A DNA stretch of 64,000 nucleotides from Burkholderiales bacterium (GTDB lineage Bacteria > Pseudomonadota > Gammaproteobacteria > Burkholderiales > JACQAP01): contig DASZQJ010000160.1 in assembly GCA_035549715.1 (NCBI GenBank), positions 22,688 through 86,687 of the forward strand, given 5' to 3'. A model generated the notes under the pieces. That model was not told where the DNA came from. It saw nothing but the letters and a program-made list of their open reading frames with translations, and did not search any database. This document shows positions 1 to 64,000 of this stretch, piece by piece. A program made the translations under genes and the position numbers. Numbering within the stretch: position 1 is the first letter of the stretch; each line of letters starts with the position of its first letter.

Positions 1-741
1 CAGTGCGGAGGTCACGACAGTGCGCGTGACCGCCCTCGAGACGCCTTCCGCGGTGGGCGGCGCGTCATAGCCTTCGAACAGGGCGATCGAAGTGACCGCC
101 GCGCCGAAGACCACGCTCTTGATCACCCCGTTCATGATGTCATCGCGCAGGTCCACGTTCGCCTGCATCTGCGACCAGAAGGCCCCCGAATCCACGCCAA
201 TGACCACCACCGTGATCAGGTAGCCGCCGAAGATGCCCATCACGCTGAAGATGGCTGCCAGCAGCGGCATGGAGATGAATCCGCCCCAGAACATGGGGCC
301 CAGCACCCGGGCGAACGGATCGACCGCCATCATCTCCATCGCCGACAGCTGCTCGGTGGATTTCATGATGCCGATCTCGGCCGTCATGGCCGAGCCGGCG
401 CGGCTCGCGAACAACAGGGCGGCGACCACCGGCCCCAGCTCGCGCACCAGCGCCAGCGCCACGAGCGTGCCGACGGCTTCCGCCGATCCGTAGCGTTTCA
501 GGGTCTCGAAACCCTGCAAGCCCAGCACCAGCCCGACGAACAGGCCGGACACGATGATGATGATGAGCGACAGCACGCCGGCGAAGTGCACCTCGTCGAG
601 CGTCAGTTGCGGGCGCCGGAAGGCGGTTGCGGAGCGCGCCAGCACCATGCCCATGAAGCGCGTGGCGGCCCCCAGCCGCCAGACCGCGTTGATCGTGCGA
701 TGGCCGATGAGGCGGATGCCTTGCAGCAGCGCGCCGACCAT
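1..741 (-). CDS. mlaE: MlaE-type ABC permease (lipid asymmetry / phospholipid transport); N-terminal ~247 aa, C-terminal end lies beyond the window edge
   Basis: Own translation of minus strand from ATG (complement of 739-741): MVGALLQGIRLIGHRTINAVWRLGAATRFMGMVLARSATAFRRPQLTLDEVHFAGVLSLIIIIVSGLFVGLVLGLQGFETLKRYGSAEAVG... The frame has no stop before the window edge, so it is missing from the ORF track. ATGA start/stop overlap with mlaF. Confidence 0.85.
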   Translation of the reverse strand, partial: MVGALLQGIRLIGHRTINAVWRLGAATRFMGMVLARSATAFRRPQLTLDEVHFAGVLSLIIIIVSGLFVGLVLGLQGFETLKRYGSAEAVGTLVALALVRELGPVVAALLFASRAGSAMTAEIGIMKSTEQLSAMEMMAVDPFARVLGPMFWGGFISMPLLAAIFSVMGIFGGYLITVVVIGVDSGAFWSQMQANVDLRDDIMNGVIKSVVFGAAVTSIALFEGYDAPPTAEGVSRAVTRTVVTSAL

Positions 742-1544
742 CACCGCCCCATCCCGAGGTCTTCGCCGAACGGCGGCGCCCGGTAGTGGAAGCGCACCGG
801 CCCGTCACTTTCGCCGTGGACGAACTGGTGCACGAAGGGCTCGCGCGAATCACGCACCTCCGCCGGCGTGCCTTGCGCGACCACCCGGCCGCCGGCGAGG
901 AAGTAGACGTAGTCGACGATCTTCAGGGATTGCTCCACGTCGTGCGTCACGACGATGGAGGTCGCCCCCAGGGCATCGTTGAGCCTGCGGATCAGGTTGC
1001 CGATGACGCCCACCGAGATCGGATCGAGCCCGGTGAAGGGCTCGTCGTACATGATGAGCGAGGGGTCGAGCGCGATCGCGCGCGCCAGCGCCACGCGCCG
1101 GGCCATCCCGCCCGAGAGCTCGGCGGGCTTGAGGTCGCGCGCGCCGCGCAGGCCCACCGCATCGAGCTTCATCAGCACCAGGTCGCGGATCATCGCCTCA
1201 GGCAGGTCCGTGTGCTCCCGCAACGGGAACGCCACGTTCTCGAACGTCGACAGGTCGGTGAACAGCGCGCCGAACTGGAACAGCATGCCCATGCGCCGGC
1301 GCATCGCGTAGAGGCCCGCGTGGGAGATGCCTTCGAGGCTTTGGCCATCCACCCGGACCTCGCCGCGCGTGGCCTTCAACTGGCCGCCGATCAACCGCAG
1401 CAGCGTGGTCTTTCCCGTGCCGCTGCCGCCCATGATCGCCACGACCTTGCCGCGCGCAAAACGCATGTCCACCCCCTGCAGGATGGGGCGGCCGTCGTAG
1501 GAGAATTCGACTTGCGAGAATTCGACGAGGTTTTCGGAAGGCAC
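741..1544 (-). CDS. mlaF: MlaF-type ABC transporter ATP-binding protein
   Basis: Tail of ORF 741..1823(-): Walker A GGSGTGKTTLL, signature LSGGMARRVALARA, Walker B LIMYDEPFTGLD. The N-terminal 93 codons of the ORF are R-rich junk. Likely GTG start at 1544 (VPSENLVEFSQVEFSY). Confidence 0.85.
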   Translation of the reverse strand: MPSENLVEFSQVEFSYDGRPILQGVDMRFARGKVVAIMGGSGTGKTTLLRLIGGQLKATRGEVRVDGQSLEGISHAGLYAMRRRMGMLFQFGALFTDLSTFENVAFPLREHTDLPEAMIRDLVLMKLDAVGLRGARDLKPAELSGGMARRVALARAIALDPSLIMYDEPFTGLDPISVGVIGNLIRRLNDALGATSIVVTHDVEQSLKIVDYVYFLAGGRVVAQGTPAEVRDSREPFVHQFVHGESDGPVRFHYRAPPFGEDLGMGR

Positions 1545-1678
1545 GGGTCTGGAATTGGTCCGGCGGGCCGGGACTCGGAGATTCGGGGCATTGTAACGGA
1601 CTGCCCCGCACCTCGCAGAGGCTTGCAAGTCCCCGCATTTGCGTGCACTTTTGCGCATCTTGACCAACGGATGACCCC

Positions 1679-2404
1679 TTGCCTGCCGCCGATTCCGCCG
1701 CGATCGCGTTCCGCGGCCTGAAGAAGTCCTACGGGGGAACGCCCGTCCTGCGCGGGCTCGACCTCGAGGTCGCGGCCGGCGGCACGTTCGGCCTGGTCGG
1801 CATGAACGGCGCCGGCAAGACAACGCTCATCAAGTGCCTGCTGGATTTCTGCGACGTGGACGCGGGCGAAGTGCGCATCTTCGGAACGCCCGGCCGGGAG
1901 ACCCGTTCGCGCGGCCGGCTCGCCTTCCTGCCCGAGCGCTTCGTGCCCCCCTACTACCTGACCGGCCGCGATTTCCTGCGCTACATGGCCACGCTCTACG
2001 CGAGCGGGTATGCCGAGGCGCAAGTCGCCGCCATGCTCGGCCACCTCGACCTCGACGCCGCCGCCCTGACCCGGCCCGTGCACGCCTTCTCCAAGGGGAT
2101 GACGCAGAAGCTGGGCCTGGCCGCCTGCCTGCTCTCCGGCCGCGACCTCCTGGTGCTGGACGAGCCCACCAGCGGCCTCGACCCCAAAGCCCGGGCCCTG
2201 CTCAAGCGCCAGTTGCACGCGGCCCGGGCGGCCGGGCGAACCATCTTCCTCACCTCCCACGCGCTGGCCGACGTCGAGGAGCTGTGCGACCAGATGGCGG
2301 TCCTCCACGGCGGGGAACTGCGCTTTCTCGGGGCGCCGGCCGCGCTCAGGGAGAAGTTCGGCGCCGCCACGCTGGAAGCGGCCTACCTGGCCTGCATCGA
2401 ATAG
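1679..2404 (+). CDS. ABC transporter ATP-binding protein (ABC-2 exporter type), no permease adjacent
   Basis: ORF 1679..2404: Walker A GMNGAGKTTLIK, signature FSKGMTQKLGLA, Walker B LLVLDEPTSGLD. TTG start as given by the track. Confidence 0.85.
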   Translation: MPAADSAAIAFRGLKKSYGGTPVLRGLDLEVAAGGTFGLVGMNGAGKTTLIKCLLDFCDVDAGEVRIFGTPGRETRSRGRLAFLPERFVPPYYLTGRDFLRYMATLYASGYAEAQVAAMLGHLDLDAAALTRPVHAFSKGMTQKLGLAACLLSGRDLLVLDEPTSGLDPKARALLKRQLHAARAAGRTIFLTSHALADVEELCDQMAVLHGGELRFLGAPAALREKFGAATLEAAYLACIE

Positions 2405-2419
2405 GGCACGCCGGATGCG
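2404..2419 (+). promoter_or_regulatory. Candidate sigma-54 (-24/-12) promoter upstream of the response regulator gene
   Basis: GGGCACG-CCGG-ATGCG versus consensus TGGCACG-N4-TTGCW. GG and GC are correctly spaced, with two mismatches. It lies 70 nt upstream of ATG 2490. Confidence 0.3.
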
Positions 2420-2489
2420 CCACGGCACATGGGAGCCCCGCCCCCCCTCTGGCACAATGCGCCAACCCTCCGGAATCCCGAACCCAGGC

Positions 2490-3926
<1,437 letters not shown>

Positions 3927-5348
3927 ATGTATTACGCATTCTTCGGACTGAACCAGCCTCCCTTCAAGATCACGCCCGACACCGAAGCCTTCTTCGAGGG
4001 CGGCAACCGCGGGGCAATCCTCGAGGCGCTGATCTACGCCATCACCCACGGCGAGGGCATCATCAAGGTGACCGGCGAGGTGGGCAGCGGCAAGACCATG
4101 CTGTGCCGGGTCCTGCAAACGCGGCTGCCGCAAAACGTCGAGAACGTCTACCTCGCCAATCCCAGCGTCTCGCCCGAGGAAATCCTCCACGCCATCGCCT
4201 TCGAGCTGCAGATCACCCTGCCCCGGGATGCCAGCCGACTGGAGGTCATGCATGCCCTGAATGCCTACCTGCTCGAGCGCCACGCGCAGAAAAAGCAGGT
4301 CGTGGTCTTCGTCGAGGAATCGCAGGGCATGCCGCTCGCTACCCTGGAGGAAATCCGGCTGCTCTCGAACCTCGAGACGCAGCAGCACAAGCTCCTCCAG
4401 ATCGTCCTGTTCGGCCAGCCCGAACTGGACGAAAACCTGCGCCAGCCGCAAATCCGGCAACTGCGCGAGCGCATCACCCACAGCTTCAACCTGGCGCCCC
4501 TGGATGAGCAGGATGTGAGGGCCTACTTAGCGTTCCGGCTCCGTGCGGCGGGGTATCACGGTCCAGACTTGTTCGGGCCGCGGGTGATTTCCTACATGAC
4601 GCGCGCCAGCGGTGGCTTGTCGCGGCGCATCAATCTGATTGCCGACAAGGCACTGCTGGCGGCCTTCGCCGAGGGCACCCACAACGTCAGCCTGGCGCAC
4701 GTGAAAGCCGCCGTGAGAGACAGCGAGTTCAGCGACGTGCCCATGCAAAAATCCCGTTCACCAATGGCTTACGCCCTGGTCGGACTGGCGATCGGGGGTG
4801 CCCTGGGCATTGCGGCCTTCGCCGCCTATCTCGGCTTTTCCGGGAATCGGCAGGCCGCCCCATCGGCGTCCGAAAGCGCTGCCCCGGCACAGGCCCCCCT
4901 GCCGGCGGCCTCCACGCCCGTCCGGCCGGCCGTGGCATCCGGGCCTCCGGTGGTCCAGGCCGCCGCACCGGCACCCGCGGGTCCGGCCGTTGCCGCCCTG
5001 GAGCTGCCGCCGGACCTGCTGGAACAGCGTTTGCTCGCGACCACGCAGTGGCTCGACCAGCAAAATGCCGGCGCGTACAGCATCCAGCTGCTCGGCTCGC
5101 CCGACGCAGAACTCCTAAGGGAGTATTTCAAAACCATCGCCAAATATCTTGAAATAGAAAAGGTTTATGTGTACCGTACGGTTGCAAATCAGCGTCCTTC
5201 GTTTACGGTTTTATACGGGACTTACGCTGATCGGTACGAGGTGACCCGCGTCCTGGAGAGCCTCCCGCCCGAAATGCGGGTCAACCGGCCTTACACTCGG
5301 ACGATTCAGGGGATACGCGCCGAGATCGCTTATCAGAACCGGTCGTGA
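3927..5348 (+). CDS. ExeA/GspA/MshM-like AAA ATPase with TM segment, Ala/Pro-rich linker and C-terminal SPOR-like domain
   Basis: MYYAFFGLNQPPFKITPD N-terminus and Walker A GEVGSGKT are typical of ExeA/MshM. TM segment AYALVGLAIGGALGIAAFAAYLGF. C-terminus YSIQLLGS...VYVYRTV...FTVLYGTYADRYEV resembles a SPOR/peptidoglycan-binding fold. Confidence 0.8.
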   Translation: MYYAFFGLNQPPFKITPDTEAFFEGGNRGAILEALIYAITHGEGIIKVTGEVGSGKTMLCRVLQTRLPQNVENVYLANPSVSPEEILHAIAFELQITLPRDASRLEVMHALNAYLLERHAQKKQVVVFVEESQGMPLATLEEIRLLSNLETQQHKLLQIVLFGQPELDENLRQPQIRQLRERITHSFNLAPLDEQDVRAYLAFRLRAAGYHGPDLFGPRVISYMTRASGGLSRRINLIADKALLAAFAEGTHNVSLAHVKAAVRDSEFSDVPMQKSRSPMAYALVGLAIGGALGIAAFAAYLGFSGNRQAAPSASESAAPAQAPLPAASTPVRPAVASGPPVVQAAAPAPAGPAVAALELPPDLLEQRLLATTQWLDQQNAGAYSIQLLGSPDAELLREYFKTIAKYLEIEKVYVYRTVANQRPSFTVLYGTYADRYEVTRVLESLPPEMRVNRPYTRTIQGIRAEIAYQNRS

Positions 5349-5505
5349 AGAGCGCCCCGCCGGCCTTGCGTGCCGGCAGCGGCAGGCTGGCAGCAACGAA
5401 CGAACTTCAGGCAGAGTGAGCATGGAAATTCGGGGGGGACAGGGGTCCGGGGTCGGGCTTGCCTTGCGGTCGGCCGGTCGCGACATTGACGCGTGCCGTC
5501 ACTTG

Positions 5506-7275
5506 ATGCCGGGCCGCGTCCCGTTCGCATCCTTCGCCCTGGCCGCCGTGCTCGCATTCGGCGGCTGCGCCTACAAGCCCACGGTGCCACCCTCGCAGGG
5601 CCACATCAACGCCGAGCAGATCCCGCCGAAGGCCCAGGAAAAGATCCTCCCGCCCGTCACCCGCAGCGACTTCGTCCCCCCGCCGCGGCCCCAGGTCAAG
5701 GTCCCGACCTACAGCGTGGTGGTCAATGACGTCCCGGTCCGGGAACTGCTGTTCGCCCTGTCGCGCGACACCAGGCAGAACATCGACGTCCATCCGAACA
5801 TCCAGGGCCTGGTGAGCCTGAACGCGATCGACGAGACCCTGCCCGCGATCCTGGAGCGCATCGCCCAGCAGGTGAACCTGCGCTACCGCACCGAGGGCAA
5901 GACCATCCTCGTCGTGCCCGACACCCCCTACTTCAAGACCTACCGCGTCAACTACGTGAACATGGCGCGCGACACGACCTCCAGCATCGGCGTGAGCGGT
6001 GACATCAGCGGCAGTTCGACCGCAACCGGCCAGAGCGGCGCCCAGAGCCAGAGCAGCAGCACCTCCAGCACCAAGGTCGACACCCGGTCGGTGAACAACT
6101 TCTGGGATGTGCTGCGCCAGAATGTCGAGGCCATCCTGTCGGCCAGCAAAGCCATGTACCAGAGCGCCGACCAGCGCGCGGCGCAGGCCGAAGCGGCCCG
6201 CGCGGCGCGCGAGGAACGCATCGCCCAGGCCGAAGCCGTGTCCCGCGCCGGCGCCAACGCCGAGAAGCTCTTCAGCGCGGCCTTCGCCCCCGGGACGGCG
6301 CCGACGGACGTCAAGAACGACATCGTCGTCAACCCCGTCACCGGGACCATCACGGTGCTCGGAACGGAAAAACAGCAGGCGCTGGTCCAGCAGTACCTGG
6401 AAAGCGTGGGCTCGGCCTCGCAGCGCCAGGTGCTGATCGAGGCCACGATCGCGGAAGTGCAGCTGTCGAATGCCTACCAGGCGGGCGTGGACTGGAGCCG
6501 GATCGCCAGCGGCACGGGTTTCACGTTCAACCAGCAGCTTCTCGGCACCAACCTCGGCACCGCGCCCCGCATGGTGGTCGGGTACACGAATCCGACCTCC
6601 GACGTGGGCAACATCTCCGCGTCGATCCGGCTCCTCGAGCAGTTCGGCAACACCCGCGTCCTGTCGAGCCCGAAGCTGATGGCGGTGAACAACCAGTCCG
6701 CGCTGCTCAAGGTCGTCGACAACATCGTCTACTTCAACATCGAAGCCAACACCAACTCGAACCAGACGACCACGACCACGACTTTCACGACCACGGCCAA
6801 GACGGTGCCGGTGGGCCTGATGATGAGCGTGCTGCCGCAGATCACCGAGTCCGGCATGGTCAACCTGACGATCCGCCCGACCATCTCCAGCGTGATCCGG
6901 TTCGTGCGCGATCCGAATCCCTCGCTGCAGTTCACCCCGGACGGCACGCCGCTGCCCACCCCGATCGCGAGCCTGGTGCCCGAGATCCAGGTGCGCGAAA
7001 TGGAATCCGTGCTGCAGGCCGGCAGCGGCCAGACCATCGTGCTGGGCGGATTGATGCAGGACAACGTCAAGCGCAACCGGGACCAGGTGCCCGGCCTGGG
7101 GAACATTCCCCGCGTCGGCGAGGCCTTCCAGTTCCGCGACGAGGATGTCACCAAGACGGAAATCGTGATCTTCCTCAAGCCCACGATCATCAGCAACCCT
7201 TCGCTGGATAGCGACGAGCTCAGGATGTTCCAGCGCTTCCTGCCGGTCGTCGACAAGACCGGAAAGTCGCCATGA
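5506..7275 (+). CDS. Secretin, MshL-like lipoprotein (type IV pilus/T2SS outer-membrane channel)
   Basis: ORF 5416..7275. Internal ATG 5506 gives MPGRVPFASFALAAVLAFGGC with a lipobox. Secretin C-domain motifs VLSSPKLMAVNNQSALLKV, GGLMQD, VPGLGNIPRVG, IVIFLKPTII. The start could instead be 5416. Confidence 0.85.
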   Translation: MPGRVPFASFALAAVLAFGGCAYKPTVPPSQGHINAEQIPPKAQEKILPPVTRSDFVPPPRPQVKVPTYSVVVNDVPVRELLFALSRDTRQNIDVHPNIQGLVSLNAIDETLPAILERIAQQVNLRYRTEGKTILVVPDTPYFKTYRVNYVNMARDTTSSIGVSGDISGSSTATGQSGAQSQSSSTSSTKVDTRSVNNFWDVLRQNVEAILSASKAMYQSADQRAAQAEAARAAREERIAQAEAVSRAGANAEKLFSAAFAPGTAPTDVKNDIVVNPVTGTITVLGTEKQQALVQQYLESVGSASQRQVLIEATIAEVQLSNAYQAGVDWSRIASGTGFTFNQQLLGTNLGTAPRMVVGYTNPTSDVGNISASIRLLEQFGNTRVLSSPKLMAVNNQSALLKVVDNIVYFNIEANTNSNQTTTTTTFTTTAKTVPVGLMMSVLPQITESGMVNLTIRPTISSVIRFVRDPNPSLQFTPDGTPLPTPIASLVPEIQVREMESVLQAGSGQTIVLGGLMQDNVKRNRDQVPGLGNIPRVGEAFQFRDEDVTKTEIVIFLKPTIISNPSLDSDELRMFQRFLPVVDKTGKSP

Positions 7276-8672
7276 GCCTGCTGCTCCAGGCCCTGCAGAA
7301 GGCGTCCAAGAATCGCGAGGACGGCGCGGAGCCGGGCCCCGGCCCCGACCCGCTGGATTCCGAAGAGTTGTCGCTGGAGCCGCTCGGCGCCGCCGCGCAG
7401 GGCGAGGCGCCCCGGGAAGCTTCGGTGGCCGCCGCGCCTTCAGCCACACCGGCGCAGGCCGCCGCCATGATGCAGGTGAGCCGCGCTCCCGCCTTCGACC
7501 CGATCGAGTATGCGCGCGAGCATTACATGCTCATGTTCATCGCGATCGCGTTCCTGTTCGCCGCCGGCTACGGCGGCTACGTGTACGTCCAGGTCTCGAA
7601 TCCGTCCTGGCTGCGCAGGTCCGCGCCGCCGCCACCACCGCCGCTTGCGTCGGCGCCAGCGCCCGCGCCGGCAGCGAGCGAACCCGCAAGCGCCAAGATC
7701 AGCGGCATCCCCTCGAGCATGCAGACGCCGCCGGCCCAGGCAGCAGCCCCCGTACAAACGCCGCCGGCGGCCCAGGCCGTCGCGCAGGCGCAGCCCGCGG
7801 CGCCGGAGCAACACGCTTCGCCCGCCCAGCCTGCCCCGCAAGCCGCCGCGCCGGCCGAGGCGCCGAAGCCGGCACCCGCCGTTTCCGCGCCGGCCGAAGC
7901 GAGACCCCTGGTCAAGCAACCGGTGATCGCCGCCGTACCGTCGGCGGCGCCGCGCGCGGCTGCGTCGAAGCCTCGCCGCGCCGCGGAAGACACCGTCGTG
8001 CGCCAGGTGGACGAGGACGGCATCGAGACCGTCGTGCTGAAACCGGCCGCGCCCGCTCGCAACGCCTCCGCCGCGGAAAAGCCGGTGGTCGCCGAATCGC
8101 CCTCGGACCTCATGCGCGCCTACGAGGCGCTGCAGGCCGGCGACAGCGCGCAGGCGAGGACCCTTTACGAGCAGGTGCTCAAATCCGACCCGCGCAACAT
8201 CGACGCCCTGCTCGGCCTCGGCGCCATCGCCTGGAAGGACGGCCGCATCGACGAAGCCATGCAGCACTACCAGCGGGTGCTGGAGCTCGAGCCGCGCAAC
8301 ACCTACGCCCAGGCGGGGCTGATCGCCATGGTCGGCAGCGCCGACCCGGCCGCGAGCGAGACGCGGCTGCGCCAGCTGATCGCGCGCGATCCCTCCGGTT
8401 TCCTGTATTTCACGCTGGGCAACCTGTATGCGGACCAGGGCCTGTGGCCCGCCGCGCAGCAGGCATACTTCCAGGCCTACCAGTCGCAGCCGGAGAACCC
8501 GGATTACGCGTTCAACCTTGCGGTGGGCCTGGAGCACATCGGCCAGGCCAGGCCGGCGCTGGAGTACTACCGCAAGGCGCTCGACCTTTCGTTCCGCAAG
8601 GGACGCGCCAACTTCGACCAGAGCCTCGTCATCCAGCGCGTCGGCCAGCTATCATCCCGCGTCGAGCAATAG
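7272..8672 (+). CDS. GspB/ExeB/MshN-like protein: conserved N-terminal peptide, TM, long Ala/Pro-rich spacer, C-terminal TPR repeats
   Basis: N-terminus MSLLLQALQKASKNRE resembles the GspB/ExeB MSYILDALRK motif. TM segment MLMFIAIAFLFAAGYGGYVYV. TPR-like repeats ARTLYEQVLKSDPRNIDALLGLG, AMQHYQRVLELEPRN, ALEYYRKALDL. 4-nt overlap with the secretin gene. Confidence 0.7.
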   Translation: MSLLLQALQKASKNREDGAEPGPGPDPLDSEELSLEPLGAAAQGEAPREASVAAAPSATPAQAAAMMQVSRAPAFDPIEYAREHYMLMFIAIAFLFAAGYGGYVYVQVSNPSWLRRSAPPPPPPLASAPAPAPAASEPASAKISGIPSSMQTPPAQAAAPVQTPPAAQAVAQAQPAAPEQHASPAQPAPQAAAPAEAPKPAPAVSAPAEARPLVKQPVIAAVPSAAPRAAASKPRRAAEDTVVRQVDEDGIETVVLKPAAPARNASAAEKPVVAESPSDLMRAYEALQAGDSAQARTLYEQVLKSDPRNIDALLGLGAIAWKDGRIDEAMQHYQRVLELEPRNTYAQAGLIAMVGSADPAASETRLRQLIARDPSGFLYFTLGNLYADQGLWPAAQQAYFQAYQSQPENPDYAFNLAVGLEHIGQARPALEYYRKALDLSFRKGRANFDQSLVIQRVGQLSSRVEQ

Positions 8673-8687
8673 TCCGGTAATTTCCTC

Positions 8688-10394
8688 ATGGCCGAGCAAC
8701 GCAAGAAGCTTCGCCTCGGCGAACTGCTGGTCCAGCAGGGGCTGATCACCCACGATCAGCTGCGCATCGCGCTGACCGAGCAGAAATCACAGAACATCCC
8801 GATCGGGCGCCTGCTGGTGCGCCTGGGCTTCGTCACCGAGGCCGTGATCCGCGACATCATGGCGCGGACCATCGGCCAGGAATCCATCGACCTCTCGCAG
8901 GTGCTGGTGGATGCCGAGGCGCTCAAGCTCGTGCCGCAGGAGTTCGCGCGCCGCCACCGCCTCCTGCCGATCGCCTACGACGCCGAGCAGAACATGCTCG
9001 TGGTGGCCATCACGGAAGTCTTCAACGTCGTCGCCCTGGACCAGTTGCGCGCCACCCTCGGCCACAACATCCAGATGAAGACGGTGCTCGCGGGCCAGGC
9101 GCAGCTCGACGAGTACATCGACCAGTTCTACGGCTTCGAGCTTTCCGTCGACGGCATCCTGCGCGAGATCGAAACCGGCGAGATCGACTACCAGAGCATC
9201 CAGCAGGGCGGGGTCGACGAGTACACCCAGCCGATCGTGCGCCTGGTCGGCGCGCTGCTGGTCGACGCGGTCAAGCGCGGCGCCTCTGACATCCACTTCG
9301 AGCCCGAATTCGCCTTCCTGCGCATCCGCTACCGCATCGACGGCGTGCTCGAGCAGATCCGCAGCCTGCACAAGACCTACTGGCCGGGCATCGCCGTGCG
9401 CCTGAAGGTCATCAGCGGCATGAACATCGCCGAGACGCGCGCGCCGCAGGACGGCCGCCTGTCGCTCAACCTGAACGGCCGCCCGGTCGATTTCCGCGTC
9501 GCCTCGCAGCCGACCATCTGGGGCGAGAACATCGTGCTGCGCGTGCTCGACCGCGAGAAGTCCATCATCAGCCTGGAGCAGATGAAGCTGCCCAAGCAGA
9601 CGATGGCCAAGCTCAACCTGATGCTCGCCCGGCCGGAGGGCATCCTCGTGCTGACCGGCCCGACCGGCAGCGGCAAGACGACCACCCTCTACTCGCTGCT
9701 CGCCAAGCTCAACGTCGAGTCGGTCAACATCATGACCCTCGAGGACCCGGTGGAATATCCCGTGGCGATGATGCGCCAGACCTCGGTGAGCGAAGCCGCC
9801 AAGATGGACTTCGCCAACGGCATCCGCTCCATCATGCGCCAGGACCCGGACATCATCCTGGTGGGCGAAGTGCGCGACAAGGACACCGCCGAGATGGCCT
9901 TCCGCGCCGCCATGACCGGCCACCAGGTGTTCACGACCCTGCACACCAACTCCGCGCTCGGCACCTTCCCGCGGCTGCTGGACATCGGCATCGCCCCGGA
10001 CATCATGGCGGGGAACATCATCGGCATCATCGCCCAGCGCCTGGTGCGCATGCTCTGCACGCAGTGCAAGGAGGCCTATTCGCCATCGCTCGAGGAGCGA
10101 CAGCTGCTCGGGCGCGAGGTGGAAGGCGAGCTCAAGATCTTCCGCCCGGTGGGCTGCAACCGCTGCAACCATCGCGGCTACAAGGGCCGCACCGCCGTCA
10201 TGGAGATCCTGCACATGGACGCGGACATGGACGAGCTCGTCGCCCGCCGCGCGAGCCCCAGGGAGCTCAAGGAGCTCGCCATCTCCAGGAATTTCCGCAC
10301 GCTCGCCGACGAAGGCGTGCAGCGCGTCCTCGACGGCTCGACCAGCCTCGCCGAGGTGGCGCGCGCCATCGACCTGACGGGCCGGGCCAGGTAG
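8688..10394 (+). CDS. GspE/PilB/MshE-family secretion ATPase with N-terminal MshEN (T2SSE_N) domain
   Basis: Walker A GPTGSGKTTT, Asp/His boxes, tetracysteine CTQC...CNRC. N-terminus RLGELLVQQGLITHDQLRIALTEQ. Confidence 0.9.
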   Translation: MAEQRKKLRLGELLVQQGLITHDQLRIALTEQKSQNIPIGRLLVRLGFVTEAVIRDIMARTIGQESIDLSQVLVDAEALKLVPQEFARRHRLLPIAYDAEQNMLVVAITEVFNVVALDQLRATLGHNIQMKTVLAGQAQLDEYIDQFYGFELSVDGILREIETGEIDYQSIQQGGVDEYTQPIVRLVGALLVDAVKRGASDIHFEPEFAFLRIRYRIDGVLEQIRSLHKTYWPGIAVRLKVISGMNIAETRAPQDGRLSLNLNGRPVDFRVASQPTIWGENIVLRVLDREKSIISLEQMKLPKQTMAKLNLMLARPEGILVLTGPTGSGKTTTLYSLLAKLNVESVNIMTLEDPVEYPVAMMRQTSVSEAAKMDFANGIRSIMRQDPDIILVGEVRDKDTAEMAFRAAMTGHQVFTTLHTNSALGTFPRLLDIGIAPDIMAGNIIGIIAQRLVRMLCTQCKEAYSPSLEERQLLGREVEGELKIFRPVGCNRCNHRGYKGRTAVMEILHMDADMDELVARRASPRELKELAISRNFRTLADEGVQRVLDGSTSLAEVARAIDLTGRAR

Positions 10395-10406
10395 GGGCGC
10401 GCAGCC

Positions 10407-11612
10407 ATGGCCGCATTCCAGTACAAGGCGATCGACCGCACCGGGCGCCCGGCCCGGGGCAAGCTGGATGCCGCCAACGAGGTGGACCTCGAGCTGCGCC
10501 TGAAGAAGATGGGGCTCGACCTCATCACCTCGCGAGCCCTGCGCAGCCACGCGCCCTCGCTTGCCTCGGGCCAGATCACCCGCACGGACCTGATCACCTT
10601 CTGCTTCGACCTCGAGCAGATCACCCGCGCCGGCATCCCGCTGCTGGAAGGCCTGCGCGACCTGCGCGACGGCATGGACAACCCGCGCTTCCGGGAAATC
10701 CTCACCTCCGTGATCGAGGACATCGAGGGCGGCAAGTCGCTGTCCCAGGCGCTCGCGTCCTTTCCCAAGGTGTTCGCGCCGGTGTTCATCAGCCTGATCC
10801 GCGCCGGCGAACTCTCCGGGACGCTGACCGAGGTCTTCGAGAACCTCGGCCAGACGCTGAAGTGGCAGGACGAGCTTGCCGCCCAGACCAAGAAGCTGCT
10901 CGCCTACCCGACGCTGGTGCTGTTCGTCGTGCTCGGCGTCATGATCTTCCTGCTGCTCTACCTCGTGCCCCAGGTCACCTCGCTGCTCAAGACCATGGGC
11001 CTCACCCTGCCGATCCAGACCCGGATCCTGATCGGCCTGTCCAATTTCGTGGCCGACTGGTGGTTCCTGCTGGTCTTCTTCCCGGTGGCAGCCTCCATCA
11101 CCGTGGGGTTCATGGCCCGGGCCAACCCGCGCACGCGCTACATGCTGGACTACGCGATGCTGCGCCTGCCCGTGATCGGCGACATCCTGCAGAAGATCAT
11201 CCTGGCCCGGTTCGCCAATTTCTTCGCGCTCATGTACCGCTCCGGCATCACGGTGCTCGACGCCATCCGCACCAGCGAGGACATCGTCGGCAACCGCGTC
11301 ATCGCCGACAGCCTGCAGCGCGCAGGACAGCAGATCAACGCCGGCGAGAACATGTCGGAGGCCTTCCAGAACCTCGGGGTCTTCCCGCCGCTGGTCATCC
11401 GCATGCTGCGCACCGGCGAGAGCACCGGCGCGCTGGACGTCGCCCTGCTCAACATCACCTACTTCTACAATCGTGACGTGAGGGAGTCGGTGGACAAGGC
11501 GCTCAAGCTGCTGGAGCCCATGCTCACGCTGGTGCTCGGCGGCATGCTCGCCATGGTGCTGTTCTCCGTGCTCACGCCGATCTACGACATCATCGGCAAG
11601 ATGAAATTCTGA
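10407..11612 (+). CDS. GspF/PilC/MshG-family inner-membrane platform protein
   Basis: 401 aa, duplicated T2SSF domain architecture. MAAFQYKAIDRTGRPARGKLDA N-terminus is typical of GspF/PilC. Three TM regions. Confidence 0.9.
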   Translation: MAAFQYKAIDRTGRPARGKLDAANEVDLELRLKKMGLDLITSRALRSHAPSLASGQITRTDLITFCFDLEQITRAGIPLLEGLRDLRDGMDNPRFREILTSVIEDIEGGKSLSQALASFPKVFAPVFISLIRAGELSGTLTEVFENLGQTLKWQDELAAQTKKLLAYPTLVLFVVLGVMIFLLLYLVPQVTSLLKTMGLTLPIQTRILIGLSNFVADWWFLLVFFPVAASITVGFMARANPRTRYMLDYAMLRLPVIGDILQKIILARFANFFALMYRSGITVLDAIRTSEDIVGNRVIADSLQRAGQQINAGENMSEAFQNLGVFPPLVIRMLRTGESTGALDVALLNITYFYNRDVRESVDKALKLLEPMLTLVLGGMLAMVLFSVLTPIYDIIGKMKF

Positions 11613-11625
11613 CCGCCGGACCGAC

Positions 11626-13155
11626 ATGGCCAACAAGATCCTCATCTGCGTCTCCGCCGACCAGGCCACCATGGGCCTGTGGAAGGGCCGCCGGCTGACG
11701 GGCTGCAGGACCTTCGCCAACGACGAGGCCGGCTGGAACGCGTTCAACGCCCACCTCGCCGCGGCGCACGGCACCGTGGCCTACGTCATGGCCGACACGG
11801 TGGACGAGGATTACCGCTTCGAGACCCTGCCCCATGCCAAGGGCGGCGACCGCGCCGAGATGGTGGCGCGCAAGCTCAAGCAGCTCTACCGCGGCACGAC
11901 CTACTTCTCCTATTCCCTGCAGAACCGCGAGGCCGGCAAGCGCAAGGACGACCGCTACCTCTTCGCCGCCCTGACCAGCCCGGAGCTGCTCTCGCCCTGG
12001 CTCAAGGCCATCAATTCCCAGGCGCTGCCGGTGGCCGGGGTGTACTCGCTGCCGATGGTGAGCGCCTCCCTCATCGGCCACCTCAAGACCAGGCACGCCG
12101 ACCTGCTGGTCGTGAGCAAGGGCGCCGCCGGCGTGCGCCAGACCTACTTCAAGGACCTCAAGTTCCGCATCAGCCGCCTGACCCCGCTGCGGGAGATGGA
12201 CGAGGCCGCCGACCAGTATTACGCGGACGAGGTCAGCAACACCCGGATGTACCTCGACGCGCTGACCATCACGCACGTCGACGACACGCTGCATGTGGTC
12301 GTCCTCGACCAGGACGACAGCCTGGGGGGCCTGCCCGCGGCGATCTCGCGCGGCCGGCCCAACATGCAGTGCACGCTGCTGAAGAAGGCGGACATCGTCT
12401 CCCAGTTCTCCATCGCGGCGCGGGAGCTGGAAGCCTCGGACGACGCGCTGCACCTGCACCTGCTCGGGGAAGGCACGCCGGGCCACAACTTCGCCCCGCC
12501 CCAGGTCACCCAGGGCTTCCAGCGCCACGTCGGCCGCCGCATGGTCTATGCCGCCTCCGGCGCGGTGCTCCTGCTGGCGCTGCTGTGGAGCGGGAAGAAC
12601 GTCTACGACACCAGCAACGCGCGGGCCGAGACCACCCGGCTGCGCCAGAACGCGCAATCGTTCCAGGCCCGCTACCAGCAGGAGGCCGCCCAGTTCCCGA
12701 GCGCGCCGACCACCAGCGAGAACCTGCGCAACACCGTCGAGGTGGCCGACCAGCTCAAGAAGTACGTGCGCATGCCCGACGCGATGATGTCCACCATCAG
12801 CCGGGCCCTGGACGCCGCCCCGCAGATCCAGCTCGCCGCGCTGGAATGGAAATACGAGCCGGTCACGGAAGCGACCGCGGGGCCGAACCCCGTGGCCCCC
12901 GTCGGCACCTTCCTGCAATCGGCGACGCTGCGTGGCGAGGTGGGCGGGTTCATCGGCGACTACAAGGGCGCCATGACCCAGATCAACGCCTTCGCGAACC
13001 AGCTCGCCGGCGACCCCCGTGTGGCCCGCGTGCAGGCCCTGCGCCTGCCCTTCAACGCCAGCTCCGAGAGCGGCATGCAGGGCACCACTGACGCCCCGGC
13101 CGGGGCGATGACGGCGCAGTTCGAGTTCGCCATCACCTTCAAGGCGGCCCCATGA
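11626..13155 (+). CDS. PilM-PilN fusion / MshI- or GspL-like assembly protein (cytoplasmic actin-like domain, one TM, periplasmic domain)
   Basis: 509 aa. Position directly after the gspF-like gene. Central TM MVYAASGAVLLLALLWSG followed by a coiled-coil-like segment. Assignment is by architecture and context only. Confidence 0.55.
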   Translation: MANKILICVSADQATMGLWKGRRLTGCRTFANDEAGWNAFNAHLAAAHGTVAYVMADTVDEDYRFETLPHAKGGDRAEMVARKLKQLYRGTTYFSYSLQNREAGKRKDDRYLFAALTSPELLSPWLKAINSQALPVAGVYSLPMVSASLIGHLKTRHADLLVVSKGAAGVRQTYFKDLKFRISRLTPLREMDEAADQYYADEVSNTRMYLDALTITHVDDTLHVVVLDQDDSLGGLPAAISRGRPNMQCTLLKKADIVSQFSIAARELEASDDALHLHLLGEGTPGHNFAPPQVTQGFQRHVGRRMVYAASGAVLLLALLWSGKNVYDTSNARAETTRLRQNAQSFQARYQQEAAQFPSAPTTSENLRNTVEVADQLKKYVRMPDAMMSTISRALDAAPQIQLAALEWKYEPVTEATAGPNPVAPVGTFLQSATLRGEVGGFIGDYKGAMTQINAFANQLAGDPRVARVQALRLPFNASSESGMQGTTDAPAGAMTAQFEFAITFKAAP

Positions 13156-13772
13156 GCATGAACCTCGGCCTGCGCGACTTCCTCTCCATGCGCCTGCCGA
13201 TGGCGGTGCTCCTGGCCGTCATCGTCGCCTCGGTGGCCATGGTCCGCTACACGTCGATGCAGAACGCCGCGGCGGAGCAGGAGCGCCGCGCCCAGGCCAA
13301 TGCCACGCGCGAGGCGCAGGTGCGGGTCGAGAAATCCGGCCAGGAGAAGGCCGTCATCCTCGAGTTCCTCCCCGCCTACCAGAAGCTGCAGGCCGAGGGC
13401 CTGGTCGGCGACGAGCAGCGCCTGGAATGGATCGAGGCCCTGCGCAAGGCCAACAGGCAGGCAGGCCTGTTCGGCGTGAGCTACCAGCTCGAGCCGCGCA
13501 AGGCCTTCCCGGTGCAGGCCATCGTCAACCCCATGGCGCAGCACATCCAGACCTCCGACATGAAGCTCGCCTTCGGCCTGATGCACGAGGGCGACCTGAT
13601 GAAATTCCTCGACGCGCTCGCCGCCCAGAAGAGCGGCCTGTTCCTGGTGCGGCGCTGCGCCGTGGACCGGCCGGTGCGCACTGACACGCCGCCCGCGCCG
13701 CGCCAGGCGAACCTCACCGCCAAGTGCGAGCTGTCGTGGCTGACCATCGCCCCCGGAAAGGCCGGATCATGA
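13152..13772 (+). CDS. PilO/GspM/MshJ-like bitopic assembly protein
   Basis: 206 aa. N-terminal TM MRLPMAVLLAVIVASVAMV followed by coiled-coil AAAEQERRAQANATREAQV. 4-nt overlap with the upstream gene. Context-based call. Confidence 0.5.
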   Translation: MSMNLGLRDFLSMRLPMAVLLAVIVASVAMVRYTSMQNAAAEQERRAQANATREAQVRVEKSGQEKAVILEFLPAYQKLQAEGLVGDEQRLEWIEALRKANRQAGLFGVSYQLEPRKAFPVQAIVNPMAQHIQTSDMKLAFGLMHEGDLMKFLDALAAQKSGLFLVRRCAVDRPVRTDTPPAPRQANLTAKCELSWLTIAPGKAGS

Positions 13773-14266
13773 AGCACATCGCGCCGATGCTCGCGCTCGC
13801 CGCCCTCTGCGGCGCCGCCCACGCCGCCGAGCCCCTCGGCCGCCTGTTCTTCACCCCCGCGCAGCGCGCCACCCTCGACGCCGGCAAGCAGCTTGACCTG
13901 CCCAAAAAGGCCGGTCCCACCGTGCGTGGCCCCAGCGCCGTGACTCTCAACGGCATCGTCACCCGCAGCGACGGCGAATCCACCGTGTGGGTCAACGGCT
14001 CGCCCGCCAATGTGCCGCGCGGCGCAGGCAACGCGACGATCTACGCCAAGCCCTCCGGCGGCAGCAGCGCCCGCGTGACGGTCATGGAATCGGGAACCAA
14101 GCTGCGCGTGGGGCAGACGCTGGACCGGCGGACGGGGAAGGTGATGGAAACCTACGAGCACAAGCCGGCACCAATCCAATCAGACACAACCTCAAAAGAA
14201 GCGGGTACCACGCAAGGCGCTCCCAACCCCAGCAGGCCACCGCAGGAAGGCACGACGGAGAACTAA
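13769..14266 (+). CDS. Small secreted/periplasmic protein (MshK-like position)
   Basis: Internal ATG of ORF 13724..14266 gives MKHIAPMLALAALCGAAHA signal peptide. ATGA overlap with the upstream gene. No recognisable catalytic motif. Confidence 0.5.
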   Translation: MKHIAPMLALAALCGAAHAAEPLGRLFFTPAQRATLDAGKQLDLPKKAGPTVRGPSAVTLNGIVTRSDGESTVWVNGSPANVPRGAGNATIYAKPSGGSSARVTVMESGTKLRVGQTLDRRTGKVMETYEHKPAPIQSDTTSKEAGTTQGAPNPSRPPQEGTTEN

Positions 14267-14276
14267 TTCCGTCGGA

Positions 14277-15896
14277 TTGGTACAGGCCCGCATGAATTTC
14301 GTGCCTCACAAATGTGTTTGTCATGGCCGTAACCGGCAGCTCGGCGCAGCTCTGCTGCTTTCTTTGACCCTCATGGGCTTGCTGGTCGCCATTTTTGTCG
14401 TCATCCTGACCAATGATCTTGTTAGAGAGAACTACCGACGGCAGCTGACGACGATTGCATTAGCGAAGGCTAAAGAGGCTCTTATAGGTTTCGCCGCAAG
14501 TGTGAATCTTTCCGGAGCTTGCGGTAGTCCAACGAACAATTGCGTTCGTCCTGGGGATCTTCCCTGCCCGGATCTTAACGACAATGGCGAAGCTGATGAC
14601 GGGGCTTGCAGTGACGCTAGTAGTGGAAATCAGGAAAAGCGGATAGGCCGTCTACCGTGGAAGACACTAGGATTGCCGGATTTGCGCGACGGTAATGGTG
14701 AGCGTTTGTGGTATGCGGTGTCCAACAATTTCCAGAATAGCGTTCGCACTATCTGCTTGACCCCTGGTGACGCTGGATGTTTGAACAGCGAAACACCAGG
14801 AACCATTACGGTCTCCGACCGCAATGGCGTTGTAATACATGATGGACAGGACCCCAACCCGCCCTCCGGCTTGGTCGCGATCATCATTGCGCCCGGCCCT
14901 GCCTTGGTGCGCGATGACACAGGCTCCACGCAGGATCGCAGTTGCTCCGGCGGATCATGTGATGCACAGGGCGTATGCACAAGCAGCCCTGCATCGCTAA
15001 CGGCCAAGTGCAATCCAGTGAACTACCTCGACGTTGTGAGCGGCGGAGAAGACAACGCCAACTTTACCGATGGCAGTAGCTATGACGGTTTTATCAATGG
15101 ACCAATACTTGCCGCAGGAAACAATAGTGTGCTCGTTAACGATACTCTGCTACCCATAAAGTACGAAGATGTGATGCCTTTGCTCGAACGCCGCGTGGCA
15201 AAGGAAGCGTTGAATTGCATCTCTAACTACGGCGCTGTGAACAAGCGCTTCCCTTGGGCAGCCGGTATAACGGAATCGGCCAGTTCTTCGACATATCAAT
15301 CCAAAGCAGGCGAGCGATTCGGCAGAATTCCTGATTCATTTGGAATCACTCTTCTTGATACAGTTTCGCTGACAGATCCGTTTCTTGCCAGTCTATTGAG
15401 TCCGATTTGCAGTGCACCACTTACGGCGGGGTTATGCGCCACACCGACATGGGCTACGGTTCCGGCATGCAACATTCCGAATGGTGGCTGGTGGCGAAAC
15501 TGGAAGGATCAGGTCTTTTACGCCACGTCCGCAGCCAATAAACCGCTGGTTTCGGTAGATCTATTTCCGACGTTGCAAATTGGCTTTTCTATCGAAGCAA
15601 GTTGCGCCCCAACGGGGAACTGCATGACCGTGAACCCGACGGCCGGTGCGGACAAACGTGCGGTAGTGATCGTTGCCGGACGGCCGCTCGCAAGCACTAC
15701 ACCTCCGCAACCTCAAAAAACCTATGTTGATCCGCCAGCCCCACCGACCGCAAGCGTTCGGAATAGAGCCAATGCCCAGCACTATCTCGAAGGCATAAAC
15801 GCCGGTCCGGCATCGACGCCCGCTGCGCCCAGTAACTTCACATTTCAACAGTCTCCCTGGTCTACGACTTTCAACGATACAGTCTTGTACCAATGA
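14277..15896 (+). CDS. Large Cys-rich pilin-like protein with GspK/PilX/MshP-type hydrophobic N-terminus (candidate tip/adhesin minor pilin)
   Basis: 539 aa. N-terminus RQLGAALLLSLTLMGLLVAIFVVIL lacks a canonical G-FTLxE site. It shares KEALxGFA...LPCP...NG..D...C...KRxGxxPW..LGxPxL motifs with the next gene. Many Cys. Low GC. The start may be 14292. Confidence 0.6.
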   Translation: MVQARMNFVPHKCVCHGRNRQLGAALLLSLTLMGLLVAIFVVILTNDLVRENYRRQLTTIALAKAKEALIGFAASVNLSGACGSPTNNCVRPGDLPCPDLNDNGEADDGACSDASSGNQEKRIGRLPWKTLGLPDLRDGNGERLWYAVSNNFQNSVRTICLTPGDAGCLNSETPGTITVSDRNGVVIHDGQDPNPPSGLVAIIIAPGPALVRDDTGSTQDRSCSGGSCDAQGVCTSSPASLTAKCNPVNYLDVVSGGEDNANFTDGSSYDGFINGPILAAGNNSVLVNDTLLPIKYEDVMPLLERRVAKEALNCISNYGAVNKRFPWAAGITESASSSTYQSKAGERFGRIPDSFGITLLDTVSLTDPFLASLLSPICSAPLTAGLCATPTWATVPACNIPNGGWWRNWKDQVFYATSAANKPLVSVDLFPTLQIGFSIEASCAPTGNCMTVNPTAGADKRAVVIVAGRPLASTTPPQPQKTYVDPPAPPTASVRNRANAQHYLEGINAGPASTPAAPSNFTFQQSPWSTTFNDTVLYQ

Positions 15897-16633
15897 CTTC
15901 ACTGAACCGGAGCTTTGTTTCCGTAGCCAACTCGCCTAAAGGATTCACGCTAGTCGAGCTGGCAATTGGTATGCTCGTGATTGCGTTATTATTAGGAAGT
16001 ATCCTCGTTCCGCTGTCGGCACAGGTGGAACAACGCAAAGTCGCGGAAACCCAAAAAGTACTCGAGGAAACGAGAGAAGCACTGCTCGGGTTTGCAGTGA
16101 CTCAAGGCTATCTGCCTTGTCCAGCGGTATCAGCAGCAAATGGAGATGAAGACCGCTCCGCTGGGACTTGCACGGGGGGAAAGCGCCAAGGATTCGTGCC
16201 ATGGGCACTCCTCGGAACGCCCAAACTAGACGCTTGGGGACATATATTTCGATATAGCGTGTCCCCCACGTTTAGTACATCAGTAGCACCATTCAGCCTC
16301 GCATCCACGCGCGACATTACTATCCGAACCCGGGATAGCAGTGGCGCCCTTACGAACCTCTCGAATCTAAACGCGATCCCAGCGGTAGTTCTCTCCGTTG
16401 GAAAGAACGGCTATTGGGGAACAATTGACAACGGCACCAATGTCGGCGACAAGCTAGGCACTCCGGACAATGTGGACGAAGATACGAATGGCAATGGAAG
16501 CGGCCAGGTGTTCGTCTCCCGCACAATCACGGATAATGCAAATGCTACGGGAGGAGAGTGGGACGACATAGTGATTTGGCTGTCCCCCAACGTTCTTTTC
16601 AATCGAATGGTCGCTGCTGGCAAACTGCCTTGA
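15893..16633 (+). CDS. Prepilin-type N-terminal cleavage/methylation domain protein (minor pilin/pseudopilin)
   Basis: Class III signal: ...SPKG/FTLVELAIGMLVIALLLG with Glu5. 4-nt overlap with the upstream gene. Low GC. Confidence 0.8.
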   Translation: MTSLNRSFVSVANSPKGFTLVELAIGMLVIALLLGSILVPLSAQVEQRKVAETQKVLEETREALLGFAVTQGYLPCPAVSAANGDEDRSAGTCTGGKRQGFVPWALLGTPKLDAWGHIFRYSVSPTFSTSVAPFSLASTRDITIRTRDSSGALTNLSNLNAIPAVVLSVGKNGYWGTIDNGTNVGDKLGTPDNVDEDTNGNGSGQVFVSRTITDNANATGGEWDDIVIWLSPNVLFNRMVAAGKLP

Positions 16634-16655
16634 CCATTGCAGAGCAGCGCGGCAA

Positions 16656-18395
16656 TTAACGAGTAACTGAACGACTCTCCCCCGGCCTCAACGCAAAGCA
16701 AACATTCCCCGCCCGGTTGTCCTGCAGCTCCATCCGGTAGCCCTGCTCCTTCGCGAACTTCCCCGACTGGTACAGCCCCACGCCCAGGCCGCTGTTCGAC
16801 TGCACCGGTGAGCTGAAAAGCTGCGTCGCGAGCCCCTCGGGCACGGGCTGGCCGTCGTCGGTGACCTTGAGCGTGAAGCCGTTGCTCCACTGCAGGGCGG
16901 CGACGATGCGCAGCCTGCCCACCGCCTTGCGCTTGTCGAGCGCGTTCTGCAGGAGGTTCGTCAGCGCGCTCTCGAACACGTCCGCCGGCAGGGTCGCCCC
17001 CGCCGGGAAGTCCGCGCCCTCGAACTCCACGGCCTCGTGGGCGTAGCGCTGCTTCACCGCCGTCCACCATTGCAGGGCGGACGTGGCGTCGGTGCCCACG
17101 GGCGGCTTGGTGTTGAGCTTGTCCAGGGTGATCTGCAGGCGCTGGGTGATCTGCGGCAGCTGGCGCTGCATGAGCAGGCGCAGGGCGTCGGCATCGTCGG
17201 CGCCGCTGGTCTCGGCCGCGTTGCACAGCGAGCGCAGGGTCTGCAGCAGGTTCTTCACGTCGTGCGTCAGGCGCGAGCCGGTCTCGTAGATGGCCTGCAC
17301 GTAGGCGTTGCGGCGCTGCTCCTGCTCGCGCACCTTGGCGTCGTAGTAGTCGCCCAGCAGGCGCGCCAGCAGGCGGATGTGCAGCACCAGCGCCGGGCTC
17401 GGCGACCAGCGCGTGTACAGGGTCAGCGTCAGGCCGCCGAAGGTGAAGGCGGTGGCGTATTTGGTGGTGTCGCCGGCCACGCCGCTCGAGCCGCGGCCCT
17501 GCCACTGCACGCCGGAGAGCCAGGGCAGGCCCGACATCTCGTGCGCGGCGACGATGACGAACTTGTCCGGGTCGCGCTCGCGGTCGGCCAGGGCGGCCAG
17601 GCTGTGCATCCAGCGCTCGAAGGGCACGCCCATGCTCATGAAGTAGCGGGTCATGAGGTTGCCGATGCCGGCAAAGCCCGCGCGCGGGTCCCACAGCAGC
17701 GACAGGGCGACCAGCAGGCCCGCGATCACGATGAGCGTCTGCGCCAGCGAGACCACGTAGTTGCCGTGGCTCACCTCCTTGATCACGAAGGAGCCGAGCA
17801 CCAGCACCACGAGCATCAGGAACAGCAGCAGGCTGTAAAAGAGGTCCACCGAGTAGGCCGAGGCGCGCCTGGACTTCTCCGTCTTCACGAAAAAGATCGC
17901 GAGCACGGGCAGGACGAGGACGTAGCGGACCACCGTGGTCAGCAGGCCGGGGAAGGCCTGCTCGGGGAACAGGTGCGGCACCACCCAGGTGAGCAGCACC
18001 GAGAGCAGGTACACGGCGGCGAGCAGGGAGACGATGCGCTGGCCGAAGTTCTTGATGCCGGGGACGTTGCCGCCGATCAGCGAGAACAGCACCGAGATCC
18101 ACAGCGCCATCAGCCACCAGCTGCCGACGGCGATCAGCAGCACCGCCGCGCCGATGATCAGGACCGCCTGGCCGGGGATGACCTTCTGCCCGCCCTGCAT
18201 CAGCGGCTGCCACAGCAGGAAGAAGCCGAAGTGCGACAGCAGCAGCGCCTTGGCGAGCGGGTCGCCCAGCTCCAGCAGCAGGGCCCCGTGCAGCGCGAGC
18301 AGCATCAGCGAGAGCCAGTGCTCCTGGCGAATGCCGGCCACCAGGCGGCGGGCGAATCCGGATTCCGTTTTGATTTCCGCTTCCATCCTTGACAA
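16656..18395 (-). CDS. Polytopic membrane sensor histidine kinase, PrsK-like
   Basis: 579 aa. About 8 or more N-terminal TM helices. H-box SRLTHDVKNLLQTL. HATPase N/G boxes LLQNALDK, DDGQPVP, GLGVGLYQ. Confidence 0.75.
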   Translation of the reverse strand: MSRMEAEIKTESGFARRLVAGIRQEHWLSLMLLALHGALLLELGDPLAKALLLSHFGFFLLWQPLMQGGQKVIPGQAVLIIGAAVLLIAVGSWWLMALWISVLFSLIGGNVPGIKNFGQRIVSLLAAVYLLSVLLTWVVPHLFPEQAFPGLLTTVVRYVLVLPVLAIFFVKTEKSRRASAYSVDLFYSLLLFLMLVVLVLGSFVIKEVSHGNYVVSLAQTLIVIAGLLVALSLLWDPRAGFAGIGNLMTRYFMSMGVPFERWMHSLAALADRERDPDKFVIVAAHEMSGLPWLSGVQWQGRGSSGVAGDTTKYATAFTFGGLTLTLYTRWSPSPALVLHIRLLARLLGDYYDAKVREQEQRRNAYVQAIYETGSRLTHDVKNLLQTLRSLCNAAETSGADDADALRLLMQRQLPQITQRLQITLDKLNTKPPVGTDATSALQWWTAVKQRYAHEAVEFEGADFPAGATLPADVFESALTNLLQNALDKRKAVGRLRIVAALQWSNGFTLKVTDDGQPVPEGLATQLFSSPVQSNSGLGVGLYQSGKFAKEQGYRMELQDNRAGNVCFALRPGESRSVTR

Positions 18396-18450
18396 CCCCG
18401 ATGCATGTCGCGCAACTTACGTTCGCACCGCCATCCCCGCACCGACCCTG

Positions 18451-19218
18451 ATGAAGCCGAACCGGGTGGGCGCCATCGCCCGCTACACCGTCCTCGAAGC
18501 CTGGCGCAACCGGCTGGGCATCATCGTCGCCGTCGCCGTCGCGCTGCTGTTCCTGCTGAGCGTGTTCGTGCGCGAACTCGCCGTCACGGAAAGCGGCCGC
18601 CTGCAGACCGCCCTGCTCGCCGCGGCGCTGCGGCTCGCCAGCGTGTTCCTGGTGGGCCTGTACGTCCTCAACGGCCTCACCCGCGAGTTCAACGACAAGG
18701 TGGTCGAGCTGGTGCTCTCGCTCGACCTGCCCCGCCCGGCCTACGTGCTGGGCAAGTTCCTCGGCTACGCCGTGGTGGCCGCCGTCGTCGCGCTCATCGC
18801 CACCATCCCCGTGGCATTCCTCGCGCCCGCCGGCGCGGCGGCCTGGGGTTTCTCGCTCGCCCTGGAGCTGCTGCTGGTCGCGGCCATCGCGGTGTTCTGC
18901 GTGACCACCTTCACGCAGCTCCTGAGCGCGGCGGCCTTCGTCGCGGCATTCTACCTGCTTGCCCGTTCGATCACCGCCATCCAGTTGATGAGCACCGCCG
19001 GCCTGGTGGCCGACGCGGGCCCGGCCCAGAAGCTGGGCGAATGGCTCGCCAACGCGATGGCCTTCGTGCTGCCGCGGCTGGACACCTTCACGCAGACGGC
19101 ATGGCTGATGCCCGAGGGTTCGCCCGGCGGGCTGGGCGCCATCGTCCTGCAGTCGGCCATCTACGTGGCCCTGCTGCTGGGGGCGGCCATGTTCGACCTC
19201 TACCGCCGGAATTTCTGA
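18451..19218 (+). CDS. ABC-2 family transporter permease (six-TM membrane protein)
   Basis: Tail of ORF 17935..19218 from ATG 18451: MKPNRVGAIARYTVLEAWRNRLGIIVAVAVALLFLL..., multiple hydrophobic helices, ends DLYRRNF. No ATPase gene adjacent. Confidence 0.65.
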   Translation: MKPNRVGAIARYTVLEAWRNRLGIIVAVAVALLFLLSVFVRELAVTESGRLQTALLAAALRLASVFLVGLYVLNGLTREFNDKVVELVLSLDLPRPAYVLGKFLGYAVVAAVVALIATIPVAFLAPAGAAAWGFSLALELLLVAAIAVFCVTTFTQLLSAAAFVAAFYLLARSITAIQLMSTAGLVADAGPAQKLGEWLANAMAFVLPRLDTFTQTAWLMPEGSPGGLGAIVLQSAIYVALLLGAAMFDLYRRNF

Positions 19219-19225
19219 GGCGCCC

Positions 19226-19972
19226 TTGCGCGAGCGCGCCCTCTCGGCCGTCCCGGCCCCGGTGATCTGGCTGCTGGCCGGGGCCTTTTGCGCCCAGCTC
19301 GCGCTCAAGGGCCTCGAGCCGCGACCTCAGGCCCGCGCGGCGGACCTGCCGCCGGCGCCGCCCGCCTCCACCCTGCGCCTGCTCGGCCTGGGCGAGCCCC
19401 TGGGCATCGCCCAGCTCCTGTCGCTCTACCTGCAGGCCTTCGACACCCAGCCCGGGATCAGCATCGCGTTCCGGGAGCTCGACTACGAAGCCGTGGCGGG
19501 CTGGCTGGACCGGGTGGTGGACCTCGACCCCGCCGGCCAGTACCCGCTGCTCATGGCCTCCCAGGTCTATACGCAGGTGCCGGACGAGGCCCGCCAGCGG
19601 CGCATGCTCGCCTGGGTCGAGCGCCGCTTCCGGGAGGATCCGGACCGGCGCTGGCGCTGGCTCGCGCACGCCGCCATCCTCGCCAAGCACAGGCTGCACG
19701 ACCTGCCGCTCGCCCTGCAGTACGCGCAGGAGGTCCACCGCCTGGCCACCGGGCCTTCCGTGCCGGACTGGGCCAAGCAGATGCACATCTTCCTGCTCGA
19801 GGACATGGGCGAGCGCGAAACCGCGAAAATCCTGCTCGGCGGGCTGCTCGCGAGCGGCACCATCACCGACGAGCACGAGATGCTTTTTCTCACCGAACGC
19901 CTGAAATCGATGGGCGGCCCTGTTGAGAAATCGTCAGGATCGTCGGAATCACGACTCAACCGGGAGCGCTGA
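19226..19972 (+). CDS. Hypothetical membrane-anchored protein
   Basis: ORF 19226..19972 (TTG start per track). N-terminal helix VIWLLAGAFCAQLAL. Helical repeat-like body (RRMLAWVERRFREDPDRRWRWLAHAAILAKH). No family recognised. Confidence 0.45.
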   Translation: MRERALSAVPAPVIWLLAGAFCAQLALKGLEPRPQARAADLPPAPPASTLRLLGLGEPLGIAQLLSLYLQAFDTQPGISIAFRELDYEAVAGWLDRVVDLDPAGQYPLLMASQVYTQVPDEARQRRMLAWVERRFREDPDRRWRWLAHAAILAKHRLHDLPLALQYAQEVHRLATGPSVPDWAKQMHIFLLEDMGERETAKILLGGLLASGTITDEHEMLFLTERLKSMGGPVEKSSGSSESRLNRER

Positions 19973-20066
19973 GCGGCGTGACGGCGCCCCGGCGGCCCCT
20001 CGCGCGGGGATCATTAAAATTCAATGAATCAATGTGTTATGGGGAATCACGGGCGTGCCCAAGCCA

Positions 20067-20094
20067 TGCGCACGTCATTGCGCCCGTTTGCGCC
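20067..20094. promoter_or_regulatory. Three phased TGCGC repeats, candidate enhancer (UAS) for the pilin promoter
   Basis: TGCGCAcgtcatTGCGCCcgttTGCGCC, about 50-75 nt upstream of the -24 element. Confidence 0.3.
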
Positions 20095-20098
20095 ATGA

Positions 20099-20111
20099 AA
20101 TCAACCCATTG
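20099..20111 (+). promoter_or_regulatory. IHF-binding site consensus match
   Basis: AATCAACCCATTG matches WATCAANNNNTTR at every defined position. It lies between the TGCGC repeats and the -24/-12 promoter, in an AT-rich patch. Confidence 0.5.
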
Positions 20112-20143
20112 ATTTAAAACGAATGTAGTTCGCCAGGTCACGA

Positions 20144-20159
20144 TGGCACGGAACTCGCA
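20144..20159 (+). promoter_or_regulatory. Sigma-54 (-24/-12) promoter of the major pilin genes
   Basis: TGGCACG-GAAC-TCGCA versus TGGCACG-N4-TTGCW (one mismatch). 40 nt upstream of ATG 20199, RBS GGAGGGAAG. Confidence 0.7.
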
Positions 20160-20198
20160 CGGGGAAACCGGACAGAACCGCTTCCAGGAGGGAAGATC

Positions 20199-20921
20199 AT
20201 GAAACGCCAACAACAGGGCTTTACCCTGATCGAAATCGCCATCGTGCTGGTCATCATCGGCCTGCTGCTCGGTGGCGTGCTCAAGGGCCAGGAGCTGATC
20301 ACCAGCGCCCGTGTCCGCAACCTGATCTCGCAGCAGGACGGCGTCAAGGCCGCCTTCTTCGGCTTCCAGGACCGCTTCCGCGCCCTGCCGGGCGACTACG
20401 CGACCGCCTCGACCAACCTCAAGTGCGGCTCCGGCAACTGCCTGAACGGCAACGGCAACGGCCAGATCCAGTCCAACGCGACGCCGGTGAGCGGCAGCGA
20501 AGTGCACGAGGAAATCCTGGCCTGGAGCCACCTGACCGCGGCCAATTTCCTCAACGGCAGCTACAACATGACGGCCGGCGACACCGCGCAGACGGACGCC
20601 AACAGCCCGAAGAACCCGTACAGCATCTACATGCAGCTCGTGTACGACTCGAACTACGCGGACAGCACGGCGGCCACCAACAAGCACAACCTCAAGACCG
20701 GCAGCCAGGTCCCGGTGGAAATCCTGGCCGAGGTGGACCGCAAGATCGACGACGGCAACCCGCTGCAGGGCGGCTTCCGGTTCTCGCCCTTCGTCCCCAA
20801 CGGCGGCACGGCCCTGCCGGCGCCGGCGGCGACCTACTCCGCGGGGGTCTGCGCCAGCACGGCCGGCACCTGGTTCTCCACCAACAGCGAGACCAACTGC
20901 GGCGGCGCGAGTCTGTTCTAA
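20199..20921 (+). CDS. Type IV major pilin-like protein, paralog 1
   Basis: MKRQQQG/FTLIEIAIVLVIIGLLLGG class III signal with Glu5. C-terminal Cys pair (C-x16-C) ending NCGGASLF. Confidence 0.85.
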   Translation: MKRQQQGFTLIEIAIVLVIIGLLLGGVLKGQELITSARVRNLISQQDGVKAAFFGFQDRFRALPGDYATASTNLKCGSGNCLNGNGNGQIQSNATPVSGSEVHEEILAWSHLTAANFLNGSYNMTAGDTAQTDANSPKNPYSIYMQLVYDSNYADSTAATNKHNLKTGSQVPVEILAEVDRKIDDGNPLQGGFRFSPFVPNGGTALPAPAATYSAGVCASTAGTWFSTNSETNCGGASLF

Positions 20922-20946
20922 GCCGGGCGCCGGAGCAGACCAGCAG

Positions 20947-20972
20947 AAAAGCCCGCGCAAGCGGGCTTTTTT
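20947..20972 (+). terminator. Rho-independent terminator after pilin paralog 1
   Basis: AAAAGCCCGCgcaaGCGGGCTTTTTT: 6-bp GC stem, 4-nt loop, T6 run. Confidence 0.8.
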
Positions 20973-21084
20973 GTTGCCCCTCCCCCGAACACACAGGAAA
21001 AAGGCCCAAGGCGGGATTGAAGCAATTACGGCGGGAAATGGGCTATGCTCCCGCCAGTTTTCGATCTTGCCAATGCCTGTGGCC

Positions 21085-21792
21085 ATGCGCCTGAGAACAA
21101 GAACAACAAGCGGCTTCACGCTGGTCGAAATCGCCGTGGTGCTGGTGGTGATCGGCCTGCTGCTCGGCGGGCTGCTGCGGGCCACGCAGCTCACCGTCGG
21201 CGCCCGGGTGCACGACCTCGCCGCCCAGCAGGATGCCGTGCGCACCGCCTACTACGGCTTCTACGAGCGCTACCGCGCCATCCCCGGCGACTACTCCCAG
21301 GCGGTCGCCAACATCAGGGGCGCCACCCGCAACGGCAACGGCAACGGCCGCATCGAAGCCGGCGCCACCCCCAATGAAACCATCCTCGAGTGGGAGCACC
21401 TTGCCCGCGCCGGCTACGTCAACGGCAGCTACACCTACGCGGACACCGAATCCGACGCCACCAGCCTGAAGAGCAAGTACGGCGCGTACGTGAAAATCGC
21501 CTTCGACGGCATCTACGGCGCCGGCACGGACACCAACCCCAGCACCCTGCGGCACAACATCAAGACCGGCCCGAACGTGCCGGTGGAGGTGCTGGCGGAG
21601 CTGGACCGCAAGATCGACGACGGCCGCCCCAATACCGGCAGCTTCCAGTTCTCCCGCTACGAGAGCAACGGCAGCGGCGCCCCCACCGACGGCAGCCCCA
21701 CCGCGCCGTCCTGCACCAGCGCACTGGACGCCGACGCGGTCTGGAACGCCAACAACGGCAGCAGCAACTGCGGCGGCGCAAGCCTGCTGTAG
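21085..21792 (+). CDS. Type IV major pilin-like protein, paralog 2
   Basis: MRLRTRTTSG/FTLVEIAVVLVVIGLLLGG. Roughly half the positions are identical to paralog 1 by eye. C-terminal C-x19-C ending NCGGASLL. The start may be 21073. Confidence 0.85.
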   Translation: MRLRTRTTSGFTLVEIAVVLVVIGLLLGGLLRATQLTVGARVHDLAAQQDAVRTAYYGFYERYRAIPGDYSQAVANIRGATRNGNGNGRIEAGATPNETILEWEHLARAGYVNGSYTYADTESDATSLKSKYGAYVKIAFDGIYGAGTDTNPSTLRHNIKTGPNVPVEVLAELDRKIDDGRPNTGSFQFSRYESNGSGAPTDGSPTAPSCTSALDADAVWNANNGSSNCGGASLL

Positions 21793-21795
21793 CCC

Positions 21796-23769
21796 CTATC
21801 CCTGCAGGAGGAACACCTCGGCGTCCGCCAGGTCCGCCTGCTTGCCCCGCAGCACCAGGACGTCGCCCTCGGCAAGCTCGGTCTTCGGGTCGGGGGTCGA
21901 GTTGCGGATGTTGCGCCGGCGCAGCGCCGTCACCTCGACATGCAGCCGGGCGAGGTCGAGCTGCTGCAGCGTGCGCCCCGCCGCCGCCGCCCCCGGCGGC
22001 AGCACCAGCGAATGCATGCGCGGCTGGTCGCGGTCGTTGCCGTCCTCCACCTCGTCCGTCACGCCGCGGAAAAAGCCCTTGAACAGGCCGTAGCGCTGCT
22101 CGCGCGTTTCGCGGATGCGCCGCAGCACGCGGTTGAGCGGCACGCCCAGCAGCATCAGCGCGTGGGTCGCCAGCATCAGGCTGCCTTCGAGGATCTCGGC
22201 CACCACCTCCGCGGCGCCCGCCTCCTTGAGCCGGTCGATGTCGCTGTCGTCGAGGGTGCGCACGATGACCGGCATGCCGGGCCGCAGCTCCTGCACCTGC
22301 GCGAGGATCGCCAGCGCCGACTTCGTGTCCGCGTAGGAGACCACCAGCGCGTTGGCGCGCAGCAGGCCGGCCGCGATCAGCACCTCGCGGCGCGCCGCGT
22401 CGCCGAACACCACGCTTTCGCCCGCCGCGGCCGCCTCCCGCACCCGCTGCGGGTCGATGTCCAGCGCGATGAACTCGATCTTCTCCTGCTCGAGGAAGCG
22501 CGCCAGGTTCTGGCCGCTGCGGCCGAAGCCGCAGATGATCACGTGGCGGTCCGCCGCCATGGTCTGGATGGCGATGTTGTGCAGGGTCATCGCGTGGTTC
22601 ATCCATTCGGCCGCGCTGAAGCGCCGCACGATGCGCTCGCTGTGCTCGATCAGGAAGGGCGCGGCGAGCATCGACAGCACCAGCGCCGCGAGCGCCACCT
22701 GGGTGAGGCCCGCGGGCAGCAGCTCGAGGTGGGAGGCCTCGCTGACCAGCACCAGGCCGAACTCCCCGGCGCCCGCCAGGGCAAGGCCGGCGCGCAGGGC
22801 GACGGACGCCTGCGCGCCGAACAGGCGGCTCAGGCCGAAGATCAGGGCGATCTTGCCCGCGAGCAGGGCCACGAGCAGCAGCCCCACCCATTGCCAGTCG
22901 TGGATCACGACGCTGACGTCCAGGTAGGTGCCGACGGTGATGAAGAACAGGCCCAGCAGCACGTCGCGAAACGGCTTGATGTCCTCCTCCACCTGGTAGC
23001 GGAACTGGGTCTCGGAGATGAGCATGCCGGCGAGGAAGGCGCCCAGCGCGTAGGACAGGCCGGCGATGCCCGTGAGCCAGGCAAGCCCCAGCGTGATCAT
23101 CAGCACGTTGATGACGAACAGCTCGGAGGACTTCTGGCGCGCCACCAGCGTGAACCAGCGCCGCATCACCTTCTGCCCCACCGTCAGGATGAGCAGCAGC
23201 AGCACGCCCGCGCGCAGCAGGGCAAGGAGCAGCTCCTGCGCCACCGAGTCGTCGGCCTGCGCGAAGGCGGGGTAGAGGATCAGGAAGGGCACCACCGCGA
23301 GGTCCTGGAACAGCAGGATGCCGATGATCTGGCGCCCGTGGGCGGAATTGATCTCCAGGCGCTCGGCCAGCATCTTGGCGAGGATCGCGGTGGAGGACAT
23401 GGCCAGGATGCCGCCCAGCACGACCCCGGTGCGCCAGCCGTGGCCGAAGGCCGACGCCGCGGCGATGCAGACCAGCACCGTCGCCAGCACTTGCGCCGCC
23501 CCCAGGCCGAACACCACGCGCCGCATGGTGATCAGCTTGGGCAGGCTGAACTCGAGCCCGATGGTGAACATCAGGAACACGACGCCGAACTCGGCAAGGC
23601 GGCGGATGTCCTCGTTCGCGGGCACCAGTCCGATCGCGTGCGGCCCGATGGCGATGCCGAGCAGCAGGTAGCCCAGCAGCGCGGGCAGCTTGAGCGAGCG
23701 GAACACGACCACCACCAGGACAGCGGCGGCGAGCAGCAGCAGGATGAATTCGAGGATTCCGAAGCTCAT
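21796..23769 (-). CDS. CPA2 monovalent cation:proton antiporter (KefB/KefC/YbaL-like) with TrkA-N and TrkA-C domains
   Basis: ORF 21796..23805(-). MSFGILEFILLLLAAAVLVVVVFRSLKLPALLGYLLLGIAIGPH. Rossmann IICGFGRSGQ. C-terminal RCK-C-like region. ATG 23769 preferred over GTG 23805. Confidence 0.85.
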   Translation of the reverse strand: MSFGILEFILLLLAAAVLVVVVFRSLKLPALLGYLLLGIAIGPHAIGLVPANEDIRRLAEFGVVFLMFTIGLEFSLPKLITMRRVVFGLGAAQVLATVLVCIAAASAFGHGWRTGVVLGGILAMSSTAILAKMLAERLEINSAHGRQIIGILLFQDLAVVPFLILYPAFAQADDSVAQELLLALLRAGVLLLLILTVGQKVMRRWFTLVARQKSSELFVINVLMITLGLAWLTGIAGLSYALGAFLAGMLISETQFRYQVEEDIKPFRDVLLGLFFITVGTYLDVSVVIHDWQWVGLLLVALLAGKIALIFGLSRLFGAQASVALRAGLALAGAGEFGLVLVSEASHLELLPAGLTQVALAALVLSMLAAPFLIEHSERIVRRFSAAEWMNHAMTLHNIAIQTMAADRHVIICGFGRSGQNLARFLEQEKIEFIALDIDPQRVREAAAAGESVVFGDAARREVLIAAGLLRANALVVSYADTKSALAILAQVQELRPGMPVIVRTLDDSDIDRLKEAGAAEVVAEILEGSLMLATHALMLLGVPLNRVLRRIRETREQRYGLFKGFFRGVTDEVEDGNDRDQPRMHSLVLPPGAAAAGRTLQQLDLARLHVEVTALRRRNIRNSTPDPKTELAEGDVLVLRGKQADLADAEVFLLQG

Positions 23770-23832
23770 GGGGCCGGGAACAATCGGGGGCAGGGCCGAG
23801 TCCACTGTAGCACGCCGCCCGGCAGGGGCCGG

Positions 23833-23950
23833 GGACGGAGGACGGAGGACGAAAGACGGCGTGCTGCGTACTGAGTGCTGCGTGCTGCGTGGGCGCAGGT
23901 GCGTCGGGGCCTGGGGTCCTTACTCAGCACTCAGCACGCAGCACGCAGTA
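23833..23950. repeat. Inverted arrays of degenerate heptamer tandem repeats (long hairpin potential), locus A
   Basis: GGACGGA GGACGGA GGACGAA AGACGGC then GTGCTGC GTACTGA GTGCTGC GTGCTGC GTG (23833-23891). Partner tactcagcactcagcacgcagcacgcagta (23921-23950). 23869-23891 pairs with 23928-23950 at 21 of 23 positions. 36-nt loop. Confidence 0.85.
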
Positions 23951-24043
23951 CCCAGCATGCTTTCCCCGGCACGCCTTTCCCGGTTCCCGGTACGCCGCAC
24001 GGCGTCCTGAACCCCTGCCCTTGTGGCGGTATACTCGTCCGAC

Positions 24044-25051
24044 ATGACCGCGACGAACAGGAACGCCGCCCCGCAGGCCCTCGAGCCCGCGCAGCTCATC
24101 GAGTCCGCCCGGCGCGTGCTCGACATCGAGGCCAGCGCCGTGGCGCAGTTGCGCGAGCGCATCGACGGCAACTTCGTGCGCGCCGTGCAGATCATCCTCG
24201 CCTGCGAGGGGCGCGTGGTCGTGAGCGGCATGGGAAAATCCGGCCACGTCGCGCGCAAGATCGCCGCGACCATGGCAAGCACGGGCACGCCGGCGTTCTT
24301 CGTGCACCCTGGGGAAGCGAGCCACGGCGACCTGGGCATGATCGCCGCCGGCGACGTGGTGATCGCGCTGTCCAATTCGGGCGAAAGCGAGGAACTGCTC
24401 GTCATCGTGCCGCTCATCAAGCGCCAGGGCGCGCGCCTGATCGCCATCACCGGCAATCCCCGGTCGCGCCTCGCGAGCCTCGCCGACGCGCACCTCGATG
24501 CCGCCGTCGCCCAGGAGGCCTGCTCGCTGGGGCTGGCCCCGACCGCCAGCACCACCGCGGCCCTCGCCCTGGGCGACGCGCTCGCGGTGACGCTGCTGGA
24601 GGCGCGCGGCTTCGGGCCCGAGGACTTCGCGCGCTCGCACCCGGGCGGCAGCCTGGGCCGGCGCCTGCTCACCCACGTCGAGGACGTGATGCGCACCGGC
24701 GAGGCCGTGCCGCGGGTGCCGGAGGGCGCCACCTTCGCCGAGGCCCTGCTGGAGATCTCGCGCAAGGGCATGGGCATGACGGCCGTGCTCGACGCCGGCG
24801 GCCGCGTGGCGGGCATCTTCACCGATGGCGACCTGCGCCGCCTGCTGGAGAAGCAGGCAGACCTGCGCCAGCTCGCGATCCGCGACGTCATGCACCGCAA
24901 TCCGCGCTCCGTGGCCCCGAAGCAGCTCGCCGCCGAGGCCGCCAGCCTCATGGAGCAGCACCGCATCAGCCAGCTCCTGGTGGTGGACGGCGACGGACGC
25001 CTGGTGGGCGCCCTCAACACCCACGACCTCATGCAGGCGAAGGTCATCTGA
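24044..25051 (+). CDS. kdsD: Arabinose-5-phosphate isomerase (SIS + tandem CBS), KdsD/KpsF family
   Basis: ORF 24023..25051. SIS motif VVVSGMGKSGHVARKIAATMASTGTPAFFVHPGEASHGDLG, CBS pair at the C-terminus. Followed by kdsC-lptCAB. Confidence 0.9.
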   Translation: MTATNRNAAPQALEPAQLIESARRVLDIEASAVAQLRERIDGNFVRAVQIILACEGRVVVSGMGKSGHVARKIAATMASTGTPAFFVHPGEASHGDLGMIAAGDVVIALSNSGESEELLVIVPLIKRQGARLIAITGNPRSRLASLADAHLDAAVAQEACSLGLAPTASTTAALALGDALAVTLLEARGFGPEDFARSHPGGSLGRRLLTHVEDVMRTGEAVPRVPEGATFAEALLEISRKGMGMTAVLDAGGRVAGIFTDGDLRRLLEKQADLRQLAIRDVMHRNPRSVAPKQLAAEAASLMEQHRISQLLVVDGDGRLVGALNTHDLMQAKVI

Positions 25052-25590
25052 TGGCCGCGCGCCGGGGCGGGCGCCTGGCCGAACGTGCGCGCCGCGTGCG
25101 CCTCGCGGTCTTCGACGTGGACGGCGTGCTCACCGACGGCACGGTGTACCTGTCCGCCACGGGCGAGGAAACCAAGGCCTTCAACATCCAGGACGGCCTG
25201 GGCCTGAAGATGCTCGCTGCCAGCGGCGTGCACACCGCCATCATCTCGGGCCGCAAGTCGCCCATCGTGCGCCTGCGCGCGCGCGAGACCGGCATCGCCC
25301 ACGTCTACCAGGGCATCGGCGACAAGCTCGACGCCTGGCGCAAGCTGCTCGGCAAGCTCGGGCTGACCGCGGCCGAATCCTCGTTCATGGGTGATGACCT
25401 GCCCGACCTGCCCGTGCTCACCCGCTGCGGCGTCGCCTTCAGCGTCCCCGGCGCGCCGGACATCGTGCGCGGGCACGCCCACTACGTGACGCGCGCCGCG
25501 GGCGGCCGCGGCGCCGTGCGCGAAGCCTGCGAGCTGCTCATGCGGGCCCAGGGCAGCCTCGACCGGCAACTGAAGGGCTTCCTGCGGTGA
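25051..25590 (+). CDS. kdsC: 3-deoxy-D-manno-octulosonate 8-phosphate phosphatase
   Basis: Tail of ORF 23875..25590 from ATG 25051. HAD motif VFDVDGVLTDG, GDDLPDLPV. Canonical position between kdsD and lptC. Confidence 0.9.
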   Translation: MAARRGGRLAERARRVRLAVFDVDGVLTDGTVYLSATGEETKAFNIQDGLGLKMLAASGVHTAIISGRKSPIVRLRARETGIAHVYQGIGDKLDAWRKLLGKLGLTAAESSFMGDDLPDLPVLTRCGVAFSVPGAPDIVRGHAHYVTRAAGGRGAVREACELLMRAQGSLDRQLKGFLR

Positions 25591-26198
25591 CCGAACGGCT
25601 GATCCGCTGGTCCCCGTTCATCCTGCTGGCGCTGCTCGCGGTGCTGACCTTCTGGCTCGATCGCAAGGTGCAGTTCCCGGCGCGCGGCGCGGATGGCAGC
25701 AGCCGCCACGACCCCGACTTCATCATCGAGGGCTTCTCCGCGGTGCAGATGAACCCCGACGGCACGCGCCGCTACGCGCTTTCGGCCAGCCGCATGGTGC
25801 ACTACCCCGACGACGACAGCACCGACCTCGAATCCCCGAACCTGATCTACTACGATTACGTGCGCGCGCCGGTCACCGTGAAGTCGGAGACGGCCAAGGC
25901 CACGCAGGGCGGGGACGACGTCTACTTCCACGGCAACGTCCAGGTGGTGCGCTCGGCCTACGAGAACAATCCCGAGCTGGGGCTGTTCACGACCTACCTG
26001 CACGTGGTGCCGGACAAGGATTTCGCCCAGACGGACAAGCCGGTGCGCATCGTGGAGGGAAAATCCACGGCCACGTCCGTTGGCTTAGAATTCGACAACC
26101 GGACGCGGCAGATCCGGCTGCTCTCCGAGGTCAAGGCCAACTATGCGTTCCCTCCGAAACGGGTTCCCCAAAAACCGTCCCGCCCGGCGCGTCCCTGA
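25587..26198 (+). CDS. lptC: LPS export system protein LptC
   Basis: 203 aa. N-terminal TM WSPFILLALLAVLTFWL. Position kdsC-lptC-lptA-lptB. GTG start overlapping the kdsC stop. Confidence 0.8.
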   Translation: MTERLIRWSPFILLALLAVLTFWLDRKVQFPARGADGSSRHDPDFIIEGFSAVQMNPDGTRRYALSASRMVHYPDDDSTDLESPNLIYYDYVRAPVTVKSETAKATQGGDDVYFHGNVQVVRSAYENNPELGLFTTYLHVVPDKDFAQTDKPVRIVEGKSTATSVGLEFDNRTRQIRLLSEVKANYAFPPKRVPQKPSRPARP

Positions 26199-26775
26199 GC
26201 TCGCGGCGGCCCTGCTCGCCGCCTGCCTGTGCGCGGCCCCGCCGGCCTTCGCCGAGAAGGCCGACCGGGAAAAGCCCGTCAACCTGGAGGCCGACCGCGT
26301 CGACCTCGACGACGCCAAGAAGGAAGCGACCTTCGAGGGCAACGTCACGTTGACCCAGGGCACCCTCATGATCAAGGCCGACAAGGTGATCGTGAAGCAG
26401 GACGCCGAGGGCTTCCAGTACGGCATCGCCTTCGGCAAGCCGGCCTACTTCCGCCAGAAGCGCGAGGGCTTCGAGGAGTACATCGAAGGCTGGTCGGAGC
26501 GCCTGGAGTACGACGGCAAGGCCGACAAGATGCAGATGTTCACCAACGCGCGCATCCAGCGCGGCGGCGACGAGGTGCGCGGCGATTACATTTCGTACAA
26601 CGCGGTGACCGAATTCTTCCAGGTGATCGGCGGCGGCAGGACGGTCGCGACGCCGGGCAACCCGCAGGGCCGGGTGCGCGCGGTGATCCAGCCCAAGCCC
26701 AAGGCCGGCGCCGAGGGCACGGGCAAGCCGCCCCTGGAGCTGCAATCCTCCCCGAGCACCACGCCCGCCAACTGA
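26143..26775 (+). CDS. lptA: LPS transport periplasmic protein LptA
   Basis: Signal peptide ending [20 protein letters not shown]. OstA-like N-terminal motif ([23 protein letters not shown]). Confidence 0.85.
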
Positions 26776-26809
26776 TGCGGTCCTCCCCCCGGCCACCGGC
26801 GTCCCGCGC

Positions 26810-27532
26810 ATGAGCCAGTTGCGGGCCGAGAACCTCAAGAAGCGGTACCGGGCGCGCACCGTCGTCAAGGACGTCTCGCTCGAGGTGTCGAGCGGCGAGG
26901 TGGTGGGCCTGCTGGGGCCGAACGGGGCCGGCAAGACGACCTGCTTCTACATGATGGTCGGGCTGGTCGGCCTCGACGGGGGCGAGCTCTACCTGGACGA
27001 CCAGTCCCTCACCCACACCCCGATCCACCGGCGCGCCCGCATGGGGCTTTCCTACCTGCCCCAGGAGGCCTCGATCTTCCGCAAGCTCACGGTCGCGGAG
27101 AACATCCGGGCGGTGCTGGAGCTGCGGGTGCTGTCCGAAGCCGAGAGGCGCAGCCAGCTCGACACCCTGCTGCAGGACCTGCACATCGCCCACCTGCGCA
27201 ACAGTCCGGCCATCAGCCTGTCGGGGGGGGAGCGGCGGCGGGTCGAGATCGCCCGGGCGCTGGCCACCCATCCCCGGTTCATCCTGCTGGACGAGCCCTT
27301 CGCCGGTGTGGACCCGATCGCGGTCCTGGACATCCAGAAGATCATCCGTTTCCTCAAGGACCGCGACATCGGCGTGCTCATCACGGACCACAACGTGCGC
27401 GAGACGCTGGGCATCTGCGACCGCGCCTACATCATCAACGACGGCTCCGTGCTGGCCTGCGGCAAACCGGAGGAAATCGTTTATAATGAAAGCGTAAGAA
27501 GAGTCTACCTGGGCGAGCACTTCAAGTTGTAA
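26810..27532 (+). CDS. lptB: LPS export ABC transporter ATP-binding protein LptB
   Basis: Walker [27 protein letters not shown], Walker [13 protein letters not shown]. Confidence 0.95.
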
Positions 27533-27693
27533 GTCCCGGCAGCCGCCGATCCCCAAACACGCCCGAAGCCGGGCACCCGGAATGCCAAACGCCGTCATGA
27601 CGCCAGCCTTGCCGCCCTGCCTCCGCGCCCGCCGCGGACCGCCCCGCGCATGGCGCATCGCAACATCGACCGCGCGCCGCTGACCGACCGCCC

Positions 27694-29145
27694 ATGAAGC
27701 ATTCGCTGCAGCTCAAGCTTTCCCAGCACCTCACGCTGACGCCCCAGTTGCAGCAGTCCATCCGGCTGCTGCAGCTCTCGACGCTGGAGCTGAACCAGGA
27801 AATCGAGACCTTCCTGCAGGAAAACCCGCTGCTCGAGCGCGACGAGGAAGAGGAAGCGGCCTCGGCCCCCCCGCCCGACGTCATCCCCACGACGACGGTC
27901 ACGACCAGCACTTCGGCCGAAACCCCCGCCGCCGCCAACGAGACCGGCGACAGCGGCGACGAGCGCGGCCCGGCGGAAGCGGACTGGACGCTGGACGACG
28001 GCTACGGCTCCTACAGCGGGCAGGAGGGCGAGGACGATTCCGACGCGCCGCTGGCCGCCGAGCAGACCAAGCTGCGCGACCACCTGCTCGGGCAGATCAG
28101 CCTCATGCAGATGCCCGATCGCGACAAGGCGATCGTGGCCTTCCTGATCGACAACCTCGACGATGACGGCTTCATGACCCAGGACCTGGCCGAGCTCGCC
28201 GCACTGCTGCCCGCGGAGCTGGAAATCGAGCCCGACGAGCTGTCGATCGCCCTCAAGTACGTGCAAAGCCTCGACCCGCCCGGGGTGGGCGCGCGCAACC
28301 TGGGCGAATGCCTGGCGCTGCAGCTCGAGGTCCTGCCCGAGGACACGCCCTTTCGCAAGGAGGCGCTGCAGGTCGTCACCCAGCACCTGGACGCCTTCGC
28401 CTCGCGCGACTACTTCAAGCTCAAGAAGCTCCTGCGCTGCGACGACGACATGCTCAGGGGCCTGCAAAGCCTGATCACCCACCTGAACCCGCGCCCGGTG
28501 GCCAACTATTCCGGCGCGGAGACGCGCTACATCGTCCCGGACGTGGTGGTGCGCAAGGTCAAGGGCATGTGGGTGGCCTCGCTCAACCCGGAAGCGATGC
28601 CCAAGCTGCGCATCAACCGCCTGTACGCCGACATCCTGCACCGCAACCGCGACTCGAGCTTCCAGCAGCTCGCCGGGCAGCTGCAGGAGGCGAAGTGGCT
28701 GATCAAGAACGTGCAGCAGCGCTTCGACACCATCCTGCGCGTGTCGCAGGCGATCGTGGACCGCCAGCGCCACTTCTTCGAGCACGGCGAGGTGGCGATG
28801 CGCCCGCTGGTACTGCGCGAGATCGCGGACACGCTCGGGCTCCATGAGTCGACCGTCTCGCGGGTGACCACGCAGAAATTCATGCTTACCGCGCGCGGCA
28901 TTTTCGAGCTGAAGTACTTCTTCGGCAGCCACGTGACGACCGAAACCGGCGGCGCCTGCTCGGCCACCGCCATCCGCGCCCTGATCAAGCAGCTGGTGGG
29001 CGAGGAAGACCGCAAGAAACCCCTCTCCGACAGCCAGATCTCGGAAATTCTCGGCAGGCAGGGCATCATGGTGGCGCGCCGCACCATCGCGAAGTACCGG
29101 GAATCGCTGCAGATCCTGCCTGTCAATCTCCGCAAGTCGATTTGA
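27694..29145 (+). CDS. rpoN: RNA polymerase sigma-54 factor
   Basis: MKHSLQLKLSQHLTLTPQLQQSIRLLQLSTLEL region I, acidic region II, RpoN box ARRTIAKYRE near the C-terminus. Confidence 0.97.
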   Translation: MKHSLQLKLSQHLTLTPQLQQSIRLLQLSTLELNQEIETFLQENPLLERDEEEEAASAPPPDVIPTTTVTTSTSAETPAAANETGDSGDERGPAEADWTLDDGYGSYSGQEGEDDSDAPLAAEQTKLRDHLLGQISLMQMPDRDKAIVAFLIDNLDDDGFMTQDLAELAALLPAELEIEPDELSIALKYVQSLDPPGVGARNLGECLALQLEVLPEDTPFRKEALQVVTQHLDAFASRDYFKLKKLLRCDDDMLRGLQSLITHLNPRPVANYSGAETRYIVPDVVVRKVKGMWVASLNPEAMPKLRINRLYADILHRNRDSSFQQLAGQLQEAKWLIKNVQQRFDTILRVSQAIVDRQRHFFEHGEVAMRPLVLREIADTLGLHESTVSRVTTQKFMLTARGIFELKYFFGSHVTTETGGACSATAIRALIKQLVGEEDRKKPLSDSQISEILGRQGIMVARRTIAKYRESLQILPVNLRKSI

Positions 29146-29167
29146 TCCAGCCGAAGGAGGCATCGCG

Positions 29168-29491
29168 ATGAACCTGCAAGTTTCCGGACACCACCTCGAG
29201 ATCACCCCGGCCCTGCATGCCTACATCACCGAGAAGCTGTCCCGGGTCACCCGGCACTTCGACCACGTCATCGACGTGGGCGTGATCCTGTCCGTGAACA
29301 AGCTCGACCAGAAGGTGGAGGCGAAGCTGCACGTGCGCGGCAAGGACATCTATGCCGAGTGCATCGACGAGAACATGTATGCGGCGATCGACGCCCTGGC
29401 CGACAAGCTCGACCGGGCGGTGATCAAGCACAAGGAAAAGACCGTCGACCACCACCCCTCCGAAGCGGCCCGCAACCGTCCGCTTTCCTGA
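29168..29491 (+). CDS. hpf: Ribosome hibernation promoting factor (short HPF/YhbH)
   Basis: MNLQVSGHHLEITPALHAYITEKLSRVTRHFD. 107 aa. Position after rpoN. Confidence 0.9.
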   Translation: MNLQVSGHHLEITPALHAYITEKLSRVTRHFDHVIDVGVILSVNKLDQKVEAKLHVRGKDIYAECIDENMYAAIDALADKLDRAVIKHKEKTVDHHPSEAARNRPLS

Positions 29492-29513
29492 AACCCGCGC
29501 TACACTGTTCGCC

Positions 29514-29999
29514 ATGAGTCTGCTTGCGCGGCTCCTGCCGGTTTCCAACGTCATCCTCGACCTGGACGTCTCCAGCAAGAAGCGCGTCTTCGAGCACGTG
29601 GGCCTGCTGTTCGAGAACGCCCTGAAGGTCGGCCGGGGCACGGTGTTCGACGCCCTGTTCGCGCGCGAGCGCCTGGGCTCCACCGGCCTGGGCCACGGCA
29701 TCGCCATCCCGCACGGCCGCATCAAGGGCCTGCGGGAGGCGGCCGGCGCCTTCGTCCGTACCCGGACGCCCATCCCCTTCGAGGCGCCGGACGGCAATCC
29801 GGTACAACTGATCTTCGTGTTGCTCGTCCCGGAAAAGGCCACCGACCTGCACCTGCAGATCCTCTCCGAGCTCGCCCAGCTGTTCAGCGACCGCGAGATG
29901 CGCGCCCGCCTGGCGACCCTGGCGGACGCGGCCGAAGTCCAGAAGCTCATCACCGAGTGGGAGCCCCATGCCCCAGACCAGCGTCGCGCAGCTGTTTGA
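29514..29999 (+). CDS. ptsN: PTS-Ntr EIIA protein PtsN
   Basis: RERLGSTGLGHGIAIPHGR with the phosphorylatable His. Position rpoN-hpf-ptsN. Confidence 0.9.
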   Translation: MSLLARLLPVSNVILDLDVSSKKRVFEHVGLLFENALKVGRGTVFDALFARERLGSTGLGHGIAIPHGRIKGLREAAGAFVRTRTPIPFEAPDGNPVQLIFVLLVPEKATDLHLQILSELAQLFSDREMRARLATLADAAEVQKLITEWEPHAPDQRRAAV

Positions 30000-30909
30000 C
30001 GACAACGCCGATGCCCTGAAGCTCACCTGGCTCTCCGGGCCGCGCGACCCCTCCCCCCGCCTCGACAGCACCGAAATCAACCAGGCCTCGCAGGGCCTGA
30101 TCGGGCACCTGAACCTGCTCCATCCCAACTGGATCCAGATCTTCAGCCGCACCGAGGCCGCCTACTTCGCCTCCCTGGGCGAGGGCGCGCAGCGCGAGGC
30201 GCTGTCCCGGCTCGCCGACAGCGGGCTCGTCTGCATCATCCTGTCCGACGGGGAAACCGCCCCGCCCACGCTCGCCGAATTCGCCGCCTCCCGCAACGTG
30301 CCGATGCTCGCCTCCGACCTGCACAGCCTGCAGATCATCTGGGTGGTGCGCACCTATCTTGGCCGCACCCTGGCCGAGTTCGTGACCCGCCACGGCGTGT
30401 TCCTCGACGTGCTGGGGATGGGCGTGCTGATCACCGGCGAGAGCGGGGTGGGCAAGAGCGAACTCGCGCTGGAGCTGATCTCGCGCGGCAGCGGCCTGGT
30501 GGCCGACGACGTCGTGGAGCTCTACCACATCGCCCCGGAAACCCTCGAGGGCCGCAGCCCGGAACTGCTGAAGGACTTCCTGGAGGTGCGCGGCCTGGGC
30601 ATGCTCAACATCCGCACCATCTTCGGCGAGACGGCGGTACGGACCAAGAAGAACCTCAAGCTCATCGTGCAGCTGGAGAAGCCGGTGGGCGGCGTGGTGC
30701 CGGGCCTGGAGCGCCTGCCGCTCAACGCGAGCTCCGAGGAGATCATGGGCATCAGCATCCGCAAGGTGGTGCTGCCGGTGGCCGCCGGGCGCAACCTCGC
30801 GGTGCTCGCGGAGGCCGCCGTGCGCAATTACGTGCTGCAGTTGCGCGGCATCGACAGCACCCAGGAATTCATCCAGCGCCAGGAAAGGCAGTTGAGCCGG
30901 CGCGGCTGA
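29968..30909 (+). CDS. hprK: HPr kinase/phosphorylase
   Basis: [24 protein letters not shown]-loop and [11 protein letters not shown] signature. Confidence 0.9.
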
Positions 30910-30914
30910 TCCCC

Positions 30915-31757
30915 ATGCAGCTCATCGTCATCAGCGGACTGTCCGGCTCAGGCAAGAGCATCGCGCTCAACGTGCTCGAGGACAGCGGCTACTACTGCGT
31001 CGACAACCTGCCCGCCCACCTGCTGGCGAGCCTCACGCAGTCGCTGGCGAAGGAAGGCTACGAGCGCGTGGCCGTGAGCATCGACGTGCGCAGCGGCGGC
31101 TCGCTCTCCGAGCTGCCCGGCATCCTCGCGCAGTTGCGCAAGGACGGGGTCGAGGTGCACATCGGCTTCCTGGACGCCAAGACCGACACCCTGGTCAAGC
31201 GCTATTCGGAAACCCGCCGCCGCCACCCGCTGGCGGACGAGCGCCGCACGCTCACCGAATCCATCGAGCACGAGCGCGAGTTGCTCGCTGACCTCGCCGC
31301 CCTCGGCCACCATGTGGACACCAGCGACCTCAGCCCGAACACGCTGCGCCAGTGGGTGAAGGACCTGCTGGAGCTCGGCGGCGCGGGGCTCACGCTGCTG
31401 TTCCAGTCCTTCGGTTTCAAGCACGGCATCCCGCTGGATGCCGACATGGTGTTCGACGTGCGCTGCCTGCCCAACCCCCACTACGACCCGGTGCTGCGCC
31501 CGATGACCGGCCGCGACGCGCCGGTGGTCGATTTCCTGCGCGCCGACGCCAATGTGCAGGGAATGCTCGGCGACATCCGCGAGTACGTGGACAAGTGGCT
31601 GCCCTGCTTCGTGCGCGACAACCGCAGCTACCTCACCGTGGCCATCGGCTGCACGGGGGGACGGCACCGCTCCGTGTATTTCGTCGAGCAGCTCGCCGCG
31701 CATTTCCGTGGCGGCGGCAACCGCGTGCTGGTCCGCCACCGGGAGCTCTCGGCGTGA
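30915..31757 (+). CDS. rapZ: RNase adapter protein RapZ (YhbJ)
   Basis: [33 protein letters not shown] and C-terminal [10 protein letters not shown]. Confidence 0.95.
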
Positions 31758-32272
31758 GGATCGTCCTGCTGCTCGCCGTCCTGCTCGCCGCGCCGGCGCT
31801 GGCCGACGAGGACTGGGCCGAAGTCGTGACGACGCCCGAAGGCGACACCCACTTCTACGACCATGAGCGCCTGTTCCTCGACGGCGACGCCGTGACCTAC
31901 TGGCGCAAGGTGGAGTTCCGCAGGCCCCTGCCGGTGCGCTCGGCGCTGGCGAGCATGGGCCTGTACCGCGAGCAGATCGACTGCGGCGCGCGCGAGCTGC
32001 GCACACTCGGCTATCTTTACTACTCGGCGGACGGGGCGCGGATCGAGGACGTGTACTCGCCCGATGCGCCGCCCGTCCCGATCGCGGAGGGCTCGCCGGC
32101 ACGCCACCTCGAGACCCTGCTGTGCCCGCTGGTGGCGCCAGCGCCCGGCCAGGCGCTGGACGAGGGCGACGAGCTGCAGCGCCTGCGCCGCGAAGTCGAG
32201 GCGCTGCAGTCCAACATCCGCAAGCTGCGCGAAGGCCTCGGCTCGCCGACGGCAGCCGAAGCCGCCCGATGA
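31754..32272 (+). CDS. Secreted hypothetical protein, adhesin-E-like N-domain plus C-terminal coiled coil
   Basis: Tail of ORF 31352..32272 from GTG 31754: [25 protein letters not shown]...[24 protein letters not shown]...[21 protein letters not shown]-terminus [22 protein letters not shown]. Confidence 0.5.
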
Positions 32273-32889
32273 GCCCTCGCCGCGTCACCCTGGCCTTCAC
32301 CGGCGCATCCGGCATGCCCTACGGCGTGCGACTGCTCGAATGCCTGCTGCACGCCGACGTGCACGTGTACCTGCTGTATTCGCAGGCCGCTCAGATCGTC
32401 GCCCGCCAGGAGATGGACCTCGCCCTGCCCTCGCGCCCGGCGGAGGCAGCGGCGTACTTTTCGGAGCGTTTCCAGGCACGGGCGGGCCAGTTGCAGGCCT
32501 TCGGCCGCGAGGAATGGTTCGCGCCCGTGGCCTCCGGCTCGAACCCGGCCGATGCGATGGCGGTCTGCCCCTGCACCATGGGCACGCTGGCGGCCATCGC
32601 CGCCGGACTCTCGGACAATCTCATCCACCGCGCCGCCGACGTGATGCTCAAGGAGTCGCGAAAACTCGTGCTGGTGGCGCGCGAGACGCCGCTCTCGGCA
32701 ATCCACCTCGAGAACATGCTGAAGCTGTCGCGCGCGGGCGCCGTGATCCTGCCCGCCAACCCCGGCTTCTACCACCACCCGAAGAGCACCGGCGACCTGG
32801 TCGACTTCGTCGTCGCCCGCGTGCTCGACCACCTGGGCGTCGAACACACGTTGATGCCGCGCTGGGGCGCGCAAGGCGAAGCGGAATAG
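32269..32889 (+). CDS. ubiX: Flavin prenyltransferase UbiX
   Basis: Tail of ORF 32122..32889 from ATG 32269: RVTLAFTGASGMPYGVRLLE..., PCTMGTLAAIAAGLSDNLIHRAADVMLKE. Confidence 0.9.
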   Translation: MSPRRVTLAFTGASGMPYGVRLLECLLHADVHVYLLYSQAAQIVARQEMDLALPSRPAEAAAYFSERFQARAGQLQAFGREEWFAPVASGSNPADAMAVCPCTMGTLAAIAAGLSDNLIHRAADVMLKESRKLVLVARETPLSAIHLENMLKLSRAGAVILPANPGFYHHPKSTGDLVDFVVARVLDHLGVEHTLMPRWGAQGEAE

Positions 32890-32894
32890 CCGCC

Positions 32895-33473
32895 TTGGCG
32901 CTCGAACTGCCGATTTTCCCGCTCAACACCGTGCTCTACCCGGGCGGCCTGCTGCCGCTCAAGATTTTCGAGCAGCGCTACCTCGCGATGACCAAGGCCT
33001 GCCTGCGCGACAACAGCGCGTTTGGCGTCTGCCGCATCCGCGAGGGCATGGAGGTGGGCAGCCCCGCCGTGCCCGACCTCGTGGGCTGCACGGCGACCAT
33101 CGCGGAATGGGACATGCCCCACCTCGGCCTGTTCCACCTGCGCGCCCGCGGCGGCCAGGCCTTCCGCATCATCGACAGCAGCGCCCAGTCCGACGGCCTC
33201 ATCCGCGCTCGCGTCGAGCTCCTCGACGACGTGCCCGGCACCGTGGCCGCGGACGCCATGTCCCTCTGCCGGCAGGTGCTGGAGCAGATCATCCCGAAGC
33301 TGGGGGCGGACAACTTTTTCGCGCCGCTGGCGTACGACAACCCGCGTTGGGTCAGCTACCGGCTCGCCGAGGTCCTGCCGCTGGCGATGGAAGACAAGCA
33401 GGCGCTGCTGGAGGCGCGGGACGACGGGGAACGGGTGGGGCGATTGCGGGCTTTCTTGAGGAAGGTCGGCTAG
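32895..33473 (+). CDS. LON peptidase N-terminal (substrate-binding) domain protein
   Basis: Tail of ORF 32064..33473. LPIFPLNTVLYPGGLLPLKIFEQRYLAM is the LON-N signature. No in-frame ATG, so in-frame TTG at 32895 is proposed. Confidence 0.7.
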   Translation: MALELPIFPLNTVLYPGGLLPLKIFEQRYLAMTKACLRDNSAFGVCRIREGMEVGSPAVPDLVGCTATIAEWDMPHLGLFHLRARGGQAFRIIDSSAQSDGLIRARVELLDDVPGTVAADAMSLCRQVLEQIIPKLGADNFFAPLAYDNPRWVSYRLAEVLPLAMEDKQALLEARDDGERVGRLRAFLRKVG

Positions 33474-33486
33474 GCAACGCCGATAT

Positions 33487-33632
33487 CACCACAGAGGCAC
33501 AGAGGACACAGGGAAAGCAGGAAAAACTCGGCTTGACGATTGCAGGCGTTGGCCCGGAACGTAACGGCATGCCCCTCGTATCCCTACACTCCTGATCCGC
33601 CTTTCCTCTGTGTCCTCTGTGCCTCTGTGGTG
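33487..33632. repeat. Inverted repeat built from CACAGAGG-type short tandem units, locus B
   Basis: caccacagaggcacagaggacacag (33487-33511) is the perfect reverse complement of ctgtgtcctctgtgcctctgtggtg (33608-33632), 25/25. It extends by GGAAAG/CTTTCC with a 1-nt bulge. About 85-96 nt central region. Confidence 0.9.
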
Positions 33633-34705
33633 CGTATTGTCGTAGATACGCTGGCGTCCGGCGCGAGGCCGCGCAGGATGCCCCGCACCGGCGCCGGCAG
33701 CGCGGCGTCGAGCGTTTCTTCCAGGTTCAGCCACATGGCGCCGGGCGCCTGGGCCCGGGGCTCCACGCGCTGGACGCGAAGCACGGCGGGCCGGATGGTG
33801 AGGCCGAAGTGCGTGAAGCCGTGGCGCACGTCGGGCAGCATCGCCTCGATTGTTGCCTCGACGCCGAAGCGTTCCCGGGCAATGGCTTGCGCCTGCGTCG
33901 CATCCGCCACTTCAGGAAAGCTCCACAGGCCGCCCCAGATGCCGGGCGAAGGCCGCTTTTCCAGCAGTACTTCCCCGCCCCGGCGCAGGATCAGCATCAC
34001 GGTGGATTTCTCCGGCAACGCTTTTCGCGGCCGCGGCGAGGGCAGTTCCTCCGTTCGTCCCTGCGCGTAGGCGACGCAATCGCCCCGCAACGGGCAGGCC
34101 TCGCAGCGCGGGCGCCCGCGCGTGCAGACGGTGGCGCCGAGGTCCATCAAGCCCTGCGTGTAGGCCTCGACGTCCTCCGCCGGCAGCAGGGCCTCGGCGC
34201 GCAGCCAGAGCTGCTTCTCGACGGACGGCGTGCCCGGGAAGCCTTCGATGCCGAAATAGCGCGCGAGCACGCGCTTGACGTTGCCATCGAGGATGGCGTG
34301 GCGCGCGCCGAAGGCGAACACCGCGATGGCGCCCGCCGTCGAACGGCCGATGCCCGGCAGGTCGACGATCGCGTCGAAGTCCTCGGGGAAGCGGCCGCCG
34401 TGCTCGGCGGCCATGCGTTGCGCGGCCGCGTGCAGGTTGCGCGCCCGCGCGTAATAGCCGAGCCCGCTCCAGAGAGAGAGCACGTCGTCCTCGGCCGCGC
34501 GGGCGAGGCTGGCGATGTCGGGAAAGCGCCCGGTGAAGCGCAGGTAGTAGGGAATCACAGCGGAGACCTGCGTCTGCTGCAGCATGATCTCGGAGAGCCA
34601 GACGCGATAGGGATCGCGCACCTGCCAGGGCAGGTCGTGGCGGCCGGCCTGGCGCTGCCACGCGACCACGCGCGCGGCGAACGTGCTGTCCGGCGCGCCG
34701 TCCAT
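33584..34705 (-). CDS. mutY: A/G-specific adenine DNA glycosylase MutY
   Basis: HhH-GPD (LPGIGRSTAGAI), 4Fe-4S cluster Cys (CTRGRPRCEACPLRGDC), NUDIX-like C-domain. The last ~16 codons are encoded by repeat locus B. Confidence 0.9.
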   Translation of the reverse strand: MDGAPDSTFAARVVAWQRQAGRHDLPWQVRDPYRVWLSEIMLQQTQVSAVIPYYLRFTGRFPDIASLARAAEDDVLSLWSGLGYYARARNLHAAAQRMAAEHGGRFPEDFDAIVDLPGIGRSTAGAIAVFAFGARHAILDGNVKRVLARYFGIEGFPGTPSVEKQLWLRAEALLPAEDVEAYTQGLMDLGATVCTRGRPRCEACPLRGDCVAYAQGRTEELPSPRPRKALPEKSTVMLILRRGGEVLLEKRPSPGIWGGLWSFPEVADATQAQAIARERFGVEATIEAMLPDVRHGFTHFGLTIRPAVLRVQRVEPRAQAPGAMWLNLEETLDAALPAPVRGILRGLAPDASVSTTIRTTEAQRTQRKGGSGV

Positions 34706-37260
34706 CAGAACAGCTTCTTGAGCTTTTCCTTGAGCTTGTCTTCGGGCTTCTGCGCCGGCTTGGCGCCGTCGGCCGGCGCCCCCTTGTCCTTCTCGTCGCG
34801 GAGCAGCTCGGAGCGCAGCTTGTCCTCGACCTTGCCCTTGAGCGATTCCTTCTGCTGCTCGAGCTTCTGCTTCATGGAGTCCGACAGGGCGGAGCCGAAC
34901 TCGATCTTGTACTTGAGCGCGGTGAACGGCCCGCTGGCCCGCACCGGCAGCGTCAGCCCGGCAAGGTCGGTAATGTCCTTGCCGCCCTGGCCACCGCTGC
35001 TTGCCACCACCGAGGCCTTCGCGAGGTAGTTGAGGCTGCTGTCGGGAATGTTGATGTCGCCTTCGCCCGCCAGCCGCAGGAACGGCGACTTCATCGACAG
35101 GTCGCCGTTGTGGGCGATGCCGTTCCTGATGTCGAAGCTCGCGGTCAGCTCGGAGAAGTCCGTCTTCTCCCCGGCGCTGGCGCCCTGCTCGGACTCCTTC
35201 TTGCCCGCGCCGAACATCGACTTCACGTTGCGCAGCGACTGCGCCAGGTTGATCCCCTTGATCGCGCCATCCTTGAGCGCCAGGCTGGCCTTGCCGTTGA
35301 GGGTCTTTTTCATCGCGGAGACCAGGTTGCCGGTGGTCGTCACGTCGAGCGCGATATTGCCGCGGCCTTCGAGCATGTCCACCCCGGCCGCGTCCTTGAG
35401 CAGCGGCCCGACCTGCACCCCGGCGAGGTCCTGCTTCACCGCGATCTGGTTGGTGTTGGCGTTGACGCTGGCCGACCCCTTGACCGTGCCCTGGTAGAGA
35501 TTGGCGGACAGCGGGTTCACGTCGAGCCGGCCGTCGCGCAGCTTCAGGTCCACGCGCACGTTCTGCGCCTTGACGTTGGAGGCGACGAGGTCGCCGATGC
35601 GCACGCTGCCCGCGACGTCGGGTCCCTTCAGCGGCGAGAAGTCGATGGGCTGCTCCGGCCCCGGCCTGGCCTCCGGCTTCGCCGCCTCATCCTTTTTCTT
35701 CGGCGGCAGGTACTTGTCGACGTTGAGCTTGTCGATGGCCACGTCGAAGGTGGAGCGCAGCGGCGCGAAGCTGGCCGCGGCGAACTTCGCCTTGATGTTG
35801 CTCTCGTCGAGCTTCATGGCGAGGTCGGCGCTGGCGGACTTTTTCTTCAGGTCCGCCATGGCCGACAGGGTGAGCGGCACCTTGAGCTTTTTCATCGGCA
35901 GCTGCGGCGAGGCGACGTCGAACTCGCCGGCAAGCTTCGGCACCTGGAACACCTGGGTCTCGAGGTTGGCGGCCACCGGCGTGGTCAGCGCACCCTTCAC
36001 CGCGTTCTCGCCCTGCTTCGCATCGACGTTGAGCGCGAGCTGGCCGATGCGCACCGCCTTGCCGCTGCCCTGCACCCCGGAAAGCTTGAGGGTGATGTCG
36101 GCGTTGAGCTGCGGGCCCTGCGCCTTGACGGCGAGGATCACGTCCTGGCCCTCCGCCTTCTGCGGCGTGATGCTGAGCCTGGGCGCGTCGAGCTTCACGT
36201 CGAAGCTGTCGGCCTCGCGCTTGCCCTTCGCCGTCAACGCCACGCCGTCGACCAGTACGTTCTGCTTGTCGAGGTCGATGTTCAGCTGCGGCACCTTCAG
36301 GTTGCCCTCGGAGAGCGCCACCCCGGCGACCACCCCGCCCAGCGTGGCCGTGAAATCCTTCACCGACAGGGCGCTGCCCGCCATTTCGATGGCGGGCGAA
36401 CCGGCCTTGAGCTTGAAGCTGTCCTTGCCCATGTTGCCGCTGGCGTCGAGCTTCAGGCCGGAGACCTTGATGTGCTGCTGCGCCGTGCGCGCCTCGATGT
36501 CCGCCTGCAGTTCCGAGGCAAGCCCGGTCACCGTCGCCGCGTCCCCGCCCAGCTTCACGCTCAGGCCGGCCAGCGTGAAGACCTGCTTTTCCGTATCGGC
36601 GGTCAGCGTGCCGGTTGCCTGCAGCTTTGCGTCCACCCTGGGCTGGTTGGCGCGAATGAGCGCCGACAGGTCGAACTTCGTGGGCACGCCGGGGGCGATG
36701 CGCCCGGTCTTCACGTTGAACTCGGAGATGGCGTACGTCGCGCCGGTGGCCTCGTCGGCGTAGGTGACCGCGGCCCTGGCGATGTTGATGCCGTCCACTT
36801 CCAGCTTGATGGCCGAGGTACCCGGCTTAGGCGCCGCCGGCTTGGCCTCCGGCGCCTTCTGGCCGCCGGCCATCAGGTCGTCCAGGTTGGTTTTGCCGTC
36901 CTTGTGCTTCACGAGGTGGGCCTGCAGGCCCACCAGCGTGATCTTGTCGACCACCACCTGCTTCGACAGCAGCGGGATCAGCTCCAGGGACACCTTCATG
37001 TCCTCCAGGCCCGCGAAATCCTTCTCGCCCTTGAATTCCGACAGCCGGGTCTTGCCCAGGTGCACGCCGATCTTGGGGAACAGCATGAGGCGGATGTCGC
37101 CCTCGATGGTCAGCTTGCGCTGGGTCTTCTCGTACACCAGCTCGGCGACCTGGCTCTTGTACTGGTTCGGGTCGAAGGTGGCGGCGATGAAGGCCAGCGC
37201 GCCTGCGAACAGCAGGATGACGGCACCGACGGCGATGAGGACCCACTTGAGGATTTTCAT
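34705..37260 (-). CDS. asmA: AsmA family outer-membrane biogenesis protein
   Basis: 851 aa. N-terminal anchor MKILKWVLIAVGAVILLFAGALAFIAATFDPNQYK. Long beta-rich repeats. C-terminal basic tail. Confidence 0.8.
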   Translation of the reverse strand: MKILKWVLIAVGAVILLFAGALAFIAATFDPNQYKSQVAELVYEKTQRKLTIEGDIRLMLFPKIGVHLGKTRLSEFKGEKDFAGLEDMKVSLELIPLLSKQVVVDKITLVGLQAHLVKHKDGKTNLDDLMAGGQKAPEAKPAAPKPGTSAIKLEVDGINIARAAVTYADEATGATYAISEFNVKTGRIAPGVPTKFDLSALIRANQPRVDAKLQATGTLTADTEKQVFTLAGLSVKLGGDAATVTGLASELQADIEARTAQQHIKVSGLKLDASGNMGKDSFKLKAGSPAIEMAGSALSVKDFTATLGGVVAGVALSEGNLKVPQLNIDLDKQNVLVDGVALTAKGKREADSFDVKLDAPRLSITPQKAEGQDVILAVKAQGPQLNADITLKLSGVQGSGKAVRIGQLALNVDAKQGENAVKGALTTPVAANLETQVFQVPKLAGEFDVASPQLPMKKLKVPLTLSAMADLKKKSASADLAMKLDESNIKAKFAAASFAPLRSTFDVAIDKLNVDKYLPPKKKDEAAKPEARPGPEQPIDFSPLKGPDVAGSVRIGDLVASNVKAQNVRVDLKLRDGRLDVNPLSANLYQGTVKGSASVNANTNQIAVKQDLAGVQVGPLLKDAAGVDMLEGRGNIALDVTTTGNLVSAMKKTLNGKASLALKDGAIKGINLAQSLRNVKSMFGAGKKESEQGASAGEKTDFSELTASFDIRNGIAHNGDLSMKSPFLRLAGEGDINIPDSSLNYLAKASVVASSGGQGGKDITDLAGLTLPVRASGPFTALKYKIEFGSALSDSMKQKLEQQKESLKGKVEDKLRSELLRDEKDKGAPADGAKPAQKPEDKLKEKLKKLF

Positions 37261-37290
37261 TGGCTTCGGCTCATGGACGACAACGGGAGT

Positions 37291-37365
37291 TGGAGCGGGT
37301 GAAGGGGATCGAACCCTCGTCTAAAGCTTGGGAAGCTTTCGTTCTGCCATTGAACTACACCCGCG
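37291..37365 (-). tRNA. tRNA-Gly (anticodon CCC)
   Basis: Reverse complement GCGGGTGTAGTTCAATGGCAGAACGAAAGCTTCCCAAGCTTTAGACGAGGGTTCGATCCCCTTCACCCGCTCCA. Cloverleaf with T-loop GGTTCGATCC, anticodon loop CTTCCCAAG, encoded CCA. Confidence 0.9.
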
Positions 37366-37448
37366 TGAGCAGGATTCTACACGGTGGACTGCAAGGAGTG
37401 CGGGTGAAGGGGTTGTGCCCGGCTCGCGTTGCATCCGCGATCCGGTCA

Positions 37449-37481
37449 TCCCTCGACGTCACGTCAAGTGACCTCGAGGGA
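37449..37481. repeat. Imperfect palindrome / stem-loop downstream of the GGDEF-EAL gene
   Basis: tccctcgacgtcac-gtcaa-gtgacctcgaggga, 13 of 14 positions complementary, no U-tract on either strand. Confidence 0.5.
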
Positions 37482-37533
37482 CCGCCATGGCGCCTGGGCG
37501 CCTGGTGCCCGGGGCCGCCGGGGCCGGCGGCCC

Positions 37534-40137
37534 TCAGCCCAGGGCCTTGCGCAGGTACTCGGCCATGGCCTCCGCGGGCAGCGGCTGGCTCACCAGGTAG
37601 CCCTGGATCTGGTCGCATCGCAGCAGCCGCAGCAGGTTGGACTGCTCCTCCGTTTCCACGCCTTCGGCCACGATCTGCATTCGCAGGCCATGGCCCAGCG
37701 CGATGATCGTGGAAACGATGCTGGTCTTGTCCGGGTCCTCGGTCATGCCGTTGATGAAGCTGCGGTCGATCTTGAGGATGTTCACCGGCAGCCGGCTGAT
37801 GTAGGCCAGCGAGGAATAGCCGGTGCCAAAGTCGTCGATCGAGATCTGCACACCCATGTCGCGGATGGAACGCAGCTTCTCCACGCCCTCGTCGACGTTC
37901 TCCATCAGCATGCTTTCCGTGATCTCCATGTCGAGGCCGACGCCGGCGCCGTTGCGGGCCAGGATCGCGGCGACCTGGTCGACGAAGCCGGAATGGTGAA
38001 GCTGGACCGCCGAGATGTTGACGGCGATGCGCGGCGGGTTCAGGCCCTGTCCGGCCCAGCGCCGGTACTGGGCCACGGCCTCCTCGATCGCCCAGTTGCC
38101 CGCCTCCAGGATGAGGCCGGTTTCCTCGAGCAGGGGCACAAATGCCGCGGGCGGGATCAGGCCCTTGTCCGGATCCCGCCAGCGAATCAGCGCTTCGAGG
38201 CCGACCGCCCGCCGGGCATGGAGGTCGATCTTGGGCTGGTAGTGGAGCTCGAACTGGTGCCGGCTGGCGGCCTTGCGCAACCGGGCCTCGGTGTCGAGGC
38301 GCTCGGCGATGCGGGCGTTGACCTCGGGGGCGTAGAACAGCAGGGCCTCGGTGGATTTGCGTGCCTGCTCGAGTGCCGATTCGGCATTGTGAAAAAGCGC
38401 ATCGGCGTCCGGTCCGTCGTTCGGGTACAGCGCCACACCCCCCCTGGCGGAGAAGTCCACGGTCCGGCCCTCGAACGTCACGGGCTCCTCCCAGAACCGG
38501 TAGCGGCTGTCGCCGAGCAGCTGGCCCGCTTCGACGACATCGTGGATCCCGGGGATCATCAGGGCGAACTGGTCTCCGCCCAGGCGCGCCACGCGCCCCG
38601 AGTCGGTGCTGAGGTTCACGAGGCGCCGCGCGATCTCGCGCAGCAGGTGGTCGCCGGCCCGCTCGCCATGGGTCTCGTTGATCGCGCGAAGCCGGGTGAT
38701 GTCGAACATGGCCAGCGCGAGCATGTCGCCTTCGCGGCGCGCCGCCGTGATCGCCTGGGCCAGGCGGTCGTTGAACAGCCTGCGGTTCGGCAGGCCGGTG
38801 AGCACGTCGTAGTACGCGAGGTAGTCGATCTGCTCCTGCTGCTTGCCGAGCTCGAGCGCGAACGAGATGTTGTTGGCGAGGTCCTGCAGCAACTGCGCCT
38901 CGTCCGTGTCAAAGACGTCCTGGCCGGAAGCCTCCAGCACCAGCGCGGCCACCACCTCGTCCTTGACGACGAAGGGAAGGCTTGCGCTGGCGCGCGCCCG
39001 GGCGTCCGGTTCCGCGGGGTCCGGACTGGACGACAGGGTGGCGTCCTTGAACGCCGGCCGCCGGGTCCGCACCGATTCGGCGAGGATGCTCTGGCTGCGC
39101 GTCGTGTTGAGGTTGTAGGCAGCCAGGGCGCGGTCGAAAGCCGGGATGTCCCCGCCCAGGGCGGCCGCCAGGGCGCCCGCCTGCCCGGTGGCGTCGAAGG
39201 TGACGAACCGCACCGACTGGAAGCCGCCGATCTCGATGGCGATGCGGCAGACCTCTTCGTACAGCCGGCCCGGCTCGCGCAAGCGCACGATCGCCGAATT
39301 GACGGCGCTCGACAGGTCGCGGATCCGGGTGAGGCGGGCGATGCGCTGGCGCTCCGCGATCCGGTCCGTGATGTCGCGCAGGATGCCGTCCACCCGCTCC
39401 GGGTGCCCGTCGATCCCCGCGATCGAGCGTCCACGGTCGTTGACCCAGCGGATCTCGCCGTCGGGACGCTGCACCCGGTATTCCAGGTCGAACGCCGTGC
39501 CCGAGTCGAACAACGCCTGGTAGGCAGCCGCCACCGCCTCGCGGTCCCCGGCGTGGATCGACGCCCACCACAGTTCCGGGGCGGACAGGAATTCCTCCGG
39601 CACGCGCCCGAAGGTGGCGATGACGGCAGGCCCCAGGTAGTTGAACCTGCGGTCGCCGATCGCGCGCGACCAGACGACGTCGTCCAGCGATTCCAGGATC
39701 TGCCGCATGCGCTGCTGGGCGGCCGCCAGTTCCTGTTCCGCGCTCCGGCGGGCCGCCCGCTCGGCGGTCTCCCTCAGCGCGCGCGACACCGCCGCCGGCA
39801 GGCGGATGAGGTTGGACTTGAGCACGTAGTCGGACGCCCCATGTTGCAGGGCGCGGATGGCGTACTCCTCGCCGAGGGTCCCCGAGACGAAAATGAAGGG
39901 CACCTGCGGACAGGCCTTCTGCGCGAGGGCGAGCGCGGCCATGCCGTCGAACTGCGGCATGGAAAAATCGGAAAGGATGATGTGCGGGACGAACCTCGCG
40001 ACCGCGTCGAGAAAGTCCGGCTCCGTCTCGACGAGCTCGTGGACCACCTTCATGCCGGCGCGGCGCAGCTCGCGAACCTCGAGCTCGGCATCCGTGCGGA
40101 CATCCTCGACGAACAGGATCCTGACTGCCTCGTTCAT
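37534..40137 (-). CDS. Response regulator receiver - PAS - GAF-like - degenerate GGDEF (GGDQF) - EAL protein (probable c-di-GMP phosphodiesterase)
   Basis: REC (ILFVEDV...ILSDFSMPQFDG), PAS (ILESLDDVVWS...), GGDEF region with LGGDQFAL (38566-38580), EAL motifs LEALIRW, DDFGTGYSSL, EGVETEEQ. Confidence 0.9.
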   Translation of the reverse strand: MNEAVRILFVEDVRTDAELEVRELRRAGMKVVHELVETEPDFLDAVARFVPHIILSDFSMPQFDGMAALALAQKACPQVPFIFVSGTLGEEYAIRALQHGASDYVLKSNLIRLPAAVSRALRETAERAARRSAEQELAAAQQRMRQILESLDDVVWSRAIGDRRFNYLGPAVIATFGRVPEEFLSAPELWWASIHAGDREAVAAAYQALFDSGTAFDLEYRVQRPDGEIRWVNDRGRSIAGIDGHPERVDGILRDITDRIAERQRIARLTRIRDLSSAVNSAIVRLREPGRLYEEVCRIAIEIGGFQSVRFVTFDATGQAGALAAALGGDIPAFDRALAAYNLNTTRSQSILAESVRTRRPAFKDATLSSSPDPAEPDARARASASLPFVVKDEVVAALVLEASGQDVFDTDEAQLLQDLANNISFALELGKQQEQIDYLAYYDVLTGLPNRRLFNDRLAQAITAARREGDMLALAMFDITRLRAINETHGERAGDHLLREIARRLVNLSTDSGRVARLGGDQFALMIPGIHDVVEAGQLLGDSRYRFWEEPVTFEGRTVDFSARGGVALYPNDGPDADALFHNAESALEQARKSTEALLFYAPEVNARIAERLDTEARLRKAASRHQFELHYQPKIDLHARRAVGLEALIRWRDPDKGLIPPAAFVPLLEETGLILEAGNWAIEEAVAQYRRWAGQGLNPPRIAVNISAVQLHHSGFVDQVAAILARNGAGVGLDMEITESMLMENVDEGVEKLRSIRDMGVQISIDDFGTGYSSLAYISRLPVNILKIDRSFINGMTEDPDKTSIVSTIIALGHGLRMQIVAEGVETEEQSNLLRLLRCDQIQGYLVSQPLPAEAMAEYLRKALG

Positions 40138-40144
40138 TCGCCTC

Positions 40145-40588
40145 TCAATTCGGGGCCCGGTTGGTCAGGATCCAGTACAGCCCCACCTTGGCGACGGTGT
40201 CGATGAAATCCTGGAACTGGACGGGTTTGACGATGTAGCTGTTCACGCCCAGGTCGTACGCCTCGACGATATCACGCTCCTCCGCCGAGGATGTCATGAT
40301 GACCACCGGGATCGCCCTCAGCGCGTCGCTGGCCTTGATGCGCCGGAGCACCTCGATGCCGTCGACCTTGGGCATCTTGAGGTCGAGCAGGATCAGCTTC
40401 GGGACGCTCGCCACGTCCCTGCCGGCATGCCGGCCCTGCCCGAGGAGGAACTCCAGGGCCTCCTCGCCGTCCCGCACCCATTGCAGGCGGTCGGTGAAGT
40501 GGATCTTGCGCAGCGCCCGCATCGTCATCTCGGCATCGCGCGGATTGTCCTCGGCGAGCAGGATCTGCACTTCGCCGCCCTCATGCAT
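40145..40588 (-). CDS. Single-domain CheY-like response regulator
   Basis: [18 protein letters not shown]...[17 protein letters not shown]...NSYIVKP. 147 aa. Confidence 0.9.
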
Positions 40589-42488
40589 CGCCGCCGCCCG
40601 CCGGAAGGCTGAAGTGGAATGTCGCCCCCTCGCCCGGACGGCCGTCGGCCCGGACGCCGCCGCCGTGCCGGGTGACGATCCGCTGCACGATCGCCAGCCC
40701 GACGCCGGTGCCCTCGAATTCCTCGGACCGGTGCAACCGCTGGAACACCCCGAACAGCTTGGGCGCGTACTTCATGTCGAAACCGACACCATTGTCCGCC
40801 ACGCGGTAGTGCGCGATGCCATCGTTGCTCTCCCCCGTCACCAGGATCTCCGACAGCGACTTCGTGCCGCTGTACTTGATCGCGTTGCTGAGCAGGTTCA
40901 CCCACACCTGGCGCAGCAGCGCGCGGTCCCCCCGGGCCCTGGGCAAGGGCCAGACGTCGAGCTTCACGCGGGTCGGGTCGCGCTCCCGGAGCAGGTCCGC
41001 CGCCACCTCCCTGGCCAGGTCCGTCATGTCCACCTCGGCGCCCGCATCCACGGCCTGGCGGCTGATGCGCGAGAACGACAGCAGGTCATCGATGAGGCGG
41101 CCCATCCTGCCGGCCTCGTCCCGGACGACCGTGAGCAGCCGCCGGCCCTCCTCGTCGAGCCGCGACCCGAAATCCTCCTCCAGCATCTGGGAATAGCCCA
41201 CGATCGCCCGCAACGGGGAGCGCAGGTCGTGCGACACCGAGTAGGAAAAGCCCTCCAGCTCCCGGTTCGTGGCCTCCAGCTCGCGTGTCCTTTCCGCGAC
41301 CCGGCGCTCCAGGGTTTCATTGAGCTTGCGGATCTCCGCTTCCGCCCTGTGCCTGTCGTCCACGTCCGCGATGGTGCCGATCCATTCGAGGATGCCCTGC
41401 TCGCCGTCCAGGACGGGCGCCGCCCGCAGCACGACGTAGTGATGGGCCGCCGAGGCGGCATGCCACAGGCGCAGCGTGCACTCGAAGGCGCCGTCGCCGG
41501 ATCGGGCGAGGCTCCATTGCCTCTCCAGCACGTCGATGTCGCCGGGGTGGAATGCGTTTCGCCAGCCCTCGCCGGCGCAGCCCTCCGGGGATTGGCCCGT
41601 GTACGCCTGCCAGGCCGGCTGTGCGGCGACAAAGCGCAGGTCCCGGTCCGCCGTCCACACCACCGAGCTGGCGGCTTCGACCAGGGTGCGGTTGCGGCGC
41701 TCGCTGACGCGCAGGGCCCGCTCCGAGGCCGAGCGCTCGGCGATCTCCACCTGCAGCGCCGCCGAGAAGCGCTCGAGGTCTTCCGTGCGGCGCCCGATTT
41801 CCGAAAGCATGTCGTTGAAGGCCTCGACGAGGTACCCGACCTCGTCCTCGGTGGTCTTGCGGGCGCGCAGGCTGTAGTCGCGGCGTTCGACGACCTGCCT
41901 CGCGACGGCGGCCATGTCGACGATCGGCTGGGTGATGGTCTTCTGCAGCCACAGGGATAGCAGCCAGGACACGCCCAGCGACAGGAACCCCACCGTGGCG
42001 ACGATGGCAAGGTAGCCCAGCAGCCGGCTGTAGAACTCGTAGTCGGCCCTCAGGTAGACGGTGCCCAGGATCTCGCCGTCGGCGACGATGCGCCGGGTGT
42101 AGGAAATCGTCCGCCCGGAGACCTGGTAGCCGTCGATGTCCGGGAGGGCGGGCAGCGAGGCTTTCGCCTCCCCTTCGTGCAGGTAGCTCGCGAACAATGC
42201 CCCCTTCGCGTTGTAGATGGCGCCGGCCCGGATCGACGGGCGCACGCTCAGCAGCGCCAGGCTGTCGGAGGCGAACTTGGGGTCGTCGAACTGCAGCGCC
42301 GCCGCGGTGGATCGGCCGAGGATCTCGGCCTGCGTGGCGAGGTCGCCGACCTGGCGCTCGTGGAAGCTGCGCAGGTCGTAGGCGAGCAGCGCCAGTCCCG
42401 TCACGAGCAGCGCCGCCAGGCTGGTCATCAGCACCCCGACCATCAGCTTGCGGCTGAGCGAACGGAATCGGAGCCGCGGCAGCATCAT
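40581..42488 (-). CDS. Sensor histidine kinase: CHASE8-like periplasmic domain - HAMP - PAS - HisKA - HATPase
   Basis: Two TMs flank [50 protein letters not shown] (CHASE8-like). [19 protein letters not shown]-box [16 protein letters not shown]-box [13 protein letters not shown]. Confidence 0.85.
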
Positions 42489-43036
42489 TGCACCTTCATC
42501 GCGACGGCGAGTAGCGGCGCGGCGATCCTGAGCGTGTTGCGCCGCGCCGCGTCCAGGGAAACCTCGAACCGCACCCGGTTGCCCGTCGTCACGAAGTTGA
42601 TGATGCTGCCCTGCTTCAGGGCGTTTGCCGCGTCCGTCACGATGAGGATCGGCTGCGGGTGTGCGGCCAGGCCGCCGATGCGCGACAGCTGCGAACGGCC
42701 GACGAACAGGATGTGCGGGCTGCCGATGTCCTCGTCCGGGCGGATCTCGCGGATTTCCACGCCGCGGCCGTTCACGGTGCGGTTTCCGACGATCCTTTCA
42801 ACTTCCTGCGCCATGGCGGAATCGCCCGCGATGCCGATGACGATGGGGCTGTCGGGCTCCTTGAACGCCTCCCCCGGCCACTCGACGTAGCCGCCGAACT
42901 TGTAGAGATAGGCGGCCTTGACCTGCTGCTCCTGCGCACCGCCTTCCTGCGGCTGCGCGGCGACGGTCCCGAGCAGCAGGACCATCCCCATGGCGAGCAT
43001 CACGATGCGCGCTGCGCGGCCCCGACAGGCGCTCAT
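42485..43036 (-). CDS. YfiR-like / DUF4154 periplasmic protein
   Basis: From ATG 43036 of ORF 42485..43300(-): signal peptide, then VKAAYLYKFGGYVEWP, PIVIGIAGDS, ILFVGRS, LIVTD, INFV...RVRFEVSLDAARR. Confidence 0.8.
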   Translation of the reverse strand: MSACRGRAARIVMLAMGMVLLLGTVAAQPQEGGAQEQQVKAAYLYKFGGYVEWPGEAFKEPDSPIVIGIAGDSAMAQEVERIVGNRTVNGRGVEIREIRPDEDIGSPHILFVGRSQLSRIGGLAAHPQPILIVTDAANALKQGSIINFVTTGNRVRFEVSLDAARRNTLRIAAPLLAVAMKVQ

Positions 43037-43038
43037 GC

Positions 43039-44967
43039 CTACATCCGCCAGGTCAGGCCCGCGTAGACCGAACGCGGGATCTCGCTTCGCCCCGGCGCCG
43101 CGCCGAACTCGGGATGCGAGGGATCGAACAGGTTGTACCCGGCGACGAAGAGCTCGAGCGCCTGGCTGGCGCGCCAGCCAAGCCGCGCGTCCACGGTCGT
43201 GTAGGCCGGCACGAGCGGCTGCGGCAAACGGCTTGCGCCGCGCACGACCACGTCGAACTCGACGCGGGGCGCCGGGTTCATGCTCGAGCGCAGCATCCAC
43301 TGGTGCTCGGGATCGTTGCCGAGCGCGGGCGGCCCGTCCGGATCGGTGCTGCCGGGCTTGAGGCGCAGCTCCTTGCGCAACTCCACGATCCCCCCGCCCA
43401 GGCGCCAGTTGTCCGTGACCTGGAAGGCCGCCCAGGCTTCCACGCCGCTCACCTCGCCTTCCATCATGTTCTGGATGTACGCCGGGATCAGCTGGAAGAC
43501 CTGCGGGGCCTGCCCGCTGCGAAGCCTGTCGAAGTCGTGGTAGAAGGCGGTCACCGACCAGGTAAGGCGGGCGGACGGTTGTGCCCGGTAGCCCAGTTCG
43601 TAGACTTCGGCCACCTCGGACACGAAATCCGGTCCGCCGCCGATGAGGGGGATGTTGTCGAACGGGGCGGGGAAGGCGCCAATGAGATTCCAGCGGAAAT
43701 CCCGGTCCAGCCGCGCCGGCGCCCGGATCGCCCGCGAGGCCGCCCCCCAGAACAGTTGCGTGTCGGTCGGGTTCCAGGCGAGGCGTGCGCTGGGCAGCTT
43801 CTCCCAGCCGGTGTAGTCGTTGCTCTCCAGCTTGATGCCGAGCGTCAGCCGCAGGGTCTCGGTCAGGCTGAACTCATCCTGCGCAAAGACGTTTTCCCAG
43901 GACAGCGTCCGCGATTGCGGATCGAAGGAGAACACCGAGGGCGGCAGGGTGGCCGCGATGCGGTCCCGGGCCTCCCGGTAACCGCCGCCCCACAGGATCT
44001 TGTGCCGCCCGAGCGGGATTCCGTTCTGGAATTCCAGGTCCCAGGTATCGGCGTCGCCCTGGAAGCCGACCGGGTCCTCGCGCTGGCTGCGGTCGAAGTA
44101 CGCCTGCACCTGCAGGTCGGCGCCGGAGCCGAATTGCTCGTTCCAGCGCGCGAGCAGGTTCGCGCCATTGGCCCGCACGGGGCCGCCGACGTCGCGGTCG
44201 TGGCCGCGGCCCTCGTACATGTCGCCCTGGAGCGTGAAGCCGCGCGTCGCGTGGCCCCAGTCGGCGCGGAAGCCCGCCTGCGACATCGTCCAGCCGTCGG
44301 CCAGCGCGGCGCCGTCCGCGCGCTCGGTATTGTCGAGGTCGCTCGCCTTCGCGTAGAGCCGGATCGCTCCGGTCTCGCCCAGCTGCGCGCCGTAGCGGAA
44401 GGCGCCGCCGTACTCGGCGTCGCCGCCGCCCAGGGTCGCGTAGCCGCCCTGCGTCTGCTTCGCGGACCGGGTGATGACGTTGATCACCCCGTTGACGGCA
44501 TTGGCACCCCAGAGCGTGCCGCCGGGCCCACTGATCACCTCGATGCGGTCCACGTCCTCGAGCAGGACATCCTGCTGGTCCCAGAACACGCCGGAGTAGA
44601 TGGGGCTGTACACCGTGCGCCCGTCGATCAGCACCAGCAGCTTGTTGCCGAGGTTGTTGGAATTGTTGAAGCCGCGTGCCGTGATCGCATACTGCGAGGC
44701 GTTCACCTGCGCGACCTGCAGGTTCGGCGCCAGCCGCAGCGCCTGCGCCAGGCTCGTGGCGCCGGAACGGCGGATCTCGTCGTGGCTGATGACGTAGATG
44801 GAGGCCGGCGCATCGAGGATCCGTTCGCGCCGCTTGGAGACCGAGGTCACCTCGACCTGGCCCAGCTCTTCCAGGCTGAGGTCGGCGAGGCTGGGCCCGG
44901 CTTCGGCGGCCAGCAGCGACCGGGAGACCAGGAAGGCGACGGCGAATGCCGGCAGGCGCTGGCGCAT
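43039..44967 (-). CDS. TonB-dependent outer-membrane receptor
   Basis: From M58 of ORF 43039..45138(-). Signal peptide MRQRLPAFAVAFLVSRSLLAAEA. Plug (VEVTSVSKRRERILDAPASIYVISHDEIRRSGATSLAQALRLAPNLQV). C-terminal AGLTWRM aromatic-type terminus. Confidence 0.85.
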   Translation of the reverse strand: MRQRLPAFAVAFLVSRSLLAAEAGPSLADLSLEELGQVEVTSVSKRRERILDAPASIYVISHDEIRRSGATSLAQALRLAPNLQVAQVNASQYAITARGFNNSNNLGNKLLVLIDGRTVYSPIYSGVFWDQQDVLLEDVDRIEVISGPGGTLWGANAVNGVINVITRSAKQTQGGYATLGGGDAEYGGAFRYGAQLGETGAIRLYAKASDLDNTERADGAALADGWTMSQAGFRADWGHATRGFTLQGDMYEGRGHDRDVGGPVRANGANLLARWNEQFGSGADLQVQAYFDRSQREDPVGFQGDADTWDLEFQNGIPLGRHKILWGGGYREARDRIAATLPPSVFSFDPQSRTLSWENVFAQDEFSLTETLRLTLGIKLESNDYTGWEKLPSARLAWNPTDTQLFWGAASRAIRAPARLDRDFRWNLIGAFPAPFDNIPLIGGGPDFVSEVAEVYELGYRAQPSARLTWSVTAFYHDFDRLRSGQAPQVFQLIPAYIQNMMEGEVSGVEAWAAFQVTDNWRLGGGIVELRKELRLKPGSTDPDGPPALGNDPEHQWMLRSSMNPAPRVEFDVVVRGASRLPQPLVPAYTTVDARLGWRASQALELFVAGYNLFDPSHPEFGAAPGRSEIPRSVYAGLTWRM

Positions 44968-45213
44968 CCCCGGCCCGGGCCGGGCCCGTGGCGGGCCCGG
45001 CGGCGACGCAGCACCGGTGCAAGGGCCCCGGACCCCTGGGGATGCCGGGTCATCAGCGATGTCGCCCATGCGTGGCGCCCGCCCGTCGCGAACGCTCGAA
45101 AACAGGCCCGCCTGTGCAGGCAATCGCTGAGGATGCACGATGGCACCTTGTCATTCCGCAATCGCCCGGTTGTTCTGATGGCGTCCCGAGGCAGGCGAAT
45201 GCAGGTTTTCCCC

Positions 45214-45237
45214 GACGGCGCGCCGCGGCGCGCCGTC
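45214..45237. repeat. 24-nt perfect GC palindrome in a 510-nt gene-free divergent region
   Basis: GACGGCGCGCCGCGGCGCGCCGTC is its own reverse complement. No flanking U-tract. Confidence 0.8.
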
Positions 45238-45477
45238 CCCAGACCGAACTATCCACCGGCCCGATTTGGGCGTCTATCCGCGTTTGTCCTACACGTTGGC
45301 CCGGCCGGCGCGCGCTTGCCGCCCCGGTTCCGCCAGGCGTTCCCGGCACGGAAAATGGGACTTCGCCGCCCCCGGGGGCCGTGGAGCCCCGCCGCCGGAA
45401 AGGGGCCGCGGCGGGTCGCCTTGCCGTCCGCCGCCGTCTGCTAACATTCGAGGCATGCGCATGCCTTTGTCCCGCAA

Positions 45478-45681
45478 GTGATCGTCCTCACCATCAACGG
45501 CCAGCCGCGCAGCTTCCCCGGCCCGCTCAGGGTGGGCGCGCTCATCGGCGAGCTGGGCTTCGCGGGCAAGCGCATCGCGCTGGAGCGCAACGGCGAGATC
45601 GTCCCGCGCAGCCAGTTCGAAGCGACGGAACTCGCCGACGGCGACGCCCTCGAAATCGTGGTGGCCGTCGGCGGCGGCTGA
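45478..45681 (+). CDS. thiS: Sulfur carrier protein ThiS
   Basis: 67 aa ending VVAVGGG. GTG start. Followed by thiG. Confidence 0.9.
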   Translation: MIVLTINGQPRSFPGPLRVGALIGELGFAGKRIALERNGEIVPRSQFEATELADGDALEIVVAVGGG

Positions 45682-45686
45682 GCCGC

Positions 45687-45719
45687 CACCCGCCACTCGT
45701 CACCCGCCACTCGTCACTA
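45687..45719. repeat. Tandem 14-nt (2 x heptamer) repeat in the thiS-thiG spacer, locus D
   Basis: CACCCGCCACTCGT CACCCGCCACTCGT CACTA. Heptamer phase CACCCGC/CACTCGT. No inverted partner found nearby. Confidence 0.85.
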
Positions 45720-45726
45720 GACTCTT

Positions 45727-46524
45727 ATGGATTCCCTCGTCATCGCAGGCAAGACCTACGCCTCCCGGCTGCTCGTCGGCACCGGCAAGTACCGCGACTT
45801 CGCGCAAACCCGCGAGGCGATCGAGGCGAGTGGGGCGCAGATCGTCACGGTGGCGATCCGCCGCACCAACATCGGCCAGAACGCGAACGAGCCCAACCTG
45901 CTCGACGCCGTCCCGCCCAGCCGCTACACCATCCTGCCCAATACGGCCGGCTGCTACACCGCCCAGGACGCCGTGCGCACCCTGCGCCTCGCGCGCGAAC
46001 TGCTCGACGGCCATGACCTGGTGAAGCTGGAGGTGCTCGGCGACCCGAAGACGCTCTACCCCAACATCGTCGAGACCCTGGCCGCGGCCCGGACCCTGGT
46101 GAAGGAAGGCTTCAAGGTCATGGTCTACACCTCGGATGACCCGATCGTCGCGCGCGAGCTCGAGGACATCGGCTGCGTCGCGGTCATGCCGCTCGCGTCG
46201 CTGATCGGCTCGGGCATGGGCATCCTCAACCCCTGGAACCTGCAGATCATCATCGAGCAGGCGCGGGTGCCGGTGGTCGTGGACGCCGGCGTGGGCACGG
46301 CTTCGGATGCGGCGATCGCCATGGAGCTGGGTTGCGACGCCGTGCTCATGAATACCGCCATCGCCGCCGCCCGCGACCCCGTCCTGATGGCCTCGGCCAT
46401 GAACAAGGCGGTGCAGGCCGGCCGCGAAGCCTTCCTCGCCGGCCGCATGCCGAAGAAGCTGTACAGCGCCACCCCTTCCTCTCCCGAAGGCGGGACCATC
46501 GCCCCCTCCGACAAGGCGGCTTGA
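45727..46524 (+). CDS. thiG: Thiazole synthase ThiG
   Basis: LLVGTGKY..., [30 protein letters not shown]. Confidence 0.95.
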
Positions 46525-46606
46525 CCCCCCCGGCCCGGGCCGCGCCGCGCCCGGCGCGCAAATACCGGTTTTCGCGCAGCGACGCGGGCGCTATGATTCG
46601 CGCCCG

Positions 46607-47284
46607 GTGAATACCCCCCCCGACCGCCATATCCGCAGCTTCGTGCTGCGCCAGGGCCGCGTGTCCGCGGCGCAGCAGCGCGCCGTCGACGGGCTCCTGC
46701 CCGTCTTCGGCATCCCGTATGCGCCCGCGCCCTGCGATTTCGACGCCGCCTTCGGCCGCCAGGCGCCGCGCATCCTCGAGATCGGCTTCGGCATGGGCGA
46801 GACCACGGCGGCCATCGCCGCCGCCCATCCGCAAAACGACTACCTCGGCATCGAGGTCCACACGCCGGGCGTGGGCGGCCTGCTGCGGCTCATCGAGGCG
46901 CAGGGCCTGAAGAACATCCGCATCGTCCAGCACGACGCAATGGACGTCGTCGCGCACATGATCGCGCCGGGCAGCCTCGCGGGCATCCACATCTTCTTCC
47001 CCGATCCGTGGCCCAAGAAGCGCCACCACAAGCGGCGCCTGGTGCAGCCGCCCTTCGTCGCGCTGCTCGCATCGCGCCTGCGGCCCGGCGGCTACATGCA
47101 CCTGGCGACGGACTGGGAGGAATACGCGGACCAGATGCTCGCCGTGCTGTCGGCGGAACCGCTGCTGGAAAACACGGCGGAAGGATTCGCGCCGCGGCCG
47201 GCGCACCGGCCACTGACGAAATTCGAGAATCGGGGGCTACGGCTCGGGCATGCGGTCAGGGACGTGGTGTTCCGCCGCCGCTAG
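46607..47284 (+). CDS. trmB: tRNA (guanine-N7)-methyltransferase
   Basis: [41 protein letters not shown]. Confidence 0.9.
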
Positions 47285-48504
47285 CCTTCCAGGAAAATCT
47301 GCAGCAGGTCGTTGAGGAACCGTTGCCCCTTGAGCGTGGGGCGCAGGCGCCTGTGGTCACGCTCCACCAGCCCGCGAGACTCCGCCTCGGCCAGTTCGTT
47401 CTTCACCGCGTGCAGCGGCAGGCTGGTGCGGGCTTCGAACAGGTCGAGGTCGACCCCGCCGGTGAGGCGCAGCGCGTTCATCATGAACTCGAAGGGCAGC
47501 GCGCCCACGTCCACGGCCTGCTCCTGCTGCAGGCTGTTGCCCGACGCCGCTTTCTCCAGGTACTCGCGCGGGTGCTTCCAGCGCATCTGCCGCACGATGC
47601 GGTCCGGGAACGACAGCTTGCCGTGCGCGCCCGCGCCGATGCCCAGGTAATCCCCGAAGGTCCAGTAGTTCAGGTTGTGGCGGCACTCGCGCCCGGGCTG
47701 CGCGAAGGCCGACGTCTCGTAATGCGCGAAGCCGGCGCGCGCGAGTCGGGCCTCGATCGCCTCCTGCATGTCCGCGGAGGTGTCGTCGTCCGGCACGACG
47801 GGCGGATGGCGGTGGAACAAGGTATTGGGCTCGATCGTGAGGTGGTAGGCGGACAGGTGCGTCGGCGCGAATGCCAGCGCCGCCTCGATGTCGGCGAGGG
47901 CTCCTGCCTCGTCCTGGCCCGGCAGCGCGTACATCAGGTCGACGTTGAAGTTGTCGAAGGTCCTGCGCGCGATCTCCAGCGCCTTGCGCGCCTGGGCATC
48001 GTCGTGGATGCGCCCGAGGACCTTGAGGTGGGCGGGCTGGAAGCTTTGCACGCCGATCGAGAGCCGGTTGATGCCGGCGGCGCGGAAGTCCGCGAACTTG
48101 CGCGCTTCGAAGGTGCCGGGATTCGCCTCGAGGGTGATCTCCGCGTCGGCCACCAGCGTGACCCGCGCGCGGATCGCCGAGAGCAGCGCGTCGAGGGCGG
48201 CCGCGGACAGCAGCGAGGGCGTGCCGCCCCCGAAGAACACCGTGCGCACCGGCCGACCCCAGATCCCGGGCAGGGCCTCGTCCAGGTCCCGCACCAGCGC
48301 CGCGACGTAGTCCTTCTCCAGCGCCGGATCGAGCGAGGGGGCATCGCCGTGCGCCGCCACCGCCCCGCCGCGCAACTCGTGCGAGTTGAAGTCGCAATAG
48401 GGGCACTTGCGCACGCACCACGGGATGTGGACGTACAGCGACAGGGGCGGCAGCGCGGCGAACTTCACGGCGCGGACGGGCAGGGCGAGGGGCTGGACGG
48501 ACAT
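47281..48504 (-). CDS. hemW: Radical SAM heme chaperone HemW (oxygen-independent coproporphyrinogen oxidase-like)
   Basis: [21 protein letters not shown] CxxxCxxC. HemN C-domain. Confidence 0.9.
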
Positions 48505-48573
48505 GCGGGGCGGGTTGAGGTCGCTACGGGATCACTATAACCTTTCCGGCGCCCACGTCCGCCCGACCCACCG

Positions 48574-49392
48574 ATGTCCACGCCCCCGAAACCCGATGTC
48601 TCCCAGGCCCCGATCGGCGTGTTCGATTCCGGCGTCGGCGGGCTGACCCTCCTGCGCGAGATCCGCGCCGCCCTGCCCCGCGAAGACCTGGTGTACGTCG
48701 CCGACGCCGGCCACCTGCCCTACGGCGACAAGAGCCTGGACTACGTGCGCAGCCGCGCCTTCGCCGTCGTGGAATTCCTGGCCGGCCTCGGCGCCAAGGC
48801 CATCGTCGTGGCCTGCAACACCGCCACCGCAGCCGCCATCGACCCGCTGCGCGAACGCTTCGCGATCCCCTTCATCGGCGTCGAACCGGCCGTCAAGCCC
48901 GCCGCGGCCGCCAGCCGCAGCGGCATCATCGGCGTGCTGGCGACCGCCGCCACGCTCAGGAGCTCGCGCTACGCGTCGCTGGTCGCCCGCTTCGCCCAGG
49001 GCCGCCAGGTGCTGGAGCAGCCTTGCGCCGGGCTGGCCGACCACATCGAGCAGGGCAGGCTGGACGACGCCGCCACGGAAGACCTCGTCCGCGGCTTCGT
49101 GCAGCCGCTGCTCGACGCCGGCGCCGACACCATCGTGCTGGGCTGCACCCACTACCCCCTGATCGCGCACATCGTGCGCCGCCTTGCCGGGCCGGGGGTG
49201 GAAGTCGTCGAAAACGGCACCGCGGTGGCGCGCGAGCTCTCGCGCCAGCTCGTCGCCAACGCCAGCCTGCGCAGCGAGGGCGCCGGCACCGAGACGTTCT
49301 GGACAAGCGGCGACACGGGGGACTTCGCGGCCGTCATCGGCCGCCTGTGGAAACCGGCGCAAGTCCGGCGATTGCCGCCGGACGGGCGCTAG
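48574..49392 (+). CDS. murI: Glutamate racemase
   Basis: IGVFDSGVGGLTLL, VVACNTA, LGCTHYP. Confidence 0.95.
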   Translation: MSTPPKPDVSQAPIGVFDSGVGGLTLLREIRAALPREDLVYVADAGHLPYGDKSLDYVRSRAFAVVEFLAGLGAKAIVVACNTATAAAIDPLRERFAIPFIGVEPAVKPAAAASRSGIIGVLATAATLRSSRYASLVARFAQGRQVLEQPCAGLADHIEQGRLDDAATEDLVRGFVQPLLDAGADTIVLGCTHYPLIAHIVRRLAGPGVEVVENGTAVARELSRQLVANASLRSEGAGTETFWTSGDTGDFAAVIGRLWKPAQVRRLPPDGR

Positions 49393-49682
49393 CGCAACGC
49401 GCGGGCGATGCGCACCAGCCGCAGCGCGATGGGCAGCAGCAGGCCGCTGCGATAGACCAAGCGAAGCAGCCGGCGCGGACCGACGACCATGAGCGCGGCC
49501 GCCGCGACGCCGGCCGCCAGGGGCCGGGAGCGCAGGGCGTTGCCGCCGCGCCGGAGCAGGTCCACCCAGTCGAGGCTGCGGCGCAGCGAGACCGCCTGCG
49601 CGGCCAGATCGCCGCGCTGCTCCGCCGCCAGGGCAACCAGCTGCCGGCGGCGAAGGGCGATCTCCCGCAGCCGGTCGTTCAT
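49389..49682 (-). CDS. YqjK-like protein
   Basis: From ATG 49682 of ORF 49389..49919(-): MNDRLREIALRRRQLVALAAEQRGDLAAQ... Last gene of an elaB/yqjE/yqjK-like trio, with 4-nt overlaps. Confidence 0.6.
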   Translation of the reverse strand: MNDRLREIALRRRQLVALAAEQRGDLAAQAVSLRRSLDWVDLLRRGGNALRSRPLAAGVAAAALMVVGPRRLLRLVYRSGLLLPIALRLVRIARALR

Positions 49683-50074
49683 TCGCCTCCCAGCTTTTGC
49701 CGGTCCCTGGCCAGCTCTTCCAGGGTGGCCTGGAACAGGCGCGGCCGCTGCTTGAGCTGGTTCACGACGTGGAGGATCGAACCGCCGGCCAGCAGCGCCA
49801 TGCCGCCCGCGAGGCCGAAGGCGGCCAGCACGCGGTGCTCGTCCCAGAACAGGACGATGATCGCCACCGCGGCCAGCACCACGGCCGTGAAGACCAGGAA
49901 AAGCGCGACGATGCTCCACACCAGCAGGATCGCCAGGCGCGCCACCTGTTCCTCGAGCTCGGTGCCCAGCAGCTCGAGGCGGGTGTGCGCCAGCGCGGTG
50001 ATCGTCGCGAGCAGGTCCTTCAGGGAATCGAACAGGCCGCGTGAACGCGCGCCGTCCGCCTCTTGCCCGCTCAT
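49679..50074 (-). CDS. YqjE-like (phage holin family / DUF1469) membrane protein
   Basis: 131 aa. LELLGTELEEQ followed by two TM helices. Confidence 0.65.
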   Translation of the reverse strand: MSGQEADGARSRGLFDSLKDLLATITALAHTRLELLGTELEEQVARLAILLVWSIVALFLVFTAVVLAAVAIIVLFWDEHRVLAAFGLAGGMALLAGGSILHVVNQLKQRPRLFQATLEELARDRQKLGGE

Positions 50075-50075
50075 G

Positions 50076-50387
50076 TCACTTGCGGGCGAGCAGCACGCCC
50101 ACGACGAGGCCCACGCCCGCCGCGATGCCGATGGCGGTCCAGGGATTGTCGTGCACGTAATCGTCGGCGGACTTCACGGCTTCGCGGGAGCGCTCCATCG
50201 CCTCCTCGCCCAGGTCGCCGAGGGCCTCCCTGGCCATGCGGATGGAATCCTCCGCGCGGGCGCGCGCCTGCGCCACCTTCTCCCCGGCCTGGCCCGCGGT
50301 CGCCTTGAGCAGCTCCTCGGCGTCCAGCATCACCATGCGCAGGTCCTTCATGAGCTTCTCGGTCGATGCCTGCCTTGCCATTGTCAT
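50076..50387 (-). CDS. ElaB/YqjD/DUF883 family membrane-anchored ribosome-associated protein
   Basis: 103 aa. C-terminus DDYVHDNPWTAIGIAAGVGLVVGVLLARK is the family hallmark. Confidence 0.8.
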   Translation of the reverse strand: MTMARQASTEKLMKDLRMVMLDAEELLKATAGQAGEKVAQARARAEDSIRMAREALGDLGEEAMERSREAVKSADDYVHDNPWTAIGIAAGVGLVVGVLLARK

Positions 50388-50494
50388 CCTCCTTGGTGGT
50401 ATCGGGCGGGTTGCCCATGCCGGGACTGCCGGCGTGCCGACCCGCCTCCTTCAGAGCGCGCCGGGACCTTTTAGTTTCCCGATCCGGCGCCCCG

Positions 50495-51088
50495 TCATGC
50501 CTGCCGCCCGAGCTGCCGCGCCAGTTCCGCCAGCGCGCGGCCGCGATGGCTGATGCGGTTCTTGTGCTCCGGGTCCAGCTCCGCCCCGGTTCTGCCCAGC
50601 GCCGGGTCGAGGAACAGCGGGTCGTAGCCGAAACCGCCCGCCCCGCGCGGCGCCCGCAGGATCTCCCCATGCCATTCGGCCTGCGCGATCATCGGCTGGG
50701 GGTCCGCGGCGTGGCGCATCAGGACCATGACGCAGTAATAGTGTGCGCGCCGATCGGCCTGCGGCGCCAGCAGTTCGAGCAGCCGGTCGTTGTTGCGCTG
50801 GTCGGACCTGGGCTCGCCCGCGAAGCGGGCCGAATGCACCCCGGGGGCGCCGCCCAGGGCCGCGACGCAGATCCCCGAGTCGTCCGCCAGCGCCGGCAGG
50901 CCGGTGTGCCGCGCCGCATGGCGCGCCTTCGCGAGCGCGTTCTCGACGAAGGTCTCGAACGGTTCCTCCGCCTCCGGCACCTGGAACCGCGACTGCGGCA
51001 CCACCTCGATGCGCAGCGGCGCCAGGATCTGCCCGATCTCGCGCAGCTTGCCGGCGTTGTTGCTTGCTATGACGAGTTTCTCGATCAT
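50495..51088 (-). CDS. rdgB: dITP/XTP pyrophosphatase (RdgB/HAM1)
   Basis: From ATG 51088 of ORF 50495..51178(-): LVIASNNAGKLREI, ADDSGICV, GFGYDPLF, KNRISHRG. Confidence 0.9.
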   Translation of the reverse strand: MIEKLVIASNNAGKLREIGQILAPLRIEVVPQSRFQVPEAEEPFETFVENALAKARHAARHTGLPALADDSGICVAALGGAPGVHSARFAGEPRSDQRNNDRLLELLAPQADRRAHYYCVMVLMRHAADPQPMIAQAEWHGEILRAPRGAGGFGYDPLFLDPALGRTGAELDPEHKNRISHRGRALAELARQLGRQA

Positions 51089-51096
51089 CTGCATCC

Positions 51097-51256
51097 AACC
51101 GCAAAGGCGCAAGGAAATGCACGAAGGATCGTCGCGCCCGGAGGCAGTGGACGTCCGCTGGCCGACGACTTGCCGCAACCACCACGGTGCAAAGCGCCGT
51201 ATTGCCCGGCCTCGTTTTCCTTTGCGTTACCTTCGCGTCTTTGCGCCTTTGCGGTT
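51097..51256. repeat. Inverted arrays of CTTTGCG(N) short tandem units between rph and rdgB, locus E
   Basis: aaccgcaaaggcgcaagg (51097-51114) versus reverse complement of ctttgcgcctttgcggtt (51239-51256): 17 of 18 identical. The right side carries further copies (cctttgcgttaccttcgcgtctttgcgcctttgcgg). 124-nt centre. Confidence 0.8.
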
Positions 51257-51261
51257 CATGT

Positions 51262-51978
51262 TCAGCCCGCCAGCGCAGCGTTCTGCGCCGCGACGAGCTG
51301 CCGGATGCCGTCCCCGGCCAGGTCGATCAGCGCGTCGAGTTCCCCGCGCGAGAACGGCTCGCCTTCGGCCGTGCCCTGCACTTCCACGATGCCGCCGCCG
51401 CCCGTCATGACGACGTTCATGTCGGTGTCGCAGGCCGAATCCTCGGCATAGTCGAGGTCCAGCACCGGGACCCCGCGGTAGATGCCCACGGACACGGCGG
51501 CGACCGCATCGCGCAGCGGCGAGGCCTGCAGCAACCCCGCCCCGAGCAGACGGGTCACCGCGTCGTGCACCGCGACGTAGGCGCCGGTGATGCTGGCGGT
51601 GCGCGTGCCGCCGTCGGCCTGGATCACGTCGCAGTCGATCTGGATCGTGCGTTCGCCGAGCTTGTCGAGCGCGGTGACGGCGCGCAGGCTGCGCCCGATG
51701 AGGCGCTGGATCTCCTGGGTGCGGCCCGATTGCTTGCCGCGCGCGGCCTCGCGGTCGCTGCGCGTGTTGGTGGCGCGCGGCAGCATGCCGTACTCGGCGG
51801 TGAGCCAGCCCTGGCCCCTGCCCTTCAGGAAGGGCGGCACCTTCTCCTCGATGCTCGCGGTGCAGATCACGCGCGTGTCGCCGAACTCGACGAGCACGGA
51901 GCCCTCGGCGTGGCGCGTGTAGCCGCGCGTGATCGTGACTTTCCTCAGCTGGCCGGGCTCACGTCCGCTCGGGCGCAT
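51262..51978 (-). CDS. rph: Ribonuclease PH
   Basis: [42 protein letters not shown]... Confidence 0.97.
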
Positions 51979-52121
51979 GTCGCGGTTTCCTCATGACGGG
52001 GGGATGATCCTGCACGCCGGTCGGCGCCGCCTTCGCGGCAATCGGCGCGGGTTTATGTGCTATCTTCCGGGGACGCCAATTTTGGTGAACTCCCCCTGCC
52101 TTGTAAAGCGTCCCCGCCCCG

Positions 52122-52988
52122 ATGATCTACAGCATGACCGGCTACGCCGTCGCCGCGGCCGAGCTGCCCTTCGGATCGCTCAACCTCGAGCTGCGCTCGG
52201 TCAACCACCGCTACCTGGACATCCAGTTCCGCATCCCCGACGAGCTGCGCGCGCTCGAGTCCGGCATGCGGGAGATGGCCACGGCGCGCATCAGCCGCGG
52301 CAAGGTGGAGGTGCGCATGGCGGTCGCCAAGGCGCCGGCCTCGCCTTCCAGCCTGCAGCTCGACGGCACCCTGCTCGTGCAGCTGCGCAAGCTCGACGAG
52401 GGCGTGCGCGCGGCCATGCCGCAGAGCGCGCCGCTGTCGGTGGCGGACGTGCTGCGCTGGCCGGGCATGCTCGGCAACGACGACCTCGAGGCCGGCAAGC
52501 TGCAGGAGGCGTGCAACGGCCTGTTCACGCGGGCGCTCGACGACCTGACCGCCATGCGCGCCCGCGAAGGCGCCAAGTTGAAGCAGATCCTGCTCGAGCG
52601 CATCGATTCCATGGAGGCGCTGGTCAGGCGCGTCGCCCCGCGCATGCCGCAGCTGGTGGCCTCGTACAAGGAAAAGCTCTCCACGCGGCTCAAGGATGCG
52701 ATGGTCAACATGGACGACGACCGGCTCAAGCAGGAGCTGGTGCTGTTCGCCTCCAAGATCGACGTCGACGAGGAGCTGTCGCGCCTCACCACCCACTTCG
52801 GCGAGATCCGCCGCATCCTCGACAAGGGCGGCGCGGTGGGCAAGCGCCTCGACTTCCTGATGCAGGAGCTCAACCGGGAGGCCAACACGCTGGGCTCGAA
52901 ATCGGTGGACGTGGAAGTCACGCAGACCTCGATGGACCTCAAGGTGCTCATCGAGCAGATGCGCGAGCAGATCCAGAATATCGAATAG
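52122..52988 (+). CDS. yicC: YicC family stress-induced protein (endoribonuclease YicC-like)
   Basis: MIYSMTGYA...LELRSVNHRYLD...C-terminus EVTQTSMDLKVLIEQMREQIQNIE. Confidence 0.9.
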   Translation: MIYSMTGYAVAAAELPFGSLNLELRSVNHRYLDIQFRIPDELRALESGMREMATARISRGKVEVRMAVAKAPASPSSLQLDGTLLVQLRKLDEGVRAAMPQSAPLSVADVLRWPGMLGNDDLEAGKLQEACNGLFTRALDDLTAMRAREGAKLKQILLERIDSMEALVRRVAPRMPQLVASYKEKLSTRLKDAMVNMDDDRLKQELVLFASKIDVDEELSRLTTHFGEIRRILDKGGAVGKRLDFLMQELNREANTLGSKSVDVEVTQTSMDLKVLIEQMREQIQNIE

Positions 52989-53110
52989 CCGTGAGGCGAC
53001 AGGCGTGAGGCGAGAGGCGTGACGAGCAATATCCCCGCAGGCGCGCCGCGCCTGGCGCCAGGCCGGGTTGCATTTCTTCGCCTCACGCCTCACGCCTCAC
53101 GCCTCACGCC
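52989..53110. repeat. Inverted arrays of GCGTGAG/CGCCTCA heptamer tandem repeats between yicC and gmk, locus C
   Basis: Left ccgtgag gcgacag gcgtgag gcgagag gcgtgac (52989-53024). Right cgcctca x4 + cgcc (53079-53110). About 26-27 of 30-31 aligned positions are complementary. 54-nt GC-rich centre. Confidence 0.85.
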
Positions 53111-53119
53111 TGGATTGCC

Positions 53120-53728
53120 ATGACCGGCAACCTGTTCATCATTTGCGCCCCCTCGGGGGCGGGCAAGACCTCCCTGGTGCGCGCCCTGCTGGAGCGCGAG
53201 CCCGGCGTGCGGCTGTCGATCTCCCACACCACCCGCGCCAGGCGCCCGGGGGAGGAGGACGGCCGGCATTACCACTTCATCACCCGCCCGCAGTTCGAGC
53301 AGATGATCGAGCGCGGCGAGTTCCTGGAGTGCGCGCAGGTGCACGGCAACATGTACGGCACCTCCCAGGGCTGGATCCGCGAGCAGCGGGGCCGGGGCTC
53401 GGACATCGTGCTGGAGATCGACTGGCAGGGGGCCCAGCAGGTGCGGCGCCTGATCCCGGACGCGGTCGGGATCTTCATCCTGCCGCCCTCGCCCGCCACC
53501 CTGCGCCAGCGCCTCACGGACCGGCGCCAGGACAGCCCCGAGGTCATCGAGCGCCGCCTGCAGGCGGCGCGGGGGGAGATCGCCCATGTCGATGAATTCG
53601 ACTATGTTATTATCAACGGGGAGTTTTCCGATGCGGTGGAGGACCTGGTCGCAATCGTGCGCAGCGCGCGATTGCGGCTCGACCGGCAGGTCGAGCGCCA
53701 CCGCGAATTGATCAACAGCCTGAAGTAG
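53120..53728 (+). CDS. gmk: Guanylate kinase
   Basis: LFIICAPSGAGKTSLVRALL, ISHTTRARRPGEEDGRHYHF. Confidence 0.97.
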   Translation: MTGNLFIICAPSGAGKTSLVRALLEREPGVRLSISHTTRARRPGEEDGRHYHFITRPQFEQMIERGEFLECAQVHGNMYGTSQGWIREQRGRGSDIVLEIDWQGAQQVRRLIPDAVGIFILPPSPATLRQRLTDRRQDSPEVIERRLQAARGEIAHVDEFDYVIINGEFSDAVEDLVAIVRSARLRLDRQVERHRELINSLK

Positions 53729-53749
53729 ACGAGCCGACGTAAAACGATC

Positions 53750-53953
53750 ATGGCGCGCATCACCGTTGACGACTGCCTGAAGCACATCCCGAACCGTTTC
53801 GAGCTGACGCTCGCCGCGACCTACCGCGCGCGCCAGCTCGCCACCGGCGGCTCGCCGCTGGTGGACACGAACAAGGACAAGCCCACCGTCATCGCCCTGC
53901 GGGAGATCGCCTTGCAGAAGGTCGGCGTCGAGATCCTCAAGACCCGCACCTAG
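53750..53953 (+). CDS. rpoZ: RNA polymerase omega subunit
   Basis: [30 protein letters not shown]. Confidence 0.97.
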
Positions 53954-54031
53954 GTCGCGGGATCGGGGCGCCGCGCGCGCCCGCCGCTTCAGGAGCCGCC
54001 CACGCACCGGCCGCCCTCGCGAGGGGCCGCC

Positions 54032-56173
54032 ATGGATACCTCCCCGCCGACAATGTCCGAGGCCGAGCTTCTGTTCAAGGATGCAGCCGGCTACCTCAAG
54101 CCGGAGGACGTCGTACAGCTCCAGTCGGCCTACCAGTTCAGCGAGACCGCCCACCACGGGCAATTCCGCAAGTCCGGCGACCCGTACATCTCCCACCCGA
54201 TCGCGGTCGCCAAGATCCTCACCCAGTGGCACCTCGACAGCCAGGCGCTGACGGCGGCGCTGCTGCACGACGTGATGGAGGACACGGCGGTCACCAAGGC
54301 CGAGATCAGCGACCGGTTCGGCAAGCCCGTCGCCGACCTGGTCGACGGCCTGTCCAAGCTCGACCGCATCGAGTTCCAGACCCAGGAGCAGGCCCAGGCG
54401 GAGAACTTCCGCAAGATGCTGCTGGCGATGGCCCGCGACGTGCGCGTCATCCTGATCAAGCTCGCCGACCGCCTGCACAACATGCGCACCCTGCAGGTGA
54501 TGCACCCGAAGAAGCGCGCCCGCATCGCCCGCGAGACCCTGGAGATCTACGCGCCCATCGCGCACCGCCTGGGGCTCAACCAGCTCTACACCGAGCTGCA
54601 GGAGCTGTCGTTCCGGCACCTGTACCCGAACCGCTACCACGTGCTGTCCAAGGCGCTCATGCGCGCCCGCGGCAATCGGCGCGAGGTGGTGGACAAGATC
54701 CTGGAGTCGATCAAGGAGAAGCTCGCCGACAGCCACATCGAGGCGACGGTGCACGGGCGCGAGAAGAACCTCTACAGCATCTACAAGAAGATGCTGGAGA
54801 AGAACCTGTCGTTCGCCGAGGTGTTCGACATCTACGGCTTCCGGGTGGTGGTGCGCGACACGCCCGCCTGCTACCTCGCCCTGGGGGCGCTGCACCAGCT
54901 CTACAAGCCGATCCCGGGCAAGTTCAAGGACTACATCGCCATCCCCAAGGCCAACGGCTACCAGTCCCTGCACACCACGCTGTTCGGCCCCTTCGGCACC
55001 CCGATCGAGGTGCAGATCCGCACCATGGAAATGCACAAGATCGCGGAGGCCGGCGTGGCCTCGCACTGGCTGTACAAGGAGAACGACGCCCAGATCAACG
55101 ACCTGCACCGCAAGACCCACCAGTGGCTGCAGAGCCTGCTGGAGATGCAGTCGGAGTCGGGCGACTCGATCGAGTTCCTCGAGCACCTCAAGGTGGACCT
55201 GTTCCCCGACGAGGTCTACGTGTTCACGCCCAAGGGCAGGATCATGGCGCTGCCGCACGGGGCGACCTGCGTGGACTTCGCGTACGCGGTGCACACCGAC
55301 ATCGGCAACCGCTGCGTGGCGGCCAAGATCAACCACGAGCTCGTGCCCCTGCGCTCGGAGCTCAAGAACGGCGACCGGGTCGAGATCATCACCGCGGTGC
55401 ATGCCAAGCCCAACCCGGCCTGGCTCAACTACGTGACCACCGGCAAGGCCCGCTCGCACATCCGCCATTTCCTCAAGACCATGCAGTACGAGGAATCGGC
55501 GCAGCTGGGCAAGAACCTGCTCAACCAGGCGCTGGTGGCGCTCAAGTCCCCCGGCGCCGACAAGCTCACCGACGTGCAGTGGGAGCGCCTGCTCAAGGAA
55601 AACAGCGCCAAGTCGCGCCAGGAGGTGCTCGCCGACATCGGCCTGGGCAAGCAGCTCGCCATCGTCATCGCGCGCCAGCTGCTCTCCATCGCCGAGCCCA
55701 AGGGTGCGAGGCCGGAAAAGATTCCCGGCAGCCTCATCATCCGCGGCTCCGAAGGCATGGCGCTGCAGTTCGCCAAGTGCTGCCACCCGATCCCCGGCGA
55801 CCCCATCATCGGCTTCCTGAAGAAGGGGCACGGCCTGGTCATCCACACCCACGATTGCCCGGTCGCGCGCAAGACGCGCGGCGATCCCGAAAAGTGGCTC
55901 GACGTGGAATGGGCGCCGGACACCAAGAAGCTGTTCACGGTGAACATCAAGATCGTGGCTTCGAACCAGCGCGGCGTGCTGGCCAAGATCGCCGCGTCGA
56001 TCGCGGAGACCGACTCCAACATCGACAACGTGAGCCAGGAGCCCGGCGACTCCAGCGCCTACGTCGAGATCCACTTCACGCTGCAGGTCACCAACCGGCT
56101 GCACCTCGCGCAGATCATGCGCGGCCTGCGGCGCGTGCCCGAGGTGCTCCGGATCTGGCGCATGAAAGGTTGA
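54032..56173 (+). CDS. spoT: Bifunctional (p)ppGpp synthetase/hydrolase (SpoT/RelA homolog)
   Basis: HD domain HHGQFRKSGDPYISHP, synthetase YQSLHTTLFGPFGTPIEVQIRT, TGS and ACT regions. Position gmk-rpoZ-spoT. Confidence 0.95.
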   Translation: MDTSPPTMSEAELLFKDAAGYLKPEDVVQLQSAYQFSETAHHGQFRKSGDPYISHPIAVAKILTQWHLDSQALTAALLHDVMEDTAVTKAEISDRFGKPVADLVDGLSKLDRIEFQTQEQAQAENFRKMLLAMARDVRVILIKLADRLHNMRTLQVMHPKKRARIARETLEIYAPIAHRLGLNQLYTELQELSFRHLYPNRYHVLSKALMRARGNRREVVDKILESIKEKLADSHIEATVHGREKNLYSIYKKMLEKNLSFAEVFDIYGFRVVVRDTPACYLALGALHQLYKPIPGKFKDYIAIPKANGYQSLHTTLFGPFGTPIEVQIRTMEMHKIAEAGVASHWLYKENDAQINDLHRKTHQWLQSLLEMQSESGDSIEFLEHLKVDLFPDEVYVFTPKGRIMALPHGATCVDFAYAVHTDIGNRCVAAKINHELVPLRSELKNGDRVEIITAVHAKPNPAWLNYVTTGKARSHIRHFLKTMQYEESAQLGKNLLNQALVALKSPGADKLTDVQWERLLKENSAKSRQEVLADIGLGKQLAIVIARQLLSIAEPKGARPEKIPGSLIIRGSEGMALQFAKCCHPIPGDPIIGFLKKGHGLVIHTHDCPVARKTRGDPEKWLDVEWAPDTKKLFTVNIKIVASNQRGVLAKIAASIAETDSNIDNVSQEPGDSSAYVEIHFTLQVTNRLHLAQIMRGLRRVPEVLRIWRMKG

Positions 56174-56204
56174 CGCGCCGGGCCGCTTCGCCTAAGCTCT
56201 TGTT

Positions 56205-56320
56205 TCCCAAAAGGGGAGTAGCTTTACAGCGGTGGCCGTCAAGACGGGTGAGCAACCCCGGTGCCGCTGGCAGCGCAAGCTGTCGCGAGACCTTTACCGG
56301 CCGGTAAAGGTTTTTTTTCG
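56205..56320 (+). ncRNA. yybP-ykoY (manganese) riboswitch with intrinsic terminator expression platform
   Basis: Conserved AAAGGGGAGTAGC (56209-56221) and GAGACCTTT (56287-56295). Terminator CCTTTACCGG/CCGGTAAAGG + T8 (56291-56318) shares its 5' arm with the 3' strand of P1. Upstream of a TerC-family gene. Confidence 0.8.
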
Positions 56321-56365
56321 CCCCGACTTTACGCCGGTCTCCATCCAGGGGGCGCAGGCGATTCC

Positions 56366-57082
56366 ATGGAACTGTTTTCTCCGCAATTCTTCTCGTCGCT
56401 GCTCGCGATCGTCGTCATCGACCTCGTCCTCGCAGGCGACAACGCCATCGTGATCGCGCTCGCCGCGCGCAGCCTGCCGCCGGACCTGCGCAGGAAGGCC
56501 GTGCTGTGGGGCACGGTCGGCGCCCTCGCCGTGCGCTCGGCGATGACGCTCATCGTCGTCTGGCTGCTGATGATCCCGGGACTGCGCTTCCTGGGGGGCC
56601 TCGCGCTGGTGTGGATCGCGTGGAAGCTGCTCGCCCCGAAGGACGGGGACGACGGCGTGCACGCCAGGCCGGCGGACAACTTCTGGGCGGCCATGAAGAC
56701 CATCGTGATCGCCGATGCGCTCATGGGCCTGGACAACGTGCTCGCGGTCGCGGGCGCCGCGCAGGGCAGCTTCGTGCTGGTGGTGCTGGGCCTGCTCATC
56801 AGCGTGCCCATCGTGGTGTGGGGCAGCACGCTGATCCTCAAGTGGGTGGACCGCTTCCCGGCGATCGTCTACATCGGCGCCGGGGTGCTGGCGTGGACCG
56901 CCGCGCAGATGATGCTGCACGAGCCCCTGCTCGAGACCTGGGCGCCCTGGGCACTCACCCTCGAAGCGAAGGCGGCGGTGTACTTCGTCGTGATCGTCGG
57001 CGTGCTGGCGTCGGGCTACCTCGCGGAGCGGCGCCGCAAGTCCGCGGCCGTCGCGGGCGGGACGCGACCGGGCGGCCTATAA
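56366..57082 (+). CDS. TerC/YjbE family integral membrane protein (putative Mn/metal exporter)
   Basis: From ATG 56366 of ORF 56261..57082: MELFSPQFFSSLLAIVVIDLVLAGDNAIVIALAA...DALMGLDNVLAVAG (two DN motifs). Confidence 0.85.
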   Translation: MELFSPQFFSSLLAIVVIDLVLAGDNAIVIALAARSLPPDLRRKAVLWGTVGALAVRSAMTLIVVWLLMIPGLRFLGGLALVWIAWKLLAPKDGDDGVHARPADNFWAAMKTIVIADALMGLDNVLAVAGAAQGSFVLVVLGLLISVPIVVWGSTLILKWVDRFPAIVYIGAGVLAWTAAQMMLHEPLLETWAPWALTLEAKAAVYFVVIVGVLASGYLAERRRKSAAVAGGTRPGGL

Positions 57083-57107
57083 TCAACGCATGGTCTCCGC
57101 CTGCGCA

Positions 57108-57404
57108 ATGAAGCGCCTTGCCACCGCCAGCCTGCTCGCGCTGGCGGGCGCCCTGGGGGTGCCCGCCGCGACGGCGGCGGAGCAAAGCGAAGCGCCCCAG
57201 GTGTCGCGCACCGACTCCCTCGAACTGCCGGGACTCACCGCCGGCTGCCACGTCTGCGAATGGCGGCCCAAGCCCAACCGGATGCCCGCCGCCGAGCAAT
57301 GCGGCACCGACGCGGCCGGCGCGGCCCGGGTTGCCCTGTTCGAATGCGGCTTCTCCCAGGACTGCCAGCGGGAGTGCCACTTCGTGAGTTGCGAGCCGGA
57401 GTAA
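57108..57404 (+). CDS. Small secreted Cys-rich hypothetical protein
   Basis: ORF 57090..57404. MKRLATASLLALAGALGVPAATAAE signal peptide. Mature ~74 aa with 7 Cys (CHVC, QCG, ECG, DCQRECHFVSC). No family recognised. Confidence 0.5.
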   Translation: MKRLATASLLALAGALGVPAATAAEQSEAPQVSRTDSLELPGLTAGCHVCEWRPKPNRMPAAEQCGTDAAGAARVALFECGFSQDCQRECHFVSCEPE

Positions 57405-57443
57405 GGCCGCATTCCCGGGCCTTGCGGCCCTCTTCCCGCCCCG

Positions 57444-57459
57444 GTCGCCGGGCAGCGAC
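57444..57459. promoter_or_regulatory. GTCGC-N6-GCGAC dyad, candidate enhancer site (copy 1)
   Basis: GTCGCCGGGCAGCGAC, about 100 nt upstream of the sigma-54 promoter at 57545. Confidence 0.3.
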
Positions 57460-57470
57460 GTTTTCCCCCG

Positions 57471-57506
57471 CCAAACCGGGCCCTTTGCGGCCCGGTTTGG
57501 CTTTCC
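57471..57506 (+). terminator. Stem-loop terminator candidate after the Cys-rich gene
   Basis: ccaaaccgggc (57471-57481) pairs with gcccggtttgg (57490-57500), followed by cTTTcc. The U-tract is weak. Confidence 0.45.
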
Positions 57507-57544
57507 CGGCCCCAACTCCCTGATCGGCATCGCTTTTGAGCCCA

Positions 57545-57560
57545 TGGCACGGGGGTTGCC
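57545..57560 (+). promoter_or_regulatory. Sigma-54 (-24/-12) promoter
   Basis: TGGCACG-GGGG-TTGCC. All defined positions match except the final W. 68 nt upstream of ATG 57628 (RBS AAGGAGAG). Confidence 0.7.
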
Positions 57561-57627
57561 ATAGGGGTAGGTGCATGCCGCGCAGGCGCGCAAGCCGCGC
57601 CGGCGAAAATTCCAAGGAGAGTGACCG

Positions 57628-57996
57628 ATGCTGCTCGACCCGATGTCCGACCTGAGCGCCCGCCCGGGCCGTAACTTCCTGCAGTTGCTCCAGGAAGGCG
57701 TCCAGACCCTTTTCCACCTGCTGCTGTTCTCCCTGCTCGCGCTGGGCATCGGCGGGCTCATCTACAAGGCCGTGCGGCCCGAGGGCTGGATCGGCAGTAC
57801 GGTGGCCCAGCTCTGGTCCCAGCACCCCGTGGCGACCCTCGTGGCCTGCGCCGCGGCCCTGGGCGCCGGCGCCTTCGGCACCCGCCTGTTCGAGCGCCTG
57901 CCGCTGTTTGGCAAGCGCGGCGACATGCTGGTCTATTGCTGCCTCGCCCTGGGCCTGTTCTTCGCCTTCAAGCTGATCGTCACCGGCGGCCTGTAA
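57628..57996 (+). CDS. Small hypothetical membrane protein (3-4 predicted TM helices)
   Basis: 122 aa. Hydrophobic segments LFHLLLFSLLALGIGGLIY, VATLVACAAALGAGAFG, LVYCCLALGLFFAFKLIV. Good RBS. Sigma-54 promoter upstream. Confidence 0.6.
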   Translation: MLLDPMSDLSARPGRNFLQLLQEGVQTLFHLLLFSLLALGIGGLIYKAVRPEGWIGSTVAQLWSQHPVATLVACAAALGAGAFGTRLFERLPLFGKRGDMLVYCCLALGLFFAFKLIVTGGL

Positions 57997-58149
57997 GCCG
58001 GCCGGATTCCGGCAACGGGTTCCACCCTCATCGCCACCCGCCTGCGGACCCTCCCCCGCAGGCGGGACCGGCGGTGACCCTCCTGTCGTCCCCCGGCTAC
58101 ATCGATTCCTCCCGCGGATCATCGGGTTAGCCCCCGGCGCCCAGGCCGC

Positions 58150-58165
58150 GTCGCCGCACGGCGAC
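58150..58165. promoter_or_regulatory. GTCGC-N6-GCGAC dyad, candidate enhancer site (copy 2)
   Basis: GTCGCCGCACGGCGAC, about 65 nt upstream of the sigma-54 promoter at 58216. Confidence 0.3.
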
Positions 58166-58215
58166 TGGGACGGGTAAACATGCCGGCAAGCGGTTGTTCT
58201 GCCTCGCGCATCCGC

Positions 58216-58231
58216 CTGGCACGGGTGTTGC
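58216..58231 (+). promoter_or_regulatory. Sigma-54 (-24/-12) promoter
   Basis: TGGCACG-GGTG-TTGCC. 72 nt upstream of ATG 58303 (RBS AGGAGGA). Confidence 0.7.
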
Positions 58232-58302
58232 CCTACCGGGCGTGCAACGCGAGCCCGTCCCACGCGGGCACCTTCCACCGATCCACGAGAAGGAGGACTC
58301 GA

Positions 58303-58524
58303 ATGACCATGCGTTCGTTGCTGCTGCTCTGCGCCGCCGTCCTCGCCGCCTCACCCGCCATTGCCGCCGATGCCCCGAAGCGGATCGCGGAGCGCGTGCC
58401 CGCGGCCGATCCCGCCGCCGCGCCGATGCCCGCGGCGAGCCCCCGCGAAGCCCTCGCGGCGCCGCCTGCGCGCAAAGGCAAGCGGGTGCGCCATTCCTTC
58501 CCCGCCCCCAGGCGGGTGATGTAG
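58303..58524 (+). CDS. Small secreted Ala/Pro-rich hypothetical protein
   Basis: From ATG 58303 of ORF 58180..58524: MTMRSLLLLCAAVLAASPAIAADAPKR... 73 aa. Strong RBS. Followed by a terminator. Confidence 0.55.
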   Translation: MTMRSLLLLCAAVLAASPAIAADAPKRIAERVPAADPAAAPMPAASPREALAAPPARKGKRVRHSFPAPRRVM

Positions 58525-58528
58525 GCCG

Positions 58529-58558
58529 AAAAAAAAGCCGCGCAATGCGCGGCTTTTT
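58529..58558. terminator. Bidirectional rho-independent terminator between convergent genes
   Basis: A8-GCCGCGC-aat-GCGCGGC-T5. Confidence 0.85.
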
Positions 58559-58580
58559 CCAGGCGGCCCGGTGCGGGCCG

Positions 58581-59825
58581 TCAGGGCCGTTCCATCTTGC
58601 AGGTGGTGGGCGTGACCGTGTCCTTGGCCTCGATGCGGCCCTCGGTCTTGAAGCCCATGCCGGTGCGCTCCACGTCGTACTTCACGCCCTTGCCGCCGGC
58701 CTTGACAAAGCTGGAGATGAACAGCGGCTGCACCAGCTGGTGGTTGTCGGCGCGCATCTCCATCTCGCCGGTGACGCCGGTGTACTTCATGCCTTCCAGC
58801 GCCCTGGCGACCTTGGCGGGGTCGGTGGACTTGGCCTGGTTCATCGCCCTGGCCAGCATTTCCATGCCGCTCTTGAGCGAAAGGAAGAAGAAGTCGTCCT
58901 TCGCGTCCGGGAAGCGCTTGCGATAGGCCTCGGTGAGCGCGTTGGAAGCGGCGTCGCCCACGTTGGTGTGCCACATGCTGACCTGGCGCACGTCCTCGCC
59001 GGCCTGGCCGATGGCGGTGGGCCCGCCGACGATGCCCGAATAGTAGGTGAAGAAATCGGCCTTCAGGCCCGATTCCTTGGCCGCCTTCACGAGCAGCGAC
59101 AGGTCGTTGCCCCAGTTGCCGGTGATCACGCTGTCCGCGCCGGAGGCCTTGATCTTCGAGATGTAGGGCGCGAAGTCCTTGATCTTGCCCAGCGGGTGCA
59201 GGTCGTCACCGACGATCTCGACGTCGGGGCGCTTTTCCTTGAGCATCGCGCGGGCGGCCCTGGAAACGCCCTGTCCGAACGCATAGTCCTGGTTGATCAG
59301 GTAGACCTTCTTGATGCCCTTTTCCCTGACCATGTAGCTGGTCAGGGCCTGCATCTTCATGTCGGTGTCCGCGTCGAAGCGGAAGTGCCAGAAGCTGCAG
59401 CGGTCGTTGGTCAGGCTCGGATCCACCGCGCCGTAGTTCAGGAACAGGATGCTCTGCTCGGGATTGCGCGCGTTGTGCTTGGTCACGGCCTCGGACAGCG
59501 CGATGGCGACGTTCGAGCCGTTGCCCTGGAAGAAGATGCGGATGCCCTGGTCGGTCATCTGCTTGAGTGCGATCAGCGCCTCCTGCGGGCTGCTCTTGGA
59601 GTCGAAGGTGACGAGCTCCAGCTTCCTGCCCATCACGCCGCCCGCGGCGTTGACGCCCTCGATGACCAGCAGGGCTTCGCGCGCGCCGTGCTCGCCGACG
59701 TTCGCGAACGGGCCCGACAGCGGGTCCATGTAGCCGATCTTGATGTTCTCCGCCAGCGCGGGGGCGCAGGCCGCTGCCGCCAGCAGCAGGGCCGCGAGGC
59801 CACGTGCGATGAAATTCGAATGCAT
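58581..59825 (-). CDS. Branched-chain amino acid-type ABC transporter substrate-binding protein (LivK/Peripla_BP_6-like)
   Basis: From ATG 59825 of ORF 58581..59894(-). Signal peptide MHSNFIARGLAALLLAAAACAPALA, then ENIKIGYMDPLSGPFANVGEH. Confidence 0.85.
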   Translation of the reverse strand: MHSNFIARGLAALLLAAAACAPALAENIKIGYMDPLSGPFANVGEHGAREALLVIEGVNAAGGVMGRKLELVTFDSKSSPQEALIALKQMTDQGIRIFFQGNGSNVAIALSEAVTKHNARNPEQSILFLNYGAVDPSLTNDRCSFWHFRFDADTDMKMQALTSYMVREKGIKKVYLINQDYAFGQGVSRAARAMLKEKRPDVEIVGDDLHPLGKIKDFAPYISKIKASGADSVITGNWGNDLSLLVKAAKESGLKADFFTYYSGIVGGPTAIGQAGEDVRQVSMWHTNVGDAASNALTEAYRKRFPDAKDDFFFLSLKSGMEMLARAMNQAKSTDPAKVARALEGMKYTGVTGEMEMRADNHQLVQPLFISSFVKAGGKGVKYDVERTGMGFKTEGRIEAKDTVTPTTCKMERP

Positions 59826-59951
59826 GGGAAGCGCTCCTCCAGTCATGTTGGGATGCGCCGGTTCGAGTGTGCTGCCCGCCGGCGTGCGGACCATTCTAAC
59901 CCAGCCCGACAGGGCCTTAACGCCCCGCCGCGCCGTGGGTTTACGACGGAT

Positions 59952-60800
59952 TCAGCGGTGCCCGGGCCCGCGCACCGGGTTGGCCAGGCGTCCGAGCCCC
60001 TCGATCTGGCATTCGGCGGTGTCGCCGTCCCGGATCACCACCGCTCCCGGCGTGCCCGTGCTGATGATGTCGCCGGGGTACAGGGTCGCGACGTGGGAAT
60101 GGAATGCCACCAGTTGGAACGGCGGGAACGCCATGTTGGCCACGACGTTCTCGCGGTGCAGCTTGCCGTTGTTCCAGGTGCCGACCTTGACCTTGAGCAC
60201 GTCGGGCACTTCATCGGGCGTGATGAGCTCGGGGCCGAAGGAGAAGAACGTGTCGAAGTTCTTCGAGCGCGTCAGGAAGCGCGGGTTCTTCTGCAGGATG
60301 TCCTCGGCCGTCATGTCGAGGATCAGGCAGTAGCCGGCGATGCAGCCGGGCGCGGCGGCTTCGTCGATGAAGCGGCACTCGCGGCCGATGATGACGCCGA
60401 TCTCGGCCTCCGCCGTGACCCGCTCCGATTGCGCCGGCAGCACGATGGGGTCGCCAGGGCCGATGATGGTGTTGTCGCACTTCATGAACGACGCCGGCTC
60501 GGTCGGAAAAGGCGCGTTGAGGTCGGCGGCGTGGTCGCGGTAGTTGAGCCCGATGCCGAGGATCTTGCGGGGGCGCCGGTAAAGGGGCCCGTAGGCGACC
60601 GCGCCGGGGTCGAGCTTGACGGGTGTGTGCTGCGCGTCCGCGAGCAGGTTGCGGCTGGTGCCGCGCTCGATGATCGAAAGCAGCGCCGTGGGCCAGGCGC
60701 GGCCCAGGTGCGCGTTGATGGCGGCGACCGGGACGATGCCGGCCGCGGTCACGACCGCCGCCTGCTCGATGCCGTCGAGCCGGATGGTGCAAAGCCTCAT
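59952..60800 (-). CDS. Fumarylacetoacetate hydrolase (FAH) family protein
   Basis: KILGIGLNYRDHA, EAEIGVIIGR, GDIISTGTPGAV. Confidence 0.85.
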   Translation of the reverse strand: MRLCTIRLDGIEQAAVVTAAGIVPVAAINAHLGRAWPTALLSIIERGTSRNLLADAQHTPVKLDPGAVAYGPLYRRPRKILGIGLNYRDHAADLNAPFPTEPASFMKCDNTIIGPGDPIVLPAQSERVTAEAEIGVIIGRECRFIDEAAAPGCIAGYCLILDMTAEDILQKNPRFLTRSKNFDTFFSFGPELITPDEVPDVLKVKVGTWNNGKLHRENVVANMAFPPFQLVAFHSHVATLYPGDIISTGTPGAVVIRDGDTAECQIEGLGRLANPVRGPGHR

Positions 60801-60825
60801 GGCGCCTCCACGGGAAAGGCGCCGA

Positions 60826-61689
60826 TTATAAGGCGGCGGGGCCGGCCGGCTTCACGGCCGTGAAGCGCGCGCCGCCCAGGGCGCGCGCCTCAACGAGTTC
60901 CACCAGGCGCACGTACGCGCGGTAGAACGCCTCGTCGCCGGAGGGTGTGCCGGCGCGCAGCGTCTCCTCGCGCAGCTGCCGGTACATCTGCAGGCGCTGC
61001 GCCAGGATGCCGCCCCAGTCGGCGGTGAGGTCCTCGACGCGGATGTCGCGAAAGCCCGCCGCTTCGAGGAGGCGGCGATAGCCATCGACGCCCTGCAGGG
61101 TTTGCGCCGCGATGCCGCGCCACATGGCTTCGCGGTCCGCCGCGTCGAGCGGCCGCAGCTCGGCCCAGTCGGTGAAGGACAGGCGCCCGCCCGGGGCGAG
61201 TATCCGGCAAGCCTCGCGCAGCGCGGCGCCCTTGTCGGGGACGTGCAGCATCGCCTCCTGGCTGATCACCGCGTCCTGGCTGCCGTCGGCGAGCGGCACG
61301 CGCATCACGTCCGCCCGCACGACGCGCACCCGTTCAGACAGGCCCACGCGCCGCGTCAGGTCGGCCGCGCCCGGCGCGCGGTCGGGGTTGAGCTCGATGC
61401 AGGTGACGAGGGCGCCGTAACGGTGGGCGAGGTAGCGCGCCGGGCCGGCGAGGCCCGCGCAGAAATCCGCGACCCGCCGGCCGGGGCCGATGCCGGCCCG
61501 CTGCGCGAGCGCGTCCACCACGGCGAGCCCGCCATAATGGTCCTGGTCGTGGGCGAAGAGGTCTTCGGGCACGAGGCCGTCGACGTGGCCGCGCTGCGCG
61601 GTGAGGCGCGCCAGGATCTGGTCGCGCGAGATCGGATGGCGGCTGTAGAACGCAAGGACGTGCTGCTCGGCGGAGGACGCGGTCGTCAT
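60826..61689 (-). CDS. Class I SAM-dependent methyltransferase
   Basis: From ATG 61689 of ORF 60826..61857(-). RVADFCAGLAGPARYLA (motif I-like), DAVISQEAMLHV, LAPGGRLSFTDW. Confidence 0.75.
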   Translation of the reverse strand: MTTASSAEQHVLAFYSRHPISRDQILARLTAQRGHVDGLVPEDLFAHDQDHYGGLAVVDALAQRAGIGPGRRVADFCAGLAGPARYLAHRYGALVTCIELNPDRAPGAADLTRRVGLSERVRVVRADVMRVPLADGSQDAVISQEAMLHVPDKGAALREACRILAPGGRLSFTDWAELRPLDAADREAMWRGIAAQTLQGVDGYRRLLEAAGFRDIRVEDLTADWGGILAQRLQMYRQLREETLRAGTPSGDEAFYRAYVRLVELVEARALGGARFTAVKPAGPAAL

Positions 61690-61802
61690 CGGGGAGGCGG
61701 GTGGTCGCGAGGGCTGGAAATCCCGTACCCTATAGGCGCGCGGGCGCGCGGTCCAGCACGGGACCGCGGTCCGATTCCATGGGAACGAGCAAGGAGAAAA
61801 GT

Positions 61803-62369
61803 ATGAAACGCGCCTGGCTGGCCTGCCTGGTGGCCATGCTGCCCGCCGCGGCCGCATTGCCGCCGGCGGCCCACGCGGCGAAGTCCGATTCCTGTGCCCA
61901 CTGCCACGGCACCGACGGCAACTCGTCGTCGAGCGCCTATCCCAGCCTTGCCGGCCAGACCCGGGCCTACCTGTTCAAGCAGATCAAGGCGTTCAAGGAT
62001 GGCGAGCGCAGGAATTCCATGATGTCGCCCGCCGCGGTGGTGCTCTCCGAGCAGGAGATGATGGACCTGGCCGACTACTTCAACTCGCAGACCCTGGTGA
62101 GGAGTTCCGCGAAGACGGATCCCGCGATCGTCGCCGAGGGCAAGAAGCTCGCCGAGCAAAGGCAGTGCGCCTCCTGCCACCAGCCCGGCATGCGCGGCCT
62201 CGACGCCTTCCCGCGGCTCTCGCGCCAGAAGTACCCGTACCTGGTGAAGCAGATCAAGGATTTCCGCGACGGCACCCGCACCAACGATGGCGGGGTGATG
62301 CTGCCCAACGTGAAGGACCTGACCGACCAGCAGGTCGAGGCGCTGGCGCAGTACCTCACCAGCCTCTAG
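61803..62369 (+). CDS. Dihaem c-type cytochrome (cytochrome c4/c553-like)
   Basis: From ATG 61803 of ORF 61701..62369. Signal peptide. Two CxxCH motifs (CAHCH, CASCH), each followed by a YPxLxGQ/RQ-type motif and an axial Met region. Confidence 0.85.
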   Translation: MKRAWLACLVAMLPAAAALPPAAHAAKSDSCAHCHGTDGNSSSSAYPSLAGQTRAYLFKQIKAFKDGERRNSMMSPAAVVLSEQEMMDLADYFNSQTLVRSSAKTDPAIVAEGKKLAEQRQCASCHQPGMRGLDAFPRLSRQKYPYLVKQIKDFRDGTRTNDGGVMLPNVKDLTDQQVEALAQYLTSL

Positions 62370-62381
62370 GAAGGGGGCGGC

Positions 62382-63329
62382 TCAGCCGCCGGTGTCGCAG
62401 ACGACGGTCCAGACGCCGCTCACGTTGCGCACCGGGCTGAGCGGGCGGGCGCCGAAACGCACCAGTTCGTCGAGCTTTCCGGCGACGGCGGCCTCGCTGG
62501 GGCCGGTGATGATGCGCTGGGAGCCGATCGACTGCACCTTGCAACCGCTCATGGCGACCTTCGGATGCTCGCAGGTCGCCATCCACTTGTTGCCCATCTG
62601 CTCGATCGGCGAAATCAGGCGCGCGCCGGTCTGCGCCAGTTCGTCCAGCTTTTTCTGCACGCCCTCGCGCGACGGCCCGGAAATGATCAGGTTGGCACCG
62701 GCATCGAGCACCCTGGCAGGCGACTCGTCCGCGGGCGGCGCCATGGCCGGGGCATCGGGCGCGACGGCAGATTCGGGGGCATCCACCGCGGCGCCGGGCC
62801 GCTCCGCGCCCGAAGCGGCGCCGACCGAATACACCTCGTGCGCCCGCACGTGCTTGTCGGTACGCGAGCCCTCGTGGGTGAACAGGCTGGCGTAATCGCT
62901 GGACAGGCAGGAGACGACTTCGTAGTAGGACCGCGAGACGAGCAGCTGGCCCGGTTCGGAGAAGCTCATCACGCGCTGGGCGACGTTGATGACGTCGCCG
63001 ATGACGTTGACCTGGCCGTTGAGGTCCTTCACCAGGCGCGCGGGACCGAGGTTGATGCCCATGCGGATGGGGAGGCTGCCGGCGTTGTCGCGGATGGCAA
63101 GCGCCACGAACAGGCCATCCTCGGGGGCACCCAGGAAGGCGATGGCGGCGCCGTCGCCGGTGTCGAGGATCACGCGGTCACGCGCGGCGACCGTCTCCAG
63201 GGATTCGGCCAGCAGCGCGTTGAAGCGCTCCTTCAGGCCGGCCTGGTCGGCGACCGTCTGCTTCGAGTACCCGACGATGTCGAGGAACAGAACGCTGCAA
63301 ACGACGGTGCGACCGGAGGTTTCTACCAT
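62382..63329 (-). CDS. Class III adenylate/guanylate cyclase domain protein with duplicated C-terminal module of unknown function
   Basis: From ATG 63329 of ORF 62382..63365(-). VVCSVLFLDIVGYSK...GDGAAIAF...IRMGINLGP...GDVINVAQRV. C-terminal tandem ~45-aa repeats. Confidence 0.8.
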   Translation of the reverse strand: MVETSGRTVVCSVLFLDIVGYSKQTVADQAGLKERFNALLAESLETVAARDRVILDTGDGAAIAFLGAPEDGLFVALAIRDNAGSLPIRMGINLGPARLVKDLNGQVNVIGDVINVAQRVMSFSEPGQLLVSRSYYEVVSCLSSDYASLFTHEGSRTDKHVRAHEVYSVGAASGAERPGAAVDAPESAVAPDAPAMAPPADESPARVLDAGANLIISGPSREGVQKKLDELAQTGARLISPIEQMGNKWMATCEHPKVAMSGCKVQSIGSQRIITGPSEAAVAGKLDELVRFGARPLSPVRNVSGVWTVVCDTGG

Positions 63330-63497
63330 GGGGCTCCGCGTGATGCCTGGGTCCGCCGGCGGCATTCGTTCCCGCGGGCCCGCGAGGCGGGCCGCAGGCG
63401 CTGCCGGCGCGGGGTAGACGCGTTCCCGCCGGGACGGGCGGGGAACTGCGGGGGGCCTGCGACTACCGGGTTCCTGCTGCTGCGGTACGACTGAAAT

Positions 63498-63573
63498 TGG
63501 TGGGCCGTGAAGGATTCGAACCTTCGACCGTTGGATTAAGAGTCCACTGCTCTACCAGCTGAGCTAACAGCCC
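63498..63573 (-). tRNA. tRNA-Lys (anticodon CTT)
   Basis: Reverse complement GGGCTGTTAGCTCAGCTGGTAGAGCAGTGGACTCTTAATCCAACGGTCGAAGGTTCGAATCCTTCACGGCCCACCA. D-loop AGCTCAGCTGGTAGAGC, T-loop GGTTCGAATCC, encoded CCA. Confidence 0.9.
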
Positions 63574-63935
63574 TTTTTTCGAGCCGCGAATTCTAGCAAA
63601 AAATGCCGGCGTGGGCGCGGGGAATCGCGGCCGCAACGAATCGCGGCCGAACGCGCCGCGGGCCGTCAGCCCCCCGCCCCCTGGCGACGGGGCCGAATGC
63701 CCCACGTTCCGCGGGACGGACGGGATGGCGTTGCCGGGCGCCAAAAAACCCCCATGGAACAAGGCCCCGGGGGATCCCCCGCGGCGGGCCGGGCCCACGG
63801 GAACACTTCCTGCTGAATCTCCCGGTGCGACCGTGGCAGAGGCTCGCCGCCGCCCGGCACGCGCCCCGGCGCGGCACTCGCCAACCAATTGCGGCAAGTG
63901 TCGCCGGGCTGCAACCGATTCGAGGAGATGCGCAC

Positions 63936-64000
63936 GTGAAAACCGACTACAAGGCCGCCTCGGTGCTGGAGCGCCTCGGCAAGTCGCTGTCCGACGCCGA
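63936..64000 (+). CDS. Start of an unidentified CDS running off the window
   Basis: GAGGAG RBS 8-9 nt upstream of GTG 63936. Reads VKTDYKAASVLERLGKSLSDA with GC3-rich codons. Too short to identify. Confidence 0.3.
   Translation, partial: MKTDYKAASVLERLGKSLSDA

Follow-up and report, generated by a model that had tools for sequence, protein, structure and literature searches.

Two neighbouring small envelope-protein genes of an uncultured Burkholderiales bacterium appear to belong to a large GlrR/QseF-type sigma-54 regulon

Two adjacent small genes in the DNA of an uncultured soil Burkholderiales bacterium, one for a membrane protein of 122 residues and one for a secreted protein of 73 residues, each stand behind a sigma-54 promoter with a 16-bp dyad further upstream. 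Which activator recognizes the dyads, and do the two genes form a unit of their own? An earlier note on this DNA took them for a small sigma-54 regulon module. The analysis of the window, that is, the whole 64-kb stretch of DNA, together with related loci and metagenome sequences, upholds the sigma-54 regulon but not a self-contained module: the two genes appear, from their upstream sequences, to be members of a large envelope-type regulon (GlrR/QseF) whose activator can be named. To our knowledge, this regulon has been studied so far in enterobacteria only. The reading we favor, to which we assign a probability of roughly 0.78, is that the genes are tandem, independently promoted sigma-54 units whose activator would be a response regulator of the GlrR/QseF type, with its gene at another place in the genome.

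Promoter P1, TGGCACGGGGGTTGCC, occupies positions 57545–57560 of the forward strand, with GG at 57546–57547 and GC at 57558–57559, and promoter P2, TGGCACGGGTGTTGCC, occupies positions 58217–58232 of the same strand. At both, the canonical −24 GG and −12 GC elements are found, in exact agreement with TGGCAC-N5-TTGC. The longer motif TGGCACG-N4-TTGC, which the earlier note had said both promoters match exactly, does occur at P1 and P2 and nowhere else on either strand of the 64 kb; the expected number is 0.06, and none of 100 shuffles reached two matches. The position given before for P1 was correct, whereas P2 had been recognized but placed one base low, at 58216–58231. Similarly, the promoter-to-gene distances of 68 and 72 nt become 67 nt between P1 and the ATG of the 122-residue ORF and 70 nt between P2 and the ATG (58303) of the 73-residue ORF. 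Orthologous sequences, 25 in all (the window and 24 loci from related uncultured Burkholderiales genomes), keep P1 in every case and P2 in 15 of the 25, and the related loci, about 410 kb, have a single promoter match outside the P1 and P2 positions. Since the promoters and dyads are conserved across related loci, they stand far above chance, and the sequence evidence indicates that P1 and P2 are very probably real sigma-54 promoters. Transcription would start near 57571 from P1 and near 58243 from P2. No sigma-70-like promoter was found in 56900–58700. The rpoN gene itself lies within the window, at 27694–29145.

The gene behind P1 (57628–57996, forward strand) encodes an inner-membrane protein for which three transmembrane helices and a short amphipathic one are predicted; the helices were taken from an AlphaFold2 model of low confidence (pLDDT 63.7, pTM 0.33), which is too poor for fold comparison. 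The protein has 252 homologues, with a mean column identity of 83% in their alignment, and the family has 71 cluster representatives among 1.84 billion proteins. The gene behind P2 (58303–58524, forward strand) encodes an Ala/Pro-rich protein that carries a signal peptide and, at its C terminus, a basic motif, RVRHSFPAPRRVM. Its sequence changes rapidly, and in some relatives the gene has decayed. Strong Shine-Dalgarno sequences precede both ORFs, AAGGAGA for the 122-residue protein and GAAGGAGGA for the 73-residue protein. Upstream of P1 lies a gene for a small secreted Cys-rich protein (57108–57404, forward strand; 98 residues from the ATG at 57108, the longest ORF starting at 57090). The Cys-rich gene is a conserved upstream partner that is not itself behind a sigma-54 promoter; it directly precedes the 122-residue gene in nearly all loci and also in the distant orthologues L029 and L031. 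Its product has 258 homologues, all unnamed, the closest being 98 residues long and 100% identical. None of the three proteins has a match in Pfam or NCBIfam, and Pfam searches with 50 diverse relatives of the 122-residue protein gave scattered weak matches only; the two promoted genes thus encode orphan families, as the earlier note had supposed in assigning neither product to a known family.

Two RNA hairpins follow the two genes. Just 3′ of the 122-residue gene, at 58028–58077 on the forward strand, is a conserved two-tier hairpin with a C-rich loop, ACCCUCCC, and without a U-tract. Its fold has a z-score of −5.2; compensatory changes are found at 7 of the 11 pairs of the inner stem, and the outer stem differs among clades with pairing kept. 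This hairpin is the probable 3′ end, or a stabilizer, of the P1 transcript. The other hairpin, GCCGCGC-AAT-GCGCGGC, with an A-run on one side and a T-run on the other (58529–58558), was read directly from the sequence and looks like a bidirectional terminator shared with a convergent binding-protein gene (58581–59894, minus strand). A strict terminator scan reported nothing in the region, the hairpin at 58529–58558 included, and Rfam at the gathering threshold found two tRNAs only in the whole window.

The dyads are the key to the activator. The P1 dyad, GTCGCCGGGCAGCGAC, is at 57444–57459, its first base 101 nt upstream of the T of TGGCAC, and the P2 dyad, GTCGCCGCACGGCGAC, is at 58150–58165, its first base 67 nt upstream of the corresponding T. 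These are the positions reported before, and the two dyads are the only matches to GTCGC-N6-GCGAC in the window. By number alone two matches are not striking (0.57 expected; 7 of 100 shuffles reached two), but 47 of the 48 occurrences of the degenerate form GTCGYY-N4-RRCGAC in 474 kb, the window and the related loci combined, are at these two positions. The shared dyad described earlier can thus be read as a conserved upstream activator site. In all 25 orthologous sequences, the P1 dyad lies 100–102 nt upstream of TGGCA, with the spacer in between diverged beyond alignment. The P2 dyad is kept even where the P2 promoter motif is lost, and several loci have the downstream boxes without a recognizable P2. 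It follows that a box alone is no proof of an active promoter. The core GTC-N10-GAC is invariant. The outer letters vary: P1 has GGTC/GACG, which agrees with TGTC-N10-GACA in six of eight positions, and P2 has CGTC/GACT in the window and TGTC/GACT (seven of eight) in most orthologues.

P2 has a further, distal box that the earlier note had missed, GTCGTCCCCCGGCTAC at 58085–58100, imperfect by one mismatch in the right half. Orthologues keep it as TGTCGT-N6-GACAACA, some 65 bp from the proximal box on the upstream side. For P1, no conserved second box was found within 260 nt in any orthologue with up to three mismatches allowed. Sequences resembling an IHF site are present at both promoters, on the minus strand. 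At P1, CAACTCCCTGATC (57513–57525), the reverse complement of WATCAANNNNTTR, matches 7 of the 9 specified letters; at P2, CAAGCGGTTGTTC (58187–58199) is a weaker match and is displaced by 2 nt from the norm of the regulon. These putative sites between box and promoter match at the level of a consensus.

In E. coli, GlrR has the published consensus TGTCN10GACA, and three such sites together with IHF act at glmY and glmZ (PMC3045617). The glmY upstream region contains TGTCGCTTTCTGGCGACA and TGTCTCTTTTTAGCGACA, 63 bp apart, whose core is the same as that of GTCGCCGGGCAGCGAC and GTCGCCGCACGGCGAC, and glmY site 1, GTCGCTTTCTGGCGAC, has the extended core GTCGYY-N4-RRCGAC. Thus, the boxes agree with the glmY type of activator site at the level of the core and extended core. 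The −24/−12 promoter and the IHF-type site between box and promoter are also common to glmY, glmZ and the present locus (PMC3045617), as would be an activator from a kinase-lipoprotein-regulator operon. Like glmY, P2 has two boxes, with a separation of 63–66 bp in the two systems (65 bp and conserved at P2), and so agrees with characterized GlrR promoters, which have two or three sites; in contrast, P1 has only one box, kept at a strictly constant distance. The gaps here, 51–85 nt, are shorter than the 90 and 153 nt of E. coli glmY, and C/G often takes the place of T/A at the outer positions. No regulator gene is linked to the locus, and no overlapping sigma-70 promoter was found. Furthermore, the products of glmY and glmZ are decoy and base-pairing sRNAs, whereas those here are small envelope proteins.

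A metagenome scan for a box followed by a promoter gave 120 loci, 110 of which have at least 150 nt of upstream sequence; the pattern covered box-to-promoter gaps of 58–88 only, so that P2-type spacing (51–55) lies outside it. In 28 of these 110 loci, the box is found 5–200 nt downstream of an EBP gene that is a glrR orthologue. The best family match of the linked EBPs is NCBIfam GlrR, over the full length, at 607–613 bits against about 420 for NtrC. Their scores are below the GlrR equivalog cut-off of NF011695 (763 bits), with GlrR the best family by about 190 bits, and we treat these proteins, on their sequences, as GlrR orthologues outside the enterobacterial training range of that model. 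They carry receiver domains, share 58% identity with E. coli GlrR and possess the identical recognition helix, RNRTEFYKLL. The linked glrR genes are part of a kinase-lipoprotein-regulator operon, in which the kinase is 32% identical to GlrK and a lipoprotein of 158–229 residues is encoded between kinase and regulator. The lipoprotein has no NCBIfam match; its BLASTP similarity to E. coli QseG is confined to a C-terminal coiled segment and is not significant (E 0.3), and the operon position is the same. Orthologous operons of the glrK-qseG-glrR type are common in Burkholderiales metagenome contigs and MAGs, and GlrR is the name that public sources give to the EBP homologues in the MAGs.

Three features recur among these loci although the scan did not select for them. 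The gaps between box and promoter fall into clusters of 63–68 (88 of 118), 75–78 (16) and 84–88 (11); the P1 gap is 85, and the gap of the proximal P2 box, 51–53, is outside the main class of 64–67. A second box lies 65–68 bp upstream in 72 of 109 regulon promoters. Finally, in 111 loci with box and promoter, the motif YAA-N4-TTGAT is enriched over the G+C-rich background at −32 to −20, counted from the T of TGGCA, and the IHF-like site of P1 has the same motif at the same offset. The P2 layout is found in locus L158, where glrR is followed by two boxes 65 bp apart, a 54-nt gap and a sigma-54 promoter. Other targets behind box and promoter include BON, EF-hand, glycine-zipper, MlaC, OpgG and bactofilin genes and distant relatives of the 122-residue protein.

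The core shared with E. coli glmY, together with the metagenome linkage to glrR orthologues, is why we read the dyad as a GlrR/QseF box. It is nevertheless conceivable, if unlikely, that P1 and P2 are real sigma-54 promoters whose dyads are bound by a different activator of the NtrC family, either a GlrR paralogue with a similar helix-turn-helix or some other EBP of the lineage. No glrR, glrK or qseG gene was found in the 64-kb window or in 26 related genome loci, the P1 box departs from TGTC/GACA at its outer letters, the linked EBPs score under the GlrR equivalog cut-off, and a second orthologue group, 'GlrR_2/QseE', is described in Acidithiobacillia (PMC12194929). On the other side are the identity of the box core with that of E. 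coli GlrR sites and the shared recognition helix and 58% overall identity of the box-linked EBPs. Nor does the window offer a substitute: its sole EBP gene, at 2415–3926, is 54 kb away, in accordance with the earlier statement that none is adjacent, and was rejected as the activator, its recognition helix being different and its score 228 bits to GlrR versus 366 to NtrC. That gene is in a cluster of secretin, ATPase and TPR genes near a pilin gene with a sigma-54-like promoter of its own.

Two further explanations dispense with a GlrR-type activator. In the first, the dyads would be RNA hairpins that terminate or stabilize upstream transcripts, those of the Cys-rich gene before P1 and of read-through from the 122-residue gene before P2. 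In its favor, the P1 dyad is 40 nt past the stop codon of the upstream gene, and in many loci TTTT comes next. Pairing is kept through G-U or compensatory changes in L002, L012, L016, L017 and L021, and positions 6 and 11 show some association in the metagenome set (p = 0.009). However, C-A mismatches at positions 5 and 12 are as frequent as independence predicts (8 of 48 and 15 of 120; Fisher p 0.67 and 1.0), and on these pair statistics the hairpin reading was rejected. The T-run is missing in several clades and at P2, the strict terminator scan found nothing, and the dyad keeps its distance to the promoter but not that to the upstream stop. The same box in the same geometry also precedes about a hundred unrelated genes. 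We regard this explanation as highly improbable. Less credible still is the earlier guess of a Psp-like membrane-stress module, with a PspG- or PspB-like effector under a PspF-type activator. With its small membrane protein, sigma-54 promoter and IHF-like site, the locus recalls pspG, a resemblance only, and as a matter of sequence membership the Psp reading is refuted: the 122-residue protein and 49 relatives have no Pfam match below E 0.01 to Psp families (PspB/C/D/G), and NCBIfam has none for the 122-residue protein. Neither a PspF-type activator nor pspA was found at the locus, with no EBP gene within 54 kb and no PspA-like neighbour; moreover, the box corresponds to GlrR sites, and the linked activators carry a receiver domain, which PspF lacks. 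The theme of envelope stress does fit, by way of a QseE/QseG/QseF (GlrK/GlrR) type of system instead of Psp.

Activation by a GlrR/QseF-type regulator would proceed as follows. The phosphorylated regulator would bind the 16-bp box (Y)GTCGYY-N4-RRCGAC(R), at P1 a single box centred about 120 nt upstream of the presumptive start and at P2 a pair of boxes separated by 65 bp, with centres about 86 and about 151 nt upstream. Bending of the DNA at the IHF-like site, fixed just upstream of −24, would bring the activator oligomer into contact with the closed complex, and ATP hydrolysis would open the promoter. From P1, a monocistronic mRNA for the three-helix, 122-residue inner-membrane protein would be made, probably ending at the conserved hairpin; from P2, an mRNA for the secreted Pro/Ala-rich peptide of 73 residues, probably ending at the bidirectional terminator. 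Both genes would then be in the large envelope-oriented regulon of a kinase-lipoprotein-regulator system, known in enterobacteria as GlrK/QseG/GlrR or QseE/G/F. In silico, this scheme is built on motifs that are conserved and keep a fixed geometry, on the box being identical to E. coli GlrR sites and on the physical linkage of box and glrR; we infer the presence of the regulator in the genome, IHF binding at P1 and P2 and the inducing signal of the regulon.

Other sigma-54 systems offer partial parallels. The PspF-dependent promoters of pspA and pspG are sigma-54 promoters assisted by IHF and serve small inner-membrane proteins. The present locus shares the small inner-membrane product, the promoter type and an IHF-like site; in contrast, PspF is without a receiver domain, is controlled by PspA and uses other upstream sites, and the proteins here show no sequence similarity to Psp proteins. 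NtrC at glnAp2 is likewise a dimeric helix-turn-helix regulator that binds 16–17-bp dyads about 100 nt upstream and loops to the sigma-54 polymerase. NtrC sites are of the GCAC-N5-GTGC type, so the box sequence is different, and so is the content of the regulon. The QseF-dependent sigma-54 promoter of E. coli rpoE is reported to have an output in cell-envelope homeostasis (PMC6075780). Activator family, sigma factor and envelope output are alike, and the target differs in being a sigma-factor gene (PMC6075780).

The enterobacterial QseE/QseG/QseF system is a controller of sRNAs with two or three targets, and for E. coli GlrK/QseG/GlrR both the signal and the breadth of output are still debated. 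Judged by its sequence, the locus would be an addition to the known GlrR/QseF kind of promoter with a twist at the level of the regulon. The data suggest that the box and promoter geometry of enterobacterial glmY and glmZ is found almost unchanged in Betaproteobacteria, before many protein-coding genes. It is tempting to go further and propose, tentatively and at slightly under even odds, that in uncultured soil Burkholderiales QseE/QseG/QseF (GlrK/GlrR) serves as master activator for a large sigma-54 regulon of dozens of stereotyped promoters (box pair, IHF site, −24/−12) with small envelope and periplasmic products. The proposed products are BON/OsmY-like proteins, EF-hand proteins, glycine-zipper lipoproteins, MlaC, OpgG, bactofilin, a 68-residue cytoplasmic protein and the orphan 122-residue family. 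If such a regulon exists, it would suggest that the system originally served envelope or osmotic homeostasis. Members are predicted to carry (Y)GTCGYY-N4-RRCGAC(R) at 64–67, 75–78 or 84–88 nt from TGGCA, with YAA-N4-TTGAT at −32 to −20. Because the box-linked regulators and E. coli GlrR have the same recognition helix, E. coli can serve as the host for testing this prediction, and the source organism need not be grown. Two orphan families of small proteins, known from metagenomes only, gain a named type of regulator and, in the homeostasis of the cell envelope under a kinase-lipoprotein-regulator system, a likely setting. In loci with a decayed P2 gene (L012, L014, L025, L007 and L002), the conserved promoter and terminator may now make a short ORF-less RNA. 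Such an RNA, if made, would suggest a possible route by which GlrR-dependent sRNAs such as GlmY could arise.

Among distant relatives of the 122-residue gene, sigma-54 control is not universal. The Sulfuricella-type homologue lies 29 nt after an ABC-F gene with no sigma-54 promoter, and in L031 the gene lies 52 nt after the Cys-rich gene, again with no promoter. On the other hand, P1-type orthologues at 42–44% protein identity retain a box at −102 or −103 along with a −24 element of the sigma-54 type. L032, where spoT rather than the Cys-rich gene is upstream, has a canonical −12 element; in L029 this element is TTGA instead of TTGC. A product like the 73-residue secreted protein is encoded behind box and promoter in L105. 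Members of the 122-residue family likewise follow box and promoter in L069 and L124 (E 4e-18 and 3e-13), and in L124 the gene comes directly after glrR.

The window is high-G+C, beta-proteobacterial DNA in which gmk, rpoZ and spoT (54032–56173) are followed by a TerC-family gene (to 57082) and then by genes for a Cys-rich secreted protein (57108–57404), a 122-aa membrane protein (57628–57996) and a 73-aa secreted protein (58303–58524). A convergent periplasmic binding-protein gene (58581–59894) comes after the 73-aa gene. The 122-aa and 73-aa genes each have a strong ribosome-binding site, and a sigma-54 promoter was read on the forward strand before each. P1, TGGCACGGGGGTTGCC, lies before the 122-aa gene at 57545–57560, where the earlier note had placed it; P2, TGGCACGGGTGTTGCC, before the 73-aa gene, is at 58217–58232, one base above the position given in that note. 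These are the only exact matches to TGGCACG-N4-TTGC on both strands of the 64 kb, with 0.06 expected and no shuffle reaching two. Likewise, the GTCGC-N6-GCGAC dyads at 57444–57459 and 58150–58165, correctly located before, are the sole two in the window (0.57 expected). P2 has two such boxes, the proximal one at −67 to −71 and an imperfect distal one, TGTCGT-N6-GACAACA, ~65 bp further upstream (58085–58100). P1 has a single box, which is an unusual layout. No sigma-70-like promoter was found in the segment 56900–58700. The window also contains rpoN (27694–29145), with hpf and ptsN next to it on its downstream side. Between the P1 box and an IHF-like site is a perfect 12-bp-stem hairpin, CCAAACCGGGCC-CTTTGC-GGCCCGGTTTGG (57471–57500), which is not conserved in related loci.

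For footprinting, 26 loci were taken from species-representative genomes, all MAGs, in which a 122-aa orthologue is embedded in the same gene order: spoT, (TerC), the Cys-rich gene, the 122-aa gene, then convergent genes. The sequence TGGCA[CT]-N5-TTGC occurs 50–86 nt before the 122-aa gene, both in the window and in each of the 24 loci that reach far enough upstream, and a second copy lies ~200 nt past that gene in 15 of 25 sequences; elsewhere there is one further match in all those loci combined. Right alignment on P1 places the dyad start of each sequence at −100 to −102, counted from the T of TGGCA, although the spacer has diverged past recognition between sub-clades. In the 474 kb of window plus loci, 47 of the 48 occurrences of the degenerate form, GTCGYY-N4-RRCGAC, are at P1 or P2 box positions. 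Distant orthologues, at 42–44% identity, have retained the box, at −102 or −103, and a sigma-54-type −24 element; L032 combines a canonical −12 element with spoT as the upstream gene, and in L029 the −12 element reads TTGA instead of TTGC. Homologues more distant than these have no such promoter. The earlier observation is borne out, and the proposal of a small sigma-54 module holds.

The P2 unit varies among the relatives. In L012, L014, L025, L007 and L002, the 73-aa gene is mostly deleted, its C-terminal codons and terminator remaining ~560–700 nt after the 122-aa gene start; P2 and both boxes are retained, and P2 would there give an ORF-less RNA of roughly 70–130 nt. L006 and L008 have a mutated −12 element instead of the deletion, and in L019 and L029 boxes persist without any promoter.

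The position of the P1 dyad after a stop codon, often before a short T-run, makes an RNA terminator hairpin a fair rival, but three observations speak against it. The T-run is not conserved, and the quantity that is fixed is the distance from dyad to promoter, not that from dyad to upstream gene. Moreover, at box position 5/12, C-A mismatches occur at the frequency expected from independence (8/48 and 15/120; Fisher p 0.67 and 1.0). A genuine RNA structure, unlike the dyad, is the two-tier hairpin at 58028–58077, directly 3′ of the 122-aa gene (z = −5.2), in which 7 of 11 inner pairs show compensatory changes, the outer stem varies between clades while remaining paired in all of them, and the loop sequence, ACCCNCCC, is retained; there is no U-tract. 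The same hairpin is found at this position in L001–L023, with energies of −30 to −42 kcal/mol. Its C-rich, conserved loop (ACCCUCCC or ACCCACCC) is complementary to GGAGG-type Shine-Dalgarno sequences.

A DNA site of this kind is already known. Göpel et al. (PMC3045617) give TGTCN10GACA as the consensus for GlrR (QseF), and report that the sigma-54 promoters of glmY and glmZ are preceded by three GlrR sites and by IHF sites. The upstream region of E. coli K-12 glmY contains TGTCGCTTTCTGGCGACA and TGTCTCTTTTTAGCGACA, 63 bp apart, compared with ~65 bp for the two boxes of P2. Within TGTCGCTTTCTGGCGACA is GTCGCT-TTCT-GGCGAC, a perfect match to GTCGYY-N4-RRCGAC; since the glmY site is thus an instance of the box, the dyad is, judged by its sequence, a GlrR/QseF box. 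The element's kind is not new; this instance is.

Metagenome contigs were scanned for GTCGYY-N4-RRCGAC followed, after a gap of 58–88 nt, by TGGCAYR-N4-TTGC. The scan, whose gaps are all longer than the P2-type spacing, returned at least 120 pattern-selected stretches. Only about five of the 120 matches listed are 122-aa orthologues. Among the matches listed, the gap is 63–68 nt in 88 of 118 distinct cases, 75–78 in 16 and 84–88 in 11, classes that are about one helical turn apart, with the P1 gap of 85 in the third. A second box (≤2 mismatches) lies 65–68 bp above the first in 72 of 109 of the matches listed. In this same set, YAA-N4-TTGAT, which corresponds to the IHF consensus WATCAANNNNTTR on the opposite strand, is prominent at −32 to −20 against the G+C-rich background; P1 has its IHF-like site, CAACTCCCTGATC, exactly there. 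The ORFs downstream of the matches listed have Shine-Dalgarno sequences and recurring products. Since gap classes, second box, IHF-like motif and recurring ORFs all lie outside the search pattern, the matches are not chance.

Recurrent products among the matches listed, with domains assigned by Pfam, are a 68–71-aa protein starting MDRRLTAEDIDWLRKL, glycine-zipper lipoproteins, membrane-anchored CxxCG-VESIR proteins, bactofilin-domain proteins, secreted EF-hand + BON proteins, BON proteins, MlaC, MdoG/OpgG and a PRC-barrel protein. L069 and L124 each encode a distant member of the 122-aa family, matched at full length (E 4e-18 and 3e-13 in a million-sequence space), and L105 encodes a relative of the 73-aa protein. 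This set of target genes suggests a role in envelope or osmotic homeostasis. In the papers considered, QseE/QseF is described as enterobacterial, with glmY and rpoE as E. coli targets and glmZ as a target in other enterobacteria; one comparative study finds QseF-like enhancer-binding proteins (EBPs) to be more widespread and names no targets beyond enterobacteria. Against the few enterobacterial targets described, the apparent breadth of the Burkholderiales regulon merits follow-up.

The commonest product behind box and promoter among the matches listed is the 68–71-aa protein (MDRRLTAEDIDWLRKLRNARAANQPSPDIPTSVVRKL...), apparently cytoplasmic and without a Pfam match, for which the gap is always 65–67 (L034, L037, L041, L046, L051, L068, L080, L083, L089, L093, L100, L114, L117, L136, L141, L149 and others). 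In L130, box and promoter precede a PII (glnB-type) gene, and in E. coli (L153, 2687070–2688803) glnB is immediately downstream of glrR; the linkage may be old.

Which activator would bind the boxes is indicated by their neighbors. In 28 of the 110 matches listed with at least 150 nt upstream, the box lies 5–200 nt past the stop codon of an EBP gene in the same orientation. These EBPs are receiver-AAA+-HTH proteins of 446–467 aa whose best NCBIfam match is GlrR, at full length, with 607–613 bits versus ~420 for NtrC, the curated GlrR cut-off being 763. Compared over 439 residues, one of these EBPs shares 58% identity with E. coli GlrR (E 7e-178), and its recognition helix, RNRTEFYKLL, is the same. 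The upstream genes are those for a histidine kinase, 32% identical to GlrK (QseE) over 455 residues, and, in between, a lipoprotein gene, which is the E. coli glrK-qseG-glrR order; the lipoprotein resembles QseG weakly and in its C-terminal part only. Public sources hold homologues named 'response regulator GlrR' in Betaproteobacteria and Burkholderiales MAGs. In several contigs, the glrR operon and its first targets are convergent to spoT-rpoZ-gmk, the chromosomal neighborhood of the P1/P2 locus, and in L158 glrR precedes a pair of boxes with 65-bp spacing, after which come a 54-nt gap and a sigma-54 promoter, as at P2. The activator is predicted with good confidence to be of the GlrR/QseF type, and the earlier guess of a Psp-like stress system is rejected. 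Neither the window nor any of the 26 related loci contained a recognizable glrR gene. The window's own EBP (2415–3926) was considered as activator and rejected: its helix differs, its family scores are NtrC- or PEP-CTERM-regulator-like, and its gene is part of a pilus/secretin cluster.

Other Burkholderiales contigs, L154–L158 (e.g., L158, 2342–8548), carry in this order mlaC with a separate sigma-54 promoter, (BON), a glrK-like kinase gene, a lipoprotein gene, glrR, boxes with a sigma-54 promoter, a glycine-zipper/CxxCG protein gene and a 94-aa lipoprotein gene. This block is convergent to spoT-rpoZ-gmk, and the P1/P2 genes have the corresponding position downstream of spoT, a hint that the regulon has long resided in this neighborhood.

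At the level of sequence, two sigma-54 promoters, each with GlrR-type boxes and an IHF-like site placed in conserved geometry, are predicted to drive two small envelope genes as monocistronic units, of which the 122-aa unit is closed by the conserved hairpin and the 73-aa unit by a bidirectional terminator-like hairpin (58537–58553). A GlrK-type kinase with its lipoprotein partner would phosphorylate GlrR, which would bind the boxes; IHF would bend the DNA, enabling the activator to remodel the closed complex, and transcription would start near 57571 and 58243. Basal read-through from the Cys-rich gene may also reach the 122-aa gene, as in the clade without P1.

As the earlier note had supposed, neither product belongs to a known family: Pfam and NCBIfam gave no match for the 122-aa protein or its relatives, the 73-aa protein or the Cys-rich protein. 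The 122-aa protein has 252 homologues, nearly all of exactly 122 aa, from soil/sediment metagenomes and MAGs labelled Burkholderiales or Betaproteobacteria, with a mean column identity of 83%; searching 1.84 billion cluster representatives with a profile gave only 71 clusters, all of ~100–122 aa. Its structure model, of low confidence (pLDDT 63.7), has three long helices and a short one. The Cys-rich protein has 258 homologues. The three genes are real but orphan. The Cys-rich protein keeps the motifs CxxCEWRP, FECG and C-x3-C-x-F-x2-C, and its gene is paired with the 122-aa gene even in clades at 34–42% identity (L029, L031). In L031, the two are separated by only 52 nt, which contain no promoter, and this suggests a functional partnership predating sigma-54 control.

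Elsewhere in the window, no ORF in the ~2.4 kb at 14266–16656 passes the third-position G+C filter that every neighboring gene passes; the segment is possibly of foreign origin, or does not code for protein. Besides P1 and P2, a third sigma-54-like promoter, TGGCACGGAACTCGC (20144–20158), with no GlrR box, lies 41 nt before the gene for a 240-aa type IV pilin-like protein that has an N_methyl motif (region 20098–20921), and a perfect IHF consensus, AATCAACCCATTG, is ~35 nt upstream of it. The EBP at 2415–3926, a receiver-AAA-HTH protein and the only one in the window, is encoded beside an AAA_22 ATPase, a secretin and a TPR protein (2415–8672), and may be the activator of this promoter.
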